Source: Ignavibacteriota bacterium (GTDB taxonomy: Bacteria; Bacteroidota; Ignavibacteria; UBA10030; UBA6906). From it: a stretch of 64,000 bases of DNA. Shown piece after piece: positions 1 to 64,000 of the stretch. The stretch is taken from contig CAWDEM010000004.1 of NCBI GenBank assembly GCA_963801355.1, forward strand, positions 736,001-800,000. Reading direction: 5' to 3'. Position 1 is the first letter of the stretch; every line of letters begins with the position of its first letter. The notes beneath the pieces were generated by a model. That model saw nothing but the letters and a program-made list of their open reading frames with translations. It was not told where the DNA came from and did no database searches. Both the position numbers and the translations under genes were made by a program.

Positions 1-624
1 CTGGTCCTTCACAACAAACTCGCGCAGGCGATCCCTGAGCGGATCGTACCGGACTGCCCCGAGGTTGAGTTCAAAATGGAGTTGCTGTTTGATACAATTG
101 TGCGGAAAGAGATCCAGGGAAAACGACGGCGGGCCGACGAGTGAGGCGATGACCTTGACCCCGGGCATGGCGTGGGTTGCGGCGATCCAGGCATGGATTC
201 CCCCCTGCGACCCCCCTGCGACCGCAAGGCGTTCGGGATCGACACCGGGCATGGTGCGGAGATGCTGGATGACCTCGAGGAGATCCTGAGTTTCCCGTGG
301 ACCCATAGTTGTTGAGAGTCCACCCGAATTTCCCTGACCACGCACACTGTATGTGAGGCATCCATACGCGAGCGTCGTAAGGTACGTGCTGACGAAAGAC
401 ATCCCGTCCTTGTCTCCGCCGTATCCGTGAATAAGCACAACAGTCGGAAAGCCCGAAGCCGGAGCGCCGCTGTCCGGAAGCGCCAGAGTTGCTTCGAGGC
501 TCACTCCGTCACTTGCAGTGATGGTGAAGTTTTGTATCACCTGGGCCGAAACAGCAGCAGTAAGAAGCATCAGGGAAATCATCAGTCCGAGGCAGCAAAC
601 GAGCCGGCGTGGGTCTGGTTGCAT
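1..624 (-). CDS. Secreted alpha/beta hydrolase (CocE/NonD / peptidase S15-like), 3' end outside window
   Basis: Not in ORF track (no stop in window). Manual translation from ATG at 624: MQPDPRRLVCCLGLMISLMLLTAAVSAQ (signal peptide)...ASDGVSLEATL...PTVVLIHGYGG...YSVRGQGNSGG...DPERLAVAGGSQGG (GxSxG nucleophile elbow); frame stays open to position 1. Confidence 0.85.
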   Translation of the reverse strand, partial: MQPDPRRLVCCLGLMISLMLLTAAVSAQVIQNFTITASDGVSLEATLALPDSGAPASGFPTVVLIHGYGGDKDGMSFVSTYLTTLAYGCLTYSVRGQGNSGGLSTTMGPRETQDLLEVIQHLRTMPGVDPERLAVAGGSQGGIHAWIAATHAMPGVKVIASLVGPPSFSLDLFPHNCIKQQLHFELNLGAVRYDPLRDRLREFVVKDQ

Positions 625-711
625 GTTCTTCGAGAGTACGTGTATGGCAGAAGGGGTGCAGTGAACTGATCCTAATGTACGATGCCGGACATCGAGGTGC
701 AAGCTGTCTCC

Positions 712-740
712 TTGCTCCTTACCGGAGCCCTGCGTATCTT
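712..740 (+). promoter_or_regulatory. Putative sigma70-type promoter (TTGCTC-17-TATCTT)
   Basis: Hexamers at 712-717 and 735-740 with 17-nt spacer, ~55 nt upstream of the enolase-superfamily gene. Confidence 0.45.
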
Positions 741-793
741 TCACCCGGATATCCTCCGCGCGAAGCACACCGGAAAGAAGGAGCACTTCATTG

Positions 794-1936
794 ATGTCCG
801 AGCCCATGACGCAGATTGCCGCACGCGGCGCGATTCCATCGCTCGACCGCGTGGATTTCCTCACGGTGAAACTCCCCTTCGTGCATCCGTTCGGGACCAG
901 TGTTCAGACCTGGACCCATAAAGAAGTGCTTTTGCTCCGGCTGGAAAGCGCCGGATGCGTCTCCTGGGGGGAGTGTGTCGCTGATCCCGATCCCTTCTAT
1001 CTTCCCGAGACGACGGCCACCGTCCGTCACATCATCAAAGACTTCCTCCTGCCGCTTGTCGCACCCGGAGCCACGATAGGCGGCATGATGGAGGCGTTTC
1101 GTCATGTGCGTGGCCACGAAATGGCCAAGGCAACGGTGGAGAATGCCCTGCTGACCCTCCTCGCGCTCCAGGGTGCAGTTCCGCTGCACACGTTGCTTGG
1201 CTTTCCGGCAAAGAAGATCATGTCGGGTATCAGCATCGGCCTGCGGGATACGCAATCCGAACTCCTGGAGGCGGTCAGCGCCGCCGTGGCAAAGAAATAC
1301 CACCGCGTCAAGATGAAGATCACAAAGGGTCGGGATGTCGAATGGGTACGGGCGGTGCGCGAGCGATTCCCCGACCTGAGTCTCATGGTGGATGCAAACG
1401 GCGATTATACGCCCGCGGACGCCGACCATTTGCGGAAACTGGATGCATTCGGGCTGACGATGATCGAGCAACCGCTCTCCTACAGTGACATCTACCAGCA
1501 CTCCCTTCTGCAGCGACAGCTGGCCACGCCGATCTGTCTGGATGAGTGCCTGCACTCGATCGAGGATGTTGTCACGGCGATCACGCTCGGTGCATGCCGG
1601 GTTGTCAACATCAAACAGGGCAGAGTGGGCGGACTGCTGGAGTCTCTCCGGATAACCCGCTACGCGCGGGAGCATGGCATCGACGCCTGGTCAGGGGGGA
1701 TGGATGAAACGGGGATCGGCCGTGCGGTAAATATCCACCTCCAGACGGCTGAAGGATTCTCGTTGCCGGGAGATACCTCCGAAACCTCCAACTACTTCAC
1801 GGAGGACATTGCCGACCCTCCCGTCGTTCTGGATCGCGACGGTTTCATTGATATCCCCCCAGGGCCCGGGCTGGGGATCACTGTCGATACAGACCGCCTT
1901 ATGAAATACATGATTCAGTATGAACGGGTGAGATAA
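794..1936 (+). CDS. menC: o-succinylbenzoate synthase / N-succinyl(acyl)amino acid racemase (enolase superfamily, NSAR/OSBS subgroup)
   Basis: GWGE-like SWGECVA, KxK (VKMKI), metal ligands DAN, EQP, LDE, NIK, WSGGMDE and LPGD motifs; AAGGAG upstream; start 791 (TTG), 794 or 806. Confidence 0.8.
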   Translation: MSEPMTQIAARGAIPSLDRVDFLTVKLPFVHPFGTSVQTWTHKEVLLLRLESAGCVSWGECVADPDPFYLPETTATVRHIIKDFLLPLVAPGATIGGMMEAFRHVRGHEMAKATVENALLTLLALQGAVPLHTLLGFPAKKIMSGISIGLRDTQSELLEAVSAAVAKKYHRVKMKITKGRDVEWVRAVRERFPDLSLMVDANGDYTPADADHLRKLDAFGLTMIEQPLSYSDIYQHSLLQRQLATPICLDECLHSIEDVVTAITLGACRVVNIKQGRVGGLLESLRITRYAREHGIDAWSGGMDETGIGRAVNIHLQTAEGFSLPGDTSETSNYFTEDIADPPVVLDRDGFIDIPPGPGLGITVDTDRLMKYMIQYERVR

Positions 1937-1938
1937 AC

Positions 1939-2157
1939 ATGGAGGACACGCGCATGCAGGTGGAAGAGATCAAAACCGCGATCAAAGACCTCACTGTCGA
2001 AGATCGGAGAAAAGTCGCCCTGTATATCCTTGAACTCGAGAAGGAACATTTCAAGGGAACCGTCGGTCCGCAAATTGCGGAAGATCTGGAGAGCGTCTCG
2101 AAAGTCATTCAGGACGCGGCGGAGAAGATCAAACAACATCTGCGGGACAGGAAGTAA
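1939..2157 (+). CDS. Small helical hypothetical protein
   Basis: 72-aa charged ORF filling the gap between neighbours with 2-nt spacing on each side. Confidence 0.7.
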   Translation: MEDTRMQVEEIKTAIKDLTVEDRRKVALYILELEKEHFKGTVGPQIAEDLESVSKVIQDAAEKIKQHLRDRK

Positions 2158-2159
2158 CT

Positions 2160-4058
2160 GTGATCGCGCTCCCGGCACAGCGGCGCTGGCTGATGGACAT
2201 CGCCAGGGAAGCCGGTGACCGTTACTTCAACCCCTCAACCGGCCGCTGCATCATCACCAGGGATACCTACTGGTACGCCATTGCGTTGCTTTTTGATCAT
2301 GATGCGGAACGACGGCGATTCGGTGGCCGTTTGATTGCAACGCTGGAACCGGAAGATGCAACCCATACCCCCGCAACATTGCTGTCGATTCTGCACCAGA
2401 TTCCGGATATGATTGACGCCGCTACGACAGCACGGCTGGATCAGGCGATATGCGGTGCATTGGGTGAGTCAGCGTTGTGTGAGTTGCACGACGGGAACGT
2501 CAACCATCCGCTGGCGGCATATGCCACATTGATCCTCGGAGGAGAGCGGTGTGGAGCGGCATGGGCGACGGAAATGGGGACGGCCCGTCTGCAGGCATTT
2601 CGTCAGCGCATCGGTGATCACTTCGGCACCCGGCGCCGGCAGTCGGAAATGTCGGAATACAACAGTCTCACGTATACCGCCCTCGACCTCTGGTTTCTGG
2701 CCCTCATTGCAGAGCACGCCCGGTCTGAGGAGCCGCGGCACCTGGCCCTGTTCCTGGAGCAACGCCTCTGGATCGATGTGGCGATGCATTTTCATTTTCC
2801 GAGCGGTCAATTCGCGGGCCCTCACTCGCGCTCGTACGCGGATGACTCGATGGGAGGATGTTCGGCGCTGCATTTCACGATGCTTGCCGCGTTCGGCGAT
2901 CCCCTCTGCATTGAGCCGGCTCTGTGTCATCGCTACAACCATCCGTCGACCCTTGTGCAGAATGCCCTGGTGGCGATACTGCCTTTTCATGTGCCGGACC
3001 TGGCGCGCACGATCGCCCTGCAGAAACCCTTTCCGTATGAATTTCGCAAGACCACGTACGGAGAAAGTTATCACGAGAACAGCAGGCGCGCGACAGGCAA
3101 CGCCGGCACGGAAGCATCGTCGTTTGCATTCGATGAGGAAGTCTACCCCGGCGGGTGGAGCGATCTCACAACGTACATGACCACCGAGTATGCGCTCGGT
3201 TCCGCTTCCATGCCCTATGTCAATGCAGGCCATGCCGACAGCGTGATGCTGCGCATACGGCGGAACGACGGGATCCGGGGGCTTGCGGATTTTCGGTCGG
3301 CGTACACGCGGGGTGTCTTCAATGGCAGCCGCGCCGGCCAGGTGAATCACTGTCATGTGGCGAAAACCACTATCGACGAAAGCTATCTGTACGAAGAGGG
3401 GCGATGTGCGACCTATCAGCATAAGAACACCCTCATCGCATGCTACACGCCGAAACGCGCAGGTCATCTTGGAGTAACAGAATTCCGGCTGGATTTCCTG
3501 TTCACGCATCACGCGCCGTTTGACGCACTTCTGGTGGACGGGGCCCCGATCCCCGGTTTGCCTTTTACCTGTGCAAGCTCGGCCAGAATTTGTTTTCGCG
3601 ACTACCGTACCTTCGGGATGATACTCCCGCTCCAGCCGCTTCCCGCATCATCCGCCACGCCCGTAACATTCTGGCGATGCGGCGACTATCTTGTGATTTC
3701 GATGAGCAATTATGACGGCCCTGCCATCGATTGTTCCCGTGAGGCCATCAATCGCTGGTGGACAGGATTTGTGCTGGTCCTCGCCACCTCCACCGAGATG
3801 ACATGGGAGGGATTTCTGCGGAACGCCGGACAGGCAACTCTCGATCAGCATGGGCATGATGCCACGCTGCGCACGGTGCGGTTTGCATCGGGCAACGACT
3901 CCATGGAATTCACCTATGACCCCTTCAAGGAGGTGGTCGTGTCGCGCCGATGGAATGGGACGCCCGATTGCGAAGAGCACTTTAGCGTGAATGCGGGTGG
4001 CGCCGCAACGGGACCGTTCTGCCCGCCGATGCTCTTCGGCCACGAGGTGATGCCGTGA
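2160..4058 (+). CDS. Uncharacterised (alpha/alpha)-toroid plus beta-sandwich protein, distantly heparinase II/III/lyase-like
   Basis: 632 aa; helical N-half with GNVNH, SEYNSLTY and AGPHSRSY motifs, beta-rich C-half; no signal peptide; GTGA overlap with next gene. Confidence 0.6.
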   Translation: MIALPAQRRWLMDIAREAGDRYFNPSTGRCIITRDTYWYAIALLFDHDAERRRFGGRLIATLEPEDATHTPATLLSILHQIPDMIDAATTARLDQAICGALGESALCELHDGNVNHPLAAYATLILGGERCGAAWATEMGTARLQAFRQRIGDHFGTRRRQSEMSEYNSLTYTALDLWFLALIAEHARSEEPRHLALFLEQRLWIDVAMHFHFPSGQFAGPHSRSYADDSMGGCSALHFTMLAAFGDPLCIEPALCHRYNHPSTLVQNALVAILPFHVPDLARTIALQKPFPYEFRKTTYGESYHENSRRATGNAGTEASSFAFDEEVYPGGWSDLTTYMTTEYALGSASMPYVNAGHADSVMLRIRRNDGIRGLADFRSAYTRGVFNGSRAGQVNHCHVAKTTIDESYLYEEGRCATYQHKNTLIACYTPKRAGHLGVTEFRLDFLFTHHAPFDALLVDGAPIPGLPFTCASSARICFRDYRTFGMILPLQPLPASSATPVTFWRCGDYLVISMSNYDGPAIDCSREAINRWWTGFVLVLATSTEMTWEGFLRNAGQATLDQHGHDATLRTVRFASGNDSMEFTYDPFKEVVVSRRWNGTPDCEEHFSVNAGGAATGPFCPPMLFGHEVMP

Positions 4059-4969
4059 AATGGTCGCGTGCAAGGAGGGAACAGGTGACCGGAGTCGCCT
4101 TCATTGCCCCCTGGCTTGTCGGCTTCCTGGTTTTCACCCTCGGCCCAATGGTCGTCTCTTTCGGGGCGAGTTTCACTTCGTGGACAATGCTTTCACCGCC
4201 GGCCTGGATCGGACTGGAGAACTACGAGCGCATGTTCGGCGACGATCCCCTGTTCGCACAATCCCTCTTCAATACGGCCTACTACGTCCTCCTCGCGGTC
4301 CCGCTGGCGACAGTGCTTGCCCTCGGCCTGGCACTTTTGCTGAACCAGCATCTTCCCGGCATCGGGGTTTTCCGGACAATCTTCTTCCTCCCGTCGATTA
4401 CAAATCTTGTCGCGGTGTCGATCCTCTGGATCTGGGTGTTCAACCCCGAGTTCGGACTCTTGAACAGCGCGCTGCGCGTGGTAGGCGTGGCAGGACCACT
4501 CTGGCTGCAGAATGACAACTGGGCCAAACCGGCGTTGATTGTGATGTCCCTGTGGGGCATCGGGGGATCGATGATCATATTTCTGGCGGCCCTGCAGGGG
4601 GTCCCGCACGAACTGTACGAGGCCGCTGCACTCGACGGTGCCGGCCCCGTCAGGCGATTTCGCTCCATCACGATGCCGATGATCTCCCCTGCAGTGTTCT
4701 TCAGCCTGGTCATTGGCCTCATCGGAGGGCTCCAGGTCTTCACGCAGGCGTTCGTCATGACCGGGACTGCACAGCCCGGCTCCGAGGGCGGACCGAACAA
4801 TGCAACACTCTTCGTCGTTCTCTACCTGTACAAGAAAGCGTTTCAGGAATTCAAGATGGGGTATGCTTCTGCGCTCGCGTGGGTTCTCTTCTGCCTCATC
4901 CTGATCGTTACGCTCGTTCAGAAAAGGCTCTCGCAGAAATGGGTATACTATGAAGCCGGAGAACGGTAA
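4055..4969 (+). CDS. Carbohydrate ABC transporter permease (CUT1, MalF-like)
   Basis: Multiple TM segments, WIGLENY, EAA loop ELYEAAALDGAG, GYASALAW. Confidence 0.95.
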   Translation: MKWSRARREQVTGVAFIAPWLVGFLVFTLGPMVVSFGASFTSWTMLSPPAWIGLENYERMFGDDPLFAQSLFNTAYYVLLAVPLATVLALGLALLLNQHLPGIGVFRTIFFLPSITNLVAVSILWIWVFNPEFGLLNSALRVVGVAGPLWLQNDNWAKPALIVMSLWGIGGSMIIFLAALQGVPHELYEAAALDGAGPVRRFRSITMPMISPAVFFSLVIGLIGGLQVFTQAFVMTGTAQPGSEGGPNNATLFVVLYLYKKAFQEFKMGYASALAWVLFCLILIVTLVQKRLSQKWVYYEAGER

Positions 4970-4971
4970 CC

Positions 4972-5838
4972 ATGGAGCACTCGCGCCTCAAGAAACCGTA
5001 CTGGCAAACGGTCGCCTGGTGCTCCGGCGCATACCTCTGCCTGCTGGTGATGAGTGCACTTTTTGTTGCGCCATTTGCATGGATGTTCTCCGTATCGCTG
5101 CACGACCTGCCCGGAGTCTTCGCCCAGCCGTTCCGGTGGATTCCAGAACGCGCCATGTGGCGGAATTATGGAGACGTGACGTCGCTCCTTCCGTTCTGGC
5201 GCTACACTGCCAACACGGCATTGATTACCGCCCTCACCGTGACAGGCACGTTGCTTTCATGCTCACTTGTCGCCTTCGGTTTCTCGAGGTTGCGCTTCAA
5301 GGGGCGGGAAACACTCTTTTCCGTCTGCCTCGCCACGATGATGCTTCCCGGCCAGGTGACAATGATTCCGCTGTATATGTTCTTCTCCTCCATAGGGTGG
5401 GTTGACACGTATCTGCCGTTGATTGTTCCTGCATTCTTCGGTTCACCATTCTCGATCTTCCTCCTGCGCCAGTTCTTTCTGACGATCCCGAAGGAATACG
5501 ATGAAGCCGCGATGCTCGACGGCGCCTCCTGGTTGAGAATCTACTGGAGTATAGTCCTTCCCCTGGCCCGGCCGGCACTTGCCACGGTCGCCCTCTTTAC
5601 GTTCATCGGCACCTGGAACGACTTCTTTGGGCCGCTGATCTACCTGAACTCACCGGAGCTGGCCACATTGACCCTGGGGCTGAACATGCTCAAGTCACAG
5701 ATTGTGGGAACCGGCACAACGCAGTGGCACCTCCTCATGGCCGGCGCAGTTCTCATTATGCTGCCGAACATCATTGCTTTTGCGCTCGCCCAGAAACATT
5801 TCATCAAAGGAATTGCCATGGGAGGATTGCGGGGATGA
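4972..5838 (+). CDS. Carbohydrate ABC transporter permease (CUT1, MalG-like)
   Basis: MMLPGQVTMIPLY, EAA loop EYDEAAMLDGAS, WNDFFGPLIYL, QKHFIKGI. Confidence 0.95.
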   Translation: MEHSRLKKPYWQTVAWCSGAYLCLLVMSALFVAPFAWMFSVSLHDLPGVFAQPFRWIPERAMWRNYGDVTSLLPFWRYTANTALITALTVTGTLLSCSLVAFGFSRLRFKGRETLFSVCLATMMLPGQVTMIPLYMFFSSIGWVDTYLPLIVPAFFGSPFSIFLLRQFFLTIPKEYDEAAMLDGASWLRIYWSIVLPLARPALATVALFTFIGTWNDFFGPLIYLNSPELATLTLGLNMLKSQIVGTGTTQWHLLMAGAVLIMLPNIIAFALAQKHFIKGIAMGGLRG

Positions 5839-7193
5839 GCACCAGGCGCATGCTCTTATGGGCGGTGGCACTCAACCTGATGGCCGTGCCGTCATGCAGG
5901 AAACACGCCGGGGGTCCGGAGATTGTGTACAATTGCGCCGCGAATGCTTCGGATATCGCCGCCCTGGAGAAAGAAATCCCCGCGTTCGAGGTCTCGTCGG
6001 GCATCCATCTTCGCCTCAATCCCTTTACGGGCCAGGAAAAATTGTACGCAATGATGGTCGCCGGACAAACCCCGGACATCTTCTATACCAACACGACAAT
6101 GCGGGACTATCTTGCCGCCGAGGGGAGGCTCCTGGACCTGCGTTCGTTGAGCGCAGGTGACCCGTTTATCGAACGCCTCTGGCCGGCAGTCGTCACAGCC
6201 GGACGATCCGTTGATAGTGGTTGGTACAGCGTTGGGAATTGGAGTTATACACTCGGTGTCTATTATAACCGTGATATGTTCGACGCGGCCGGTGTGCCGT
6301 ACCCGGATACCACATGGACCTGGGAGGCCATGCGTGTAATTGCGCGCCGTCTGACGAAGGACGCGGACGGCGACGGTACGCCGGAAACATACGGCATTTT
6401 CATGGGGAGCCACTTTGTTGAAATGCTCGAGCTGATGAATGGTGCGGATATCCGCCCGCATGCGCTCACGGCATCGATGACCCGCGAATCTGCCGAAGCG
6501 TTCACCATGTACCTCTCGCTGATGCAAGAAAAGATCATGCCGGATCTCCGTCGTATACAGGCGTTGGGTATGCAGCCTTCGCAACTCCTGGAAAGTGGCA
6601 GGGTCGGCATGCTCGTGGAAGCAGTCCCACACCAAATGCTGATTGAATCGATCAACATCAGATGGGGTGTGGCTCCGTTCCCCCGGATTTCCGGCAAGCC
6701 GGTCAGGTACTTCAGGAGTGGGAGCGGTGGACTTTCGATCAGCGCAGGCACAGGGAATCCCCGGGCGGCGTGGGAAGCCCTCAAGTGGGTTATCGCGCGT
6801 GCAGAAGTATACCAGCCTAATCCGGTTCTCCAGGATGTCGATTTCGTGGGGGGATGGGAAGCTCGATACCCGCGACTCGCGGGTTCCGGGTTCCGGGAGG
6901 TGTGGGACCTCAGTCTCCGGCATGACGGTGGAGACCCCCGTTTCTTTGTCCGGTATTCCAGCTGGACCTCTGCATCCATTCTCGAACGGCTTCAACCGCT
7001 GCTGGACCGCCTCTGGGCCGGCTCGATCACCGTCGGCGAACTTGCAGCGCGCATGCCTGAAATCAATGCCCGCGTTAGAAGGGAACTCAGCGATCTTTCA
7101 AAGAAAGAAGATTTGAGACCGGCATTTCGCAGGGATATTGAATCAGCTCTGAAAGGCCTCGATAGTGGCGCTGACCACTCTCCAGACAGGTGA
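5835..7193 (+). CDS. Sugar ABC transporter extracellular solute-binding lipoprotein
   Basis: ATG at 5835 overlaps the permease stop (ATGA); lipobox-like VPSC; PDIFY, YYNRDMFDAAGVPYP, WTWE, DADGDG motifs of SBP_bac_1/8. Confidence 0.9.
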   Translation: MSTRRMLLWAVALNLMAVPSCRKHAGGPEIVYNCAANASDIAALEKEIPAFEVSSGIHLRLNPFTGQEKLYAMMVAGQTPDIFYTNTTMRDYLAAEGRLLDLRSLSAGDPFIERLWPAVVTAGRSVDSGWYSVGNWSYTLGVYYNRDMFDAAGVPYPDTTWTWEAMRVIARRLTKDADGDGTPETYGIFMGSHFVEMLELMNGADIRPHALTASMTRESAEAFTMYLSLMQEKIMPDLRRIQALGMQPSQLLESGRVGMLVEAVPHQMLIESINIRWGVAPFPRISGKPVRYFRSGSGGLSISAGTGNPRAAWEALKWVIARAEVYQPNPVLQDVDFVGGWEARYPRLAGSGFREVWDLSLRHDGGDPRFFVRYSSWTSASILERLQPLLDRLWAGSITVGELAARMPEINARVRRELSDLSKKEDLRPAFRRDIESALKGLDSGADHSPDR

Positions 7194-8532
7194 CTCGTCG
7201 CTCGTCGTCAGAGACGGGGATGAGGTCATTGCCGAAATCCGTGATCTGCATCTTCGGAATGTTCGCTTCCGACCCGGCGGGCGGTTGCTCATCGGCGATG
7301 AAGTTCCCCTGCCGCTCTACTGGGAGCAATATGCAAACCATGAAGATCCCGAACGCAATGCGGGCAGCAATGGCCGGCTTCGCATCGTCGAGGCGTCGGC
7401 GAACTCTGTGAGTGTCGTCTGCGAAGGAACGACACGGTCGGGTACAGTGCACAGCACCTTTGAGACCACATTCCGGTCAGATGAGGGGTTTCGGCGATAC
7501 GACGTTGAGATACGGGCCAGGCTGCGCATACCGGAAGGCTGCACATGGTACGTGACACCGAATCCAGACCATGGAGAGGTCGAGTTCTGCAACCTCTGGC
7601 CGGACGGTGCATTTTCATCCGAACTGCACAAGCCCGTGTGCTACAGTGCCTGCTATATTGACCGTGGTACCGGCGTCACCAAGATCCCGCACCATCATCT
7701 GGAATCACAAGACAAACATAATATCGTTTTGCATACCGGGGACCGGATGGTGTGGCTCCTTGAGGAGGAGAACCTGTGCGTCACACTCCTCTCGGCCAGT
7801 ACTGTCACCGCCGGGATTTGTGCGTATATGTGGGATGCGCACCTGGGCTACAAAGTGTGCACTGATGCAGTTGCGAAATCGCTGGCCGCCGGAACGGAAT
7901 ACCTGGCTGCGTACCGGCTTTCGGCGCTCGATGCCCGGGAGGGGAACCGTCTTGTGGAGTCGGCTGTTCCGGCCTCCGCTCCCGAGCCGGACATGACTCC
8001 TGTGATCGTCGACGGGGTGCAGACCTTCGCCGAGACACTTGCGACCACGGAACGGGATCCCTCCGATGTCTGGCCGTGGGAAACGGAGGTTCACGCGGGC
8101 GATCCCGGCGCAGTGAATTTTTTCGTTGACCGGACATGCGGCCGGGTTGACCACGCATCAGTGTGCATCGATTCTCCGGCTTCCGCCAGAGCCATGTGGA
8201 AAGCGACAGCACTGGGGCCTGCCTTCCGCCAGCCGGACTTCATCGAGGGTGCGCAGTACCGGCTTGGCGCGTACGTGAAAACCGAGCTCGTGTCGGGAGC
8301 GGCGTCCGTGGCGATCCGGGTGCACACAAAAGGGAGCCCCGGTCTCCATGACCCGGGGCAGTATGATATCTTCCGTTGTGCCGCCGGTTTGACAGGCACC
8401 GCGCAGTGGACATATCTTGAGGTGACTACTCCTCCCGTGTATCCCGTTGCAGACAGAATCCATCTCCTCCTGGAAATGCACGGAGCAGGGAAGTGCTGGT
8501 TTGATGATGTTCAATTTCGGAGTCATGTATGA
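7165..8532 (+). CDS. Hypothetical protein with C-terminal CBM4/9-like galactose-binding-fold domain
   Basis: 455 aa beta-rich; C-terminal YRLGAYVKT...GTAQWTYLE...GAGKCWFDDVQF pattern; overlaps both neighbours. Confidence 0.6.
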   Translation: MALTTLQTGDSSLVVRDGDEVIAEIRDLHLRNVRFRPGGRLLIGDEVPLPLYWEQYANHEDPERNAGSNGRLRIVEASANSVSVVCEGTTRSGTVHSTFETTFRSDEGFRRYDVEIRARLRIPEGCTWYVTPNPDHGEVEFCNLWPDGAFSSELHKPVCYSACYIDRGTGVTKIPHHHLESQDKHNIVLHTGDRMVWLLEEENLCVTLLSASTVTAGICAYMWDAHLGYKVCTDAVAKSLAAGTEYLAAYRLSALDAREGNRLVESAVPASAPEPDMTPVIVDGVQTFAETLATTERDPSDVWPWETEVHAGDPGAVNFFVDRTCGRVDHASVCIDSPASARAMWKATALGPAFRQPDFIEGAQYRLGAYVKTELVSGAASVAIRVHTKGSPGLHDPGQYDIFRCAAGLTGTAQWTYLEVTTPPVYPVADRIHLLLEMHGAGKCWFDDVQFRSHV

Positions 8533-10613
8533 ACCCCAAATCGCATGGACCATTTCCTCCGTCCACCTTAATGGTGTGGACGTTGACCGACAGCGTGATT
8601 GAGCAGAGGGCAGCACTGGAATCGCAATTCCACGAGATACGCGAGTCGGGCTTCGGAGGGGTTGCGGTGTATGTGCGGTGCAGCCGCTACACTTGGAATG
8701 ACCCCCCTGCGCGCGCGGCGTTGCGTGCGGTCGGGCGATTATGCCGCCGCTACGGTATCGCCTGCTGGCTCGGGCCCGATCCGCGATTTGTCTCCCGGCA
8801 GCTCATCGGAAGAGAAGGAGGCATGGAGGTGCTGCTCTTCGGCAACCGGTCGCGTGCCGATCAGTTTCCGAACTTCGGGAGCATTCACGAGGGGCAGTTC
8901 TCCGTTCGCTGTGTCCTCGAGCCACGTCATGTGCACACACTCAATGAAGTCGCCATAGAGTACTATCCGCGGGGCATTGCCCGCGTATATGCCGTCCGAT
9001 TGCTCCCCGGGAAAGAAATGCCGGAGAAGGTGCTGGATATTACTGCCCACAGCTGTTTCTTCTACAACGCGCGGGCGCGGTATGTGGAGGCCTTTGGGAC
9101 CCTTCCGGATCTCCAGGGAGACGGGTGGAGTGTCCTCGCCTTCTTTCATGCGGAAACGAGTCACGTCGATTATTCCAACACATCGCAGATGCGCCGGTAT
9201 GCGGCGATGCTTGATACCCTGAAAAAGGAAGGATGTGCGGCGGACGGCATCATGTGGGACGAGGCGGGCTTCACCTGTACGTACGGCACCTTGCCGTGCA
9301 CAGGGGAGATACTGAAGGAGTACCAGCGGCGTGCTGGAAAGCCCCTCTTTTCTGATCTCTGGAAGCTGGCGCTTCCTGCTCCGAATGGAAGCCACATCCG
9401 CGTGCGATGTGCGTACTACGGATCTGTGCAGCGGACGTTGAACGCCGCCAACCGGGTGACAACAAAGCAGGTGCAGCGATTGTGGGGCGCACGGACGGTG
9501 TCGGGGATTCACGACACGTGGCATTTTGAATCTGCCGACATGTGCGACATGAACCATGGCAGCCTCGATCTCTGGGAGGCAATGAAGGCCAAAACAGGCG
9601 GTTTCGTGGATATCGGAGGGATCGATCAACTGCGTGCGCCGGACGCGCCGTGGTATGCCAACCTCGCTGCGATGAACGTTATATGCGCGTCATTGGGAAA
9701 AATGAGCACGGGGCGATACGCCTACAATAATCTCTGGACTGTCGGTGACGATGGAGGGGAAGGGTGGCAGACAACGGTCATGGACTACTGTGTTGATACA
9801 ATGGCGATCTTCGGTCTACGGTGGATGGCACACGCGTATGGTCCGGTCGGCACTATCGGCGAAGAACGGACTTTCCTCGGATCTCCGGAGCTTCCGGGAT
9901 ATCCACACCACAGTACCTGGCCGCATTTTCCGGAGTGGAATGTGCGATTGACCAAACATCACGAGGCGGTCGAACACAAGCTCCCGGAATCCCGGATTCT
10001 CGTCGTGTTTCCTGTTGAGACCCTCTATGCCCTTGCCGGGCCCGCCGCCGATACCGTCTCGGCCGGGGTGTTCCGGCTCATTCTCGCCCTGCTCGACAAT
10101 CATGTTCAGGTTGATGTGCACGCTCCTTCGTTGTGCCGTGAGGGCCGGTGGGTGAAGGATGAATTTGTTCTCCGAAAGACCCGCTACCGCGCCGTCATCC
10201 TCCCGTTCGCCGGGGTGCTCACAGAGGAGATCTGTTCCCGCATGCGGGCCGGCGGGAAGAATGTGTTCTGCATGGACGGAAAGCCCCGGCTTCTGACAAC
10301 AGGACGCGCGTGCAGGTGGACCCCAACGACTGAGGGGACTACCATCGTGTCGGCTCTCGATTGGTTGCACTCGTTGCCGGCGAGCAACGAGCTGGATGCG
10401 CCTGAAGGAAGCTGGGCAACGTTGACGCCGGTGCGCCGGGGGACCGTCGTCTCTCTCTGTCCGTCGAGGCACGGCTATACATTTTCGGGTGCCCTCCGGT
10501 ATCGCGACTCCACCGTTGAGCTGCCGGAGTGCTGCGGGTTGACCCGGGTCTTTTTCCCGCTCACAGGAGCACCGGTAATGGTGACCATCCGGATACGCAA
10601 GACATCTACGTGA
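8529..10613 (+). CDS. Divergent GH106-like glycoside hydrolase
   Basis: N-terminal W...QFHEIRESGFGGVAVYVR resembles the GH106 start (compare ESMKHAGIGGAIIMEV in 60056 gene); DGIMWDE; GATase-like YRAVILP middle domain; ATGA overlap. Confidence 0.55.
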   Translation: MNPKSHGPFPPSTLMVWTLTDSVIEQRAALESQFHEIRESGFGGVAVYVRCSRYTWNDPPARAALRAVGRLCRRYGIACWLGPDPRFVSRQLIGREGGMEVLLFGNRSRADQFPNFGSIHEGQFSVRCVLEPRHVHTLNEVAIEYYPRGIARVYAVRLLPGKEMPEKVLDITAHSCFFYNARARYVEAFGTLPDLQGDGWSVLAFFHAETSHVDYSNTSQMRRYAAMLDTLKKEGCAADGIMWDEAGFTCTYGTLPCTGEILKEYQRRAGKPLFSDLWKLALPAPNGSHIRVRCAYYGSVQRTLNAANRVTTKQVQRLWGARTVSGIHDTWHFESADMCDMNHGSLDLWEAMKAKTGGFVDIGGIDQLRAPDAPWYANLAAMNVICASLGKMSTGRYAYNNLWTVGDDGGEGWQTTVMDYCVDTMAIFGLRWMAHAYGPVGTIGEERTFLGSPELPGYPHHSTWPHFPEWNVRLTKHHEAVEHKLPESRILVVFPVETLYALAGPAADTVSAGVFRLILALLDNHVQVDVHAPSLCREGRWVKDEFVLRKTRYRAVILPFAGVLTEEICSRMRAGGKNVFCMDGKPRLLTTGRACRWTPTTEGTTIVSALDWLHSLPASNELDAPEGSWATLTPVRRGTVVSLCPSRHGYTFSGALRYRDSTVELPECCGLTRVFFPLTGAPVMVTIRIRKTST

Positions 10614-10634
10614 CAAACGCGAGAGGAAGATGCC

Positions 10635-12965
10635 ATGGGTCCCCCTGTTCTTCTCGGCACGATCGATGTGCTGGCACCCGGATCACCCGGCGAAGCCTAT
10701 GCCGCCGCAATTCCTCCGGCGGTCCGGGGCGAAGTGACGTTGATTGTCGAATGCTCTGCGGAGGGTTTCCCGCTTGCAGAATACTGCTGCTCCGTGCGCC
10801 GGAAGGACCCCTCCGGGCCCTACACATTTTCCGGCATGGAGTTTTCCCGGGATCCTGCAGGCATCCGCGTCGGTCCGTGGCCGGGATGGCGTGGCATCCC
10901 CCGATTTCCGGCGTTGAGCATCCGGCACGGATCGGTGGAAGCCGAGGTTCGGGAAACATTCTGGGGGGATGAGATGCACAGTGCGATCGTGCGCTACGTC
11001 AGCCGGATAGTGTGCAACGGCGATGGCGGAATTACACTGTCCAGCCCTCATCCGTCGATTATCCCGCGGCGCGTGATTCTGTACCGCACTGTCGCTCTCA
11101 AGGCCGTCGACAGGGAGGTGTTCCTCCGGGAAGACCTGTCCAGCGTTCACCCCCGGCTCCTCCTCACCCCCAGGGACCTGCCGCTGCTTCGCCGCAAGGC
11201 CAGGGAGACACATGTCGTGTTGTGGAACAAGATCGCCGGGTTACTGCACTCTTGGAACCTGCCCTTCAATATAACCGCGGAAGCCAAGATCCCCGGTGGC
11301 CCCGAACGGCTCTCGTCTGAAGACCGAGTGGTCCTGTCGGCATTCAGTGCCATGATGTTTCCGGATGAGGATCGTGTCAGTCACGCCCTGGTTGCTTACA
11401 GCAACTATTGTGCGGAAACCGGACAGCCCGACTTTGAACCCCTGCACATCGATACGCAGGCCGGCGAAGTTCTTTTCACCCTCTGCCTCGGTTATGACTG
11501 GCTTGTCTCGTTCATGTCCCCGGGAGAGGAAAAAGCCGCCCGGCTCCGCATATGGGAAGTAGCCGACGTGTGTTTCGTACATCTTGGCAATGAACGGCGC
11601 GACTACGGACAGGCTCACTACCTCGGATGCGGACTCGGACTGCTTGCATGTTCTTTTCTCTTCTGGGAAGATCATCCACGGGCTCAAGAATGGGCGGCCT
11701 GGCTTCGTGGCTCTCTGGAATGTGCACTGCAATTGGTGCCCGAAGATGGATTTTATCCGCACGGCATCAACCTCTGGATCTATGAGTTTGGATTTCTCCT
11801 CCGCTGGGTTGAGATTGTGCGCACTTGCACGGGAGAAGATCTCTGGCACGGTCATCGGGGACTTGCACACGCATCACGTTTTCGTGCGGCCACGGTCTCT
11901 CCGGACGGGCTGTACGGAGCCACGTTCGGTGACCCACAGTACCGGACCGGCGGTGACAGCTGGTGCCATTTCCTGATCGCTGCCCGCACCGGATCGACTG
12001 AAGCTCAATGGGTGGGCAGGCTGCTGGAAAATCTTCCACACGCGGGCGTGGATTTCCGCAGTATCCCGGCGCGACGGCGGCTCTATGAATTTCTCTTCCA
12101 CGATCCAGCCATTCAGGCCCGCCCGCCGGAATCCGGCTTTTATCATTTTCCCGACGGAGGGCAAGTCTGTATGCGCACTGGGAATTCGGTCTTCACCCTG
12201 CGCTCCGGGCCCCCCCTCGGCATGCACCGGTACACGCAGGGAGAATATGGCGCCTATGGCCATGGGGACCCTGCAAATGGTTCATTCTTGATTTTTAGTG
12301 GTGGAGTGTTTCTCGCGAACGGTTCCGGACCCGTCTATAGAAGAGATACACGTCTCCACAATGTAGTCACAATCGATGGCCAGGGTCAGATCGGCGATTC
12401 CAGCGTGTGGTTGCCGGATTTCTTCCCTCCGGAGACACTCGCCCTGCGTCCCGAAGTGCGAAACCATGGGACGAGAGTTGACATCTCGGTGGATCTGACA
12501 TCGGCCTACCTCCGGCACCTCGGTGTGCAGTACTATCGCCGGGCGCTCTGTGCGGAAAGCGATCAGTTTGTCGCCGGCGTCGACATCATCCGGTGCGATG
12601 CCCCCCGATCGCTGGAATGGAATGCCCACTCCTGGGAGGAATTTGTTCCGATTCCGTCGAATGATCCGGTGCTTTACAGCCTGGGCCACAGAATCCGCCT
12701 GGCGGTGTTTGCCCCGCAGGCGGTATCATGGTCCTCCGCACTCACGGAATTTGTCCCTGCATATCCCAACGACGGAAGGAGAGACTTCCACCTGGAGGGC
12801 CGGGTCACTTCGACCGCAGCACGATTCGTCTGGTGCTATGCATTCGCGCCGAATGTACAACCACGCCTCATCCCCGGCACTGATGATCTGTTTCGATTGA
12901 TGGTGCGCGACGACGTTGAGCTCTCATTCAACGGGCACTGGCTCTCGTGCAAAAGGCAGACGTGA
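10635..12965 (+). CDS. DUF4962 / heparinase II/III-family polysaccharide lyase-like protein
   Basis: HPRLLLTPRDL (DUF4962 start), DGFYPHGINLW, TFGD, GHGDPANGSFLI and LHNVVTIDGQGQ (Hepar_II_III); no signal peptide. Confidence 0.8.
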   Translation: MGPPVLLGTIDVLAPGSPGEAYAAAIPPAVRGEVTLIVECSAEGFPLAEYCCSVRRKDPSGPYTFSGMEFSRDPAGIRVGPWPGWRGIPRFPALSIRHGSVEAEVRETFWGDEMHSAIVRYVSRIVCNGDGGITLSSPHPSIIPRRVILYRTVALKAVDREVFLREDLSSVHPRLLLTPRDLPLLRRKARETHVVLWNKIAGLLHSWNLPFNITAEAKIPGGPERLSSEDRVVLSAFSAMMFPDEDRVSHALVAYSNYCAETGQPDFEPLHIDTQAGEVLFTLCLGYDWLVSFMSPGEEKAARLRIWEVADVCFVHLGNERRDYGQAHYLGCGLGLLACSFLFWEDHPRAQEWAAWLRGSLECALQLVPEDGFYPHGINLWIYEFGFLLRWVEIVRTCTGEDLWHGHRGLAHASRFRAATVSPDGLYGATFGDPQYRTGGDSWCHFLIAARTGSTEAQWVGRLLENLPHAGVDFRSIPARRRLYEFLFHDPAIQARPPESGFYHFPDGGQVCMRTGNSVFTLRSGPPLGMHRYTQGEYGAYGHGDPANGSFLIFSGGVFLANGSGPVYRRDTRLHNVVTIDGQGQIGDSSVWLPDFFPPETLALRPEVRNHGTRVDISVDLTSAYLRHLGVQYYRRALCAESDQFVAGVDIIRCDAPRSLEWNAHSWEEFVPIPSNDPVLYSLGHRIRLAVFAPQAVSWSSALTEFVPAYPNDGRRDFHLEGRVTSTAARFVWCYAFAPNVQPRLIPGTDDLFRLMVRDDVELSFNGHWLSCKRQT

Positions 12966-15388
12966 ACAACAAGCCCGACGCACGTGTTGACCAGGGTTGC
13001 TGGATCTCCGACGACAGGACCTACGCGTTCATCTCGTCGGAGACCAGCAGCGTCGGCGAAATCGGGTATCACGGCGTGCAGCCTGTGAGCCGCAATTCGC
13101 GGGTGCTCGCGGGGGGAGAAGGAGTCCTTCAATTCCGGGTGCGCGATCGCGCGGGAACGGAGCATCCGCTGCACTTTGTGGACATTGATTGGACACCAGG
13201 TCTCGTAGTTGTGAGAGGCGCCTCTCCGATCGGCCGGTGCGATCTTTCTATCACGACAGCCGGACGTCGACTTATCATTATCGCTTCTCCGGTGGGGGCT
13301 CAGGGCGTCGCTTTCGTGGTGTTCTTCCACGCGAGCTCGCTGTTGATGGACGTGCACGGACACCGGGCATGGTCTGCGGGCGACCCCTCCGATTCTCATG
13401 CAGTGTTCCGGTTCCGTGATACAATAATTCTTGGCGAATGGATCAAACGCGCCGGTCCGTACGCCGGAGATTTCCTGATACCCGAGCCGCTGCGCCGCAA
13501 GATATTCCGGCGCGCGTGCCGTTCCGGATTCGCAACCGTGGACGATCTCCTGCCGGCGTATGTCGACTCTCCGGTGCCGGTCTACGACGCCGGTGTGACC
13601 GTGGTCCTCGGGGGAAGGAAGTATGCGAAGGAGGAGCGGGGCGAGGACCTGGCGTTTATTGCACCGGCTGCCGACGGGCTGAATCAGCCGGCGCCTTTTG
13701 TAGTAGAATTTATCGATGGATGCGACGGCGCTGCAACGGAAGACGATCCCGCTCTCGCCGCCGCGGAAGTCCGGGAACGCCATACGCATCGTTCGTCCAG
13801 CGCGCCTGTGTTGCACATCCCGGGTTTTCCGCTTATCGACAATTTTTTCGGGACGGTTCCGGGACTCGTCGAGTCTTGCGTCATCAAAGAGCATGGCATT
13901 CCCCGTGCTACGCCCGGGCGGTATTACTGGATCTGGGCCTGGGATGCCATGGTGACCGCGTCCGCGTCGTTGCGATGGGGGAATATGAGGGGAGCAGAGA
14001 CCACCCTCCGCTTTGTGCATCTTCACAGGGACGAAGGCGGTCTCATCCCGATGCAATGGACCCGTTCCCTGGATCCTCTCGACTCCCAGCCGCGCGGCTC
14101 CCTGGATGTTCTGCTGATGTCTCTCGCTCACTCTCTATATCTTGAGACACGGGACAAGCGAATCCTTGAAGAGGTGTATCCGACTATGACCGGACTTCTG
14201 GCGCAGCTCCGTGAAGAGTCTGATGCCGATGGTCTTTTCAGGAACATCGGTTTCTATCCGGATCTGCCCCGCCGGTTTGGCCGCACGGAATCCAGTGCGG
14301 TCGCCCTCGAAATCGGGAACTTCTATACGTTCTGCCGCACATGTGAGGATATTGCTCTCGTGATGGGGGACGAGGTTACATCCCGGCAGGCGCTTCACAT
14401 GGCTGAACGATTGGAAGCCTCGTTTCTGGCCCGCTTCTGGAACAATGACACGGGCTTTCTTGTGGATGCTGTTGATCTGATGTCCGGAGATCGCAACATC
14501 AGTCACCCCTTGTTCACCCTCATGTTTCTGCATTCGGCGCTGGGGTGGCCGCTTGTGCGACCGAAGATTGCCGCGTGTGCTGGATTCATCGCGCTGAATC
14601 ACCAGTCCTCGCTGGGCATGCGGCTCCTCCCGTCGTGGGACAGAAACGCACGGTCGGAGACAGCGACAGGTTCCTGGTATCCGCACTGGGATCTCTATGT
14701 GCTGAAAGTCCTGCGGAGAGCGGCCCGGGCGCCGGAGATCATGATGTGGCTGCAAAGCGTTCAGAGGGTCCTCGATCACCTGGGATATGCGCCGGAATTC
14801 CTCGCTCTGGATGGACTGAGTGAGACAGACAACAATTCCTGGCTCCGTCACGGGGCGCCGTCAAATCTGAATTGCGTCACCGGCTGGTATCAGGCGCTTC
14901 TCGAGGGTGTTGTCGGACTGGAGTTCGATCCGGGAGGCATCACTCTCATCCCGCTGGCGCTCCCCCTGGGTGAGGTGGTGTTATCCGGGATCCAGCATCG
15001 CGGAACGTTGTGGAATGTGAGGGTGCACAACAGCAGATCCGGCGACTGCTGTCTCTGTGTCGACGGTGAAGAAATACAGGGATGCATGAAGGTGCCGTCC
15101 CGGTATTCTTGCGGTGGCGAGCATCTACTCGAGGTCGTCTACGATGCAGTGTCCCGTCCGCGCCGCTTCATGGAGCTGGTCAATGCGGAATTGCTCGAGA
15201 CGGCCGTGGATGGGGAATCAGTGCTGGCGCACATCCGTGCCCTGGGCCGTGTCGATGCGGTGTACACTGCTCCGGCCCCGGGACGGTGTTTTCTGGATGA
15301 TGATGAAATAACCGGCGTTGAACATCTGTCCGAAAGAACGTACGCGGTGCGTCTCCGTATACGCGGCGAACATACATTGCGCATCTAG
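12962..15388 (+). CDS. (alpha/alpha)6-barrel glycoside hydrolase, GH63/MGH1/amylo-alpha-1,6-glucosidase-like
   Basis: YYWIWAWDAM general-acid motif, LEEVYP, FLARFWN..TGF..D, EGVVGLE...P tail; GTG start overlapping previous TGA. Confidence 0.7.
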   Translation: MNNKPDARVDQGCWISDDRTYAFISSETSSVGEIGYHGVQPVSRNSRVLAGGEGVLQFRVRDRAGTEHPLHFVDIDWTPGLVVVRGASPIGRCDLSITTAGRRLIIIASPVGAQGVAFVVFFHASSLLMDVHGHRAWSAGDPSDSHAVFRFRDTIILGEWIKRAGPYAGDFLIPEPLRRKIFRRACRSGFATVDDLLPAYVDSPVPVYDAGVTVVLGGRKYAKEERGEDLAFIAPAADGLNQPAPFVVEFIDGCDGAATEDDPALAAAEVRERHTHRSSSAPVLHIPGFPLIDNFFGTVPGLVESCVIKEHGIPRATPGRYYWIWAWDAMVTASASLRWGNMRGAETTLRFVHLHRDEGGLIPMQWTRSLDPLDSQPRGSLDVLLMSLAHSLYLETRDKRILEEVYPTMTGLLAQLREESDADGLFRNIGFYPDLPRRFGRTESSAVALEIGNFYTFCRTCEDIALVMGDEVTSRQALHMAERLEASFLARFWNNDTGFLVDAVDLMSGDRNISHPLFTLMFLHSALGWPLVRPKIAACAGFIALNHQSSLGMRLLPSWDRNARSETATGSWYPHWDLYVLKVLRRAARAPEIMMWLQSVQRVLDHLGYAPEFLALDGLSETDNNSWLRHGAPSNLNCVTGWYQALLEGVVGLEFDPGGITLIPLALPLGEVVLSGIQHRGTLWNVRVHNSRSGDCCLCVDGEEIQGCMKVPSRYSCGGEHLLEVVYDAVSRPRRFMELVNAELLETAVDGESVLAHIRALGRVDAVYTAPAPGRCFLDDDEITGVEHLSERTYAVRLRIRGEHTLRI

Positions 15389-15435
15389 CGCCGGCAGCCT
15401 CCCCATTGCGCGTGATATTTGCGAAAGGGTAGTCG

Positions 15436-17730
15436 ATGAGAATTGCAGCCCACATTCCTATTTGCGCGGCATGTCTTATCGTGATCGCTGCAGGCGAACT
15501 GCGACCGCAGCCTGCTGCAGCGGAAGCCGCAAAAACAGCACGATACAATGTTGTCTGGGATTCCCCCAGTAATGATTACACCGGATCAATGCCGTTGGGC
15601 AACGGCGACATCAGCGTGAATGGCTGGGTAGAAAAGTCGGGGGATCTGGTCTTCTATATTGGCAAAACCGACAGCTGGGACGACAATGGACGCCTGCTGA
15701 AGGTGGGACGCGTGCGCATACAATTGGATCCACCTCCTATCACTCCCCTGGAACAATTTCAGCAAACGCTCGGTCTTGTTGACGGCACAATCTCCGTCCG
15801 GTTCCGGGCGGGCGACAACACCGTATCCATGCAGATGTGGGTCGATGCCCATCACCCGGTTATCGAGGTCGAGATCAAGAGCGATCACGCCATCGCCGCC
15901 TCGGCAGCTGTCGAAATGTGGCGGACAAAGAAGGACACGCTGGCGAGCATTGAGGTCAGTGATACATTTTGTGATGCCAACGGCAAGAGCCGTGGACTCA
16001 CGATCGTCGAACCCGACGTCTTGCTTGCGAATCCTTCTGCAGGCATCGGCTGGTACCACCACAACAGCAAATCAGTCGGTCCGGCAATCAGCGCACAGCT
16101 GCAGGGCCTGCAGGGTTTTCCCCGCACCGATCCGCTCCTGCATCGCACGTTCGGAGCTGTCATCACCGCCCCGGGCTCCAGGAGGGTGGACGCCCGCCGA
16201 CTTTCACTGCCCCCGTCGGACCACCACCGGATCAGCACGTATGTCGTCACACAGCATCCCGCCTCGCCTGGACAGTGGCAGTCGACTATGGATAGTGTCA
16301 TCGCAAAGACGGAAGCTGTCCCGCGACATCAGAGGAAAGAAGCTCACATGCGCTGGTGGGAAGAGTTCTGGAACCGCAGCTGGATTCACGTGTATGCAGG
16401 GAGCGGGGCGAGCCGGAAGGATTCCGACGATGCCTTTCTCGTGAGCAGAGCATACGCCCTGCAGCGCTTCATCGCGGCGTGTGCCGGGAGGGGAAAGTTC
16501 CCCATCAAATTCAACGGCTCAATATTCACGGTGCCGGCTGCCGGCAAACCCGGCGATGCCGACTACCGGCAATGGGGCCCGGGATATTGGTGGCAGAACA
16601 CACGCCTCCCCTACATGAGCATGTGCACATCCGGTGATTGGGATCTGATCCAGCCGTTGTTTGCAATGTATGCGCAGGAGCTCATGCCGCTCTTCCGCTA
16701 CCGGACCCGGTTGTACACGAACCACGGTGGAGCCTTTGTCCCCGAGTGTATCCTGTTCTGGGGGGATGAGTTCAACGAAGTGTATGGCTGGACTCCGTAT
16801 GAACAGCGCTCGGACAAGCTCCAGGAGAACAGGTATCACAAATGGGAATGGGTGTCAGGCCCGGAGCTTGTATTTCTGATGCTCGACTACTATGACCACA
16901 CCCTTGATGCGGAGTTCCTGTCGCGTACGCTCTTGCCCACCGCCCATGAGATTCTGACGTTCTTCGATGAGCACTATGCGACCGACGCGATAGGCAAGCT
17001 GGTCATGTACCCCTCGCAGGCATGCGAAACCTGGTGGGAGTGCACGAATCCGATGCCTGAAATCGCCGGACTTCACGCGGTGCTCGAACGGCTCTCCGCT
17101 CTCCCCGGATCGCTCACCACGCCTCAGCTCCGCCGCTTCTGGAGTGTGTTGCGCAGCAAAATACCTGATCTCCCCACACGCACCGTTGAGGGAGTCACGA
17201 TGCTTGCCCCAGCCGACATCTTTGCGAACAAGCAGAACATCGAGAACCCTGAACTCTATGCTGTTTACCCATTCCGTCTCGTCGCATTCGAGAAACCAAA
17301 CAAGAAATTGGGGAGTGCCGCGCTGAAATATCGTGAAGACCGTGGCAACTTCGGGTGGCGTCAGGATGACATTTTCATGGCATACCTGGGTATGGCCGAC
17401 TCCGCGAAACAGTACACTATCGGACGTGCAAGCAAGAGCCATGCGGAGTCCAGATTTCCGGCATTCTGGGGACCGAATTATGATTGGGTGCCTGATCAGG
17501 ACCACGGTAGTGTCCTGCTCAAAACACTACAGGCCATGCTCCTTCAGAGTGATGGACGCACATGCTATCTCCTGCCGGCCTGGCCGGAGGGATGGAATGT
17601 GGATTTCAAACTTCATGCGCCGTTCAATACCACGATTGCGGGTGTGGTTCACAACGGGAAGGTCGTACATCTTACGACCGTCCCGGAGACCAGATCCGGA
17701 GATGTCATTATCCTGAACCCCCGGGAATGA
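15436..17730 (+). CDS. Secreted DUF5703 / GH95-like glycoside hydrolase
   Basis: Signal peptide; SMPLGNGDI, H..WWEEFWNRS, PIKFNGSIF, WWQNTRLPY, NIENPELYAVYPF, LQAMLLQS..LLPAWP. Confidence 0.8.
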   Translation: MRIAAHIPICAACLIVIAAGELRPQPAAAEAAKTARYNVVWDSPSNDYTGSMPLGNGDISVNGWVEKSGDLVFYIGKTDSWDDNGRLLKVGRVRIQLDPPPITPLEQFQQTLGLVDGTISVRFRAGDNTVSMQMWVDAHHPVIEVEIKSDHAIAASAAVEMWRTKKDTLASIEVSDTFCDANGKSRGLTIVEPDVLLANPSAGIGWYHHNSKSVGPAISAQLQGLQGFPRTDPLLHRTFGAVITAPGSRRVDARRLSLPPSDHHRISTYVVTQHPASPGQWQSTMDSVIAKTEAVPRHQRKEAHMRWWEEFWNRSWIHVYAGSGASRKDSDDAFLVSRAYALQRFIAACAGRGKFPIKFNGSIFTVPAAGKPGDADYRQWGPGYWWQNTRLPYMSMCTSGDWDLIQPLFAMYAQELMPLFRYRTRLYTNHGGAFVPECILFWGDEFNEVYGWTPYEQRSDKLQENRYHKWEWVSGPELVFLMLDYYDHTLDAEFLSRTLLPTAHEILTFFDEHYATDAIGKLVMYPSQACETWWECTNPMPEIAGLHAVLERLSALPGSLTTPQLRRFWSVLRSKIPDLPTRTVEGVTMLAPADIFANKQNIENPELYAVYPFRLVAFEKPNKKLGSAALKYREDRGNFGWRQDDIFMAYLGMADSAKQYTIGRASKSHAESRFPAFWGPNYDWVPDQDHGSVLLKTLQAMLLQSDGRTCYLLPAWPEGWNVDFKLHAPFNTTIAGVVHNGKVVHLTTVPETRSGDVIILNPRE

Positions 17731-17739
17731 TCCGCTTTC

Positions 17740-20019
17740 TTGCGGAATAGGAGGTTCCTCTTGTCATTTTTTCCACATACAGTCATACGCAAACGTCTGC
17801 CTGGATCCTGTTGCCTTCTGCTTGCTTTCTTTCTGGCATTGTGTACCCACACGCATGCTGAAAGTGGTGGCAGTGTTCGCGGTTTTGTTACCGACTCAAC
17901 GAATGGTGAACCGCTGATCTTTGCTAACATTACGGTGCGGGGGATTTCCCGTGGTACTTCAACGGATATCAAGGGATTTTTCTATATCGCCGGCGTTCCC
18001 GAGGGAGACCACGCTCTCATCATTTCGATGGTGGGATATCGCAGGAAAGTGGTTCCTGTTCCGGTGCGTGAAGGAGAAATAACGCACCTCCGGATACGCC
18101 TTGCGCCCGGCAAAATCGAGATGGAGGAGCTGACCATTGTACGTGATCGGTCCGGGCGACCGACCGACAGGGAGGTGGGACTACAGCAGATCTCCGTTCG
18201 GGAGATTAATCTGGCCCCCATCAACACGGAAGCCGACATTTTCCGTATCGTGCAGATGAGTCCCGGGGTGACGATGACCGGTGATGTCACTGCGCGCTAC
18301 TATGTGCGGGGTGGTGGGGGAGACCAGAACATGCTGCTTGTGGACGGCGTCACGATCTATAGTCCATTTCACGCCCTCGGTGTCCTCAGCGTTGTGGATC
18401 CGGATGTGATCGCGGGCCTGGAATTCCACAAAGGCGGGTTTGGCCCCGAGCTGGGCGGCCGGCTTTCGTCGATACTCAACGTCCAGACGCGCGACGGCAA
18501 CAAGAACAGGTTTGGCGCTTCTGCACAGGCGAGTTTACTGACCGGCAAGGTTTCCATTGAAGGCCCCATTCCCGATGGGTCATTTCTCATTGCCGGGCGC
18601 AAAAGCATATCACCAAAGGCCCTTGAGCGTTTCTTGCGGTCATCTGGCGCCCCGTTCGATTTCTATGACCTTTCATTCAAAGTGAACTATGCGAATCCCC
18701 TGCTTGATGAGAATGGCACGCTCAGCGCACATGGCTTCCTCAGCGCCGACAATGTGCGCAGCGACGATCCCTTCAAGGAGGACTATGCGGTACGGAACAC
18801 CGCGATGGGGCTTGAATGGCACAAGGTGTGGCCCAATCCGCTGCATTCGACCGTGCGCGTGGCGTACAGCGGATTTGACGCGGAAGTGCTCCCCAATGCA
18901 AGCGAGGCTGTCCCCCGGTCAAACACCGTGCGCGATGTCACGGTCTCTGCAGATGCCGGATACGTGTACACCAGCAGGGACGAACTGCAATTCGGTCTTG
19001 AGACGAAGTTTCTCTCAACCCGGTACGTGACCGAAAATCTTCTCCGCTTGAAGCGCTCCTTTGATGAACGGGCATGGGATTTAACGATGTATGTGAATTA
19101 TCACTTCCTGCGGTGGGAATCGTTCGGCCTCGATATTGGCATGCGTATCCGGCCCCAACAGCTGGCACGATTTGGCTCGGTAATTTTCGAACCGCGCTTC
19201 AGGGCAAGTTATGCGCCGGTGCCCGTGCTGGTGTTCCATGGGGCAGCCGGGTGGTACTCACAGGAAGTCACAACGTTGATGAACGAAACGGATGTGATTT
19301 CGATCTTTGAACCATGGATCATTGTGCCCGACTACCTGCGGGCCTCCGACGCGGCGCATTTTGTCGCAGGGATAGAGTATGACCTTTCGGAACGGCTCTC
19401 TTTGAACGTCGAGGGGTATTACAAGCCGATGTTCAATCTCTTTGAAGTCAATGAGAAGAAATTCACAGCGGGGGCGCCCGATCACGTCAATGTCGCCGGA
19501 ACCTCGTACGGAGTCGAATGCTCTGTCAAGTGGCTCACGGATGCCGTCTTAATGCAAGCCAGCTATACATTGAGCCGGGCCCGGCTGAATATCGGCGGGG
19601 TGAGCTACACGCCGCGGTACGATGTACGCCATGTGGTCAATGTGAATGCAGGGCTGGAGCTTGGCGACGGATGGATCATTTCCGGAGTCTGGTCTCTCCG
19701 GTCGGGGTTGCCGTTCACGCCGATTGTGGGATTCTATGATCGTGTGGTCCTTTCCCAGGATTCCCCCATCGACGTGCTCAATCCCCAGGAACCGGTTACA
19801 GCCTGGGGAGAACGCAATTCCCAACGGTTGCCGGTCTATCATCGTCTGGACCTCAGCTGTACCAAACGGGTTGACATTGAACCTGTGCGGCTGACCATCG
19901 GCATCAGCGTTACCAATGTGTACGATCGTAAGAATATTTTCTATCTCGACCGCAATACCGGCGAACATATCTATATGCTGCGTTTCGCACCGTCAGTGCT
20001 TGTCAAAGCGGAACTATGA
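17740..20019 (+). CDS. TonB-dependent receptor with N-terminal carboxypeptidase-regulatory-like domain
   Basis: GFVTDSTNGEPLIFANI, plug YVRGGGGDQN, GGRLSSIL, LPVYHRLDL, NVYDRKN; start codon uncertain. Confidence 0.9.
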   Translation: MRNRRFLLSFFPHTVIRKRLPGSCCLLLAFFLALCTHTHAESGGSVRGFVTDSTNGEPLIFANITVRGISRGTSTDIKGFFYIAGVPEGDHALIISMVGYRRKVVPVPVREGEITHLRIRLAPGKIEMEELTIVRDRSGRPTDREVGLQQISVREINLAPINTEADIFRIVQMSPGVTMTGDVTARYYVRGGGGDQNMLLVDGVTIYSPFHALGVLSVVDPDVIAGLEFHKGGFGPELGGRLSSILNVQTRDGNKNRFGASAQASLLTGKVSIEGPIPDGSFLIAGRKSISPKALERFLRSSGAPFDFYDLSFKVNYANPLLDENGTLSAHGFLSADNVRSDDPFKEDYAVRNTAMGLEWHKVWPNPLHSTVRVAYSGFDAEVLPNASEAVPRSNTVRDVTVSADAGYVYTSRDELQFGLETKFLSTRYVTENLLRLKRSFDERAWDLTMYVNYHFLRWESFGLDIGMRIRPQQLARFGSVIFEPRFRASYAPVPVLVFHGAAGWYSQEVTTLMNETDVISIFEPWIIVPDYLRASDAAHFVAGIEYDLSERLSLNVEGYYKPMFNLFEVNEKKFTAGAPDHVNVAGTSYGVECSVKWLTDAVLMQASYTLSRARLNIGGVSYTPRYDVRHVVNVNAGLELGDGWIISGVWSLRSGLPFTPIVGFYDRVVLSQDSPIDVLNPQEPVTAWGERNSQRLPVYHRLDLSCTKRVDIEPVRLTIGISVTNVYDRKNIFYLDRNTGEHIYMLRFAPSVLVKAEL

Positions 20020-21008
20020 GAATACCCGTGTGGTGTACAGGTGCAATCATGGCAATCCTGCTGGCGCCGGGTTGCGATGAGGATTTCTCGCCTAAGATTC
20101 CCGGCGGGACCCGGTATTACCTGTTCTGTATTGTGGATGCAACGCCGTTGGGCGGTAGTATGCAGTTTGCCGTGGTTGACAGAATGTACGATGTTGAGGG
20201 TTTGAACCCGGCACTGAACACCTTTGACCCCTTTGTCGGGGGAGCCGAAATCGTCCTTACTGTCCGCGGACAGCAGTATATTTTCCGCCAGGGTGTGATG
20301 GCACGGCTTGATACGTCTCGATACACCACCGCCGTGCACTACTACTATGCTCGAGGAATGACGATCGTTGCACGGGATGCTGTCGTCATTCGGGCGACGC
20401 TGCCGGACAGTACAGTGCTTTCAGCCTCTACGGTGGTTCCCGACTTCAATGCCGCGGAGTCGATACCGCAGTTCGCCAACGGCGTGACCACCCTCGTGAA
20501 TCGGTACACAATCGGAGACAAATGGCTGCTTGTGTGGGAGGGTCTTCTTTCATCGGAAGAGCACCTGTTCTTTCCCCGCCTTCTGCTCACGTATACTGTC
20601 ACGGACAGCGCCGGAACGCACTATCATTTCGAACCCGTCCCGCTCAAATATGTGCAGTATAACGGGCAGTATCTTCCTGTGTATTGCTCGTACCAGACCA
20701 CCGCTTCATTGGCAGTGGAGTTTGACGCTCTGGACCGGTTCATGGAAGGGATCGGTCAGGGAATCGCGGATAAATCCAGCATCCACGTTCAGTATTTGAC
20801 GCTTCAAGTGATCGAATGCGATCAGGCGCTCTCGCGGTACTATAGCAGCGTGAACGGGTATATGGACCAGTTCTCCGTGCGTCTTGATGAGCGGACCTAC
20901 ACCAATATCCAGGGAGGTGAAGGGATTTTCGGGTCGTCTACAACGACCTCGATGAAATTCCCCGTGAATGCAAAGTATGCGGGCCGGTTTGGCTACCAGG
21001 TGGAGTGA
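20016..21008 (+). CDS. DUF4249-family lipoprotein (TonB receptor partner)
   Basis: Lipobox APGC, C-terminal YTNIQGGEGIFGS; ATGA overlap with receptor. Confidence 0.8.
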   Translation: MRIPVWCTGAIMAILLAPGCDEDFSPKIPGGTRYYLFCIVDATPLGGSMQFAVVDRMYDVEGLNPALNTFDPFVGGAEIVLTVRGQQYIFRQGVMARLDTSRYTTAVHYYYARGMTIVARDAVVIRATLPDSTVLSASTVVPDFNAAESIPQFANGVTTLVNRYTIGDKWLLVWEGLLSSEEHLFFPRLLLTYTVTDSAGTHYHFEPVPLKYVQYNGQYLPVYCSYQTTASLAVEFDALDRFMEGIGQGIADKSSIHVQYLTLQVIECDQALSRYYSSVNGYMDQFSVRLDERTYTNIQGGEGIFGSSTTTSMKFPVNAKYAGRFGYQVE

Positions 21009-21086
21009 ATTGTGTTTGACAACACACCATGTCTCAGCATACTATGAGCATGACAGCCTCATGCACCAGGCAGCGCGTGATCCTGC

Positions 21087-22721
21087 CTACCAGTTCTTCA
21101 CGATCTCCGCAAAACACTCCAGCCCGCTGGGAATCACGGCGCCGTATCCGTGACCGGGTTTCGACCAGGCTCCGGCAAGCCAGAGATTCTTGATGGGTGT
21201 AGCGTGGCCGATGCGTTGTGAACCGGAGTTGTTCACGGTCTGGTCCCATCCGTAGATTGCTCCGCGGTGATGGCCGGTGTAGCGTATATTGGTAAGAGGC
21301 GTCCCGATCTCCTTGACCTCTATTGCCGAAGAAAGTCCCGGAAGCAACGTCTTCTCCACTTTCTGGATCAGCACGTCTGCCATTCTTTCCTTTTCCTTGC
21401 GGTAGGCCCGCTTCTCTCCGGCGAAATAGTCCTTCGCGAACTTCTCCCAGTGGTCGTAACCCTGCAGCGTCAGGATGTTGATGGTGTTCTTCCCGGCAGG
21501 AGAATAACCCTCGAAGATGTTGTCGTAGAGAGAGAGGCCGTAGCCGCCATGTTCGACATCCGCGTTGAGCAGGCCCGCGTAGCCTGCTTCGGGATCGTAC
21601 GCCGGCTCGTAGAATATTTCTGAATCGGTAATCCCCGCGTTCTTGACGAGGTTCGTCTTCAGACCGAGGAACACCTGGAAGCACGACAGGCTCACACTGT
21701 ATTTCCGGCACTCCGTCAGATAGTTGCCGACCAGCGCCTGATCCTGGATCATCGTGCCGAATGTAGCGAAGGGGCTCGCGTTCGAGACGACGACTTTCGC
21801 TTCGAACGTCTTTCCGTCTGCTGTCCCGACTCCGGTGGCGGCGCCGTTCTTGAGCAGAATCTGTTTCACTGTGGTGCCAAGAAGTATGGTTCCACCATGA
21901 CTTCTGATAAATCCTGCAAACGCGTTGCTGATGTCTTGAGAGCGGCCCTTCGGATAGTACCCCCCTCGTGTCAGGTATCCCATGAACGGCATGGCGTAGT
22001 AAAAGCATGAGAGCTTGGAAGGCGGGAGACCGTAATATCCCCATTGAGCCGAGACGATGGCTTTCAGGCGGGGATTCTTGATTCGGGAATCGACCATCTG
22101 GCCCCAGGTCCATTGATGGAACTTGAAGAGATGAGGAAAATCGACGGGGAACTTGCTCATGTCCACCTGCCCCTTTGCATCCGAGATGCGGCCGATATCG
22201 CCGGCCAGTCCCTTCATGTCGTCGAAGAGCCCGGTAATGCCTTCCTTCTCATCGGGGAAGAGGGTGTGCAGCGTGGCAACATAGGCTGCGGGGTTTTTCT
22301 GCTGCACGCGGATGTCGTGTTCGGGAAATATTGTGCGGAAGAGAAAGGGATGCGGCACAAACTCAACATCGGCGAGTTCGGGGAAGCCCCAGATGAGGTT
22401 TGGCACGCCGTTGCGTTCACCAACGGTTGTGGAATGCAACGACACATCGAATGTGAACCCGCCGGGGCGTGAGAAGGCCGTTGCAAAGCCCCCCACCTTG
22501 TCATGTTGTTCGATCACCAGAGGCCGGAAGCCCTGCCGTGCAAATGCCGCCGCGCAGGAGAGACCGGCAAGGCCGGACCCGATGATGATGGCATCATAGC
22601 CGGAGGGTTGTCTGGCGGACGGTTGAGAGAAGGGGAGTGCATCCCAGTCGATGGCCGCGGTAGTGAACATTCCTGCGAGCATTTCCAGGAATTCGCGTCG
22701 TGGTACACAGAAATCGTTCAT
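21087..22721 (-). CDS. FAD-dependent oxidoreductase, phytoene desaturase / retinol saturase family, with twin-arginine-like leader
   Basis: IIIGSGLAGLS dinucleotide motif, EQHDKVGG, FTFDVSLH, TPLTN.RYTG...GAIYG, TPIKNLWLAG..S.PGHG; N-terminal PRREFL. Confidence 0.9.
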   Translation of the reverse strand: MNDFCVPRREFLEMLAGMFTTAAIDWDALPFSQPSARQPSGYDAIIIGSGLAGLSCAAAFARQGFRPLVIEQHDKVGGFATAFSRPGGFTFDVSLHSTTVGERNGVPNLIWGFPELADVEFVPHPFLFRTIFPEHDIRVQQKNPAAYVATLHTLFPDEKEGITGLFDDMKGLAGDIGRISDAKGQVDMSKFPVDFPHLFKFHQWTWGQMVDSRIKNPRLKAIVSAQWGYYGLPPSKLSCFYYAMPFMGYLTRGGYYPKGRSQDISNAFAGFIRSHGGTILLGTTVKQILLKNGAATGVGTADGKTFEAKVVVSNASPFATFGTMIQDQALVGNYLTECRKYSVSLSCFQVFLGLKTNLVKNAGITDSEIFYEPAYDPEAGYAGLLNADVEHGGYGLSLYDNIFEGYSPAGKNTINILTLQGYDHWEKFAKDYFAGEKRAYRKEKERMADVLIQKVEKTLLPGLSSAIEVKEIGTPLTNIRYTGHHRGAIYGWDQTVNNSGSQRIGHATPIKNLWLAGAWSKPGHGYGAVIPSGLECFAEIVKNW

Positions 22722-22742
22722 GTCAGCCTCGCACGTGGTGGT

Positions 22743-23306
22743 TCACATTGCCGGCCACAACCAGCCGAACGTTCCCGCCGTTACCAATGCATACAGGAGC
22801 CCGTCAAAGGTACTCTTCAGCGTTACCGACCATGGACGTTTGAACCAGATTGATTCCTGCCAGCCGCCGATGGCATACGCCGCGAATGCAGTGACGCCGG
22901 CATACCGGAAAACAGAGAGGTAGGGGTCACCGGGATGCAGAACGCGGCCGGTAACGTATGCTGCAAAAATGCTCACCACGATGCTGTACATGAACCACTG
23001 GGCGAGCGAGCCGACCATGGAATCAGAACCACCGGGCCAGATTGTCAGGATCGCTCCGGGACCTTTCTTCACCTTCTCCAGATACTCCGGGGACTTCATA
23101 TCTTTGGAGGTGGCTGCACGGGGCATCATGTACTGTCCCGCGGGAATGTTGAATTTGCGCAGAGCCTCCATAAGCCCGTCTTCATCCGGAACCTTCCGGT
23201 AGTCGTTCGCGTGATATCCGAGCACCATGTGGATCAACGAACTGAGAATGAATACGAATACCGCCGAAAGAAGGATGGGGAGCCAGAGAGCGCCGATGGA
23301 TACCAT
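22743..23306 (-). CDS. Conserved-looking hypothetical membrane protein
   Basis: 187 aa, about four hydrophobic segments, AGGAGG upstream. Confidence 0.75.
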   Translation of the reverse strand: MVSIGALWLPILLSAVFVFILSSLIHMVLGYHANDYRKVPDEDGLMEALRKFNIPAGQYMMPRAATSKDMKSPEYLEKVKKGPGAILTIWPGGSDSMVGSLAQWFMYSIVVSIFAAYVTGRVLHPGDPYLSVFRYAGVTAFAAYAIGGWQESIWFKRPWSVTLKSTFDGLLYALVTAGTFGWLWPAM

Positions 23307-23413
23307 AGCTGCCTCCTGAGATATGGGATGGAGAGTGGGAACGACGGTGGAAGGTAGGATATTCCAGAGGCAGAGGCAAGGGTACGATTGGAGGAGACTT
23401 TTACTCGAGACTT

Positions 23414-24631
23414 TTACTCGTACCGGAGCGCGTCAATCGGGTTCAACATTGCTGCTTTTCGCGCAGGGTAGAACCCAAAAAAAACACCGATGGCAATAGA
23501 AAATCCAAAGGAAAGAATGATCGAGAACGTAGTAATAATAGTCGGCCATTTGGCAAGGCCAGAGATAAGTGACGAGCCGATCACTCCCAGGAGGATACCC
23601 GTTGTACCCCCGAGGAGACTGAGGACCAGTGCCTCCACCAGGAATTGCAGAAGGATGTCGCGGGACCGTGCTCCGACGGACATCCGGATACCGATTTCTC
23701 TTGTTCGTTCCGTCACGGAGACCAGCATGATGTTCATGATGCCGATGCCACCGACGAGAAGTGAGACCGAGGCGATACTTGCCAGGAGGATCGTGAGTAT
23801 ATCCGTCGTGGCTGTTGCTGCGGTGGCCAGATCGGCCTGATTCCTGATCGTGAAGTCATCCGGCTCGGAGGCAATGAGTTTGTGCCGCATGCGTAGCAGG
23901 TCGGTAATCTGCTTCTGGGCGACACTGATGTTCGCCGGGCTCGTTGCGGAAACAAGAACCTGGCGGAGGTAGGGGAACCGACTGAGGCGGCGCCCGACGG
24001 TGGTATACGGTGCAAGAATGACGTCGTCCTGATCCTGCCCCATGGCGTTCTGTCCCTTCTTGGCCAGAACTCCGACCACTTTACAGGGAACATTGCGGAT
24101 GCGCACATTCTGTCCGACAGGGCTCTCGTCAGGAAAGAGGTTGTCTGCCACAGTGCTGCCGAGGACACACACTTTCGCGGCCGCCTTAATGTCCTGTTCC
24201 GTGTAGAAATCGCCGTATTCAACCGACCACTTCCTGATCTCCAGATAATCCGCCCCCGTTCCTTCAATGCCCGTGGCCCAATTGAGATTTCCTGCGATTA
24301 CCTGGCCTCCGGCTCGAGTTCCGGGCGACACCAGGGCAACGGCCGGACATTCGTGTGTGATGGCTTGCGCATCTTCCTCTGTGAGAGTGGTCACCGATCC
24401 TGCACCAAAATGTACTCCGGCGGTCTGTTGTGCTCCCGGCAGGATGATGAGGACATTGGTACCCAGTGAGCTGATTTGTTGTTCAACCGAGAACTGCGCA
24501 CCCTGGCCTATCGCAAGCATTGCGATCACTGCGGCGACGCCGATAATGATGCCGAGCATCGTCAGAAATGAACGCATTTTGTTCCGCCGTAATGCGCGAA
24601 AGGCTGAGAGCAGGATATTCATGAGCTTCAT
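23414..24631 (-). CDS. MacB-type ABC transporter permease
   Basis: [50 protein letters not shown]. Confidence 0.95.
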
Positions 24632-25416
24632 TCTTCGTCGTCCTCATCGATTGCCGGCATTTCCTTGAGCACTTCGGACGCGCCCCGCGGATCAGTTGTG
24701 ATCCGATCCGATCGGATCTTGCCATCCCGGAACACAATCTGACGTTTGGCAAAACTCGCGATATCGGGTTCATGAGTCACCAGCAGGATGGTAATACCCT
24801 TCTGGTTGAGGCGCTGAAATATGTCCATCACTTCGACACTTGTTCTGCTATCCAGATTACCCGTAGGTTCATCCGCGAGCACGATGCTCGGATCATTAAC
24901 CAGAGCGCGTGCGATGGCAACGCGTTGCTGTTGTCCGCCCGAGAGCTGGTTGGGGAAGTGATGCACCCGGTCGCTGAGGCCGACGATTTCGAGGGAACGA
25001 ATGGCCCGCTGGTGCCGGTCCTTCTGGGTTGTGCTGGCATAGAGGAGCGGCAGCTCCACATTTTCGAGTGCGGAAGTCCGTGAAAGCAGGTTGAAGCCCT
25101 GGAACACGAATCCGATGTTCCTGTTCCGTAGCTGTGCAAGTTCATCCCGCGAGAGTTTTGCCACATCGATGTCTTCGAGCATGTACGTCCCGCGCGTGGG
25201 CTTGTCCAGGCAGCCGAGGATGTTCATGAAGGTTGACTTGCCCGAACCGGATGCTCCCATGATGGCAACGAAATCGCCCCGTGCGATTGTCAGGGAAATG
25301 CCCCGCAGTGCATGAACCTCTACCTCACCGAGCTGATAGGTCTTGACAAGATGGTCGATCCGGATGAGATGCCCGTTCGACGTCTGAACGGGAGTCTTGC
25401 CGTTGGTACCGATCAT
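24628..25416 (-). CDS. MacB/LolD-type ABC transporter ATP-binding protein
   Basis: Walker [38 protein letters not shown]; start placed at ATG 25416 (ATGA overlap with adaptor stop). Confidence 0.95.
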
Positions 25417-26783
25417 CGGAACCCACCTCCTCCCGGGCGCGCACCACCACTCTGGGGAGTAAGCGGACTTCTGGCCTGCTCTGCCTGAGCGCCATTCGCA
25501 TAGTTGATGCCCAGCACGACCCGGTCGCCGGCTTTCAGCACGGGGCTGACCGCCTCGGTAGACTTCCCGTCGGTAATTCCGGTCCGCACCATTACCGGCT
25601 CGAGTTTGCCGGAGGCATTGACGACCCATACCCGGCCACGCCCCGTCGGTTGTGACGCCACACTGGCGTTCTTCTGATACTCCGGAAAACGGAGGTCGAT
25701 GCCAAACTGCGTGTGGGTAGGCGGTTTTGTGGTGATTGCCGCAGGCGCGGCCTGTAGAGAATCGCGGAGCGCGCGGAAGCGTTCGCGGCGACTGTCGGCC
25801 ATCCCCGTGTCACCTCTCCCGCCGCCCCGGGAGCCAAGCGCTCCCTTTGCCTTCGTTGTATCGATGACGTCAACCGGTGGTTGGAAACGGAGCGCCATAT
25901 TGGGGATCTTCAGCACGCCCTGTGCGCTCGCAACGAGGATCTTCACATTGGCCGTCATTCCCGGCATGAGTTTCAATTGATCGTTGTTCACGGCAATGAC
26001 AACGGTGTAGTTCACGACATTCTGCACAGTGACCGGCGCCAGTCGTACCTGTGCTACTATTCCCCGGAATGTCTCGTCGGGATAGGAATCAACCGTAAAC
26101 GTGGCTTCCTGGCCCATGCTGATACGCCCGATATCCGATTCGTCGACTGTGGTGAGGACCTGCATCCGTCTCAAGTCATTGGCGATAGTGTAGAGTGTCG
26201 GCGAGGAAAAACTCGCAGCAACAGTCTGGCCGATATTGACTGCGCGGTTGATTACGACCCCGCTGATGGGTGCGTAGATCGTGGCATAGGCGAGATTGAT
26301 TTTTGCGCGGTCGATTGTTGCCTGTGCGGACTTCATGGAGGCGGTGTTGGACTGGAACGTGGTAAGTGCAGCGTCATAGTTCAGCTGTGATTCAAGACCC
26401 CGTACAAGCAGGGTCTCCACCCGGGTGAGACTCCGCCGGCTTTCGTCGAATTGTGCCTTGGCACGGTCAAAATTCGCTTCAGCGTCTTTCACCGCCTGCA
26501 CGAGAAACGTTGAATCGATCTGCGCAATCACCTGGCCCTTCTTCACGACTGAGTTGAAATCAGCGTAGAGTTTTGCCACGATCCCCGAGACCTGTGTTCC
26601 CACATCTACCGTCGTTACCGGGTTGATTGTCCCCGTCGCGGTTACGTACACGGTCAGATCGCCGGTCGTGACTGTATCGAATCTGAAATCATACTTCTCC
26701 GCCTTGTTGCCAACAAACAGATAGTAAGCGACGGCAGCCAGAACAAGGACAACCAGGGATGAGATAACAACTCTCTTGGTCAT
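25413..26783 (-). CDS. Efflux RND/MacA-type periplasmic adaptor subunit
   Basis: N-terminal TM anchor, VDVGTQVSG, APISGVVI, GQTVAASF, VDESDIG, LMPGMTA. Confidence 0.93.
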   Translation of the reverse strand: MTKRVVISSLVVLVLAAVAYYLFVGNKAEKYDFRFDTVTTGDLTVYVTATGTINPVTTVDVGTQVSGIVAKLYADFNSVVKKGQVIAQIDSTFLVQAVKDAEANFDRAKAQFDESRRSLTRVETLLVRGLESQLNYDAALTTFQSNTASMKSAQATIDRAKINLAYATIYAPISGVVINRAVNIGQTVAASFSSPTLYTIANDLRRMQVLTTVDESDIGRISMGQEATFTVDSYPDETFRGIVAQVRLAPVTVQNVVNYTVVIAVNNDQLKLMPGMTANVKILVASAQGVLKIPNMALRFQPPVDVIDTTKAKGALGSRGGGRGDTGMADSRRERFRALRDSLQAAPAAITTKPPTHTQFGIDLRFPEYQKNASVASQPTGRGRVWVVNASGKLEPVMVRTGITDGKSTEAVSPVLKAGDRVVLGINYANGAQAEQARSPLTPQSGGARPGGGGFR

Positions 26784-26927
26784 GAGGACTTCCTACGCAT
26801 AGTGAAAACGGGGTTGGTTCCGCACTTTTTAACAATGAGGCCCAGCATCATAAAGACGCGATTTTTCGGGTTTTTTCCAATTCTTGCCTCGTCTTTCCTC
26901 AGTTAGACCCCGCAGGAGGGTTTTTGT

Positions 26928-27707
26928 TTAACGCGCTTCCGTTACCACTTCTGCAATGAACGCCATCATTCGTTTGTAGTGCGTCCCTTCCCAATAGATG
27001 CGTCCGCACTTGGGGCAAGCGGCAAAGCGTTCGCATGCGGCTCCAACCCGGGCTGGAATGCGTTCGAGAACCGCTTCCTTTGCTGCACTTACCAAAAGGA
27101 TATTGCAGGGGAGGCAACGTGAGAGGGGTTCGGCCGATCCCCCGAGGTCGAAGCGTTTCACAACTTCCAGGATCTGCTTCCGGGGATTGTCTGTCTCTAC
27201 GGCATATGCGCGTACGAGGCGCGGGTCCCGCAGGAGCGCCCGGTCCTTACTCAGGAGGACACGGTGTTCTTCCAGTGAAATACTGATGAGCTGGTCATCG
27301 GTCGATGTCGGCGTGAAGAACGCGTCAAAACCAAACATCCGGAGGAACGTCGCAAGCTTTCCCAGATGAACATCCAGCACGAACGCCGGCCTGCGAAGAG
27401 GTCGTGATCGGAGTCGTTGTATCCGTCCGATATCGAATGTCTCAAAGACCGGATACATGCTGACCCGGTCACCACCCGCAATATGTGTTTCGAATTGCGC
27501 CACTTCGCCGTTGCGCAGCACAAGATCCACCTCCGACCGGGGAATTCCCAACAGCGCGAGAAGCCCGGCTATGGTGGTATCTCCGGGAACCGGCACCGGA
27601 AATGCAGTGAACCGCAATCCGGGTGCGAGGTGGTCGTTCAGTTCTGCATAGCACCGGACATTGACCGTTGCGGTCTCCTGTATCGGAGTCTCAGAGTCCT
27701 TTGACAA
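26928..27707 (-). CDS. Ub-Mut7C / Mut7-C PIN-family RNase with C-terminal Zn ribbon
   Basis: N-terminal YAELND...LGIP..EVDL.L.NG...GDRVSMYP ubiquitin-like domain; FVLDVHLGKLA, LLSKDR, SRCLPCN...CPKCGRIYWEGTHY; start uncertain. Confidence 0.9.
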   Translation of the reverse strand: MSKDSETPIQETATVNVRCYAELNDHLAPGLRFTAFPVPVPGDTTIAGLLALLGIPRSEVDLVLRNGEVAQFETHIAGGDRVSMYPVFETFDIGRIQRLRSRPLRRPAFVLDVHLGKLATFLRMFGFDAFFTPTSTDDQLISISLEEHRVLLSKDRALLRDPRLVRAYAVETDNPRKQILEVVKRFDLGGSAEPLSRCLPCNILLVSAAKEAVLERIPARVGAACERFAACPKCGRIYWEGTHYKRMMAFIAEVVTEAR

Positions 27708-27987
27708 CGTTCAGGAAGTCCTTGTACTGCAGTGCGGACCAGGTTTCCGCTTTCACCGCCCCCTTGGCCATCGTAATCAAGGAAACCTTCGCGGCGGCTC
27801 GTTCATCAGGAGCTTCATAAATATCCATGAAGTCAAATGATCCGAGCAGGGCATAGTGATTTATCCATTTGACTTCGGGGCATTTCTTCTTCACCTCGGC
27901 GAACCATTTGCGACCGACCTGCTCACGGTTCTTCGGCGTCCCGAAGCTGCTCGCCGAGAGTTTCGAAAGAAGAATAAATGTGGCCAT
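27691..27987 (-). CDS. GYD domain-containing protein
   Basis: MATFILLSKL...YALLGSFDFMDIYEAPD...KAETW; GGAG RBS before ATG 27987. Confidence 0.85.
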   Translation of the reverse strand: MATFILLSKLSASSFGTPKNREQVGRKWFAEVKKKCPEVKWINHYALLGSFDFMDIYEAPDERAAAKVSLITMAKGAVKAETWSALQYKDFLNVVKGL

Positions 27988-28117
27988 GGGGACTCCTGTG
28001 GATGATGAATGGAGATCGCTGCTACAACCCCCTGCTCCGAATCTACTGAGCCGGGGTGCTAAACGCAACCGGCGGCAGACTTGGCCGGCCGGAAGATGTG
28101 CCTGGCACATGGTTTGC

Positions 28118-28146
28118 TTGACAATCGAGTTGTGAGGCTGTACCTT
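28118..28146 (+). promoter_or_regulatory. Putative sigma70-type promoter (TTGACA-17-TACCTT)
   Basis: Consensus -35 at 28118-28123, -10 at 28141-28146, upstream of M6 protease. Confidence 0.6.
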
Positions 28147-28202
28147 AAGCCGGAAAGAAGCACCGTATTGTCTCCCTACGGGAGTTCCATACTCAGATTC
28201 GT

Positions 28203-30959
28203 GTGACTCAGATTCGTGTGACTCATCGCCGATTGATCGGCCTCCTCGTGGGTTTCCTCGCTCTGCACTCCATGATGCCGGGTGCGTTCCTGAGGGATGT
28301 CCCTGTCACCGTGACACAGCCTGACAGTTCAATCCTGCACTGCTATGCCTCAGGCGATGAGTTCCACAACTGGCTGCACGATCGCGACGGGTTCACCATC
28401 ATACAGGATTCCCGGTCAGGCTATTTCATGTATGCCGTCAAACGGAACGGCGACATTCTTGCATCGGCAGCTCGCCCCGGTGTGGATGATCCCCGGACGG
28501 CAGGGCTCCCCGCCAACGTGAACCTCTCCCCGCAGGAAGTCAACGACCGTCGCGCCGCGTGGGAATCCTATGTGCCTCATGGGATTGCGCTTGCCCCGCG
28601 TACCGGGAGAATCAACAACGTGGTGATCTTCATCCGGTTCAGCGATGAGGAGGAGTTCACTGCCGCTCCTGCCGTGTACAGTGACATGTTCAATAACTCC
28701 AACGCAGGAGTCAATTCTCTCTATAACTACTTTCGTGAAGTATCGTACGGAACTCTGGAAGTGTCCTCGACTTTCTATCCTGTATCGCCAGGCCCCACAG
28801 TGCTGTCATACCAGGACACCGAACCACGGGCGTATTACATGCCATACAGCACGACCAACACCCTGGGCTACAGCGATGCACAGCGCAGCGCACGCGAACG
28901 GGCGTTGCTGGTGCGGGCTGTCGGGGCGGTCGCCCCGCAAATTCCCGCCGACCTCGGAATCGATGCCGACTACGACGGGTACGTGGACAATGTCTGCTTC
29001 ATCGTGAAGGGCTCTCCCACCGCCTGGTCGACACTTCTCTGGCCGCACATGTCGTCCATGGGATCCTCGGGACCGCTTCTTGCAGGCAAGAAAGTTGCGG
29101 GCTACAATCTGCAGATCGAATCAATGGCGCGGGTCGGTGTGTTCTGCCATGAAATGATGCACACCCTCGGCGCTCCGGATGCCTACCGGTATGCGTCCCC
29201 CGATGCGGTGACTCCCGTGGGAGGCTGGGATGTCATGGCGTCGACGTCGAATCCTCCGCAGCACCCGGGCGCGTATATCCGGTTCAGATACATGACATGG
29301 ATCGCACATCTTCCCCGCATCACGGCTTCGGGTCGGTATGCGCTGAGACCGGTGAGTTCATCAGTGATGAACTGCTATCGCATCGATTCGCCCAACCCCG
29401 GGGAGTTCTTCGTCCTGGAATACCGGAAGAGAACGTCGGTGTTTGAGAATTCAATCCCCGGGGAAGGCCTTATCGTGTACAGGATCGATAGTCTCGCGAG
29501 CGGCAATGCAAGCGGGCCTCCCGATGGGATCTATGTCTACAGGCCGGGAGGGAATCCGGGTCCGGCCGGACCTCAGAACGGCTCTCTGAACCTTGCTGCG
29601 TTGAGCAGCACATCGGGCCGCGTGGCAATGAACGATACGACCAATCCGGCCTGCTACCTTACCTCCGGAGCACTGGGAAATCTCGATGTCTCCGGTGTCG
29701 GCGCTCCGGGCGACAGCATGTACTTCACCGTCACCCTCCGCACACAGAGCCCGACGTGGGTCAGGATCTCTCCGCCGGTCACAAATGCGCTGAACGCCAT
29801 CAGCGGTGCAGGTAAACGCACCGCCTGGATAGCCGGCTCCAGCGTGGTCCTGCGTTCGACGGACGGCGGCACCTCATGGAACAGTCTTGTCGGTGCACCC
29901 AAGTCGGCTCTGTACGCGATTTCCGCGCTGGACAGCCTCACCTGCTGGACTATTGGATCATCAATGATTTACAGGACGGTTGATGGAGGAAGCAACTGGT
30001 CTTCGCTGGCGGTGACCCTGCCGTCCGGTGGCCGGCTGACCGGTTGTGCAATGGTGTCGCCGACGACCGGATGGGTTGTGGGATCAGGCGGTGTGGTCTA
30101 TCGGACCACGAATCGCGGTGACAGCTGGGCACTCGTTCCGCTCGGGCTTACAACGAAGCTCAATGCCGTGTTCTTCCTGAACCAGGCACGAGGATGGATT
30201 GCCGGTGATGCGGGCACGGTACTGCTGACATCGGACAGCGGTCGGACCTGGTCACAGCGGTCCGTGACCGACACGACGACTCTTCTTTCAGTTGCGTTTG
30301 TGGATACGGGGAGAGGCGTGGCGGTGGGACGGCTCGGCCGCATTTTCCAGACCACCGACGGCGGGACATCCTGGTCACTCCGGCCTGTGAATACGCGATC
30401 GCATCTCAACGGTGTGCATTTCGCCGGTCGTGACTCGGGGTGGGCGGTGGGCGAAAATGGCTCGATCATGAAAACCCTGGATGGCGGCATGCACTGGTCA
30501 GGTGATCTGAGCGGCACGATGGTGTCGCTTCGCGGACTCACCGTACTTGACGGTCACACCGCTCTGATTGTCGGCAACACCGGGACGATTCTCCGGTCGA
30601 CATTCTCGCCCACGACAGGTATTGAACCGCATCCCGCCGCCCTGCCGGTGCGTGCCCGCCTGGCACAAAACTATCCAAATCCATTCAATCCGAGTACGAC
30701 GATAGGCTACACAGTACCGGGAACCGGCGATAGGCACCAGGCAATAGGCCATGGGCAGGAGGCAACAGGTAAGAGGTGGGTGCGGCTCAGCGTATACGAT
30801 GTGCTCGGTCGCGAGGTGGCAGTGCTGGTTGATGAACCGGAGGATCCGGGGGAGTATCGGGTACGGTTTGACGGCAGTCTCCTCGCCAGCGGATTGTATT
30901 TCTATAGACTGGCTGTCGATGACGCGGCGGAGGCACGGGGAATGCTGCTTCTCAAATGA
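28203..30959 (+). CDS. M6 (immune inhibitor A-like) metalloprotease with YCF48-like beta-propeller and T9SS C-terminal domain
   Basis: QPD...GDEFHNW propeptide, NSLYNYFREVSYG, HEMMHTLG (HExxH), WDVMA Met-turn, repeated S/TxDGGxxW Asp-boxes, QNYPNPFNPSTTI...SGLYFYRL. Confidence 0.93.
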   Translation: MTQIRVTHRRLIGLLVGFLALHSMMPGAFLRDVPVTVTQPDSSILHCYASGDEFHNWLHDRDGFTIIQDSRSGYFMYAVKRNGDILASAARPGVDDPRTAGLPANVNLSPQEVNDRRAAWESYVPHGIALAPRTGRINNVVIFIRFSDEEEFTAAPAVYSDMFNNSNAGVNSLYNYFREVSYGTLEVSSTFYPVSPGPTVLSYQDTEPRAYYMPYSTTNTLGYSDAQRSARERALLVRAVGAVAPQIPADLGIDADYDGYVDNVCFIVKGSPTAWSTLLWPHMSSMGSSGPLLAGKKVAGYNLQIESMARVGVFCHEMMHTLGAPDAYRYASPDAVTPVGGWDVMASTSNPPQHPGAYIRFRYMTWIAHLPRITASGRYALRPVSSSVMNCYRIDSPNPGEFFVLEYRKRTSVFENSIPGEGLIVYRIDSLASGNASGPPDGIYVYRPGGNPGPAGPQNGSLNLAALSSTSGRVAMNDTTNPACYLTSGALGNLDVSGVGAPGDSMYFTVTLRTQSPTWVRISPPVTNALNAISGAGKRTAWIAGSSVVLRSTDGGTSWNSLVGAPKSALYAISALDSLTCWTIGSSMIYRTVDGGSNWSSLAVTLPSGGRLTGCAMVSPTTGWVVGSGGVVYRTTNRGDSWALVPLGLTTKLNAVFFLNQARGWIAGDAGTVLLTSDSGRTWSQRSVTDTTTLLSVAFVDTGRGVAVGRLGRIFQTTDGGTSWSLRPVNTRSHLNGVHFAGRDSGWAVGENGSIMKTLDGGMHWSGDLSGTMVSLRGLTVLDGHTALIVGNTGTILRSTFSPTTGIEPHPAALPVRARLAQNYPNPFNPSTTIGYTVPGTGDRHQAIGHGQEATGKRWVRLSVYDVLGREVAVLVDEPEDPGEYRVRFDGSLLASGLYFYRLAVDDAAEARGMLLLK
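30726..30774 (+). repeat. Degenerate 7-bp tandem repeat (GGCNNNA x7) inside the T9SS domain coding region
   Basis: GGCGATA GGCACCA GGCAATA GGCCATG GGCAGGA GGCAACA GGTAAGA read directly. Confidence 0.7.
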
Positions 30960-31033
30960 CAGCAGGGTGTGGCGCTGGCTGGGGAAGAGGGATATTCGTA
31001 TATTATAAAGATATCCCTTAACCAGCGGACAGC

Positions 31034-32641
31034 ATGGGCATCAACGAAGAAATTCAACGCCGGCGTACATTCGCGATCATTTCCCACCCTGACGCCGGCA
31101 AGACCACCCTCACCGAGAAATTTCTCCTCTATGGCAATGCCGTCCAGCTGGCGGGCTCCGTAACGGCCCGCAAGAAGCAGCGTGAGACGGCTTCAGACTG
31201 GATGGAACTCGAACGGAAGCGGGGCATTTCGATCAGCTCCACAGTGCTTCAGTTTGAGTACGACGGCTACCGTATCAATCTGCTTGATACGCCGGGCCAC
31301 CAGGATTTCTCCGAGGATACGTACCGGGTGCTTACCGCGGTCGACGCCGTCGTGATGGTGATCGATTCTGCGAAAGGTATTGAGACGCAGACCCGCAAGC
31401 TCTTTGAAGTATGCCGGAGGCGGCGAATACCGATCTTTACATTCATGAACAAGCTCGATCGGCCGACCAGGGATCCTCTGGAACTTCTTGACGAGCTTGA
31501 ACATGTGCTGGGCATCGGGGCGTTTCCGATGAACTGGCCACTGGGGACGGGATTCCAATTCCGCGGTGTGTTCGACAGGCTTTCGAAGGAAGTACATCTT
31601 TTCGAATTCGGTGCGGGCGGTGCTTACCGGGTGCCTGTAGAGATCGGCTCGCTGGCGGATCCCGTCATCGCGGAGCGCATGGATGCCGATGAGCGGAAGT
31701 CGCTGGCGGAAGAGATGGAGATGCTGGACCAGGCAGGAGCCAAGTTCAGTCCTGCTGACGTGCTCGCCGGCCGCATCACACCGGTGTTCTTTGGCAGCGC
31801 GCGGAACAATTTCGGCGTGCAACTGCTGCTTGACGGTTTTCTGAAGTATGCCGAATCGCCGCGGCCGCGCCTAAGCAACGGTGTCGTGATTCCGGTCAAC
31901 AAGAATGTCTTCTCGGGCTTCATCTTCAAGATTCAGGCAAACATGGATCCGCGCCACAGGGACCGGATCGCGTTCCTGCGTGTCTGTTCCGGCGTTTTTT
32001 CGCGGGACATGACGGCGATACATCCGCGGAGCGGAAAGACCATCAGGCTTTCCAATGCCGCCAAGTTGTTCGGACGCGATCGTGAAACTGTCGATGAAGC
32101 ATACCCCGGGGACATCGTCGGGTTCGTGGGCCAATCGCTCCTGGGCATAGGCGACACACTCACGGAAGATCCGGGGATTGTGTACGATGAAATACCACGG
32201 TTCCCTCCTGAGTGCTTTTCGCTGCTGAGCAATCCCAATCCGTCAAAGTTCAAACGGTTCCGGGAGGGGGTTGACCAGCTGCTCCGCGAAGGCGTGGTGC
32301 AGGGATTTCAACCTCGCAATTCGTCGACGCAGATTCCGATCCTCGCAGCTGTCGGTCCCCTGCAATTTGAAGTGTTCCAGTACCGTCTGGAGAGCGAGTA
32401 CGGGGCGGAGGTGCGGCTCGAACAGACCGAGTGGAAATTTGTCCGTTGGGTGCATCCGTCCGTGGATGTGCAACTTCTCACGCCGGAAGTGCTGCCGACC
32501 GGTGCGATCCTGGCCAATGACGCTCAGGGGCAACCGGTAATTCTCTTTCCGGGGGAGTGGGCACTGCATCTCTTCGTTCAAAAGAACCCTACGGTACTCC
32601 TCGGGTTGCTTCCGTTTGAAAATGGGGTGGGAAATGAGTAA
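31034..32641 (+). CDS. prfC: Peptide chain release factor 3
   Basis: RRRTFAIISHPDAGKTTLTEK, SDWMELERKRGISI, DTPGHQDFSEDTYR, NKLDR, FKIQANMDPRHRDRIAF, AVGPLQFEV. Confidence 0.98.
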   Translation: MGINEEIQRRRTFAIISHPDAGKTTLTEKFLLYGNAVQLAGSVTARKKQRETASDWMELERKRGISISSTVLQFEYDGYRINLLDTPGHQDFSEDTYRVLTAVDAVVMVIDSAKGIETQTRKLFEVCRRRRIPIFTFMNKLDRPTRDPLELLDELEHVLGIGAFPMNWPLGTGFQFRGVFDRLSKEVHLFEFGAGGAYRVPVEIGSLADPVIAERMDADERKSLAEEMEMLDQAGAKFSPADVLAGRITPVFFGSARNNFGVQLLLDGFLKYAESPRPRLSNGVVIPVNKNVFSGFIFKIQANMDPRHRDRIAFLRVCSGVFSRDMTAIHPRSGKTIRLSNAAKLFGRDRETVDEAYPGDIVGFVGQSLLGIGDTLTEDPGIVYDEIPRFPPECFSLLSNPNPSKFKRFREGVDQLLREGVVQGFQPRNSSTQIPILAAVGPLQFEVFQYRLESEYGAEVRLEQTEWKFVRWVHPSVDVQLLTPEVLPTGAILANDAQGQPVILFPGEWALHLFVQKNPTVLLGLLPFENGVGNE

Positions 32642-32750
32642 ATTCGTACATTCTGCATCAACGTGTGCATCGAGATAGGGCCGCACACTGCTTCAGGCTG
32701 CATGCCGCTGTAGAGTTCGAGGGCGATAACCTCACGAAACCGTGAACCCA

Positions 32751-32771
32751 TTGAGACGGACACTGTCTCAA
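32751..32771 (+). promoter_or_regulatory. Palindrome TTGAGAC-N7-GTCTCAA (operator or leader hairpin) upstream of the CYTH/DASS/porin locus
   Basis: Perfect 7-bp inverted repeat, extendable with CCCA/TGGG and GTGA/TCAC, ending 33 nt before ATG 32804. Confidence 0.45.
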
Positions 32772-32803
32772 ACGTGGGGATCACTGTATTCAGGGAGACC
32801 AGA

Positions 32804-33385
32804 ATGGACAAGATCGTGGCTCGCTGGGAATGGCGGACATTCGGCAATGCGTTCGGCGTCGCCGAAGAGAAAATCACAACGTATCCCGCTAAAGTCCGGG
32901 AAAGTGCAGAGGTGTACATCCTCTCGACCCGCAGCATGGACAACACGAAGATCCGTGACATGCTCATGGACATCAAGTATCTCGTGCAGGTGAACGAGAA
33001 CAGGCTCGAGCAGTGGTACCCCCTGATGAAGGCGGGTTTTCCGATACAGCCTGATCAGGTGCGTGAGACGGTGAAAGCCTGGAAGGTGGAGGTGCCCCCA
33101 TCGGCGATTATGCTATACAGCTACGACGATTTCCTGAATGTCCTTGTGCGGAAGCATCCCGATCTCAAGATGGTGCACGTGGACAAGGAGCGCCACGGTT
33201 ACACGATCAACAACTGCATTGTGGAGATCGCCAACCTGAAATTCGACAACCAGCCGATCCGTACGATCGCGGTTGAACACGAGGACCCCAAACTCGTGTG
33301 GGAGACGGTGTGCATGCTGGGGTTGGACAAGTTCGAGAATATCAACTATCTCAAAGCGCTGAAGAAATTCGCCGCGATTCCCTAA
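32804..33385 (+). CDS. Divergent CYTH/triphosphate-tunnel-fold-like protein
   Basis: WEWRTF, TKIR, DIK, LEQW, KERH, VEIA, IAVE, NINY fall in the same order as CYTH motifs ExExK, RxR, TxK, ExE, KxR, EID, ExE; GGGAG RBS. Confidence 0.6.
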   Translation: MDKIVARWEWRTFGNAFGVAEEKITTYPAKVRESAEVYILSTRSMDNTKIRDMLMDIKYLVQVNENRLEQWYPLMKAGFPIQPDQVRETVKAWKVEVPPSAIMLYSYDDFLNVLVRKHPDLKMVHVDKERHGYTINNCIVEIANLKFDNQPIRTIAVEHEDPKLVWETVCMLGLDKFENINYLKALKKFAAIP

Positions 33386-33411
33386 ACCGCATGTCAGGAG
33401 GCATCAGCACT

Positions 33412-33882
33412 ATGGCCAAAGAAATTGAACGCAAGTTTCTTGTCATCGGGGAGGAATGGAAACGCGGGACCTCCGGCGTCTCCTACCGGCAGGGCTACCT
33501 CTCCACTGTGAAAGAACGGACGGTTCGTGTGCGCACCGTCGGGGACAAAGGATTCCTGACAATCAAAGGTGTCACGGTGGGTGTGAGTAGGAGCGAATTT
33601 GAATACCCGATTCCGACGGCCGACGCAAATGCGATGTTGGACGACCTGTGTGAACGTCCGCTGATCGAGAAGACACGCTACAAGGTCCAGCACGCGGGTC
33701 TCACCTGGGAAATCGACGAGTTTTTTGGCGAGAACCGGGGACTGATCGTTGCGGAGGTTGAGCTGAAGGATGAACAGCAGACATTTGACCTTCCCTCCTG
33801 GGTTGGCAAGGAGGTGTCAGGAGACCCCCGGTATTTCAACTCCAATCTGATTAAGACGCCCTACACGCAATGGAAGCGGTAA
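33412..33882 (+). CDS. CYTH-domain triphosphate tunnel metalloenzyme (inorganic tripolyphosphatase-like)
   Basis: EIERKFLV, RQGYL, TVRVR, LTIKG, RSEFEY, IEKTRY, WEIDEF, AEVEL, YFNSNL; AGGAGG upstream. Confidence 0.95.
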   Translation: MAKEIERKFLVIGEEWKRGTSGVSYRQGYLSTVKERTVRVRTVGDKGFLTIKGVTVGVSRSEFEYPIPTADANAMLDDLCERPLIEKTRYKVQHAGLTWEIDEFFGENRGLIVAEVELKDEQQTFDLPSWVGKEVSGDPRYFNSNLIKTPYTQWKR

Positions 33883-35402
33883 CGAGCGACGAGCTCGACG
33901 ACATCCTTGACCTTGAGAAGCACAAGCTCGCGGTCATTCCGCAGAAGCAGGTAACGCGCTTCGAACGCCGGATGAAGTATTTCAGCATCCCGTTCGGGTT
34001 CCTGGTCTTCGGATGGCTCTATTTCATGCCCACGCCGGCCGGGTTGACTGCATCGGGCCAGGCCGTGCTCGCAAGTTTCTCGCTCGCGTTGATACTCTGG
34101 ATCTCCGAAGCCATCCCCACCCACGTCACCTCCCTCGTCCTGATGGTGTTTCTCGTGTTCCTCAACGGATGGGACATGAGCAACGTGCTGGGCACGCTCG
34201 GGTATGACGTGATCTGGCTGAACGTCATGGCGTTCATCCTGAGCTCGCTGCTTGTGAAGACCCAGCTGGCCAAACGCATCGCACTGAACCTTATCGTGCG
34301 GTTCGGCCGCCGCGGGATGCCGATGCTCTTTGCCTTCGTGATCCTGCAGTTGATTCTCGCTCCGCTGATTCCCGCCACCGCCCCGCGCGCGGTCATGACG
34401 TTGCCCATCATGTTGATTGTCGGCGCGATCTATGGTTCGACAAGCGAAAGACCCAACAGCTTCGGTAAGAATCTCCTCCTGCAGAACCTTGTCGGCATCA
34501 ATGTGGCCTCCTCTGGATTCATGACCGGAAGCACGGCGAATATCATTGCGATTGGCTTCATCTATGATCTTGCCGGCACAAAGGTGTACTACTCCGACTG
34601 GATGCTGGCCAATCTTCCGGTTGTCCTGCTGCTCCTCCTCGCGACATGGTACCTGGGGCCGAAATTGTTGATACGGCTGAAGCCGGAGGAGGCCACTCCG
34701 CGCATTGCGGGAGGGCTTGACGCGTTGAAACGGCAACTGGAACGTATGGGCAAGATCACACGGGTGGAGCTGAAGGGCGCGGCAATCTTCGGCATCGTGA
34801 TCCTTCTCTGGCTCACCGACCGGTTCCACCGGAGCATGTTCGGCTTCGAAATCGATCCTGTCATGGCGGCGATGGTGGGCGGAATCATCGCCCTGCTGCC
34901 GAAGGTCGGCATCCTGAAGTGGAACGAGGCGGATATCCCGTGGCATCTTATGCTGTTCAGTGCCGGGGCGTATGCCGGGGGACTGGCGCTCAACGATTCC
35001 GGTGCGGCGCAGTGGGTGATCGGACAGGTGTTCCAACTCATCCACTTCAGCCGCGACGTGCAGTTCTGGCAGGTGTATGTCATCGTCGTCGCACTCATGC
35101 TCTATTCGCATCTGGTGTTTACAAGCAAAACGATGCGCACCATCATTCTCATTCCGTTTATTATCGGGCTTGCACGGGAGCTGGGCTTCGAACCGCTCGC
35201 TCTCGCGCTGCCGGCGGCATTCACTATCGACTGGGTCATCGGCCTCCCGATCAGCGCGAAGCCGAACGTCATTCTGTTCACTACGGGACAATATTCCGTG
35301 CTCGAGAATCTCCGGTACGGCGTGATTGTGTCAACGATCGGCCTTGTTCTCCTGGTGGTGGCCGGGTTCACGTGGTTCCGTTTTCTTGGTATTACCCCTT
35401 AG
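33870..35402 (+). CDS. DASS/SLC13-family sodium-coupled anion symporter
   Basis: LWISEAIP, LAKRIAL, PLIPATAPRA, MTGSTANII, IPWHLMLF, LPISAKPNVI; highly hydrophobic; 13-nt overlap with CYTH gene. Confidence 0.92.
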   Translation: MEAVTSDELDDILDLEKHKLAVIPQKQVTRFERRMKYFSIPFGFLVFGWLYFMPTPAGLTASGQAVLASFSLALILWISEAIPTHVTSLVLMVFLVFLNGWDMSNVLGTLGYDVIWLNVMAFILSSLLVKTQLAKRIALNLIVRFGRRGMPMLFAFVILQLILAPLIPATAPRAVMTLPIMLIVGAIYGSTSERPNSFGKNLLLQNLVGINVASSGFMTGSTANIIAIGFIYDLAGTKVYYSDWMLANLPVVLLLLLATWYLGPKLLIRLKPEEATPRIAGGLDALKRQLERMGKITRVELKGAAIFGIVILLWLTDRFHRSMFGFEIDPVMAAMVGGIIALLPKVGILKWNEADIPWHLMLFSAGAYAGGLALNDSGAAQWVIGQVFQLIHFSRDVQFWQVYVIVVALMLYSHLVFTSKTMRTIILIPFIIGLARELGFEPLALALPAAFTIDWVIGLPISAKPNVILFTTGQYSVLENLRYGVIVSTIGLVLLVVAGFTWFRFLGITP

Positions 35403-35419
35403 GTCCCGGGAATAGGAAA

Positions 35420-36199
35420 ATGCGTACTCTGCTCATCTGCATGGCGTTGCTTCTTTCGGCAGTCTCCCCGCTGACCGGGGCTGTCCGGGAAGTACCGTTG
35501 TCATTGTACGCCGAAACCGTTTCTCTTGCATCTGACGGCGGCGCGGAAATCACCGTGCGCACCATCGCCCGGGGGCTATCCGGGGGAGACACGATCGTGG
35601 TTCCGTACGCGTACGCAGGGTGGCCTGACTCCGTCGTGTACGGCGAGAACGTGCGGCAGTTGTTTGCGCAAACCGTGCAGGGACAGCGCAGGACGTTTCT
35701 TGCCCTCAGCGGGACAGTCACCGGGGAGGATACTCTGGAGTACAGGTTCCGGCTCGCTCAGGTGACATCGTTTGCCAAGGCGTCGACGGAGGACTTCGGG
35801 GTCTATGTCGTCTCGTACAGGCTGGTGCAGACCTCAATCGCACCCATTACAGCGGCGTCGGTTTGCGTGGTGTTGCCGGAGGAGATGGTGGTCAACAAAG
35901 TCGTCTCGAGTCTCCCGGTGCGGAAAGCCAACACGCCCGGGTCGCCCTACATTCTTGGCATGAAAGACGGCCGCCATTGCGTGACGCTGACAGATTCCAC
36001 CGTGCAACAAGGAGACGTTCTGTCGCTGGTGTTCCAGGCGAAGGCGGCCGCCAAATCCCCATGGCTGATCCTGGGACTGGTGCTGTGTGCCGCCGCATAT
36101 CTTATTGCGTTCCGTGACCTGCTGAAATCACCGGAAACGGTTGGGAGTATTCCAGGCAAGAACATTCATTCATCATCTTACAAGGAGCAAGGACAATGA
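35420..36199 (+). CDS. Hypothetical exported beta-rich protein with C-terminal membrane anchor
   Basis: ATG 35420 after AGGA; signal peptide MRTLLICMALLLSAVSPLTGA; C-terminal PWLILGLVLCAAAYLIAF; ATGA overlap with porin. Confidence 0.75.
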   Translation: MRTLLICMALLLSAVSPLTGAVREVPLSLYAETVSLASDGGAEITVRTIARGLSGGDTIVVPYAYAGWPDSVVYGENVRQLFAQTVQGQRRTFLALSGTVTGEDTLEYRFRLAQVTSFAKASTEDFGVYVVSYRLVQTSIAPITAASVCVVLPEEMVVNKVVSSLPVRKANTPGSPYILGMKDGRHCVTLTDSTVQQGDVLSLVFQAKAAAKSPWLILGLVLCAAAYLIAFRDLLKSPETVGSIPGKNIHSSSYKEQGQ

Positions 36200-37449
36200 A
36201 AAAAGCCGCAGGAGTTTTGTGTGCACTGTTGATGCTGCTCCCGTGCGTGTCGTCTGCGCAGTCGGAGGGCGGCGCAGATGAGGGGTCGCGGGTGCCGCTG
36301 GGTGTCGAGCAGCGAGCGGGAAAGCTGGTATTCGAGTCGCAAGACGGCGCCTTCAAGTGGTGGATCGACTCGCGCATCCAGGTTGACGGTGCCATGTATT
36401 TTGAAAACAAGAATCCCTTGAGCAACGGGACCATCATGCGCCGTGCGACGTTGGCCTTGAAGACGGTGCTCTGGACAAACTGGCAGGCGGAAATCGATAT
36501 GGATTTCGGCGATGCCGTCCTGGACGCAAGAGACATCTGGATACGGTATAGTTTTCCCAAGACGAATCTCGCCTTGCAGGTCGGGAATTTCAAAGAGCCA
36601 TTTGGTCTGGAACGGCTCGGCAGCTCCCGCCTGCTGACATTTCTGGAGCGTTCAACGCCTACCAACGCGTTCACGCTCGGCCGGCGCATGGGGCTGGCGG
36701 GGCGTTACTGGACCGACTTCGGCCAGTTGACGCTGGCCGTGATGGGGCATGAGCTTGGCACGCGGGTTGACAAGGGGACGCTGGATGAAGGGGTCGAGGC
36801 GGTGGCGCGTGTGACCTTCGCGCCGATCAATGAGAAGGGGAAGACGCTGCACATCGGCGGGGCATACGCCTCGAAGACACCGGACGTCACGCCCGACCTC
36901 GCCCCAAATACCATCGAACTGAAAGCCCGGACCGAGACCTACGTGTTCGATCCCAAGCCCCTGCACTCCGGCGACATCACAGACGTGAACTACTACGACC
37001 GGATGGGCGGCGAGCTGGCCGCTGCCTGCGGTCCGCTCTATGTCCAGGGCGAGGTGTTCACAACGGCAGTGCACCGCTGGTACGAGAAACCAACCGGCAA
37101 CTTCATGGGAGGATACCTGACAGCCAGCTACATGCTCACCGGCGAATCCCGTAGCTACTTCGTCGATGAGGGGGAATTCGGCCCGATCGACCCGCCGGGC
37201 AGCGAGTGGGGCGCACTGGAAGTTGCCGCCCGGTTCAGCCATGCCAATCTCAATGATCATGATGCCGGCATCGGGGGGGGCAAGTGCAACCAGGTGATGC
37301 TCGGGGTCAACTGGTATCCCAATGTGAATATCAAGATTATGCTGAATTTCTCGAACGTGAACCTGGACGAGAACGCCACCAGCAAGGGCCGGATGATAGG
37401 AGGAGACAACTTCTCGTTCCTCCAGATGCGGTTCCAGGCGTCGATGTAA
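36196..37449 (+). CDS. Phosphate-selective porin, OprO/OprP family
   Basis: Signal peptide; SRIQVD, MRRATL, GNFKEPFGLERLGSSRLLTFLERS, GRRMG, YMLTGESRSY, WGALEVAARFS, GVNWYPN, MRFQ. Confidence 0.92.
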   Translation: MKKAAGVLCALLMLLPCVSSAQSEGGADEGSRVPLGVEQRAGKLVFESQDGAFKWWIDSRIQVDGAMYFENKNPLSNGTIMRRATLALKTVLWTNWQAEIDMDFGDAVLDARDIWIRYSFPKTNLALQVGNFKEPFGLERLGSSRLLTFLERSTPTNAFTLGRRMGLAGRYWTDFGQLTLAVMGHELGTRVDKGTLDEGVEAVARVTFAPINEKGKTLHIGGAYASKTPDVTPDLAPNTIELKARTETYVFDPKPLHSGDITDVNYYDRMGGELAAACGPLYVQGEVFTTAVHRWYEKPTGNFMGGYLTASYMLTGESRSYFVDEGEFGPIDPPGSEWGALEVAARFSHANLNDHDAGIGGGKCNQVMLGVNWYPNVNIKIMLNFSNVNLDENATSKGRMIGGDNFSFLQMRFQASM

Positions 37450-37502
37450 TCAGTCCCATGGCTTTGAACACAGATTTGTCATATCTTTCATGAGGTCTCA
37501 AT

Positions 37503-38030
37503 ATGAACTCGCATTATCCGAAGATCCTTCTCGTGATCACTCTTATCGGTTTGACGGTCCTGGCATCATGTTCTCGGGATGAGCCGACGCTTGTCGCGCC
37601 TGTTGTAGTTGTGCCGGGAGCGATAGTCATGAACGATACCTACTCCAGAGGAACTCCCGGCAATCTCGATTGGGTCGAACTCTACAATGTGGGCGGCACG
37701 GCGGTTGATCTTACCGGCTACAAGATCTACGACAGCGGCGGTCAGACGGGCGTAAAATCGAAGAAACCCATTCCGGCAGGTACTGTCGTCCCCGCTCATG
37801 GGTTCTATGTGGTGACCACGGATACGGTCTCGCCAGGGATCGCCGACGATGGCTTCGGGCTGTCAAGTGGCGGAGACGAAGTGTGGCTTGAAAACGCTGC
37901 CGGCGGCGTCATTGACCACGTGCAAATTCCGGCGATGGAGACTACACAGACGTACGGGAGATACCCCGATGGTGGTTCAACGTGGCAACTCCTAAACACC
38001 ATAACGAAGGGCACGTCGAACAAGCAGTAG
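37503..38030 (+). CDS. Lamin-tail-domain (LTD) lipoprotein
   Basis: Lipobox LASC; IVMND...DWVELYN....VDLTGYKIYD...FGLSSGGDEVWL...YGRYPDG...TKGTSN. Confidence 0.9.
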   Translation: MNSHYPKILLVITLIGLTVLASCSRDEPTLVAPVVVVPGAIVMNDTYSRGTPGNLDWVELYNVGGTAVDLTGYKIYDSGGQTGVKSKKPIPAGTVVPAHGFYVVTTDTVSPGIADDGFGLSSGGDEVWLENAAGGVIDHVQIPAMETTQTYGRYPDGGSTWQLLNTITKGTSNKQ

Positions 38031-38102
38031 GAGGGACCGATTTTGGCAATAGAACATGTACATGGGTATCACTTACTATCCTACTCCCCAGGAGGGACAA
38101 CG

Positions 38103-39275
38103 ATGAAAAAACTGTATAGGATTCTTGCGGCGATGTTCGTCGCGTGTACCATCGCGTCGGTGAGCTTCGCGCAGGTACTCCTGAACGAAGCGTATTCGCG
38201 TGGTGTCGTGGGCAATCTGGATTGGGTGGAGGTCTACAACAATTCGGCCAGTGTGATCGATATCAGTGGATACAAGGTCTACGATGACGGTGGCCAGAGC
38301 GGTTCAAAGGACAAGAAACCATTCCCAGCAGGGACCCTCGTTCCTGCGTACGGGTTCGCCGTGATTGTGACCGATACTGCCACGGTCGGACTCAATGACA
38401 AATTCGGCCTGTCAAGCACCGGCGACAAGGTGTGGTTGGAGAACACCTCGGGTGTTCTGCTCGACAGCGTCATTGTTCCTGCGCTGGGCAACGACACTTC
38501 CGTGGCGCGGCAGACGGATGGATCGGCCAGTTGGGTGAAGCTGTCGCCGGTAACCAGGGGGACGACAAACAGCCAGGTCGTGATGAATGAAGTCTATTCC
38601 CGCGGCGTGGTTGGCGCTCTTGATTGGATTGAAATCTACAATGCCAGCGACGGCTCGATCGACATTTCCGGCTACAAGATCTACGACGACGGTGGTCAGT
38701 CGGGTTCAAAGGACAAAAAACCCTTCCCGGCAGGAACTGTCGTCCCTGCTCACGGATTCACTGTGATTGTAACCGATACTGCCACGGTCGGACTCAATGA
38801 CAAATTCGGCCTGTCAAGCACCGGCGACAAAATATGGCTTGAGAACGCAGGTGGCATCATCATTGATAGCGTCGCAATCCCTGCGCTTGGCATTGATACA
38901 TCGTATGCACGAAAACCCGATGGATCGGCGACCTGGGTAAAGATGAGCCCGACGACAAAAAGTCTCACGAACGGCACAGGTACCGCAGTGCGCGAGGAGG
39001 GCTCCGTCGCTACACGGTTCACCCTCGAGCAGAACTATCCCAATCCCTTCAATCCGAGCACAACAATACGATTCTCAGTTGTGGATCCACAATTTACCAC
39101 TCTGAGAGTGTATGACGTGCTCGGGCGTGAGGTAGCGGTCCTGGTGAACGAAGTTGAGCAACCGGGACAGTACACTGTGCAGTTCAACGCGGCAAATCTG
39201 AGCAGCGGCATCTATTTCTACACGCTCCGCGCTGGCAGCTTCGTGGAAACGAAGAAGCTCACCGTCATGAAGTAA
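38103..39275 (+). CDS. Secreted protein with two tandem lamin-tail domains and T9SS C-terminal domain
   Basis: ATG 38103 after AGGAGG; signal peptide ending SFA; two 134-aa LTD repeats; QNYPNPFNPSTTI...SGIYFYTL. Confidence 0.92.
   Translation: MKKLYRILAAMFVACTIASVSFAQVLLNEAYSRGVVGNLDWVEVYNNSASVIDISGYKVYDDGGQSGSKDKKPFPAGTLVPAYGFAVIVTDTATVGLNDKFGLSSTGDKVWLENTSGVLLDSVIVPALGNDTSVARQTDGSASWVKLSPVTRGTTNSQVVMNEVYSRGVVGALDWIEIYNASDGSIDISGYKIYDDGGQSGSKDKKPFPAGTVVPAHGFTVIVTDTATVGLNDKFGLSSTGDKIWLENAGGIIIDSVAIPALGIDTSYARKPDGSATWVKMSPTTKSLTNGTGTAVREEGSVATRFTLEQNYPNPFNPSTTIRFSVVDPQFTTLRVYDVLGREVAVLVNEVEQPGQYTVQFNAANLSSGIYFYTLRAGSFVETKKLTVMK
38370..38830 (+). repeat. 59-bp exact direct repeat (38370-38428 and 38772-38830) within the tandem LTD duplication
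   Basis: accgatactgccacggtcggactcaatgacaaattcggcctgtcaagcaccggcgacaa occurs twice, 402 bp apart. Confidence 0.9.
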
Positions 39276-39307
39276 TGCGGGCACCTCATCGTGTGCTGCC
39301 GGATTGC

Positions 39308-39339
39308 CACAGGAGCCCATCGGACGATGGGCTCCTGTG
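39308..39339 (+). terminator. Strong intergenic hairpin (terminator or mRNA-stabilising stem)
   Basis: CACAGGAGCCCATCG-GA-CGATGGGCTCCTGTG, perfect 15-bp arms 33 nt after the LTD-T9SS stop; only a short T run follows. Confidence 0.65.
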
Positions 39340-39403
39340 TTCCAAAGCTGAGGGATGCACCATGAGTCCTGGCATTGTCGCTGCACCGGGTCGCTCTTCC
39401 ATC

Positions 39404-40165
39404 ATGACCGCACTTCCCAGGATCTGTGTCATGTGTATGGCGGCGTGGGTGATCTGTCTTGTATCGTGCAGTCGTAGTGAGCAGGCCGAGAGCAACCCGG
39501 TCGCGCCCGCGGTGCAGCGGCTCCAACTCATCACATCCTATTCCATGAGCATCTCGGAACCGTCAGGGCTTGTCTACTCCCCCAGGACGCAGAAGCTCTA
39601 CATGGTGTCAGATTCCCGGGCGGCGATCTTCGTCATTGACACCACCGGCCTCATCGTGAGCACGCTCCCGGTGGACGGGCAGGATCTCGAAGGCGTTACG
39701 CTCTCGGCGAACGCGGACACCTTCTATGTGGCGGAGGAGACCCTGTCACAGATCACCTCATATCTCCCCAACGGGGTTAAGATCGCCTCCTTCCCGATCA
39801 GTGTCCGGACGGATACAAAACACGGTCCTGAAGGTGTGACCATGGACGCTGCCGGTCATCTTGTCGTTATCAACGAAAAGTTCCCGATGATGATGCTGGA
39901 GTATACGGGAACCACAGAGGTGAAACGCACGACGCTGCCATACACCACGGACATTTCCGACATCTGTTACGATGCCGCAACGGATGCCTTCTGGATTGTC
40001 AGCGATGAATCACAGATGGTGATAAAGATCTCGCGCACCGGAGCGTTGCTCGGGCAATGGAGTACGCCGGTGAATCAGGGGGAGGGGATCGCGTTCATCG
40101 GCAGCCGGATGTACATAGTGTCTGATACTGATGCGAAGCTCTACGTGTTCGTGAAGCCGTCCTGA
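39404..40165 (+). CDS. SdiA-regulated (YjiK-like) beta-propeller lipoprotein
   Basis: Lipobox LVSC; EPSGL...VSD, DLEGVT...VAEE, GPEGVT...INEK, DISDI...VSDES, QGEGIAF...IVSD repeats. Confidence 0.85.
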   Translation: MTALPRICVMCMAAWVICLVSCSRSEQAESNPVAPAVQRLQLITSYSMSISEPSGLVYSPRTQKLYMVSDSRAAIFVIDTTGLIVSTLPVDGQDLEGVTLSANADTFYVAEETLSQITSYLPNGVKIASFPISVRTDTKHGPEGVTMDAAGHLVVINEKFPMMMLEYTGTTEVKRTTLPYTTDISDICYDAATDAFWIVSDESQMVIKISRTGALLGQWSTPVNQGEGIAFIGSRMYIVSDTDAKLYVFVKPS

Positions 40166-40336
40166 TTACCAAGTCCCCATTCACTCCCGGCCCCGCACAT
40201 CCATGCTCATCACTATTTCCTCTTCCCTCATCGAAAAACACACACTCCGGCTGTAGTAATCTGGTGAGAATCAATGGACGCGAAGCGAGACACCATTGAC
40301 GAACTCACACTCACGTACCCCCCCCAAGGAGCAGCC

Positions 40337-40534
40337 ATGAAAAGAATACTGATTGCGCTTGTCATCGTGCTCTTGCTCTGCGCGACGATCACTGCTGATT
40401 CCTTTGCAAAGCCGGCATCGTGTGTGAATGCACTCCGGCAATGCGCCAATTGGTGCAGTAATTACTACGGTGATTGGTTTCCTCTGGTCGACGCCTGCGA
40501 GACCGGCTGCGCCATCGCGTATCTTTTCTGTTGA
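40337..40534 (+). CDS. Small secreted cysteine-rich peptide (65 aa; about 41 aa mature)
   Basis: AAGGAG 5 nt before ATG; MKRILIALVIVLLLCATITADSFA signal peptide; core KPASCVNALRQCANWCSNYYGDWFPLVDACETGCAIAYLFC. Confidence 0.85.
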   Translation: MKRILIALVIVLLLCATITADSFAKPASCVNALRQCANWCSNYYGDWFPLVDACETGCAIAYLFC

Positions 40535-40548
40535 TCCGGGAGAACGCC

Positions 40549-41547
40549 ATGAACGGTCTTCGCTGGATGCACATGTTGCCGGAGTACCTTTCTGTTCTCG
40601 GCGTGCTCATGATATCTCCCAGCCCGCAGCCGGCCGCCACTCGAGCGCAGACCGTTCTGAACCTCGCCCCGCATGCAACAATCGGCCTCACCGAAGAGAA
40701 TCTCATCCTGGGGGCTTTCGGCCTTGCAGCCCTCCGCGGCGAACACCTGGTCGTCGCGGACAAACTGGAATGCAGCATCAAGGTTTTCAACGCACACTGG
40801 CAGCTGGCGTATTCCACAGGCCGCAGGGGTGAAGGCAACGGAGAGTTCCGGGGGCCAGGTCCTGTCGCGACAACCGACACCCTGATAGCCGTTGCTGACT
40901 TCCAATCCACACGAGTGCAGGTCTTCACGCACCAACTCAGACACCTTTGTACGTTTCACACTGACAGACCCGTTTTCGCGCTTGCCTTCGACGGCACCGG
41001 GCAACTCTGGATCGGGCAATTGCCCAACGCCCGGGGTGAGACGCTCTTCCGTGTTGATATCCGCGGCAACATTTTGGCGCGCATAGCTCTCCGGCACGCT
41101 TCCGGGGACATATTCGACAGTGTCTTCACGCTGGCGATCACAGACAACGGAGAGCTGGTTGTAGCATACATGACCCGCAATATCGTGGAGGTCCGGGATT
41201 CCGCCGGGCGCTTCGTCCGGGACTTCTCTGTTCCTGGAATGCGCGCCGAAGCTGGACGCAGAAAGCTCTCCACCGGCTTGTTCTCGGCCAGTGTGTCAAT
41301 CCCCGAAGAGAATATGTTCCTGGGTGTCACCGCCGGCGGGGACGGCATGATCTACCTGCTCGCTGATGCCTACACCGAGAACCCCCGTCAGGATATCTAC
41401 GTCGTCAACCCGCACGGGAGAGTCATGTCCCGATTGAAGCTTCAGGAAGCATCCTCCGGCATCTGTTGTGACGGCCATGAACGGCTGTTCAGTATCGAAC
41501 GTGCCCGCATGCTCATCCATGTCTACCAGTTGCGGAGACCATCATGA
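40549..41547 (+). CDS. 6-bladed beta-propeller (NHL/TolB-like) protein
   Basis: LVVAD...IKVFN, GRRGEGNGEF, IAVAD...VQVF, DGTGQLWI, TDNGELVV, GGDGMIYL; GGGAG upstream, 14 nt after peptide stop. Confidence 0.85.
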   Translation: MNGLRWMHMLPEYLSVLGVLMISPSPQPAATRAQTVLNLAPHATIGLTEENLILGAFGLAALRGEHLVVADKLECSIKVFNAHWQLAYSTGRRGEGNGEFRGPGPVATTDTLIAVADFQSTRVQVFTHQLRHLCTFHTDRPVFALAFDGTGQLWIGQLPNARGETLFRVDIRGNILARIALRHASGDIFDSVFTLAITDNGELVVAYMTRNIVEVRDSAGRFVRDFSVPGMRAEAGRRKLSTGLFSASVSIPEENMFLGVTAGGDGMIYLLADAYTENPRQDIYVVNPHGRVMSRLKLQEASSGICCDGHERLFSIERARMLIHVYQLRRPS

Positions 41548-42573
41548 TCATTCGGGCGCTGTCATTCTTCCTCGGCGCTGTTTTCCTCGTTGCCGGCGTT
41601 GGGAAAGCTTCTCATGATCGGAACGTTCGCGGCAACCGTGGCAGCCCTGGTACCCGCCACACACGCAGTTGCCCCCGGCGTGGCGATGGTCATTGTAGCA
41701 ATTGAGATCGCCGGAGCACTCGCGCTACTCGCGGATTACAGGACGAGGATGATCTCTCTGCTCTTTTGTGTCGTGGTGGGTGCCTTCATCTGGGTGCTCT
41801 CCGCAGCAATTCTATCCGGGGAAGAGATGAGCTGCAACTGCTTCGGTATCATAGGGATAGCCCTGAGTAATACGCAGGAATTGTTCCTTGACCTTGTGTT
41901 GTTCAATGCCTTTGCCGTCCTGGCCGCCTGCACTCCCCGCCGCGACGCAGTGCCGTCTGGAGGAGATGCGAGTACCGGAGTGAGTGCACGACTCGTTGCC
42001 GGAGGGATGCTTGTACTGCTGGAAGTATTGCTGGTTCTGTTGGTTCTGCGCGGGGGAACAGACAGAAGCGGATTGACATTCGATGCGGTGATTGGCTTTG
42101 CCGAACGCGCAGACGCTCGATTTGCCGCACGCGACAACGGAAACCGCGGCCTGCTGCTCATGAACTATACCGACCTGAACTGCCCTCTGTGCCTGGATGA
42201 TTTCACTGTCTTGCTGGATTCCCTCGAATCAAGATTCGGTGAAAACTCAGACCGGGTGCTTCTGGTCTTCAAAGAAGATCAATTCATCAGGTCCGATTCC
42301 TCGCGACATATGCGGCGGTGGATTGCCGCCAACGGAATCGCGTTTCCCGTGTTCGTCGCGCCTGATTCCGTGTTCGACAGGACCCGGTTTGAAAAGAGCA
42401 CGGCTCTCGTCATCGACCGGCGAAATCATGTACTGCTCGCGGAACGGTTCCCCATGGGCATCACAAAGCGGACAGTTGCTCTTCACCTCCTCGATTCTTC
42501 TGGCTCGATAATTTCGAATTCAGGGACATTGCCTGTATCCAGGATGCGAACAGAGACACTCTTGCCTTTCTGA
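41544..42573 (+). CDS. MauE/DoxX-family membrane protein fused to a thioredoxin-like domain; +1 frameshift near 41601-41607 as assembled
   Basis: ATG 41544 (ATGA overlap) gives MIIRALSFFLGAVFLVAGVGK; continues in +1 frame as LLMIGTF...IEIAGAL...SCNCFG (MauE CxCFG)...NCPLC (CxxC)...IAFPV...ALVIDR. Confidence 0.8.
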
Positions 42574-44522
42574 GGAATTACGACGGTGTAGGTTGTGGAA
42601 TCGCGCTGGATTGTCACATTGCCGGCGGCAGTGCCGGTAGTCGGAAGAAGCGCTGTAACGAGACAGACCTCTTTCCCGGGTTGAACCGTGCTTACGTCGG
42701 CGTACGGGTGCCGGCGGGAAACTTCAAGCGGGATATCCGGAAATGCCGATGTGAATCCCGTGCCTGCTGAGGAGGCGGCAAACCCGAACAAGCTCGCCGA
42801 AGGTCTCCGTACGACAAATCCCTTTTCGTTCGCCTCAATTGCTCCCTTCGCGTCGGAGTTGTGCGTGTAGAAGCGGGCCTGCACCGTCGACGGCGTGGAG
42901 TGCTTGATTACCTTATCCACGATGATTACGGCGGGGATTCGGGTGAGTGTGATGACCGTGCGTGTTATTGCTGCGACATCCGGTTGGACCAGCTTGTAGG
43001 CCGGTGTTGCGTCGCTTGTCCAGTAGAGACATCCGTCCCGTTCACCGCAGCGGATGATCGACGCCGATGCAAGAGACGCGTTCGTACCGTCATGTCCATC
43101 AACGTACTGGTGTCCCTGTCCGTCGATAAGGACGGCGCTGTGCCCGGCTGTGAGCCGCATCTTCCACGACGGGTCACGGAATCCATAGGGCGGACGCATG
43201 GGATCGACGATCAGGCGTTCACCGTAGCATTTGAGCATCATACCGTTCCGGTCTGCGTGCTCATGATTGAACGGCTGGCCGCTCCGCATTGCGACAACAA
43301 GGTCGTCGGTTGCATATCCGGTGCGCCCGACAACCCAGTCCAGGTCCGAGTGCCAGAGATGAGTCGATTCCCGGGGCGGGGTTGCGCGAAGGGTAGTATC
43401 ATAATAGAGCACGGACCAGATATCGCGTGACACTGCCATATTCTCGCCGAACCAACGGGCAAGGCCGCTGCGCGTCTGCCGGGAAATCCAGAATGGAACA
43501 GAGGCATGAGATCCGGTGCTCGCATCACCAAAGTTGACGGTGGTTGTGGGGTCTTCGCGGGAAGGGAAGGTCATCTCGAGCATATAGGTCTGGTAACCGT
43601 CCCAGTTCAGGAGGTCGGTCAGATCCGCAACGCCTCCCCGTTTGAGCGCATCGATGGCCTGGATGAGGTGCAGGGTGGTGTAGTGAGCGTACGAAACGCC
43701 TTCATTGTACGACCCGTCCTTCGCATAGATGTCGCCGAATGTGCCTACGCTGTAGGATGCCTGTTCCAGCCAGCGCCGCGTATCGGCATTCTCCCCGAAG
43801 TGATTCCGGTAGACCAGAGCGGCAAGGGCAAGGGCAGAAGCGGGAATGGCTTTGAGGTTGATCGTATTCAGTATGATCGGCCAGCGCGCCAGGCTGATGC
43901 CCCGATCGAGCGGGCGATGAACGAAAAAGGTGCTGGTTGTGTCCATGGTCCATCCCTTCACGCGGTCCGGATAGCGCATCCCGTACGTTGCCCGGAAACA
44001 CGGCTCTATCCCCCGGGCGGCCGTGGTCTGGAGCCACCGGTCGGTCTGCGACCCGGGGAGACGATCGCCCAGCGCTTCCACGACCAACGCGACGGCAAGG
44101 GCTGAATTGGGAGCCCGTTGGAGACCGATCACATCCTTCCCGCCCTCAAGAAAGTAGTCCCATTTCGGAAACTTCATGAGGGTCTCTATGCACTCTTCGG
44201 CAAGCAGGGCGGCATCCCGGTCGCCGGTGTAGAGATAGACAAGTGCCATCTGCTGGGCAAGAGTCCCCACGCGCTCGATGTCGAAGAGGTGGTCGTTGTA
44301 ATGCACACCGGTCCGAAGAAATGTTCGTTCCCGGGCCCGGTCGACAGTGTCCATCCGATGTCTGAGAGCTTCAAAGACCGGATGTGTGGAGTACAGCTGC
44401 CTGGACCGCGCAACATCGGAGCGGTCAAAGAACACGCCGTGATTGTTATCTGCGGCAAAGAAAGTGCACGAGAAGAGCGCGGTGAAACAGGCAATCAAAA
44501 GGTATCGCATGTGAGGCTTCAT
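42483..44522 (-). CDS. Secreted heparinase II/III-family polysaccharide lyase-like protein
   Basis: Start placed at ATG 44522 (MKPHMRYLLIACFTALFSCTFFA signal); DGSYNEGVSYAHY, VNFGD, HEHADRNG, TAGHSAVLIDGQGH. Confidence 0.85.
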   Translation of the reverse strand: MKPHMRYLLIACFTALFSCTFFAADNNHGVFFDRSDVARSRQLYSTHPVFEALRHRMDTVDRARERTFLRTGVHYNDHLFDIERVGTLAQQMALVYLYTGDRDAALLAEECIETLMKFPKWDYFLEGGKDVIGLQRAPNSALAVALVVEALGDRLPGSQTDRWLQTTAARGIEPCFRATYGMRYPDRVKGWTMDTTSTFFVHRPLDRGISLARWPIILNTINLKAIPASALALAALVYRNHFGENADTRRWLEQASYSVGTFGDIYAKDGSYNEGVSYAHYTTLHLIQAIDALKRGGVADLTDLLNWDGYQTYMLEMTFPSREDPTTTVNFGDASTGSHASVPFWISRQTRSGLARWFGENMAVSRDIWSVLYYDTTLRATPPRESTHLWHSDLDWVVGRTGYATDDLVVAMRSGQPFNHEHADRNGMMLKCYGERLIVDPMRPPYGFRDPSWKMRLTAGHSAVLIDGQGHQYVDGHDGTNASLASASIIRCGERDGCLYWTSDATPAYKLVQPDVAAITRTVITLTRIPAVIIVDKVIKHSTPSTVQARFYTHNSDAKGAIEANEKGFVVRRPSASLFGFAASSAGTGFTSAFPDIPLEVSRRHPYADVSTVQPGKEVCLVTALLPTTGTAAGNVTIQRDSTTYTVVIPQKGKSVSVRILDTGNVPEFEIIEPEESRR

Positions 44523-44676
44523 GGCGTTTCCATGGTGAGATGGTGGGGGGTGACTCGTATATAAGAACCTATGGAATCGTCGCGCAAGAATCAATAATCC
44601 CCGTCCACGGTGCGCAGTTTCTTGAATCTTTCCGTCGGAATCTCCCCTTTCGAATTTTCCCTGCAGGAAGTGCTCC

Positions 44677-44705
44677 TTGACATTCCATCTCCACTGGCGT
44701 ATCAT
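44677..44705 (+). promoter_or_regulatory. Putative sigma70-type promoter (TTGACA-17-TATCAT)
   Basis: Near-consensus hexamers with 17-nt spacer, ~50 nt upstream of ATG 44757. Confidence 0.7.
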
Positions 44706-44756
44706 TTATACGATTGCCAGGCCCTGTTTTCACCCTCCCCGGAATCGAGCACGAGC

Positions 44757-45305
44757 ATGAAGCTGCACCTTGGTTGCGACAAACGCTACATACCCGGTTT
44801 CACGCACATTGACCTTGCCGACTATCCCCATATTGACCATCGGCATGACATCCGGACTCTTCCGATGATCGCCGACAACGCCGCGGAACTCATCTATGTC
44901 TGTCACGCGCTGGAGTATTTTGACCGCGTGGAAGTTCTTGATGTGCTCCGTGAGTGGCGCCGGGTGCTACGGGAGGGCGGTGTCTTACGGGTCGCCGTGC
45001 CCGATTTCGAAGCATTGATCCAGGTGTATCAGAAGCACGGCGACCTGTCGCTGATCCACGGACCACTGTTCGGCAGGTGGCAAATACACGCGGCATCGGG
45101 TGTGCAGTGCATCTATCATCGCACGACGTACGATTTCAAGGCACTCCGGGGCGTTCTGGAATCGGCCGGCTTCACAAACGTGCACCGCTATGATTGGCGC
45201 ACAACACTCCACCGGGACTTTGATGACTATTCCCAGGCTTATATTCCTCATATGGATAAAGAGCATGGCATGCTGATCAGTCTCAACGTGGAGGCGGTGA
45301 AGTGA
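44757..45305 (+). CDS. Class I SAM-dependent methyltransferase (Methyltransf_11-like, surface-polysaccharide-locus type)
   Basis: MKLHLGC, HIDL, HALEYF, EWRRVLREGGVLRVAVPDF, SLNVEA.K. Confidence 0.85.
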   Translation: MKLHLGCDKRYIPGFTHIDLADYPHIDHRHDIRTLPMIADNAAELIYVCHALEYFDRVEVLDVLREWRRVLREGGVLRVAVPDFEALIQVYQKHGDLSLIHGPLFGRWQIHAASGVQCIYHRTTYDFKALRGVLESAGFTNVHRYDWRTTLHRDFDDYSQAYIPHMDKEHGMLISLNVEAVK

Positions 45306-45597
45306 GTTCCGGACCTTCACCGGCGACATTGAAGTATTGTCAATGAGATACCTGCAGTCAATGGTGTCAAAGTGCCTTGTGGTCGGGCATGCACCGGCGG
45401 AGTTGACCGCGCTCTTCGGCTACAATCCCGTGGTTGAACTCGACATGCATGATCCGGCCGCACACATTCTGGCACTTCTTAACGATCCCCGAGCATACGC
45501 ACCGTTGATCGAGCGGAACTACGAGACGGTCGTGCAGCGCCACACCTGGCATCACCGGTGGGCCATGATAGCAAAAGTCCTTTTCCCCGACGCTTGA
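45306..45597 (+). pseudogene. C-terminal remnant of a GT-B glycosyltransferase (Glyco_trans_1_2/CgeB-like)
   Basis: TGDIEVLSMRYLQSMVSKCLVVG...IERNYETVVQRHTWHHRW resembles a GT C-terminus; in-frame stop at 45298-45300 leaves no room for the N-terminal domain. Confidence 0.6.
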
Positions 45598-45622
45598 TTC
45601 CGGTTTAGCCATTCCATATACT
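45594..45622 (+). promoter_or_regulatory. Putative sigma70-type promoter (TTGATT-17-TATACT)
   Basis: Hexamers at 45594-45599 and 45617-45622 upstream of the GlsB/YeaQ gene. Confidence 0.6.
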
Positions 45623-45670
45623 GCGTTTTCAAAAGCGCATTAGGCACCATCACACCTGAAGGAGGAACAA

Positions 45671-45928
45671 ATGAAGCTATTTCAATGGATTTGGGCCATC
45701 GTCATCGGTTTCGTCGTGGGCCTGATTGCCCGTGCCCTGATGCCCGGCGTGGATCAAATGGGATTCATTGCGACCACGGTCATCGGGATCCTTGGTTCGT
45801 TCGTCGGAGGATATATCGGCGCGCTGATCAAGAAACCTGCGGAAGGGGCGAAATTCCATCCGGCCGGCTTCATTATGTCAATCGTAGGTGCAGTCCTCCT
45901 CCTGCTGATCTGGCGATTAGTCCAATAG
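45671..45928 (+). CDS. GlsB/YeaQ/YmgE family (transglycosylase-associated) membrane protein
   Basis: IVIGFVVGLIARALMPG, GILGSFVGG, SIVGAVLLL; AAGGAGG RBS. Confidence 0.92.
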   Translation: MKLFQWIWAIVIGFVVGLIARALMPGVDQMGFIATTVIGILGSFVGGYIGALIKKPAEGAKFHPAGFIMSIVGAVLLLLIWRLVQ

Positions 45929-46051
45929 ACAGTGCTTTTAGAACAGCACTTTCGGATTCGCACCGATGAAGTTCGGACCGATGGTGAAGGGCCATTCACC
46001 ATACGCGCTTGTATGCGGTGAGTAGGGTATGATCAATAGGAGAGCTTCCCC

Positions 46052-46654
46052 ATGACCGGAGAGACGATCCTGAGCATTATCACGGGGCTTGCACTGAGTG
46101 CCGCATGCGGCTTTCGTGTGTTCGTGCCCATGCTCGTGATGAGCATCGCCGGATATCACGGTCCCCCGCTCTCACTCCCTCCGGGCTTCGAGTGGTTTCA
46201 ATCATTGACCGGTCATCTCCCGCTCGCGGCGGGATTTGAGTGGATTGGCACGACCATCGCGATGAAGACCTTTGCAATTGCCACGGTGTGTGAAATTGCC
46301 GCATACTACATTCCGTGGTTCGACAACGCGCTTGATCACGTCACGACTCCCGTTGCAGTCATCGCCGGCGTGATGGTCATGGCATCCTCGATCACCGGTC
46401 TGAGTCCTTTTCTGCAATGGACTCTCGCCGTTGTTGCAGGCGGTGCGGCAGCAGGGTTAACACAGGGTGCGACCGTTGTTGCGCGGGGAGGCTCGACAGC
46501 CACGTCGCTCGGCACCACCAACTGGATCGTCTCGACAGCCGAGTGGGTGGGTTCGTTGTTCCTTTCACTAATTGCCCTGTTGATTCCGGCGATTATTTTA
46601 ATCATCCTCGGTGCCATTTTGGTGTACACCTCTCGCCGCAAGAAAGCTGCTTAA
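46052..46654 (+). CDS. DUF4126 domain membrane protein
   Basis: GLALSAACGFRVFVP, EIAAYYIPWFDNALD, VSTAE. Confidence 0.88.
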   Translation: MTGETILSIITGLALSAACGFRVFVPMLVMSIAGYHGPPLSLPPGFEWFQSLTGHLPLAAGFEWIGTTIAMKTFAIATVCEIAAYYIPWFDNALDHVTTPVAVIAGVMVMASSITGLSPFLQWTLAVVAGGAAAGLTQGATVVARGGSTATSLGTTNWIVSTAEWVGSLFLSLIALLIPAIILIILGAILVYTSRRKKAA

Positions 46655-46685
46655 GGCCTGCGGGGGAAACAATGAGGGCTGTGCT

Positions 46686-47489
46686 ATGGCACGCGTGTGG
46701 ATCATCAGAAGTATCCTCTCTGCAGCCACAATGTGGCTCCCCTTCAGCGCTCACCAATCTCTGGCACAGGGTCGCATGGAAACAGGTTTTCTTGACAGGT
46801 TCATAGATTTCGAAGGGTCGAGCTATCATTATCAGGTCTATGTCCCGTCTTCGTACGCGCCGAGCGAGCGCTGGCCCGTCATCCTTTTCCTTCACGGGAT
46901 GGGAGAGCAGGGTCGTGACGGTCTGCTGCAAACACAGGTGGGCCTCGCGGCGGCGATCCGGCAGCATCCTTCACGCTTTCCGGCAATCGTTGTTTTTCCC
47001 CAGGCACCGAAGGATTCACTCTGGGTGGGGACCACGGCGCACATGGCAATGGCGGCACTCGGCAAAACAACGGAGGAATTTCAGATCGATACGGGGAGAG
47101 TGTACCTCACGGGGCTCTCGATGGGTGGAAACGGCTCGTGGTATCTTGCGTACCGCAACCCGGCTATGTTTGCGGCGGTTGTGCCGGTGTGCGGTTGGGT
47201 CACCCCCTTCAAACGACATTATCAAATCGTCGAGACCGTAATCCCTGTTGCCGAGAAAGCACCATTTGAGGCCCTCGCCGCCCGCCTGGCCCGCGTGCCG
47301 ATCTGGATATTCCATGGTGAAGCAGACGCCTCAGTGCCGGTGGACGAATCGCGGCAGGCCGCAGCCGCGCTCACTGCTGCCGGGGCGGCCGTGCAATACA
47401 CCGAGTTGCCCGGCATCGGACACAATTCCTGGGACGCAGCATACGGGTCGCTCAAGTTCACCACCTGGTTGTTTCAACAGAAGCGGTGA
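46686..47489 (+). CDS. Secreted phospholipase/carboxylesterase-type alpha/beta hydrolase
   Basis: PVILFLHGMGE.G.D, RVYLTGLSMGG, WIFHGEADASVP, GHNSW catalytic triad motifs. Confidence 0.9.
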   Translation: MARVWIIRSILSAATMWLPFSAHQSLAQGRMETGFLDRFIDFEGSSYHYQVYVPSSYAPSERWPVILFLHGMGEQGRDGLLQTQVGLAAAIRQHPSRFPAIVVFPQAPKDSLWVGTTAHMAMAALGKTTEEFQIDTGRVYLTGLSMGGNGSWYLAYRNPAMFAAVVPVCGWVTPFKRHYQIVETVIPVAEKAPFEALAARLARVPIWIFHGEADASVPVDESRQAAAALTAAGAAVQYTELPGIGHNSWDAAYGSLKFTTWLFQQKR

Positions 47490-47523
47490 ACGGTCCGCAC
47501 GTCTTCACGTGCGGTCGGGCAGC

Positions 47524-48071
47524 TCACTGCGGTGTCTGTGTCAATCGGGAAGTGTCATAGCCCTGACGGGTGATCCGCTCAAGGATCCCGGCATAGGTGG
47601 CGGCGTCCAACGACGGAGATCGTGCGAGAATCCACAGGTACTCGCGACTTGGTTCACCGACGACTACATAGCTGTAGTCGGCGGCAAGGTCAATCACCCA
47701 GTACTTTCCCCACACAAACGGAAGGAAGGAAAGTATGGCAGGGGCGAACCGGACTTCGAGTTTGGAGTTGGGTTCGTCGTCGCTCATCCTGCGGACTTTT
47801 CCAACAGCCTCCGTTGTTTCTCCGTCGGCCTGACGACATCGATTCACCACTTTGATGGTGCCGTCTTCAAGAAGCGTGTAGGTCGCGGTCACGTCGCCGG
47901 CGCATTTACGCTGAAACGTGTTGGGAAAACGGGCAATTTCGTGCCACGTGCCGACATACCGCTGGAGATCGATGCTGGGAACCACCTCCACGGGTTTCTG
48001 CTGATGGGGTCCCCGGCGCCCTGTGGGGCAATCGGAATGACGAGTGCTGAGATCAAGAGCAGCATATTCAT
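47524..48071 (-). CDS. blc: Bacterial lipocalin (Blc-like); signal-peptide segment out of frame by one base as assembled
   Basis: VPSIDLQRYVGTWHEIARFP, ATYTL, YWVI..DYSYVVVG, YLWILARSP in 47524-47991; hydrophobic leader MNMLLLISALVIPIA from ATG 48071 is 80 nt upstream (different frame). Confidence 0.85.
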
Positions 48072-48151
48072 ATCCTTATTCCTCAGTCGGTGGTACAAGT
48101 ATCATAGTGTAACATTCTTTCTCAAAAGAAGGAATATCCTTCTTTGAGGCT

Positions 48152-49417
48152 ATGGGAATGCCACTTCTCAACGAAGCCGAGAAGCTCACCCGCAAGCACT
48201 ATCAGATTCTCTTCATGAGCTGGGCGGGATGGGTCTTCGATTTCTACGACCTGATTCTCTATACATTCCTGCTCATTCCCATCGGACAGGAATTACACCT
48301 CTCCAATGTGCAATTGTCTCTGGTCCTCGGCGCTTCACTGGGCGCAACGGCGATCGGCGGGGTGGTGTTCGGCATCCTCGCGGACAAGTACGGACGAAAG
48401 AGCGTCCTTCAATGGACCATTCTCACATACAGCGCCGGGACACTCCTGAGCGGCCTGTCTCCAAACGTTGAACTCCTGATAGTCTTCCGCATCATTACCG
48501 GGATGGGTGTCGGCGGGGAGTGGGCGACAGGTCAGACCTATGTGGGTGAGGCGTTCCCTGCGCGGGTCAGGGGACGGTACGGTGCGTTCATGCAAACCGG
48601 TGCCCCGATCGGGGTCGCGCTAGCGTCTGCCGTGGGCGGATTCGTTGCTCCGGTAATCGGATGGCGGGCCTCCTTCTTCGTTTCATTCCTGCCGGCGGTG
48701 CTTGTCATTTTCATCCGGAAACAGCTGCCGGAGTCCGATGTCTGGATCGCACGGCAGGAGCTCTCCGCACAGAAGGGAGGAAAGCAGGTTTCAGCTATCA
48801 GCGATCTTAGAGAGAAGGTGAAGCTCCTCTTGACATCCTACAGAAAGTACTTCGTCCTTGCGCTGATCCTTGCCATCTTTGACATGTCGGCATACTGGTT
48901 CACCTACTCCTGGCTTCCAGGATATCTCCACCAGGAACGGCAATTCTCTATGGTGAAATCGGCCGTCTGGGTTCTCGTGACACAGGCCGGCGGGTTTCTC
49001 GGATACTTCACGTTTGGCTTTGTGGCTGACAGTCTCGGGCGACGTCCCGCCTATTCCATATACTCTGTCGTCATGGCTCTCGGGCTTGTCATGATCACCC
49101 TCCTGTGGGACCTCATCGCAGCGGAGCCCGCCGTTATTCTGGTGTTCATGTTCCTGGTGGGATTCGGGACGGGGATGTTCGGCGGGTACGGTCCGTTGTT
49201 TGCTGAACTCTTCCCGACGGACATCAGGAGTACCGCGATGGGTTCCGCATTCAATCTGGCCCGAGGCGTGCAGTTCTTTACGCCGGTCGCGATCGCCGTG
49301 ATTGCGCAATCCTACGGTCTCTCAGGAGGAATTTTTGTGGCGGCACTTTTTGCCCTCCTGACTGGTGCATGGATATGGACATTCCCGGAAACACGAGGGC
49401 GAAAGCTGGAGGTGTGA
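48152..49417 (+). CDS. MFS transporter (organic acid/sialate-type)
   Basis: GWVFDFYD, GILADKYGRK motif A, GMGVGGEW, ADSLGRR, ELFPTDIRS, PETRG. Confidence 0.92.
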   Translation: MGMPLLNEAEKLTRKHYQILFMSWAGWVFDFYDLILYTFLLIPIGQELHLSNVQLSLVLGASLGATAIGGVVFGILADKYGRKSVLQWTILTYSAGTLLSGLSPNVELLIVFRIITGMGVGGEWATGQTYVGEAFPARVRGRYGAFMQTGAPIGVALASAVGGFVAPVIGWRASFFVSFLPAVLVIFIRKQLPESDVWIARQELSAQKGGKQVSAISDLREKVKLLLTSYRKYFVLALILAIFDMSAYWFTYSWLPGYLHQERQFSMVKSAVWVLVTQAGGFLGYFTFGFVADSLGRRPAYSIYSVVMALGLVMITLLWDLIAAEPAVILVFMFLVGFGTGMFGGYGPLFAELFPTDIRSTAMGSAFNLARGVQFFTPVAIAVIAQSYGLSGGIFVAALFALLTGAWIWTFPETRGRKLEV

Positions 49418-49543
49418 TCCGCCGGATGACTCCCGGCACTTTGGCATAGGACTCCACATTGCTTTTGCACGTCATATCGCGTACTTTCTCAACAGGAACT
49501 GCAAACCTACCTCCCCACTGCAACACTTATGAAAGGTCAGATC

Positions 49544-49750
49544 ATGTCCATCGCACGCGTAACCGAAATCACGTCTTCTTCCACAAAGAGTTTCGAAGAT
49601 GCGATTGTGGTTGGCATCAAACGTGCCAACAAGACCCTCCAGAATGTCAAAGGCGCCTGGATTCAGGATCAGAAGGTGGTCGTCGAAGACGGCAAGATCA
49701 CCGAGTACCGGGTCAACATGAAGGTCACATTCGTGTTGAAGGCAGTCTGA
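49544..49750 (+). CDS. Dodecin family protein
   Basis: MSIARVTEITSSSTKSFEDAI...KTLQNV...EYRVNMKVTFVL. Confidence 0.92.
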   Translation: MSIARVTEITSSSTKSFEDAIVVGIKRANKTLQNVKGAWIQDQKVVVEDGKITEYRVNMKVTFVLKAV

Positions 49751-50446
49751 ATGCGTGCACTTCATTTTGAGCAGCACTATGCAGAGCGCATAGGGTGGTT
49801 GCGTGCCGCGGTCCTGGGTGCCAACGATGGTATCGTTTCGACGGCCAGCCTGGTAGTGGGAGTCGCCGCTGCACAGGCGGCCCGCAGCGATGTGTTGGTC
49901 GCCGGGGTGGCCGGGCTCGTTGCAGGCGCCATGTCGATGGCGGCAGGGGAATATGTCTCGGTCAGTTCCCAGTCAGACACCGAGAGAGCCGATTTGAATC
50001 GTGAACGCGCCGAACTGAAAGCTGACGAGGAATTCGAACGCCAGGAGCTTGCCGCAATCTACGTGAAGAGGGGCCTTGACGATTCGTTGGCACAACAGGT
50101 CGCCGTCCAGCTGATGAAGCACGACGCGCTTGGGGCCCATGCCCGCGACGAACTCGGGCTATCGGAATTGCATACTGCCCGGCCGATCCAGGCGGCACTG
50201 GCATCGGCAGCAACATTCTCGGTAGGTGCAGCTTTGCCCCTGGTGATGACCCTGGTAAGTCCGTCTTCGATCCTTATTCCTTTCGTGGCTGGAAGTTCTC
50301 TCGCGTTTCTGGCGCTCATGGGCGGCGTGGCCGCCCGGGTCGGCGGCGCACCTATCGCCGTTGGTGCGGGCCGCGTAGCATTCTGGGGAGCTCTGGCGAT
50401 GGCCATCACGGCTTCTGTGGGTGCAATGTTCGGCGCCATTGCTTGA
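49751..50446 (+). CDS. VIT1/CCC1 family metal transporter
   Basis: WLRAAVLGANDGIVS, GAMSMAAGEYVSVSSQ, AHARDELG. Confidence 0.95.
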   Translation: MRALHFEQHYAERIGWLRAAVLGANDGIVSTASLVVGVAAAQAARSDVLVAGVAGLVAGAMSMAAGEYVSVSSQSDTERADLNRERAELKADEEFERQELAAIYVKRGLDDSLAQQVAVQLMKHDALGAHARDELGLSELHTARPIQAALASAATFSVGAALPLVMTLVSPSSILIPFVAGSSLAFLALMGGVAARVGGAPIAVGAGRVAFWGALAMAITASVGAMFGAIA

Positions 50447-50500
50447 GTCCTTTCTCTGCCCGTTTCCTCCGTTCTTTCTTCCACTCAAAGGGGAGTTATC

Positions 50501-52984
50501 ATGGCGCTCGCACTTCGACCTCCTGCGGCACACCTGCGCTGCGTATTCGGTGTCTTGCTCTTGACGCTGATTTCAGCCTCGCTTGCTGCCCAAACCAACT
50601 ACAATAACGTGCTCAATGCCACTTCCGGGAAAGTTACTGTTCTCAATGCCGCCCCACTCGATTTTTCCCCGCAGCTGACAATTGAGGCGTGGTTGAAACC
50701 GGAACCAGTTGCAGACTCCTATGCCGCGGTGGTCGACAAAGACCGTCCCTACGGGCTTACATTCGGAGTTGCAGCGATTGTAGGCAGGACCGATAGCGTC
50801 GCATTGACGGTAGGGTGGCCCGAGGGTTGGGCCGGCGGGCCAAGGATTGCCTCCGATAGTCTGACATGGACACACGTTGCCGTGACAATCGACACCGTTG
50901 CGGGGGTCGTCGTCTATTACGTCAACGGCATCATGGCATCGACGCTCACTGGAACAAAGGTGCGCTTCAGCAAAAACACGTCGAGTTTGCGTTTCGGAAG
51001 ATCCCCGGTCGGGGATCTGTATCGGGGCATGTGTGATGAGATCCGCCTCTGGAATGTCGTGCGCTCAGAAGCTGAGATCAATTCCCTCTGGAAGTACGAG
51101 GCAAAAGGAAATGAACCGGGCCTTGTTGCGGTGTATCACTTCGAAGATTCCCGCGATACCATTGCGTGGAATCGTGCGTCCGGAGGCGGGCTTGATGGGA
51201 CTATCTCGGCACCCGGAAGCATAGTGGCACAACTCTGGCCGTCTGCGTTCACCGATGAGAATGAGTTCAACGGAAACTTCCTGAACGCCACACCGCTCAA
51301 CTACAGAAGCACCGTACTCAATGCGGCTGTGGCTCCCGGTGACACGGATATCTACAAGATCTACACGAAGCCGGGGGATATCGTCAGGATCGCAACCAGC
51401 GCGAAGAATACGGGCGATCTCGTCAATCTTCTGATATCGTTCGTCGGCTCTGACTCCACAAAGCACATCACAACTTACGTTGGCAATTTCCCCTGGTTCT
51501 ATTCAGCCGCTACGGCACCCGGTTACCACTATATCCGGGTGAGAATCAACAGCGGGTCAGGGGGCCCGTATATTCTGCAAACCACTCGAGAGGGATCTAT
51601 TCAGGCGGATTCGTGTGAACCGAACAACACACAAGCTATGGCCTCCCCTGTCCAATGGGGTTCTCTTACCAATGCAACGATATTCCCAGGACTTGATGCA
51701 GGGATTGCTTCTCCCGATACGGACTTCTATAGCTTCGAGGGTCTTGAAAATGAGATCGGTGTACTTCTCGAGTTTGTGGACGGTCTCTCAATCGGAAGCA
51801 CCCGGCTCTCATTGCACGGCATGTCAGGGATCCTCACCAATAGTTTTCCCACCAGTTTCTCCGGCGCTGTTGCGAATATCCGATTCCCGTCCACGGGAAC
51901 ATACTTTGCTCGTGTGGTCCCCAACGAGGCGGCCTGCTACTATGCGCTCGGCGTATACAAGGGACTTGCGGATATCAATGGGATGCTTTTCGATCCATGT
52001 ACATACTCCGACCGCACGTACCTCTTTGATGGGTGGAGCGACGCGTACGATGGGGCATACATGCTTAAGATCAATAACGCTTGGTACAATATGCTGCCGG
52101 ACTATAGCCTTTCCGAATGCGACGGCCGGCAGTTCTGTTTCAAACCGCAGACCATCGGCGGGCTTGCTGTGAGCCGGAAGTTCTTTGTGCCGACGGCCGC
52201 CCAGGGCGATACGCTGGGCTTCATGCGCATCCAGGAAATTCTTACCAATCCCACCACTTCACCCATCGACGTGAATGTCATTGTCTCCTCGAACTTCGGT
52301 GCAGGGAGCGGAATGAGATACCTCGCCACGTCATCCGGCGACACGGTCTGGCAGAAATCCGATTCGTGGCTGCTCACGGATGACAACATGACTCCGGGAG
52401 GAGATCCGGCACTATCGCACATCTATGACGGCACGGGAGGGGAGGACAGAATCGATTCCGTTTGGAGCAGTCAGGACCAATTGCAGTGGGAGTGGAGAAA
52501 TGTGACGGTGCGGCCGGGAGAGACAAAGATCTACATGTACTTTGTGGCGCAGGATACGCTCATCACTCAGGCACAGAAGAAAGGACCGGCATTCTCAGGC
52601 GCGGCCCTGCCCGCCGCAGCCAAACTCGGGCTCAATGCAGATGCGTTCAACGTCAAGAACTGGCTGAGCTCCGCGCTGGTATCGACGGAATCCGAGCCTT
52701 CCGTGCCGCTCATTTTCTCGCTCGGGCAGAATTTCCCGAACCCTTTCAATCCGCGCACACTTATAAGGGCCGAATGGCCGCTTGTCAGTGATGTGACCCT
52801 TGCGGTCTTTGATCTTCTCGGACGAAAAGTGGCGACTCTGGCGAATGGTCGCTTTCCAGCGGGCCGGTTTGAATTTGCGTTTGACGCTTCACGGCTTGCG
52901 AGCGGCGTGTATCTCTACAGACTGGAAACCAGGGCGGAGAGTGGCGTTCGGGTTGACGTGAAAAAGATGGTTTTGCTGAAATAA
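50501..52984 (+). CDS. Secreted multidomain protein: LamG-like jellyroll, two PPC-like domains, unknown beta domain, T9SS C-terminal domain
   Basis: TIEAWLKP, WTHVAVT, YVNG, DEIRLWN (LamG); ENEFNGN..AT and EPNNT..A with DTD.Y; QNFPNPFNP...SGVYLYRL. Confidence 0.85.
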   Translation: MALALRPPAAHLRCVFGVLLLTLISASLAAQTNYNNVLNATSGKVTVLNAAPLDFSPQLTIEAWLKPEPVADSYAAVVDKDRPYGLTFGVAAIVGRTDSVALTVGWPEGWAGGPRIASDSLTWTHVAVTIDTVAGVVVYYVNGIMASTLTGTKVRFSKNTSSLRFGRSPVGDLYRGMCDEIRLWNVVRSEAEINSLWKYEAKGNEPGLVAVYHFEDSRDTIAWNRASGGGLDGTISAPGSIVAQLWPSAFTDENEFNGNFLNATPLNYRSTVLNAAVAPGDTDIYKIYTKPGDIVRIATSAKNTGDLVNLLISFVGSDSTKHITTYVGNFPWFYSAATAPGYHYIRVRINSGSGGPYILQTTREGSIQADSCEPNNTQAMASPVQWGSLTNATIFPGLDAGIASPDTDFYSFEGLENEIGVLLEFVDGLSIGSTRLSLHGMSGILTNSFPTSFSGAVANIRFPSTGTYFARVVPNEAACYYALGVYKGLADINGMLFDPCTYSDRTYLFDGWSDAYDGAYMLKINNAWYNMLPDYSLSECDGRQFCFKPQTIGGLAVSRKFFVPTAAQGDTLGFMRIQEILTNPTTSPIDVNVIVSSNFGAGSGMRYLATSSGDTVWQKSDSWLLTDDNMTPGGDPALSHIYDGTGGEDRIDSVWSSQDQLQWEWRNVTVRPGETKIYMYFVAQDTLITQAQKKGPAFSGAALPAAAKLGLNADAFNVKNWLSSALVSTESEPSVPLIFSLGQNFPNPFNPRTLIRAEWPLVSDVTLAVFDLLGRKVATLANGRFPAGRFEFAFDASRLASGVYLYRLETRAESGVRVDVKKMVLLK

Positions 52985-52999
52985 TCGGGAAAGTTGCTC

Positions 53000-54247
53000 T
53001 CACAACGCCGGTTGCTGTACTGCAGTTCTTTGCCGGGTACGGTAAGCCAACAGGCCAAGTGCGGCGATCGAGGCGAATGCTGCCCCGGCTAGAAACGTGG
53101 CTGAAGCCCCGAGCCTGCTCCAGAGCTCTCCGGCAATGACGCTTGCGAGCAACAGTGCCACTCCGCTGATGAGGTTAAAGACACCGAACGCCGTGCCCCG
53201 CAACTCGGCCGGCGAAGTGTCAGCCACAAGTTTTGCCAGCAAACCTTGTGTCAATGCCAGATGCAGTCCCCACAGTGCGGCCCCACTCAAGGCCATGAAC
53301 GGTGCTGAGGCCGATGCCATCAAGAGATCGGCGGCGATGAGAAGCACAAGGCCGGCAAGCAACAAGGTGCGGGGGCTGAACCGGTCGGCGGCTGCACCTG
53401 CCGGATATGCGCACAACGCATAGAAGACATTCATGACAATGAACACCAGCGGCACGTAGCCGATGGCGAGCCCGACGTCCTGAGCCCGCAGTACAAGGAA
53501 GGCTTCGCTGAACCTCGCCAGAGTGAACACCGCACCGAGCGACACCACCAACCAGTAGCGCAGCGGCAGGCGCTTGGCATCCCCTAGCAAAAGCGGTGCT
53601 CGCGATGCCGCGCCGCCGCCACTGCGCCCGGGTTCCTCGACGTACACAGCGAGCAGCGCCACGGCGATGAAGGCCGGCAGGACAGAGATCCACATCACAC
53701 CCCGGATATCGTTGGCGAACCAGGCCATACAGATGACCGCCAGCACCGGGCCGACAAAAGCACCCACCGAATCAAGAGCCTGTCTCAAGCCGTATGCAGC
53801 TCCGCGCAGCTGCGGTGGCGCAATGTCGGCCACAAGGGCGTCCCGGGGTGCGCCGCGGATCCCTTTACCCACACGGTCGATAAACCGGGCGGCGAAGACC
53901 CAACCGATGGAATTCGCCAGCGGAAAAATTGGCTTGGTGAATGCGGCCAGCGTATAGCCGAGGACCATCAGAGACTTGCGCTTGCGGAGGAAGTCGCTCA
54001 GGGCACCGGAAAAGACCTTCGTAATCGCCGCTGTCGCTTCGGCCACACCTTCGACCACACCGATGGTGACCATGGAAACGCCAAGGCTTGTGGCCATAAA
54101 CACAGGGAGGAGGCTGTGGATCAACTCCGAAGAGATGTCCATGAACATCGAGCCCAGCCCCATGGCCCAGATGCCCGCGGGCAAGGCGCGTAACGCCGCC
54201 GGCCCGATGAGCGAACCTTTTGACGGTTTCGAAGTGTGAGCACCCAT
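53000..54247 (-). CDS. MFS transporter
   Basis: DISSELIHSLLP, SGALSD...RK, DRVGKGIRGAPRDAL, RGTAFG; ~12 TM. Confidence 0.92.
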   Translation of the reverse strand: MGAHTSKPSKGSLIGPAALRALPAGIWAMGLGSMFMDISSELIHSLLPVFMATSLGVSMVTIGVVEGVAEATAAITKVFSGALSDFLRKRKSLMVLGYTLAAFTKPIFPLANSIGWVFAARFIDRVGKGIRGAPRDALVADIAPPQLRGAAYGLRQALDSVGAFVGPVLAVICMAWFANDIRGVMWISVLPAFIAVALLAVYVEEPGRSGGGAASRAPLLLGDAKRLPLRYWLVVSLGAVFTLARFSEAFLVLRAQDVGLAIGYVPLVFIVMNVFYALCAYPAGAAADRFSPRTLLLAGLVLLIAADLLMASASAPFMALSGAALWGLHLALTQGLLAKLVADTSPAELRGTAFGVFNLISGVALLLASVIAGELWSRLGASATFLAGAAFASIAALGLLAYRTRQRTAVQQPAL

Positions 54248-54277
54248 CTGTTCTTCGCTCGGTGGGAGAGAAAACAG

Positions 54278-55942
54278 CTATGCGTTCACTGCGGCCGTCG
54301 GAAGAAACCGAGGTGGCCGCCGGACTTTCGTTGCCTGTTCAAAGGCATACGCCAGCCTGATCAGCCCCGCTTCACCCCATTGCCTTCCGAAAAATGATAC
54401 ACCAACGGGCATGCCGAAGATGAACCCTGCAGGAACTGTTATGCTCGGGTATCCTGCTACAGCGGCTGCCGTCGAGCTCCCGCCGATATAATGATCGCCG
54501 GTGATGAGGTCCGTCACCCATCCTGGTCCGTCTGTCGGAGCCACAAGCGCATCCAGCCTCTGTTTGCTCATGACAGCGTCTATCCCCTGGACACGCGCAA
54601 GCCGGTGGATCTTTTTCAGCGCATCGAGATACTCTTTACTTGTTAACGGACCTTTCGCTTCTGCTTTCAGGAATGTCTCTTGACCGAAATAAGGCATTTC
54701 GGTTTTCGCGTTCTTGTCATTGTATTCGATGATATCCTTGAGGGACCGCACCGGAGCATCCGGTCCGAGGCGTGCGAGATACGCGTTCAAGTCGGCTTTG
54801 AGCTCGTAGCGGAGAACGAGTGACTCGGAATCATCGAACGTGCCGAGTGCGGCGATATCGGCAGGATCAATCAGGATTGCTCCCTGGGCTTTCAGCACGC
54901 CAAGAGCGGCTTTCAAAATGTCGTCGACAGCCGGCAGGAAGCCAAAGTATTTGCGCACGACACCTATCCGGGCTCCCTTCAGGGCGCCCGGATCCAGGCT
55001 CTTCACATAATCGGCAGCTTTTCCCCGGCTCCCGTGCGATGCGGCATCGGCCGGGTCAACGCCGGTGAGCGCGCCAAGAAGCAGTGCGGCATCCCGCACC
55101 GTGCGTGCAATGGGTCCTGGGGTATCCTGCGAATGCGAAATGGGAATCACTCCCGTGCGGCTCACGAGTCCAACGGTCGGCTTGATCCCGACGACGCCGT
55201 TGACTGATGACGGACTGACGATGGAACCGTCGGTTTCCGTACCCACCGCCGCAGCACAAAGGTTTGCTGCGACAGCCGCAGCAGAGCCGGAACTGGATCC
55301 GGAGGTATTCCTGTCGAGAGCGTAGGGGTTTTTCGTCAACCCGCCCCGGCCACTCCAACCGCTGGTCGAATGATTTGACCGGATATTGGCCCATTCACTC
55401 AGGTTCGTCTTTCCGAGGAGAACTGCGCCTGACCGTCGCAGTTGCTGCACAAGGAAGGCATCTTCCGGCGGCTTCGCTCCCACGAGAGCCAACGAGCCGG
55501 CGGTCGTCATCATGCGATCGGCGGTATCGATATTGTCTTTGAGCAGAACCGGAATCCCGTGGAGTGGACCGCGGGCCCCCTTTTCCTTCATCTCCCTATC
55601 GAGTGCCTCTGCAATCGCGAGTGCGTCAGGGTTGATCTCGATGACGCTCCGGATGGCGGGTCCCTGCCTGTCAATGGCCTCAATGCGTTGGAGATAATTC
55701 TGCACCAGGGAACGGCATGTGTACTTACCGGATTTCAGACCATCCGCAAGCTCGCTGATGCTGACCTCATCCAGTTCTCCGGATTGTATATCGGAGGCCG
55801 CATTGGAAAGGGCGGCCGCTTTGTTGCCCGCCGACGCTGCAGGAAATACCGCTGCGACCGCCGCCGCTGATAGGCCGGTCCGCAGGAAACCCCTGCGGCT
55901 CAAAGGATTTCCGGTATCGACAAATTGTTCGTCATGCCTCAT
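54278..55942 (-). CDS. Amidase-signature family amidase with Tat leader
   Basis: SRRGFL twin-arginine; GPLHGIPVLLKDNI, GKTNLSEW, SGSSSGS, GTETDGSIVSP; start placed at ATG 55942. Confidence 0.93.
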   Translation of the reverse strand: MRHDEQFVDTGNPLSRRGFLRTGLSAAAVAAVFPAASAGNKAAALSNAASDIQSGELDEVSISELADGLKSGKYTCRSLVQNYLQRIEAIDRQGPAIRSVIEINPDALAIAEALDREMKEKGARGPLHGIPVLLKDNIDTADRMMTTAGSLALVGAKPPEDAFLVQQLRRSGAVLLGKTNLSEWANIRSNHSTSGWSGRGGLTKNPYALDRNTSGSSSGSAAAVAANLCAAAVGTETDGSIVSPSSVNGVVGIKPTVGLVSRTGVIPISHSQDTPGPIARTVRDAALLLGALTGVDPADAASHGSRGKAADYVKSLDPGALKGARIGVVRKYFGFLPAVDDILKAALGVLKAQGAILIDPADIAALGTFDDSESLVLRYELKADLNAYLARLGPDAPVRSLKDIIEYNDKNAKTEMPYFGQETFLKAEAKGPLTSKEYLDALKKIHRLARVQGIDAVMSKQRLDALVAPTDGPGWVTDLITGDHYIGGSSTAAAVAGYPSITVPAGFIFGMPVGVSFFGRQWGEAGLIRLAYAFEQATKVRRPPRFLPTAAVNA

Positions 55943-56253
55943 GGCACTTGCCTCCAGGTTCTTCACGCGTGCTGATACCGCCGGTACGAGGTGCACCGGC
56001 ACCCTGCCGGTGTGTACCGGAATATACGAAGGAGCTCCAAAAGATATGAGGGGACGAAAACTTCTTCCTTTTGAGTTATTTGCCCCGGTCCCGGGAACAT
56101 TCCAGGCGCTCTATGCGTTCACCCCTATGCTGGGTTGCCCGTGATCTGAATTGGCGGCGACTGAGCGTTCGTGGTCACCCCTTGCTCTCATCTCGTTCAA
56201 ATATGAGGCTCATTGCAGGTCTAATTCACGTGTAACTTACCATGGAGGCATAC

Positions 56254-56700
56254 ATGACACATCGTGCGGTGTTCCTGGCTGTGGGACTTCTGCTGGCGAC
56301 AGTGCTGGTGCAGGCCCAAGAGAGCAAGTCAACCACTCGTCTTCAGCGGCAGCATAACTACACCGAATTTCAGAAGAAGATAATGCCTCAAACTGAGGCA
56401 ACCATTCTGGCTGGCATCCAGGGTGAAAGCGTCGCAATGCAACAGAGCGCACTTCAGACTCTGCGGGAATTGTCCCAGATTGCCGCCGACTATCCATTCA
56501 GTTCGCTCATCACTCCACTTGAGGAAAAACTGACAAGTCCGCAAACCGATCGCGTAGTGCGCCGGCTGGCTGCACTCGCCCTGGATGGGCTGCATTCTGA
56601 TGCGGGGGACGCCGTCATCAAATCAGTCGCGGAGAAGTGCGACGACGAGGGCCTCCAGTTGCTTTGCAAGGCTCTGTTGATAAGGAGCAATCTGGAATAG
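56254..56700 (+). CDS. Secreted helical (HEAT-repeat-like) hypothetical protein
   Basis: GGAGG RBS, signal peptide ending VQA, VRRLAALAL HEAT-like helix. Confidence 0.7.
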   Translation: MTHRAVFLAVGLLLATVLVQAQESKSTTRLQRQHNYTEFQKKIMPQTEATILAGIQGESVAMQQSALQTLRELSQIAADYPFSSLITPLEEKLTSPQTDRVVRRLAALALDGLHSDAGDAVIKSVAEKCDDEGLQLLCKALLIRSNLE

Positions 56701-56843
56701 CCATCTGAGCCCCGACCTCATCCACCCGTCCCATATCTGAGAGCGAAAAGTTCACCGCCGCTTTCTCCCATGGAATGTTCCAGCAACAATGCCCCGATGC
56801 ACGGGGCATTGCTTAGAGCAGCACGCCTTTGATATATCCAGAA

Positions 56844-56876
56844 GACAAGAACCCGGCTATCCGTCGGGTTCTTGTC
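56844..56876. terminator. Hairpin between convergent genes (probable bidirectional terminator)
   Basis: GACAAGAACCCG...CGGGTTCTTGTC, 12-bp perfect arms. Confidence 0.65.
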
Positions 56877-56914
56877 GTATTAATGCTCCTGCATCGGGCT
56901 GCCGGAACGAACGG

Positions 56915-58675
56915 TTATTCTTCGTCGGGAGAAGGAAGATTCTTGTACCACGTGAAGTAGAGGACCAGAGCCGTGAGGAGCGTGATGCCCAGCCAGAGCC
57001 CGACATGACTCCATTCCTTCAGGAACATGTAGAACGGAACGATGCCGAGGCAGAGCTGGAAGAATGAGGCCACAAAAGCGTTCACAACATCCATCCTTGG
57101 CATGGGATCATTGGACGGGACGAGTCCGCGTCGCACCGCCTCCTCCCGTACGGGTTTCCAGAAGCCGAACGGACGCACCTTAGCATAGAACCTGACCAGG
57201 GTATCCATGTCCGAAGGCGGGGTGAGCCATGTAATCAGCACGGTTACGAAAGTGCAGGAGAGCATGAGAAAAATGATGGCCCAATAGAGCGGCAGGAAAT
57301 CGAGAAATGCCTTGTGGATGCACACGACGGTTGTGGATGCTGCCACGCTCCAGATGAACGCACGCGCGCCAAAGCGCCACCAGTGCCACCGGAATGTCCC
57401 CGGAACGAGTATCATGGTCAGCATGACATAGAGCAGCATCTCCCAGGCCGAAATGATCTGTTCGTACATGAAGCTGAACGCGAACCCGACAACGATCACC
57501 GCACTGGAGACGACCATGCCGAGTCGTACAAGCGACTGTTCGGGGAGGTTGCGGGCTACGGAACGCTTCAAGAAATCATTGAGAACGACATTGCTCGTGA
57601 CGTTGATGATGGCGCTCAGGGTCGACATGAGCGCGGCGAGGAGGATCGCCATCAGAAGTCCCGCAACACCAATGGGGAGATGTTTCACAACCAGCGGCAT
57701 GATTCTTTCAGCGTCAAATGCCTTCTCTATTCCGAGATAGTACACCCCGAAACAGAGGAACGAGCCGGCGACGAGCCAGCGTATGGTATGCCCGACAGTC
57801 CAGATACCCGCCGAGAGGGAGGCCTCACGCGGGTTTTTTGCGGTGAGGAAGAAGTTAAAGTCCCATCCCAGCGGACCCGTCAACAGTCTCAAAACGAGCC
57901 AGAGCAGGCTTGCGGACATCAGCGGGCCAAAAGTAAAGTACTGCTGGTAACTCGCGGGGACCCTGGTGAGATAGTCCGGCCACAACGTCCATGAGATGGC
58001 AAGCGAATCCCATCCCGGGCTCCTGGCGGCAAGTGTGGAGAGTCCGTCGGGGAGTTGGAGTGCCGCAATAGTGAGACAGACCCCGCCGATGATGATCAGG
58101 CTGGTCTGGAAGATATCGGTCCAGATGACACCGAAGAACCCACCGAGCGTAACGTACACCCCGACAACCACAAAAATGATCAGTGTCGATTCCCACCGGG
58201 GAAGGGGGACAAACTCCTCCGCAAACTTCCCTGTGCCGACTGCGACGTAGACGAGTGTGAGCAGTAACGAGAGCAGGATGAACGCTGCCATGAGCGTCCG
58301 CACGTACTCTGTCTCCTTGTTCTTCCCGAACCGGGTTTCCATCCATTCCGCGGGAGTCATGACCCCGGACCGCCGGATATACTTCGCCTGGAATGCCATA
58401 AACATCGCCATACTGAAAAAACCCCAGCCGATATGGAAGATCCAGACCGACTTGATACCCACATAGAACATGACGCCGATGATGAGCATTGTGCCGCCAA
58501 TATCCACATAGCTCGAACAACCCGAGAGCCCGATCATCCACCAGCGCGTCTGGCGTTCTGCCAGGTAATATGCGCTAAGCCGCTTGGTGGCACGCCGCTG
58601 AAAAGCAACGCCGATGGAGACGGTGGCGAGCAGATAGATTATGACAATGACAATATCGATCGGATGGAGCTGCAT
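56915..58675 (-). CDS. Sodium:solute symporter family protein
   Basis: IDIVIVIIYL, YYLAER..WW..GLS, GGFFGVIWTDIFQ, LLAALMSTLS; start placed at ATG 58675 after GGAGG. Confidence 0.92.
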   Translation of the reverse strand: MQLHPIDIVIVIIYLLATVSIGVAFQRRATKRLSAYYLAERQTRWWMIGLSGCSSYVDIGGTMLIIGVMFYVGIKSVWIFHIGWGFFSMAMFMAFQAKYIRRSGVMTPAEWMETRFGKNKETEYVRTLMAAFILLSLLLTLVYVAVGTGKFAEEFVPLPRWESTLIIFVVVGVYVTLGGFFGVIWTDIFQTSLIIIGGVCLTIAALQLPDGLSTLAARSPGWDSLAISWTLWPDYLTRVPASYQQYFTFGPLMSASLLWLVLRLLTGPLGWDFNFFLTAKNPREASLSAGIWTVGHTIRWLVAGSFLCFGVYYLGIEKAFDAERIMPLVVKHLPIGVAGLLMAILLAALMSTLSAIINVTSNVVLNDFLKRSVARNLPEQSLVRLGMVVSSAVIVVGFAFSFMYEQIISAWEMLLYVMLTMILVPGTFRWHWWRFGARAFIWSVAASTTVVCIHKAFLDFLPLYWAIIFLMLSCTFVTVLITWLTPPSDMDTLVRFYAKVRPFGFWKPVREEAVRRGLVPSNDPMPRMDVVNAFVASFFQLCLGIVPFYMFLKEWSHVGLWLGITLLTALVLYFTWYKNLPSPDEE

Positions 58676-58826
58676 GATGCTGATGTCCCTCCTGCAGAAG
58701 TCGGGTGTTGTAGCGGTGGATTGGAGAAAGAGCGCGTGATCGCTGGGTACGGCGCACGGGGTCCGGGCCGGGATGGCACGATCGGTGGCCACAATATCGA
58801 CAGATAATTCCAGAAAAGAAACAACG

Positions 58827-58855
58827 TTGACTCTCGCATGCCCAGGCACTACATT
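58827..58855 (+). promoter_or_regulatory. Putative sigma70-type promoter (TTGACT-17-TACATT)
   Basis: Hexamers at 58827-58832 and 58850-58855 upstream of the serine hydrolase. Confidence 0.55.
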
Positions 58856-58961
58856 CTAGTGTATCCGGAGTTCACCAGACCGCCGCCGCGTCGTACCAAC
58901 ACTCTACCGTCTTCGAAATCCGGTTTGCGCAAAGCCACCGATATTCATGAGGTGCTGGACT

Positions 58962-60026
58962 ATGAGGCTTAGGATCGTTGTTCCCTGTTTCTTTCTTGGA
59001 GCTCTCGGCCTTTCGTGCGGATCTTCGCTGTTTACTAGAAGCAACGAAGTCTGTGATCCCTACCGGCATGCCGGTGAACCCGGAGGTGCAGTGATGGTAC
59101 TCCGGCAGGATTCGGTGCTCTATGCAGACGCCTTTGGAATTGCGGACCTTGAGGCCGGAACGCCGAACGCGCTCACCACCAACTTCAGGCTTGCCTCGGT
59201 TACCAAGCAATTTACCGCGATGGCTGTGGTAATGCTGGCCGAACGCGGGAAACTGACACTGGAACAACCCCTGACAGACTTCTTTCCCGATTTTGCACCG
59301 GTTGGTCGAACGATCACCTTGAAGCATTTGCTCACGCATACATCCGGCATCGCAGCATATGAGGATGTGATGCCGGAGTCCACCGTCGTCCCCCTGCTCG
59401 ACAGGGATGTGCTTCAACTTCTCAAGAATATTGACAGTACCCGCGGTGCGCCGGGTTCATCGTTCGCCTACAGCAATTCCGGCTTTGCACTGCTCGCCTT
59501 GGTCGTCGAAAGGGTCTCCGGCGAATCCTTTGCCCGCTTTCTGAAGGATAACATCTTTTCGCCCCTGGGGATGGACAACACGGTGGCGTACGAGCGCGGG
59601 GTCTCCGAAGTTCCACAGAGAGCGTACGGGTACTCACCTGCTACAGTCAAGGCGGGACGACCTGCGCTGACAGACCAGAGCATGACCAGTTCTGTCCTCG
59701 GCGACGGCGGCATCTATTCATCAGTGACCGACTTGCGAAAATGGAATGCAGCGCTTGCCGCTGGCTCTCTCGTGTCCGCACAATCGATGAGCGAAATGCT
59801 CTCACACCACGCAACTATTGAAGAAGGGAGGATCTGGTACGGATATGGATGGTACATGAGGAGTCTTGACGGTATTCCGGCCTATTACCACGGCGGCTCA
59901 ACGGTCGGCTTCCGGACATTCATTCTGCGCATTCCCGATCGTGCTCTGACTGTCATCGCGCTGTTCAACCGATCAGATGTACTCGCGGAGGACATCGGCT
60001 GGAAGCTTGCACGGCTGTACCTCTGA
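58962..60026 (+). CDS. Beta-lactamase-fold serine hydrolase (class C/AmpC-like) lipoprotein
   Basis: Lipobox GLSC; FRLASVTKQF (SxxK), LLTHTSG, YSNSG (YxN), HGG. Confidence 0.92.
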   Translation: MRLRIVVPCFFLGALGLSCGSSLFTRSNEVCDPYRHAGEPGGAVMVLRQDSVLYADAFGIADLEAGTPNALTTNFRLASVTKQFTAMAVVMLAERGKLTLEQPLTDFFPDFAPVGRTITLKHLLTHTSGIAAYEDVMPESTVVPLLDRDVLQLLKNIDSTRGAPGSSFAYSNSGFALLALVVERVSGESFARFLKDNIFSPLGMDNTVAYERGVSEVPQRAYGYSPATVKAGRPALTDQSMTSSVLGDGGIYSSVTDLRKWNAALAAGSLVSAQSMSEMLSHHATIEEGRIWYGYGWYMRSLDGIPAYYHGGSTVGFRTFILRIPDRALTVIALFNRSDVLAEDIGWKLARLYL

Positions 60027-60055
60027 TGTGATACGGAGCCAGGGAGACTTTTGGT

Positions 60056-63000
60056 ATGAGAAGATTCCTCGTTGTCCTACTTGTGAATTCCTTCATGCTG
60101 TCAATCGCGGCCGGACAGGCCGGTACACTCCTCAACAGTTTTCGCTCTCCCGCTGACTCGCTCCGTCCATGGGTCTATTGGGTCTGGATGGACGGGAACT
60201 TGAGCCGGGAAGGGATTACCGCTGACCTTGAAAGCATGAAACATGCCGGCATCGGCGGAGCCATCATTATGGAGGTGAATGTCGGCATCCCGCAAGGACC
60301 GGTGAAATTTATGAGTCCCGAGTGGCGGCGGCACTTTGGGCATGCTATCGCTGAAGCGCAACGACTGGGTCTGGAGATTACGCTGATCACCGGCCCCGGG
60401 TGGACAGGAAGCGGCGGGCCGTGGGTGAAACCGGAACAGGGAATGCAGCACATTGTGTCAAGCGCCACGATCATGCGCGGACCGAAACTTTTTGCGGATA
60501 CGCTGTCACAGCCCGTACGACGCCCTGCCTTCTTCGGCGACGGAGTACTTCCTCCCGGGCAGGAAAAAGAGAAGAACAAATTCTATCGGGATGTCGCTGT
60601 CCTCGCATACCCGACACCCACGGGTAACGACCGTATCGCGGGCATCGACGAAAAGGCGCTCTACGTGCGGGCACCGTATTCCTCCATGACCTCGGTGCCG
60701 TCATACATTCCCTCCTTCGCAGACTATCCCCCCACCGCCCCTGGGGGGGCCATCGACACGTCTCACATCGTGAATCTCAGTAACCATCTGGATGCCAAGG
60801 GAGTCTTCACCTGGGATGTGCCCGGGGGGAACTGGACGGTCTTACGGCTCGGCCGGACGAGCACCGGCGCGAACACCCGTCCGGCGCCGACGCCCGGATT
60901 AGGATTGGAGTGCGACAAGCTGGACACTGCGGCACTCAATGTTCACTTTGATGCCTTTGTCGGGGCCTTACTGCGGGAAATCGGCCCGCGGGATGCATCC
61001 GCCACAGGCGGCTGGAAAATGCTGCACATTGATAGCTGGGAAATGGGTGCACAGAACTGGACGGGAGCCTTCCGGACGGAATTCAGAGCGCGCCGCGGCT
61101 ACGATCTACTGAGCTATCTCCCTATTCTGACCGGTTCAGTGGTCGAGTCCCGCGAAGTCTCCGAACGATTCCTCTGGGACCTGCGCCAGACAATCCAGGA
61201 ACTCATTCTGCAGAATCATGCAGGACATCTCAGGGAATTGGGACGCCGGAATGGATTCGGCATATCCATCGAGCCTTACGATATGACGCCCTGCGCCGAT
61301 ATGAGCCTGGGCTCCATTGCGGACGTCCCCATGTGCGAGTTCTGGCTTTACGGCTTCAATACCAGTTACAGTGTCATTGAGGCATCGTCTGTAGCTCATA
61401 CCTGTGGCAGGACTGTCGTAGCGGCTGAGGCGTTTACATCAAGCGACGTTGAACACTGGGATGCCTACCCCGGCTCGATGAAAGTGCTGGGGGATTGGGC
61501 TTTCTGTGCAGGTGTGAACCGTTTCGTTTTCCATCGGTATCAGCATCAACCGTGGCCTGCATTGCGCCCGGGGATGACGATGGGCCCATACGGCATACAT
61601 TGGGAGCGGACCCAGACGTGGTGGGATATGGCCCCCGCGTACCACGCCTATCTGTCACGATGCCAGCTCATGCTGCGACAGGGTCTTCCTGTAGCGGATG
61701 TGTGCTATCTGGTCCCGGAGGGTGCCCCGCAGGTATTCCGTCCGCCGTCATCGGCAGTGCGTGGCAATCCCCCCGATCGGCGTGGGTACAATTTCGATGG
61801 CTGTGCCCCGGAAATCCTCATCGCACGCATGTCAGTTGAAAATGGTGATCTCGTCCTCCCTGATGGAATGCGGTATCGCGTTCTGGTACTTCCTGAACGG
61901 GCGACTATGACGCCGGCGTTGCTGCGGAAAGTCAGCAGTCTTGTCGCAAAAGGAGCAACGGTCATCGGACCACGACCACGGAAGTCGCCCGGTCTGTCAG
62001 GGTATCCGCACTGTGATCGGGAGGTCGCTGAAATCGCCGGTCAAGTGTGGGGGGAATGCAACGGCATGGATGTTACAGAGCATACCTTTGGAAAGGGTCG
62101 GGTGATCTGGGTGCGGTCGACCGGAACTCCATACGATCCGGAGAGGCAGGATACGGTCGGGAGAGAACCATGCCGCATCATGCGGCTCGAAGCTTCGGGC
62201 ACGGCCATGTACGCCGGCAACTTCCGGAAGCGCACATCAGCGGATGGGATGGGTGAGCCGGAAGCAGAGCAATATGGTGACTTCGCTCTGGTCGAAAAGG
62301 TCTTGCGCAATAAAGGTGTGCAACCGGACTTTGAAACCGATGCATCGCTGCGCTACACACACAGAAGATATGGTGAAACCGAGATCTATTTTGTGGCGAA
62401 CCCTGAAGAGCGTGTGGTCACTGCCGCGTGCGTCTTCCGCGTAAGCGGAAAACAGCCGGAACTCTGGGATCCGGTGGAGGGAATTTCGCGCAAGCTGCCG
62501 GAGTTCGTGGACGTGCACGGCAGGACATCGATTGTTCTCCGTTTTGAGCCGCATCAATCCATCTTCATCGTGTTTGCAGAGACTCCCGGAAAGGAGCAAC
62601 ATGCCGGCAGCAATTTTCCGCGAATGCACAATGCCTTGAAGCTGGATGGCCCGTGGCAGGTAACCTTTGACACTGTGTGGGGTGGCCCCGGAACAATCAC
62701 ATTCCGGCATCTCGATGATTGGAGCAAACGGAAGGAAAAAGGGGTGAAGTTCTTCAGCGGGACAGCTACGTACAGAAAGACCTTTGATTTGCCTGTGGCA
62801 ATCTCCGCTCACCTCTCCGATGGGGGACACAGTCGGGCCGGCGTCTGGCTGGATGTCGGCAAGGTCATGAATCTCGCTCGTGTACGTCTGAACGGACATG
62901 ATCTTGGGGTACTCTGGACGTCCCCGTGGCGGTTGGACGCACGCTCTGCACTCACGCCCAAGCACAATATCCTGGAAATCTCCGTTGCGAATCTCTGGCG

Positions 63001-63214
63001 CAACAGGCTGGTGGGAGACGAACGTCTGCCGCCGGATGCCGACTTTGCCCCAGGCGGGAATATCCTTCGCTGGCCTGAATGGCTTGTGAAAGGAGAACGC
63101 CGTCCGACCACCGGGCGTTTTTCCTTTGCCAGCTGGAAACATTTCGGCAAGGACTCGCCACTACTCCCTTCCGGCTTGATCGGACCGGTGCGCATTCTTC
63201 TTGCATATCCATGA
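60056..63214 (+). CDS. GH106 alpha-L-rhamnosidase-like glycoside hydrolase
   Basis: Signal peptide; RPWVYWVWMDGN...ITADLE.MK.AGIGG, GLECDKL, HIDSWE, PMCEFW, AAEAFT, GVNRFVFH, LLPSGLIGPV. Confidence 0.93.
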   Translation: MRRFLVVLLVNSFMLSIAAGQAGTLLNSFRSPADSLRPWVYWVWMDGNLSREGITADLESMKHAGIGGAIIMEVNVGIPQGPVKFMSPEWRRHFGHAIAEAQRLGLEITLITGPGWTGSGGPWVKPEQGMQHIVSSATIMRGPKLFADTLSQPVRRPAFFGDGVLPPGQEKEKNKFYRDVAVLAYPTPTGNDRIAGIDEKALYVRAPYSSMTSVPSYIPSFADYPPTAPGGAIDTSHIVNLSNHLDAKGVFTWDVPGGNWTVLRLGRTSTGANTRPAPTPGLGLECDKLDTAALNVHFDAFVGALLREIGPRDASATGGWKMLHIDSWEMGAQNWTGAFRTEFRARRGYDLLSYLPILTGSVVESREVSERFLWDLRQTIQELILQNHAGHLRELGRRNGFGISIEPYDMTPCADMSLGSIADVPMCEFWLYGFNTSYSVIEASSVAHTCGRTVVAAEAFTSSDVEHWDAYPGSMKVLGDWAFCAGVNRFVFHRYQHQPWPALRPGMTMGPYGIHWERTQTWWDMAPAYHAYLSRCQLMLRQGLPVADVCYLVPEGAPQVFRPPSSAVRGNPPDRRGYNFDGCAPEILIARMSVENGDLVLPDGMRYRVLVLPERATMTPALLRKVSSLVAKGATVIGPRPRKSPGLSGYPHCDREVAEIAGQVWGECNGMDVTEHTFGKGRVIWVRSTGTPYDPERQDTVGREPCRIMRLEASGTAMYAGNFRKRTSADGMGEPEAEQYGDFALVEKVLRNKGVQPDFETDASLRYTHRRYGETEIYFVANPEERVVTAACVFRVSGKQPELWDPVEGISRKLPEFVDVHGRTSIVLRFEPHQSIFIVFAETPGKEQHAGSNFPRMHNALKLDGPWQVTFDTVWGGPGTITFRHLDDWSKRKEKGVKFFSGTATYRKTFDLPVAISAHLSDGGHSRAGVWLDVGKVMNLARVRLNGHDLGVLWTSPWRLDARSALTPKHNILEISVANLWRNRLVGDERLPPDADFAPGGNILRWPEWLVKGERRPTTGRFSFASWKHFGKDSPLLPSGLIGPVRILLAYP

Positions 63215-63276
63215 GATTGGTCGAATCCTTGCAGTTTGATCGTTGATTTTCGCTGATAGATGGCGTACGTTGTAGT

Positions 63277-64000
63277 ATGAATGCTTCGGGCAATGTATTC
63301 AATATCCAGCGGTTTTCCATCCACGATGGCCCGGGAATACGGACAACGGTGTTTCTCAAGGGATGCACGTTGGCCTGCTTCTGGTGCCATAACCCCGAGG
63401 GAAGACACACATATACAGAAATTCAGTTCTTCCCTGAACGGTGTATTACATGCGGCGAGTGTGTGCGGGTGTGTCCTCACTCCGCACATGAGATTCGCGA
63501 CGGTGTGCATGTCTTTCGCCGTGATCTGTGTCAGAATCACGGAGCATGTGCAGAAGCATGCTGTGCGCAGGCACTGCAGCTCGCCGGTCAGGTCATGAGC
63601 GTTGCACAGGTCATGGAGGAGGTCCTCCGGGACAGGCCATTTTACGAGTCCTCGGGCGGAGGAGTGACACTTTCCGGCGGCGAGCCGTCGTTGAGCAGCT
63701 CCTTTGCACTGGAAATCCTCAGACAATGCAAGAATCATCATCTGCACACCGCCATTGAAACGTGCGGCGATTGCCCGTGGTCGTTCCTGGAGCCGCTTCT
63801 GCCCGTGACCGATCTGATCATGATGGACGTCAAGCATATGTCGGGAGACCGCCACCGGTCGGCAACAGGCAGGTCCAACGAGCGCATCCTGGACAATGCC
63901 CGCACACTCGCTTCGGGTACTGTACCTGTCATATTCCGGACACCGGTTGTGCCGACCGTGAACGACTCTCCGGAAGATATCAGAGAGATTGCTTCGTTCG
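63277..64000 (+). CDS. Glycyl-radical enzyme activating enzyme (radical SAM with ferredoxin insert), 3' end outside window
   Basis: Not in ORF track. MNASGNVFNIQRFSIHDGPGIRTTVFLKGCTLACFWCHNPE (CX3CX2C), CITCGECVRVCP, GGGVTLSGGEP, HTAIETCG, DVKH. Confidence 0.95.
   Translation, partial: MNASGNVFNIQRFSIHDGPGIRTTVFLKGCTLACFWCHNPEGRHTYTEIQFFPERCITCGECVRVCPHSAHEIRDGVHVFRRDLCQNHGACAEACCAQALQLAGQVMSVAQVMEEVLRDRPFYESSGGGVTLSGGEPSLSSSFALEILRQCKNHHLHTAIETCGDCPWSFLEPLLPVTDLIMMDVKHMSGDRHRSATGRSNERILDNARTLASGTVPVIFRTPVVPTVNDSPEDIREIASF

Follow-up and report, generated by a model that had tools for sequence, protein, structure and literature searches.

The eight-gene cluster at 32804-40165 of the window (the whole 64,000-nucleotide stretch of Ignavibacteriota DNA analysed here) could import PPi, PPPi or short polyP and hydrolyse it in the cytoplasm; judged from sequence families and gene context, we give this reading about an even chance. 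The import step of a route for condensed-phosphate uptake and cleavage is, to our knowledge, not yet known. A first-pass annotation had interpreted the locus as a dedicated scavenging system of which it knew no description, and the literature searched likewise gave no description of a cluster of this kind. The synteny and the tie to phosphate in that interpretation stood, whereas its independence of Pit, its two hydrolases and its likeness to a polysaccharide-utilisation-type (PUL) locus did not.

Gene content of the locus

All eight genes (g1-g8) were found as annotated, co-oriented on the + strand over the full span, with the partial overlaps that had been claimed (13 nt shared by g2 and g3, 4 nt by g4 and g5). 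Families were assigned by Pfam and NCBIfam profile searches, and those claimed for g2, g3, g5, g6, g7 and g8 were each matched by Pfam. Refined starts were ATG 32804 (g1), ATG 33412 (g2), ATG 35420 (g4) and ATG 38103 (g7), and g8 probably starts at ATG 39404.

The 156-aa product of g2 (33412..33882, +) was a canonical CYTH/TTM enzyme (PF01928, 7.6e-19, 68.7 bits). Its closest solved relative was NE1496 (NeuTTM; PDB 3typ/2fbl; E 1.2e-16), the specific inorganic tripolyphosphatase of Nitrosomonas europaea, which it resembled over its whole length. ExExK and the other tunnel residues were invariant in 23 sequences, and g2 had the basic and acidic ones too. The nearest known enzymes are NeuTTM and short-chain TTM polyphosphatases such as AtTTM3 and E. 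coli ygiF. The proposed tripolyphosphatase-type assignment agreed with these results, and g2 is probably an inorganic tripolyphosphatase. No carrier or porin linked to NE1496 was found in the literature searched, and we know of no report of one beside it. In other lineages, a Ppx/GppA exopolyphosphatase occupied the g2 position (PF02541; 7e-49 in locus L012, 1.3e-63 in L158). Because Ppx/GppA stands in for CYTH at this place, the activity needed there would be P-O-P hydrolysis.

The 193-aa product of g1 (32804..33385, +) had no match in Pfam, NCBIfam (E ≤ 0.01) or PDB sequences. Its AlphaFold2 model (pLDDT 95.9) showed a TTM fold: every top PDB match in Foldseek was a TTM/CYTH protein (E from 2.6e-6 upwards, probability 1.00), as was the top VIA-align match (Z 12.3, rmsd 3.9 Å, 154 residues), so the earlier call of a divergent CYTH-like protein held at the level of the fold. 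The gene was single-copy in its own genome and belonged to an unannotated family in which R7, E9, R11, K49, R51, K58, K76, K128, R130, E141 and E158 were invariant. NeuTTM-type hydrolases share the fold, but g1 lacked a CYTH profile match and carried an invariant RxExR at the place of ExExK; by a residue mapping that we infer, as the hhalign alignment of g1 with g2 was without significance, the first acidic-patch Glu was replaced by an invariant Arg while the second Glu of the motif was kept. According to the available part of one source, mutation of the ExExK glutamates abolished PPPase activity in AtTTM3 and ygiF (PMC4641920). With RxExR in their place and the first acidic-patch glutamate gone, g1 is more likely a non-hydrolytic partner than a second standard hydrolase, contrary to the two TTM hydrolases first envisaged.

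The 510-aa product of g3 (33870..35402, +) was a DASS-family carrier of a distinct subfamily (Na_sulph_symp PF00939, 2.5e-64; TIGR00785, 207.4 bits, cut-off 198.6) and the only DASS in its genome. It passed the models for DASS/SLC13 carriers (VcINDY, NaDC3, NaS1, LaINDY, DiT) and aligned over its full length with LaINDY and DiT1, with a best similarity to solved DASS of only about 1e-20. Unlike sodium-coupled DASS, which have SNT motifs, g3 carried Arg/Lys at those positions, within the hairpin motifs PAT..R173, S419-K420-T421-M-R423 and K464-P-N466 (alignment to NaDC3). This signature (173, K420, R423, K464) was invariant in 72/72 orthologues and common to 20/20 divergent DASS (34-41% identical) from the same gene context. 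The yeast SPX-DASS proteins Pho87/90/91 are DASS relatives that carry orthophosphate under the control of a polyphosphate-sensing domain, whereas g3 had no SPX domain. We know of no DASS or TTT carrier that moves phosphoanhydrides. As far as the available part of the source goes, an earlier AtTTM3 structure held citrate in a crystal form that also binds PPPi (PMC4641920), from which we infer by analogy that citrate-type carriers could accept PPPi.

The 259-aa single-pass membrane protein g4 (35420..36199, +) was matched neither by Pfam nor by NCBIfam (E ≤ 0.01). It had been described as a membrane-anchored exported protein, in keeping with its signal peptide and C-terminal TM helix plus YLxFFRDL; with two periplasmic beta-sandwich domains, it was arranged like Ribophorin I/Ost1 (Foldseek E 3.2e-6, TMq 0.40-0.47). 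The gene lay directly 3' of DASS in 63/73 DASS-anchored loci. Prediction of a DASS-g4 complex scored 0.50 against 0.00 for the best control, with at least 90% contact agreement between runs and a partner pLDDT of at least 74, and supports the pairing weakly: 116/157 solved complexes and 2/215 mismatches reached the mark, but at scores of 0.60 or below just 18 of the 157 did so, together with both mismatches. Probably g4 serves the DASS carrier as an accessory subunit, a kind of single-pass partner that we know from no other DASS.

The outer-membrane porin g5 (36196..37449, +), with a signal peptide, was a full-length member of the OprO/OprP family (Porin_O_P PF07396, 2.4e-53), and porins of this family occurred in 29/37 DASS-anchored and 43/59 g1-anchored loci. 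OprP and OprO of Pseudomonas belong to the Pho regulon and are phosphate/pyrophosphate-selective, with OprO preferring pyrophosphate and polyphosphate. Their relative g5 is similarly found near phosphate carriers, but is linked to a module of DASS/TTT with TTM/PPX and not to Pst. A separate, weak Porin_O_P-like neighbour was observed at the Pst locus of the same genome.

The remaining genes encoded an LTD (lamin tail domain) lipoprotein (g6, 37503..38030, +; PF00932, 2.2e-14; lipobox LASC in the translation); a protein that is secreted or attached to the surface, has LTD in two stretches (4.4e-28) and ends in a C-terminal T9SS type A sorting domain (g7, 38103..39275, +; PF18962, 8.1e-12; TIGR04183, 3.2e-12); and a beta-propeller lipoprotein (g8, 39404..40165, +; lipobox LVSC, from the translation). 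The latter matched the SdiA-regulated (PF06977, 7.3e-19) and Phytase-like (PF13449, 4.3e-11) families, Atlas clusters of both, and YjiK (3qqz) at E 2.4e-4. An LTD gene was present in 21/49 loci and a propeller gene in 23/49, mainly in Ignavibacteriota; these genes are lineage-specific additions outside the conserved core, and the capture by LTDs and processing by the propeller once written into the route were purely inferred roles. In the available part of one source, ExeM could largely do without its LTD, whose role was not known (PMC6085458). As in PULs and in the SusCD phosphate-utilisation loci of Bacteroidota, genes for surface lipoproteins, for a T9SS-exported protein of binding type and for a channel in the outer membrane are joined here to inner-membrane uptake and cytoplasmic breakdown. 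However, Pfam detected no SusC/SusD or TonB-dependent transporter among the locus genes, which have a diffusion porin instead and a lineage-specific surface module, leaving "PUL-like" as an analogy only.

Conservation and modular structure

The comparison covered 158 related loci and showed a modular cluster spread over many phyla. Synteny was read from DASS-anchored loci and, in an independent scan, from g1-anchored loci, with at least 556 g1 relatives in species genomes. The genes are grouped far beyond chance. Both g1 and g2 were present in 37/43 DASS-anchored loci, bearing out the synteny expected around DASS homologues, and 13/80 loci had co-oriented matches to all eight genes. Among g1-anchored loci, CYTH (44) or Ppx/GppA (23) lay within 1.5 kb downstream in 67/74, and DASS or TTT (TctA) was found in 57/59. 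The conserved core is g1, followed by a CYTH or Ppx/GppA hydrolase and then by an importer of multivalent anions, DASS+g4 or TTT (TctCBA); PhoU_div+PiT, NptA and the OprO/P porin are usual attachments to it, and the presence of their genes inside the same clusters upholds the tie to phosphate. PhoU_div and PiT each occurred in 27/43 DASS-anchored loci, in most relatives as a pair between g4 and the porin, including 13/13 full-set loci. The window has lost this pair from that site, and its genome keeps one about 0.55 Mb away and also encodes Pst. Since the nearest relatives keep PhoU_div-PiT in the cluster, the claimed independence of Pst/Pit fails for the family. One fused g1-Ppx/GppA protein was found (P0121, 492 aa), which could be a gene-calling artefact (one cluster, 4 sequences, one 2.7-kb contig).

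By Pfam, locus L158 had the order g1-PPX-TctC-TctB-TctA, and such clusters pair a binding-protein-dependent importer with a polyphosphatase. In gut/rumen Clostridia and Spirochaetia, tblastn found only g1, PPX and TctA side by side, with no Pi transporter beside them among the queries used. Marinimicrobia clusters held TTT, PiT, NptA and DASS all together, and four carriers in one cluster argue for different substrates.

Regulatory elements

The sigma-54-like -24/-12 element about 127 nt 5' of g1 (AGGGCCGCACACTGCT; 32677..32692, +) was weak, agreeing at 8/12 positions with what we take to be the sigma-54 consensus, and is not convincing. Among relatives, 21/117 regions upstream of g1 reached at least 10/12, 51-125 nt from the ATG, compared with 0/231 controls. 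A PhnD-like binding protein, a histidine kinase and a sigma-54 response regulator were encoded divergently beside g1 in four relatives (L006, L012, L098, L111), resembling AioXSR-type oxyanion sensing. This trio was missing from the window and its genome, where PF12974 had no match. The perfect 15-nt inverted repeat between g7 and g8 (39308..39339, +) had no T-run behind it, no call in the terminator scan and no Rfam match; it is possibly an RNA hairpin.

Alternative explanations

An unlikely but serious alternative is phosphate homeostasis on internal stores. The DASS or TTT carriers would move orthophosphate in or out while g1 and g2 (or PPX) degrade or sense the cell's own polyP or PPPi, in the manner of ppk-ppx and PhoU-type regulators, or break down polyP with Pi efflux as in a PAO-like case. 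Consistent with this, the cluster adjoins Pi carriers and PhoU-type regulators (PhoU_div+PiT, NptA-PhoU), g1 looks non-catalytic, and Pho87/90/91 offer a precedent for Pi carriage under polyphosphate sensing. The window's own genome has PPK1 and a canonical PPX, so use of the cluster on internal polyP is possible there. Relatives resemble ppk-ppx operons and PhoU/PhoU_div-regulated Pit/NptA in holding an exopolyphosphatase and PhoU_div+PiT, but no polyP kinase lies in the cluster, where the polyphosphatase pairs with g1 and an importer. Against homeostasis, neither PPK1 nor PPK2 was detected in 21/31 sampled carrier genomes (0/13 g1-PPX-TTT genomes had either; of 18 others, PPK1 was in 8 and PPK2 in 2/10 of the PPK1-less; all MAGs of unstated completeness), so that mobilising PPK-made stores cannot be what the hydrolase is for in most of the carriers sampled. 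TTT systems work only as importers and need a binding protein, and we know of none for Pi; if Pi were the substrate of all four carriers in one Marinimicrobia cluster, they would be redundant, and the presence of an outer-membrane porin and of surface proteins suggests uptake.

Somewhat less probable still, DASS-g4 and TTT could import another multivalent anion (a phospho-carboxylate, phosphonate, phytate breakdown product, sulfate, arsenate or metal-citrate), with TTM/PPX acting on a product that has nothing to do with inorganic polyP, such as a nucleotide or pppGpp. DASS and TTT classically carry di-/tricarboxylates or sulfate, the AioXSR-like trio adjoins the cluster in relatives, g8 falls in a "phytase-like" family, and Ppx/GppA enzymes also cleave pppGpp. 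However, the swap between NeuTTM-like CYTH and Ppx/GppA is best explained by a common inorganic P-O-P substrate, the cluster is constantly accompanied by Pi carriers and phosphate porins, and the carboxylate-type SNT motifs are replaced in the DASS.

It is improbable that g1 is a bacterial Vtc4-like polyP polymerase, forming with the hydrolase an analogue of ppk-ppx that stores imported phosphate in organisms without PPK1/PPK2. The TTM fold, the gene order, the one fusion with PPX and the 13/13 g1-PPX-TTT genomes without PPK1 and PPK2 would fit, as would the Arg at the first acidic-patch position; in the available part of the source, Vtc4p also has basic residues at the acidic-patch place of hydrolases (PMC4641920). 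On the other side, g1 keeps the second Glu of the motif, unlike Vtc4p as described there, and this residue comparison depends on the mapping given above. Pfam gave g1 no VTC or CYTH match, and PPK1 is already encoded in the genome of the window; that no Vtc4 structure was among the 50 matches listed by Foldseek or VIA is at most a weak point. Annotation as adenylate cyclase, after CyaB, is frequent for CYTH proteins according to the accessible part of one source (PMC3440374), but a class IV cyclase g2 in a signalling unit with no nutrient route is very improbable, given the specific PPPase NE1496 as closest solved relative, a replacement by Ppx/GppA that would make no sense for a cyclase, and no cNMP-binding partner in the cluster.

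Proposed route

Under the condensed-phosphate reading, PPi, PPPi or very short polyP would pass the outer membrane via the OprO/P-family porin, and the DASS-g4 pair would move it over the inner membrane, with the conserved Arg/Lys in place of Na+/carboxylate-binding SNT motifs. The probable tripolyphosphatase g2 would split it in the cytoplasm, g1 serving as a substrate-binding or regulatory partner, and orthophosphate would enter by the PiT and Pst encoded elsewhere in the genome. Against this route, the DASS could carry plain orthophosphate, by analogy with yeast Pho87/90/91, and Ppx/GppA enzymes usually favour long chains or (p)ppGpp, which could hardly be imported by a secondary carrier. 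In the Ignavibacteriota, g6, g7 and g8 would form a surface module that may retain and process a polyanionic polymer of phosphorus extracellularly. The locus may well be an expanded version, of Ignavibacteriota type, of a widespread and modular cluster for phosphorus acquisition.

Organization of the locus

The locus comprised eight genes on the forward strand, spanning positions 32804-40165 of the window, with prfC (31034-32641) upstream and an unconserved ORF downstream. The first gene, g1 (32804-33385), matched no Pfam or NCBIfam family at E ≤ 0.01. It was followed by g2 (33412-33882), a CYTH protein (PF01928, E 7.6e-19, 68.7 bits against a cut-off of 23.2), and g3 (33870-35402), a DASS carrier (PF00939, E 2.5e-64, 218.5 against 27; TIGR00785, 207.4 against 198.6). 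The single-pass protein g4 (35420-36199) had no family match in Pfam or NCBIfam, and g5 (36196-37449) belonged to the OprO/OprP porins by its profile (Porin_O_P, PF07396, E 2.4e-53, 182.1 bits against 20.9) and by the signal peptide in its translation. The last three genes encoded predicted surface proteins: an LTD lipoprotein with lipobox LASC (g6, 37503-38030); a protein with two LTDs that was assigned to T9SS cargo by a C-terminal type A sorting domain above both cut-offs (g7, 38103-39275; TIGR04183, 46.3 against 23; PF18962, 45.7 against 27); and a propeller lipoprotein with lipobox LVSC (g8, probably 39404-40165; PF06977 SdiA-regulated, E 7.3e-19, 68.4 against 21; PF13449 Phytase-like, E 4.3e-11, 43.7 against 27.6). 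Overlaps of 13 nt (g2/g3) and 4 nt (g4/g5) were present. The six family calls of the first-pass annotation (g2, g3, and g5 to g8) were upheld by Pfam and NCBIfam.

A promoter and terminator scan returned sites no more numerous than in shuffles, and Rfam matched zero families over 31000-42000. From the stop codon of g7 to the likely start of g8 there were 128 nt, and in this stretch lay a perfect 15-nt inverted repeat with a 2-nt spacer (39308-39339). It was not followed by a T-run, and it may form an RNA hairpin that separates g8 expression. The ORF at 40474-41547 (+; 357 aa, weak NHL match, E 0.0022) was rejected as a ninth gene, as just one weak match (L028, E 5e-7) was found among the 158 related loci compared. 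Just upstream of prfC, positions 28203-30959 (+) encoded a protein of 918 aa. It contained BNR/Sortilin-type repeats and weakly matched both an M6 peptidase and, at E 1.7e-4 (under the Pfam cut-off), a T9SS sorting domain. A Mut7-C RNase gene with an N-terminal ubiquitin-like Ub-Mut7C domain (26928-27707, −; E 8.5e-43 and 4.1e-17) adjoined a MacB-type efflux set, HlyD-ABC-FtsX (23414-26783).

Conserved gene linkage

In a scan anchored on the DASS carrier, in which each species was represented by a single genome, 106 relatives were found and 80 loci retained. Their record labels included Ignavibacteriota, Acidobacteriota, Krumholzibacteriota, Neomarinimicrobiota, Fibrobacterota, Vulcanimicrobiota, Riflebacteria, and Elusimicrobia, among others. 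Counting loci with enough flank, both g1 and g2 were present in 37/43, g4 stood immediately 3' of the DASS gene in 63/73, and an OprO/P porin was found in 29/37, so the gene-neighborhood analysis bore out the proposed synteny. PhoU_div and PiT genes each occurred in 27 of 43. The central role that had been given to the LTD and propeller genes did not hold up, with LTDs in 21/49 loci and propellers in 23/49. Co-oriented matches to all eight genes were found in 13 of the 80 loci, and in all 13 a PhoU_div-PiT pair lay between g4 and the porin, which contradicted the claim that the system is independent of Pit. In the window, g4 abutted the porin and the pair was missing from that site; an orthologous pair was located ca. 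0.55 Mb away in the same genome. In Marinimicrobia clusters the gene order was g1-g2-TctCB-TctA-PhoU_div-PiT-NptA-x-DASS-g4, with genes for propeller proteins coming next.

When the g1 alignment was used as query in a second, independent scan, at least 556 relatives turned up in species genomes, and 80 loci were retained. The genomes bore the labels of considerably more than twelve lineages; new compared with the first scan were Cloacimonadota, Calditrichota, KSB1, Spirochaetia, Lentisphaeria, and gut or rumen Clostridia. Within 1.5 kb after g1, 67 of 74 loci carried a gene for a CYTH protein (44) or a Ppx/GppA exopolyphosphatase (23), and five of the remaining seven carried a CYTH gene within 5 kb. 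The Ppx/GppA identity was given by Pfam (E 7e-49 in locus L012 and 1.3e-63 in L158), and L158 had the Pfam-based order g1-PPX-TctC-TctB-TctA. A DASS or TctA gene was present in 57 of the 59 g1 loci whose downstream flank reached 5 kb; separate counts over these 59 were DASS 37, TctA 20, PiT 45, PhoU_div 45, porin 43, and NptA 4. For Clostridia and Spirochaetia, tblastn queries gave only g1, PPX, and TctA, adjacent to one another. The interpretation offered in the first-pass annotation was supported in part, and its phosphoanhydride theme held.

Two further genes were seen near these clusters. In loci of Calditrichaceae and Cloacimonadota, an inserted DUF498 (PF04430) gene separated g1 from the hydrolase gene (L098:7649-8050 and L107:6027-6407). 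Several of the loci for which an OprO/P porin was not found encoded, beside the cluster, a conserved family-less protein of ca. 310-340 aa (L044:7811-8800, L049:9039-9977, L005:13751-14776, and relatives). One member gave a weak CYTH match (E 0.002), and the protein may be a third TTM-like component.

Phosphate systems and polyphosphate kinases of carrier genomes

Besides PPK1 and a long PPX, the window's genome had two Pst loci and two PiT genes, and the locus thus supplements the standard phosphate systems. Neither kinase was detected in the 13 genomes with a g1-PPX-TTT cluster (PPK1 0/13, PPK2 0/13), while PPK1 was present in 8 of 18 other carriers and PPK2 in 2 of the 10 PPK1-less ones. 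The eight positive genomes indicated that the search can find PPK1 where it is present. Overall, 21 of the 31 sampled carriers, which are MAGs of unstated completeness, yielded neither PPK1 nor PPK2. This pattern weighed against a g1-hydrolase pair that mainly mobilizes polyphosphate made by the cell's own PPK. Either the substrate would then be imported, or a new synthase would make it. A cluster for phosphate homeostasis that works on internal polyphosphate, with the DASS or TTT carriers moving orthophosphate, would suit the frequent PiT and PhoU_div neighbors; given the PPK pattern, we regarded it as unlikely, if the most serious competitor to import of condensed phosphate. Elsewhere in the window's genome (C8:1676464-1681205; loci L002 and L166), a pstB gene above the curated cut-off was found ca. 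3 kb from a second, weak Porin_O_P-like ORF (E 1.2e-4), and the Pst system may have its own porin.

The DASS carrier and its candidate partner g4

Ser-Asn-Thr hairpin motifs are a feature of sodium-coupled DASS carriers. The g3 protein was about equally far from every solved DASS (E ca. 1e-20), and no Pho90-type match was found among solved structures at E ≤ 0.001. Aligned to NaDC3, g3 had neither of the two Ser-Asn-Thr motifs; the sites read PAT(A)xR (PAT..R173) and S419-K420-T421-M-R423, and a further motif was K464-P-N466. These residues were invariant in 72/72 orthologues, and the same signature was present in 20/20 DASS proteins of matching gene context that were 34-41% identical. By this signature, g3-type carriers are a separate DASS subfamily, with a predicted site that is more cationic.

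The g4 protein was built from a signal peptide, two beta-sandwich domains, and a C-terminal transmembrane helix, with a conserved YLxFFRDL motif. Its only structural likeness was to a ribophorin I/Ost1-like arrangement at high rmsd, the Atlas search returned unnamed clusters, and no function followed from either. Complex prediction for DASS and g4 gave a median score of 0.50 against 0.00 for the best control; contact agreement between runs was 90% or higher, and the partner pLDDT was no lower than 74. Among solved complexes, 116 of 157 passed the mark used, as did 2 of 215 mismatches. With scores of 0.60 or under, however, the mark was passed by just 18 of these 157 complexes, together with both mismatches. 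Together with adjacency, the prediction weakly suggested a DASS-g4 pairing.

Regulation

In relatives, genes for a PhnD-like periplasmic binding protein, a histidine kinase of the Cache type, and a σ54 NtrC-type response regulator adjoined g1 in divergent orientation (L006:7659-8600, L012:5858-8349, L098:2675-6597, L111:2975-6792). By analogy, the trio resembles three-component sensors of oxyanions of the AioXSR type; no PhnD-like gene was found in the window's genome. Elements of the σ54 type (-24/-12) scoring at least 10/12 preceded g1 in 21/117 loci and in 0/231 control stretches. The window's own element (32677-32692, +) was weak at 8/12, and for this reason σ54 control is not claimed for this genome. 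An oxyanion sensor of this kind would also fit a cargo that is some other multivalent anion; with a CYTH or Ppx/GppA gene following g1 in nearly all loci, we considered such a cargo rather improbable.

g1 as a TTM-fold protein

Sequence searches with g1 gave chance matches alone in the PDB (best E 0.64), and hhalign against the g2 family was not significant (probability 0.5%, E 0.11). The AF2 model, made from 26 homologues, had a pLDDT of 95.9 and eight long strands, and its best structural matches were all TTMs (Foldseek E from 2.6e-6, prob 1.00; VIA-align Z 12.3, rmsd 3.9 Å, 154 residues), including AtTTM3, HpAC1, thiamine triphosphatases, ygiF, and archaeal CYTH proteins. The model contained the eight-stranded closed beta-tunnel fold, and on this modelled structure g1 is a real TTM-fold protein. 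In the alignment, the tunnel-type residues R7, E9, R11, K49, R51, K58, K76, K128, R130, E141, and E158 were invariant. In place of ExExK, g1 carried R7-x-E9-x-R11 (RxExR), invariant in 26 sequences. The description of g1 as a divergent CYTH-like protein was therefore sound at the level of the fold, and failed at the CYTH profile and the ExExK motif.

According to PMC4641920, both ExExK glutamates of AtTTM3 and ygiF are part of an acidic patch for the catalytic metal, their mutation strongly lowers PPPase activity, and the polyphosphate polymerase Vtc4p has basic residues in place of this patch. With RxExR replacing ExExK, g1 is probably not a standard hydrolase, and the notion of two hydrolases was abandoned. 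On a putative residue mapping, the first Glu of the patch is Arg in g1, but the second is kept. A Vtc4-like polymerase, with g1-PPX as an analogue of ppk-ppx, would also supply the new synthase that the PPK pattern allows. Pfam gave no VTC profile match, and the 50 Foldseek/VIA matches listed did not include a Vtc4 structure. We regarded a polymerase as very unlikely.

One 492-aa protein consisted of a g1 domain (42% identical) fused to Ppx/GppA. One public source labels many g1 homologues (P0007, P0014-P0016, and others) as exopolyphosphatase or guanosine pentaphosphate phosphohydrolase, and these homologues had no Ppx/GppA domain. The name probably spread from fused or neighboring genes.

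g2 as a candidate tripolyphosphatase

The closest solved relative of g2 was the specific tripolyphosphatase NE1496 from Nitrosomonas (PDB 3typ, 2fbl; E 1.2e-16). All tunnel residues were kept (E4, E6, K8, R39, R41, K52, K87, R89, E100, D102, E115, and E117) and invariant in 23 sequences. Likeness to NE1496 suggested that g2 may carry out metal-dependent PPPi hydrolysis of the NeuTTM type. A role for g2 as an adenylate cyclase was considered and rejected, as its nearest solved relative is NE1496 and a Ppx/GppA gene takes its place in other loci; a cyclase-based signalling unit is barely credible.

Probable surface genes

The g8 protein resembled YjiK (3qqz, E 2.4e-4), and its Atlas neighbors carried family names alone. 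To our knowledge, its SdiA-regulated/phytase-like family has no established enzyme activity. We infer that the products of the LTD and propeller genes probably make up a module on the cell surface that serves a polyanionic polymer of phosphorus; for a bacterial LTD, PMC6085458 leaves the role open. None of the eight proteins matched a SusC-like TonB-dependent transporter or a SusD-like lipoprotein, and the comparison of the locus to a PUL is an analogy.

Proposed route and significance

The folds are all known, and phosphate gene clusters are of a known kind. No description of the cluster was found in the literature searched, which did not extend to subscription journals and supplements. Within that literature, it appears undescribed that genes of a new TTM family are conserved next to those for a polyphosphatase and for an importer of the DASS or TTT type; the DASS subfamily signature and the DASS partner g4 appear undescribed as well.

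As the most likely reading, held at even confidence, we propose that the locus handles a small condensed phosphate. In this route, PPi, PPPi, and perhaps P4 would enter through the OprO/P-type porin; the DASS carrier with g4, or TTT systems in other phyla, would carry them inward; and g2 would cleave them, assisted by g1 in a binding or regulatory role. Orthophosphate would be left to PiT and Pst. The analysis establishes the gene content, folds, conservation of motifs, synteny, and PPK pattern, whereas the steps of transport and catalysis are all inferred. Taken across all carriers, the cluster may be the first dedicated bacterial import route for condensed inorganic phosphate (PPi, PPPi, or short polyphosphate), employing either a DASS protein with a new single-pass subunit or TTT, and g1 may be a polyphosphate handler working with a CYTH or PPX hydrolase, either by binding the chain or as a transferase of the Vtc4 kind. 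The carriers would include sediment, wastewater, and animal-gut anaerobes without polyphosphate kinase. We hold this wider reading tentatively, somewhat short of even confidence.

The dissolved phosphorus pool really includes polyphosphate and pyrophosphate, and the route of their cellular uptake is an open question. In a 2026 Haloferax paper (PMC13318637), the mechanism of polyphosphate import was unknown in that organism, and its identification was called important. The cationic-signature DASS subfamily, g4, the TTT systems paired with exopolyphosphatases, and the g1 family are testable candidates. The database naming of g1 homologues as exopolyphosphatase would be corrected, and g1 would be a genetic marker by which condensed-phosphate use could be followed in metagenomes from sediment, wastewater, and gut.

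What the first reader, a model, noticed from the sequence alone, without database searches (positions are those of the whole stretch)
40337..42573. Candidate undescribed disulfide-peptide system: secreted six-Cys peptide + beta-propeller + MauE-thioredoxin fusion
Seen: three tightly packed co-oriented genes (14-nt gap, then ATGA overlap), set off from the upstream locus by ~170 nt. They encode a 65-aa Sec-exported peptide with six core cysteines, a 6-bladed propeller, and a MauE/DoxX domain (CNCFG) fused to a CxxC (CPLC) thioredoxin-like domain. Established: in the methylamine dehydrogenase cluster, MauE and the thioredoxin-like MauD are needed to mature the disulfide-rich small subunit MauA, which partners the propeller subunit MauB. 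Inference: this is a miniature, non-MADH reuse of that logic, with a private oxidative-folding enzyme for a RiPP-like peptide and the propeller as binding partner, receptor or immunity protein. The product could be antimicrobial, signalling or an enzyme inhibitor.
Basis: partly seen in the sequence, partly recalled or inferred. Interest (0 to 1): 0.85.

Follow-up and report, generated by a model that had tools for sequence, protein, structure and literature searches.

The report
Six-cysteine peptide, propeller, own disulfide enzyme
A small exported six-cysteine peptide, a six-bladed propeller protein predicted to bind it, and a membrane enzyme that forms disulfide bonds make up a conserved but unnamed gene cassette in Ignavibacteria-type bacteria; what it does is unknown.

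Summary
Three co-oriented genes at 40337-42573 encode a 65-aa signal-peptide protein with six core cysteines, an NHL-type six-bladed propeller, and a MauE membrane domain (CNCFG) fused through a fifth helix to a CPLC thioredoxin fold. The fusion gene has one extra base at 41601-41606.

The peptide gene sits directly upstream of the propeller in 32 loci of 30 genomes or MAGs. A MauE and/or thioredoxin gene is adjacent in 26 of the 30 loci that could be tested.

The peptide family has 161 representatives at 50% clustering, six invariant cysteines, and no covering Pfam or NCBIfam model. A complex prediction docks the mature peptide on the propeller (ipSAE 0.70; best control 0.01). A 2026 preprint shows that MauE replaces DsbB through its CXC motif.

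This genome has no DsbB or VKOR, and this is its only MauE. Fuller cassettes in relatives add an ABC-2-type exporter, and some add a LuxR regulator.

Most likely this is a self-sufficient oxidative-folding cassette for a disulfide-locked helical-hairpin peptide that works bound to its propeller. Its biological role is untested. MauE-thioredoxin fusions and private Dsb pairs are known, and this scan met similar cassettes on other DNA.

The parts
40326..40331 (+). Shine-Dalgarno-like AAGGAG, 5 nt before the peptide ATG
   Evidence: Read from the sequence. It supports the 40337 start over the upstream ATG at 40274. Homologs also start with MKK/MKR.
40337..40408 (+). Signal peptide of the six-Cys peptide (residues 1-24, MKR + hydrophobic core + DSFA)
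   Evidence: Sequence features. Ala at -1 in 61% and Lys at +1 in 59% of 107 family members. The cleavage site is inferred; no signal-peptide predictor was run.
40409..40534 (+). Mature 41-residue peptide (KPASC...YLFC) plus stop codon. Motif C-x6-C-x3-C-loop-C-x3-C-x6-C with a conserved G-C-x-I-G-Y-L-x-C end
   Evidence: Six Cys are invariant in 9 orthologs and in 107 members that I chose for carrying the motif. 163 of 178 retrieved family proteins carry the motif. dN/dS is 0.28 against the G002 ortholog.
40549..41547 (+). NHL-type six-bladed beta-propeller (332 aa) with an N-terminal hydrophobic helix. Predicted binding partner of the peptide
   Evidence: Profile against PDB: TRIM/Thin NHL, E 1.5e-50. 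AF2 pLDDT 91. Foldseek Brat NHL, E 2e-18. Complex prediction ipSAE 0.70 against best control 0.01. Always directly downstream of the peptide gene.
41544..41606 (+). Start of the MauE-thioredoxin gene, frame A (MIIRALSFFLGAVFLVAGVGK, most of TM1)
   Evidence: It aligns with the N-termini of the intact G002 and G001 orthologs.
41601..41606 (+). Frameshift site: one extra base in the run GGGAAA
   Evidence: DNA alignment with the G002 and G001 orthologs. The only metagenome contig covering the place (run X4, about 96% identical) lacks one base here (table 4).
41605..41928 (+). Rest of the MauE domain in frame B (TM1 end to TM4) with conserved Lys, Glu and CNCFG (41833-41847)
   Evidence: Pfam MauE 7.8e-11. 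K6, E39, C82, C84, F85 and G86 are invariant in 10 and in 20 sequences. These are the features named for MauE in bioRxiv 10.64898/2026.03.05.709764.
41992..42048 (+). Fifth transmembrane helix linking MauE to the thioredoxin domain
   Evidence: Hydrophobic stretch. Helix 146-170 in the AF2 model of the G001 ortholog.
42070..42573 (+). Thioredoxin-fold domain with CPLC (42181-42192). The last ~25 codons are a non-conserved tail that overlaps the convergent heparinase-like gene
   Evidence: Foldseek ResA/StoA/CcmG, E 3.5e-4, TM 0.65 by target. CxxC is invariant. Weak profile hit to a Dsb oxidoreductase, E 0.017. The tail is absent from the G001/G004 orthologs.

Best explanation
This is a conserved, self-sufficient cassette that makes a disulfide-locked mini-protein outside the cytoplasm. 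Steps marked 'shown' rest on a call or on published work for homologs; the rest are inferred.

1. The 65-aa precursor is exported by Sec and loses a 24-residue signal peptide (inferred from the sequence).
2. The thioredoxin domain (CPLC) sits on the periplasmic side, held by a fifth membrane helix. It oxidises the six cysteines of the peptide to three disulfides (inferred).
3. The thioredoxin domain is re-oxidised by the CNC motif of the fused MauE four-helix domain, which passes the electrons to a quinone. This is shown for MauE homologs in E. coli and inferred here.
4. The cysteine spacing (i, i+7, i+11 and its mirror image) fits two antiparallel helices stapled by three nested disulfides, probably C29-C65, C36-C58 and C40-C54 (inferred).
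5. The folded peptide docks through one face of helix 1 and the conserved I-G-Y-L segment of helix 2 onto one face of the NHL propeller (predicted).

The peptide-propeller pair is the invariant core. The oxidase is fused, split or supplied in trans. Most relatives outside the window's family add an ABC-2-type exporter, and some add a LuxR regulator.

My leaning for the role is a periplasmic or secreted bioactive or signalling peptide, held or handled by its propeller, with the ABC system for export or self-protection. About 0.3 of the 0.6 confidence rests on that last part.

In this assembly the oxidase gene carries a one-base insertion. That is either an assembly error or a very recent break.
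For: Conserved linkage:
- 9 of 10 loci of relatives with the fusion protein have the peptide and a propeller.
- 14 of 15 species-collection loci have them.
- 13 of 13 peptide-anchored loci have the propeller next door. 8 of these have an adjacent MauE/Trx hit, 1 is cut by its contig end and 4 have none.
- After removing duplicates this is 32 loci in 30 genomes or MAGs.

Family and selection:
- 161 representatives at E<=1e-3, with six invariant Cys.
- Purifying selection on all three genes: dN/dS 0.23-0.30 against G002.

MauE features:
- K, E and CxCFG are invariant.
- These match the experimentally defined active site and conserved residues of MauE, which replaces DsbB in two E. coli assays (preprint Results).
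- Topology is 4 TM + 1 TM + thioredoxin fold.

No other route in this genome:
- The genome is rated 100% complete. It has no DsbB or VKOR match, and this is its only MauE.
- In family f1 none of 7 further cassette-bearing genomes has VKOR or DsbB.

Oxidase linkage:
- Of 4 genomes whose peptide-propeller loci lack an adjacent oxidase, 3 have VKOR elsewhere.
- G040, G048 and G357, whose loci carry only the Trx part, have a stand-alone MauE elsewhere.

Binding:
- ipSAE was 0.70, 0.71 and 0.50 in three runs. The best of 3 controls was 0.01. Partner pLDDT was 76-81. The mark was reached by 116 of 157 solved complexes and 2 of 215 mismatched pairs; the tool says these counts hold only roughly with own alignments.
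- Peptide contacts at 30, 33-34 and 37-38 follow helical periodicity.
- Contacts at 59-64 cover the most conserved non-Cys segment.
Against: - There is no evidence of expression, and no measurement of disulfides or binding.
- The predicted interface on the propeller is not more conserved than the rest of the protein: mean information 1.98 against 2.11, and 7729 of 10000 random residue sets score as high.
- The nearest solved thioredoxin folds (ResA, StoA, CcmG) are mostly reductases, recalled. The fold alone therefore does not give the direction of electron flow.
- No curated thioredoxin HMM matches the C-terminal domain.
- The peptide fold was not modelled on its own. Its profile match to alpha-hairpinins is not significant (E 0.3).
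- Mature peptides are neutral to acidic (median net charge 0, range -11 to +2, n=107), unlike typical cationic membrane-active bacteriocins.
- One relative (G052, L031) has a MauE-Trx fusion with no peptide or propeller found nearby.
- 4 of 16 genomes with a linked oxidase also have VKOR, so 'brings its own oxidase because none exists' is only a trend among related genomes.
- G300 has the pair but no MauE, VKOR or DsbB match above cut-off.
- The oxidase gene is frameshifted in this very window.
Confidence: 0.6

Rival explanations
1. Obligate two-subunit periplasmic protein. The peptide is a permanent small subunit of the propeller, with an architecture like the methylamine or quinohemoprotein amine dehydrogenase heavy and light subunits. 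The complex has an enzymatic, sensing or transport-accessory role, for example as periplasmic partner of the ABC-2 system. It is not a released bioactive peptide.
For: - The peptide-propeller adjacency is the invariant core (13 of 13 peptide-anchored loci).
- The most conserved non-Cys residues of the peptide lie in the predicted interface.
- The peptides are not cationic.
- The gene set mirrors mauB/mauE/mauD/mauA in content.
- An ABC ATPase and a multi-TM protein follow the cassette in 11 of 13 loci scanned and in 2 more.
Against: - No candidate cofactor residue is invariant. Tyr62 is 87%, replaced by F/W and others.
- No invariant His or acidic cluster appears in 32 propellers, so a PAL-like metal site is not present.
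- The closest folds are NHL interaction domains.
- Tandem peptide copies (L025) and paralogous modules with unrelated Cys peptides (L034, L062) look more like diversifying secreted products.
Confidence: 0.22
2. General housekeeping oxidase. The MauE-thioredoxin fusion is simply this organism's general disulfide-forming system. Its position beside the peptide and propeller has no functional meaning.
For: It is the only MauE in the genome, and no DsbB or VKOR was found. The preprint argues that MauE is a generalist.
Against: - With P0003 as query, only 9 of 36 further genomes of the same family match at all.
- All 7 strong matches there sit in the cassette.
- The linkage persists across families in fused, split and Trx-only forms.
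- A housekeeping gene would not be missing from most close relatives.
Confidence: 0.08
3. Metal-binding or reductive system. The six cysteines stay reduced and bind a metal such as copper, as in a metallochaperone or storage peptide. The thioredoxin domain keeps them reduced or shuffles disulfides.
For: - Six invariant cysteines.
- The thioredoxin fold is closest to ResA/StoA/CcmG-type proteins.
- Weak, non-significant profile hits to ScsC-type copper-resistance proteins (E 0.12-0.44).
- One locus (L064) lies next to a heavy-metal P-type ATPase.
Against: - MauE homologs act as oxidases and lack the features of reducing pathways (preprint).
- No CcdA/DsbD-type partner appears in the cassette.
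- The mirrored cysteine spacing fits paired helices.
- The metal-transporter neighbour is seen in 1 of 13 loci scanned.
Confidence: 0.07
4. Decaying remnant in this genome. The cassette is no longer functional in this strain, with the oxidase broken and no ABC genes. The peptide and propeller are on their way out. This reading concerns this strain only and can hold together with any of the others.
For: Frameshift at 41601-41606. No ABC genes; a convergent heparinase-like gene lies right behind.
Against: - dN/dS is 0.23 in the part downstream of the shift, as low as in the intact genes.
- All same-family loci lack ABC genes yet keep intact cassettes.
- The site is a homopolymer run, where assemblies often err (recalled). 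A 96%-identical contig lacks the extra base.
Confidence: 0.15

Closest known systems
mauB-mauE-mauD-mauA core of methylamine dehydrogenase clusters (Paracoccus denitrificans; van der Palen 1997, seen only as a citation)
   Same: A MauE membrane protein, a CxxC thioredoxin-like protein, a small exported disulfide-rich polypeptide and a beta-propeller partner are encoded together.
   Different: - The peptide has 41 residues and no match to the MauA Pfam model.
- The propeller is a 6-bladed NHL type; MauB is recalled as 7-bladed.
- MauE and the thioredoxin are fused here.
- No candidate cofactor residue is invariant.
MauE as a DsbB-like disulfide-forming protein, including MauE-thioredoxin fusions (bioRxiv 10.64898/2026.03.05.709764)
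   Same: CXC followed by F-G, conserved Lys and Glu, and a four-helix core. Fusion to a thioredoxin-superfamily domain occurs in 8.2% of InterPro MauE entries.
   Different: The preprint treats MauE as a generalist. In the Results section I read, it does not describe linkage to a peptide or a propeller. Here the enzyme travels with one small substrate candidate.
Candidate RiPP clusters with mauE/mauD homologs in Streptomyces (decRiPPter, PMC7794033; passages read)
   Same: mauE (3 families) and mauD (1 family) sit next to predicted precursors with at least 8 cysteines, read as peptide-directed disulfide machinery.
   Different: These are Actinobacteria with other precursor families. No propeller is mentioned in the passages read, and the clusters are untested there too.
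Sublancin operon sunA-sunT-bdbA-sunS-bdbB of Bacillus phage SPbeta, and VKOR-thioredoxin fusions (both recalled, not checked here)
   Same: A private membrane oxidase plus a thioredoxin-like partner is dedicated to a disulfide-containing secreted peptide. VKOR fusions use the same 4 TM + 1 TM + thioredoxin design.
   Different: The oxidase family differs (DsbB or VKOR against MauE). Sublancin has a leader and a dedicated exporter, and is glycosylated. No propeller is involved.
NHLRC2 and SOQ1 (thioredoxin-like domain + NHL propeller in one protein)
   Same: A thioredoxin-like domain is combined with an NHL six-bladed propeller. Both proteins appear among the profile hits of the propeller.
   Different: These are eukaryotic or plastid proteins with the domains fused. 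No small cysteine-rich partner is known to me. The similarity is at the level of NHL repeats only.
Alpha-hairpinins and CHCH-type helical hairpins (plant defence peptides, mitochondrial twin-CX3C/CX9C proteins)
   Same: Paired CX3C motifs lie on two helices. The best PDB profile hits of the peptide, though not significant, are hairpinins.
   Different: There is a third, outer cysteine pair (CX6C), a bacterial origin and a Sec signal. Homology is not shown (E 0.3 and above). The fold was not modelled here.

Membership tests
MauE (PF07291), DsbB-like disulfide-forming membrane protein | Pfam model matched above the gathering score | tested here: met
   42.8 bits against a cut-off of 27, E 7.8e-11. 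Only profile positions 20-122 match, because the first helix lies in another frame.
MauE (PF07291), DsbB-like disulfide-forming membrane protein | CXC active-site motif followed by Phe-Gly, in the loop before the fourth helix | tested here: met
   CNCFG at 41833-41847. C, C, F and G are invariant in 10 and in 20 cassette proteins. The feature is defined in the preprint.
MauE (PF07291), DsbB-like disulfide-forming membrane protein | Conserved Lys (helix 1) and Glu (helix 2) near the predicted quinone site | tested here: met
   K6 and E39 of P0003 are invariant. Their equivalence to the preprint's residues is by position, which is inferred.
MauE (PF07291), DsbB-like disulfide-forming membrane protein | Intact reading frame | tested here: not met
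   One extra base at 41601-41606 splits the gene. It is absent from 2 orthologs and 1 near-identical contig.
MauE (PF07291), DsbB-like disulfide-forming membrane protein | Can replace DsbB or oxidise a thioredoxin-like partner | not testable with these tools
   This needs the complementation assays used in the preprint.
Thioredoxin fold, TlpA/ResA/MauD-like | Thioredoxin fold with CxxC at the start of the first helix | tested here: met
   AF2 model of the G001 ortholog, pLDDT 83. Foldseek ResA E 3.5e-4, TM 0.65 by target. CxxC is invariant.
Thioredoxin fold, TlpA/ResA/MauD-like | Match to a curated thioredoxin-family HMM | tested here: not met
   No Pfam hit at E<=0.01 and no NCBIfam hit at E<=0.1 for the C-terminal half. 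The best PDB profile hit is a Dsb protein at E 0.017.
NHL-repeat six-bladed beta-propeller | NHL repeats and a six-bladed fold | tested here: met
   Profile against PDB: TRIM/Thin NHL, E 1.5e-50. Foldseek Brat NHL, E 2e-18. The single-sequence Pfam NHL score is just under cut-off (18.7 against 20).
Peptidyl-alpha-hydroxyglycine alpha-amidating lyase (an NHL enzyme) | Conserved metal-binding His residues and catalytic Tyr/Arg (recalled) | tested here: not met
   The invariant columns in 32 propellers are D71, N211, P252, L271 and L298, with no invariant His. The PAL hit covers repeats only (E 1e-11).
Methylamine dehydrogenase (mau) system | MauA light subunit (PF02975) and 7-bladed MauB heavy subunit | tested here: not met
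   The peptide matches no Pfam family. The propeller is a 6-bladed NHL type. The own-genome search for PF02975 found nothing, but its control rang in no genome, so that part is inconclusive.
RiPP (ribosomally made, post-translationally modified peptide) in the strict sense | Leader peptide recognised by modifying enzymes, with modifications beyond disulfides | tested here: not met
   The N-terminus is a Sec-type signal. The cassette holds no recognisable modifying enzyme besides the oxidase in 13 loci scanned.
Alpha-hairpinin / CHCH helical hairpin | Two antiparallel helices joined by paired CX3C (or CX9C) disulfides | tested here: inconclusive
   The motif is present with an extra outer pair. 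Profile hits are at E 0.3-10, not significant. Peptide contacts in the complex model show helical periodicity. No stand-alone model was made.
Lantibiotic-type LanFEG self-protection ABC transporter (in relatives' cassettes only) | ATPase reaching the NCBIfam cut-off of TIGR03740 | tested here: not met
   The best score is 171 bits against a cut-off of 309.75. DrrA and GldA models score similarly, also below cut-off. The window has no ABC gene in the cassette.

The most novel reading that the evidence does not exclude
MauE, a small exported cysteine-rich peptide and an NHL propeller form a general, modular and so far unrecognised class of periplasmic peptide systems in bacteria that lack DsbB. 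The propeller is a dedicated receptor, chaperone or immunity protein for a disulfide-locked mini-protein. Unrelated peptide families plug into the same chassis, as in L034 and L062 and in earlier scan findings on other genomes. With the ABC-2 exporter and LuxR regulator of the fuller cassettes, this would be a Sec-dependent, self-oxidising bacteriocin or signalling system of Gram-negative bacteria.
Probability: 0.3. Interest if true: 0.8.

Novelty: new variant of a known kind. Interest (0 to 1): 0.6.

Why it matters
It gives a concrete natural substrate candidate for the newly recognised MauE disulfide pathway. It also names an unannotated mini-protein family: 161 clusters at 50% identity, with no Pfam or NCBIfam model.

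The cassette pairs a triple-disulfide helical hairpin with a cognate NHL propeller. This is a compact, testable example of how bacteria without a general Dsb system can still make disulfide-rich exported peptides.

Such peptides are stable scaffolds and may be bioactive. The same chassis seems to carry several unrelated peptide families.

Tried and rejected
- The search for related loci with the peptide alignment failed because no stretch was conserved enough. I used the fusion-protein alignment instead.
- No RNA holder was listed for the stretch, so nothing can be said on expression.
- The four DNA runs laid hold only pieces of relatives. One contig bridges the frameshift site.
- The peptide profile against PDB gave only non-significant hits.
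- The ESM Atlas gave unnamed 68-72-aa clusters at 0.86-0.87, leads only.
- Pfam and NCBIfam scans of 107 members gave sporadic chance hits: BSMAP in 3 of 107, and single hits otherwise.
- The word-indexed search with the propeller profile was capped at 8000 candidates and gave 9 proteins, only one with a name, '6-bladed beta-propeller'.
- A test of whether the predicted propeller interface is specially conserved was negative.
- I considered a PAL-like enzyme and a cofactor-bearing small subunit. I rejected both for lack of invariant catalytic or cofactor residues.
- The upstream genes (porin, LTD proteins, SdiA-regulated propeller) are not part of the cassette. They are not conserved next to it in other genomes.
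- Literature searches found no description of this peptide family or cassette:
  - MauE / thioredoxin / NHL / cysteine-rich
  - DUF5128 / NVEALA / 6-bladed beta-propeller / BF3164
  - MauE / MauD / disulfide
  - Ignavibacteria / bacteriocin / cysteine-rich peptide / NHL repeat / disulfide
- The preprint's supplements were not seen.
- Scan notebook: nothing near this place and no sequence look-alikes.
Full report
**What is there.**
- Peptide gene: 40337-40534.
- Propeller gene: 40549-41547, after a 14-nt gap.
- Fusion gene: starts at 41544 in an ATGA overlap and ends at 42573.
- The gap to the upstream gene is 171 nt. AAGGAG lies five bases before the peptide's ATG.
- The peptide has a typical signal (MKR, hydrophobic core, DSFA) and a 41-residue mature part with C-x6-C-x3-C...C-x3-C-x6-C.

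The third gene is in two frames. The first 21 codons (most of helix 1) are in one frame and the rest in another. Compared with the orthologs of two species of the same genus, the window has one extra base in GGGAAA at 41601-41606. The only metagenome contig that covers the place, about 96% identical, also lacks one base there. The part downstream of the shift is as constrained as the two intact genes: dN/dS is 0.23, against 0.28 and 0.30, versus the 78%-identical ortholog. The shift is therefore an assembly error or very recent.

**The proteins.** The propeller is an NHL six-bladed propeller.
- Its family profile hits TRIM/Thin NHL structures at E 1.5e-50. It hits PAL, SOQ1 and NHLRC2 more weakly.
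- The AF2 model has pLDDT 91. The best Foldseek hits are Brat/TRIM NHL domains.
- Single-sequence Pfam NHL is just under cut-off.
- In 32 cassette propellers no His or acidic cluster is invariant, so I see no PAL-like active site.

The fusion matches Pfam MauE. Its invariant residues are a Lys in helix 1, a Glu in helix 2 and CxCFG. These are the features that a 2026 preprint defines for MauE. In that work, MauE from two phyla restored motility and PhoA activity in E. coli lacking dsbB. Mutation of either Cys of the CXC abolished this. 8.2% of InterPro MauE entries are fused to a thioredoxin-superfamily domain (bioRxiv 10.64898/2026.03.05.709764; abstract and Results read).

The model of an intact ortholog shows four helices, a fifth helix and a thioredoxin fold closest to ResA/StoA/CcmG. 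With the CXC loop periplasmic, as in the preprint, the fifth helix puts the CPLC domain on the same side. No curated thioredoxin HMM matches this domain.

**Is the linkage real?** Three separate starting points agree.
- From the fusion protein, 18 of 61 related genomes match.
  - Of 10 loci fetched, 9 have the peptide family immediately upstream of a propeller and the fusion. One of them has two tandem peptide genes.
  - The tenth (G052) has a fusion with a long insert, and I found no peptide or propeller nearby.
- A scan of one genome per species with the fusion's CxxC pattern gave 15 loci. The records are titled Ignavibacteria, Ignavibacteriota or Bacteroidota MAGs, plus one 'Acidobacteriota' MAG that the genome tool places in the window's order.
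  - 14 have peptide, propeller and fusion in that order. The fifteenth is cut by its contig end.
  - Five of the 15 are the same contigs as loci already fetched.
- From the peptide profile, 13 of 401 genomes sampled across the phylum match.
  - In 13 of 13 further loci the propeller gene follows the peptide gene on the same strand.
  - 8 have an adjacent MauE and/or thioredoxin hit, 1 is cut by the contig end and 4 have none.

Without duplicates this is 32 loci in 30 genomes or MAGs. The peptide-propeller pair is therefore the core. The oxidase appears fused, split (MauE before the peptide and thioredoxin after the propeller, L062), reduced to the thioredoxin part, or absent from the locus.

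**Private or general oxidase?** This genome is rated 100% complete. It has no DsbB and no VKOR match, and its only MauE is this gene.
- None of 7 other cassette-bearing genomes of the same family has DsbB or VKOR.
- Most genomes of the family have no match to the fusion at all: 9 of 36 match, and the 7 strong ones are all in cassettes. This argues against a housekeeping role.
- Of the 4 genomes whose peptide-propeller loci lack an oxidase, 3 have VKOR elsewhere and 1 (G300) has nothing above cut-off.
- Of 16 genomes with a linked oxidase, 4 also have VKOR.
- Three genomes with only the thioredoxin part in the locus have a stand-alone MauE elsewhere.

This fits a cassette that carries its own oxidase where needed. 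The numbers are small and the genomes are related to each other.

**The peptide family.**
- A profile search of 1.84 billion representatives gave 161 proteins at E<=1e-3 and 34 at E<=1e-10. Nearly all are 55-95 aa.
- 163 of the 178 proteins retrieved in the two searches carry the full cysteine motif.
- All source names are 'hypothetical protein' and none has a Pfam domain.
- Scans of 107 members against Pfam and NCBIfam gave only sporadic chance hits.
- In those 107, which I chose for having the motif, the conserved positions besides Cys are A32, L33, G57 (96%), I60, G61 (90%) and an aromatic residue at 62 (Tyr 87%). Loops are 5-18 residues. The median net charge is 0.
- Cysteines at i, i+7, i+11 and the mirror image lie on one face of each of two helices. 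Three nested disulfides in a helical hairpin are the natural reading, but this is inferred.
- Two long proteins match the profile in several stretches, and one of them repeats the cysteine unit in tandem, which suggests an autonomous fold.

**Peptide and propeller.** The complex prediction gave ipSAE 0.70, 0.71 and 0.50, against 0.01 for the best of three controls. Partner pLDDT was 76-81, and the runs shared at least 85% of contacts. The mark was reached by 116 of 157 solved complexes and 2 of 215 mismatched pairs; the tool says these counts hold only roughly with my own alignments.
- Peptide contacts are residues 25, 30, 33-34, 37-38, 56-57 and 59-64.
- Propeller contacts come from several blades on one face, including the invariant P252.
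- The propeller interface as a whole is not more conserved than the rest of the protein.

**Wider context.** In 11 of 13 loci annotated with Pfam, an ABC ATPase follows the cassette. Its best NCBIfam models are DrrA, GldA and lantibiotic-protection, all below cut-off. A protein of about 260 aa with 4-9 hydrophobic segments comes next in most of them. Two more order-level relatives have the same. Three loci have a LuxR-type regulator upstream.

The loci of the window's own family lack the ABC genes. Their downstream neighbours differ: heparinase-like, MFS, LTD and Yip1 genes.

Two loci hold further MauE-propeller modules, with other small cysteine-rich ORFs between them, two of which begin with a signal-like N-terminus. 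Two genomes have 9 and 13 MauE matches. The scan's own notebook holds similar cassettes from at least four other genomes, with two-, six- and ten-cysteine peptides. None resembles this peptide or propeller in sequence.

**Known or new?** Several parts are already known.
- MauE as an oxidase and MauE-thioredoxin fusions are in the 2026 preprint.
- mauE/mauD homologs next to cysteine-rich candidate precursors were noted in Streptomyces (PMC7794033, passages read).
- Private oxidase pairs for disulfide bacteriocins are known (sublancin; recalled).

What I did not find in four literature searches or in the family libraries is this peptide family, its obligate pairing with an NHL propeller, and the cassette as a unit. 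I rate it a new variant of a known kind. The biological role remains open.

Noticed in passing
window 36196-40165 (+): Upstream co-oriented run: a phosphate-selective porin O/P (36196-37449), two lamin-tail-domain proteins (37503-38030, and 38043-39275 with a type IX secretion sorting tail), and an SdiA-regulated/phytase-like propeller (39275-40165). This may be a surface nutrient-scavenging locus. It is not conserved next to the cassette elsewhere.
   Followed up: partly
window 42483-44705 (-): A heparinase II/III-like protein of 740 aa converges on the fusion gene, and the two ORFs overlap by 91 nt. The last ~25 residues of the fusion ORF are not conserved in the G001/G004 orthologs, so the true stop may have been lost in this lineage.
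   Followed up: partly
L034:1882-2115, L034:8620-8775, L062:9185-9415: Additional MauE-propeller modules in the same loci hold other small ORFs rich in cysteine, unrelated in sequence to this family; the ORFs at L034:1882 and L062:9185 also start with a signal-like N-terminus.
   Followed up: partly
L066:5553-5735: A family member in a full cassette lacks the first and last cysteine (four Cys left). It is either a two-disulfide variant or a decayed copy.
   Followed up: no
L025:1127-1330 and L025:1590-1796: Two tandem peptide genes of the family lie before one propeller, which is split in two ORFs in that MAG, and one fusion gene.
   Followed up: no
P0161 (231 aa), P0053 (773 aa): Longer proteins match the peptide profile in 3 and 5 stretches. 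In P0161 the cysteine unit is repeated in tandem.
   Followed up: no
L039 = L068 (G333): The record title calls this MAG Acidobacteriota, while the genome tool groups it in the same order as the window. The wider taxonomic range of the family is therefore less certain than the titles suggest.
   Followed up: no
G234 and G249 (whole genomes): 13 and 9 MauE matches per genome, several clustered on one contig. This is an expansion that may mark many peptide modules.
   Followed up: no
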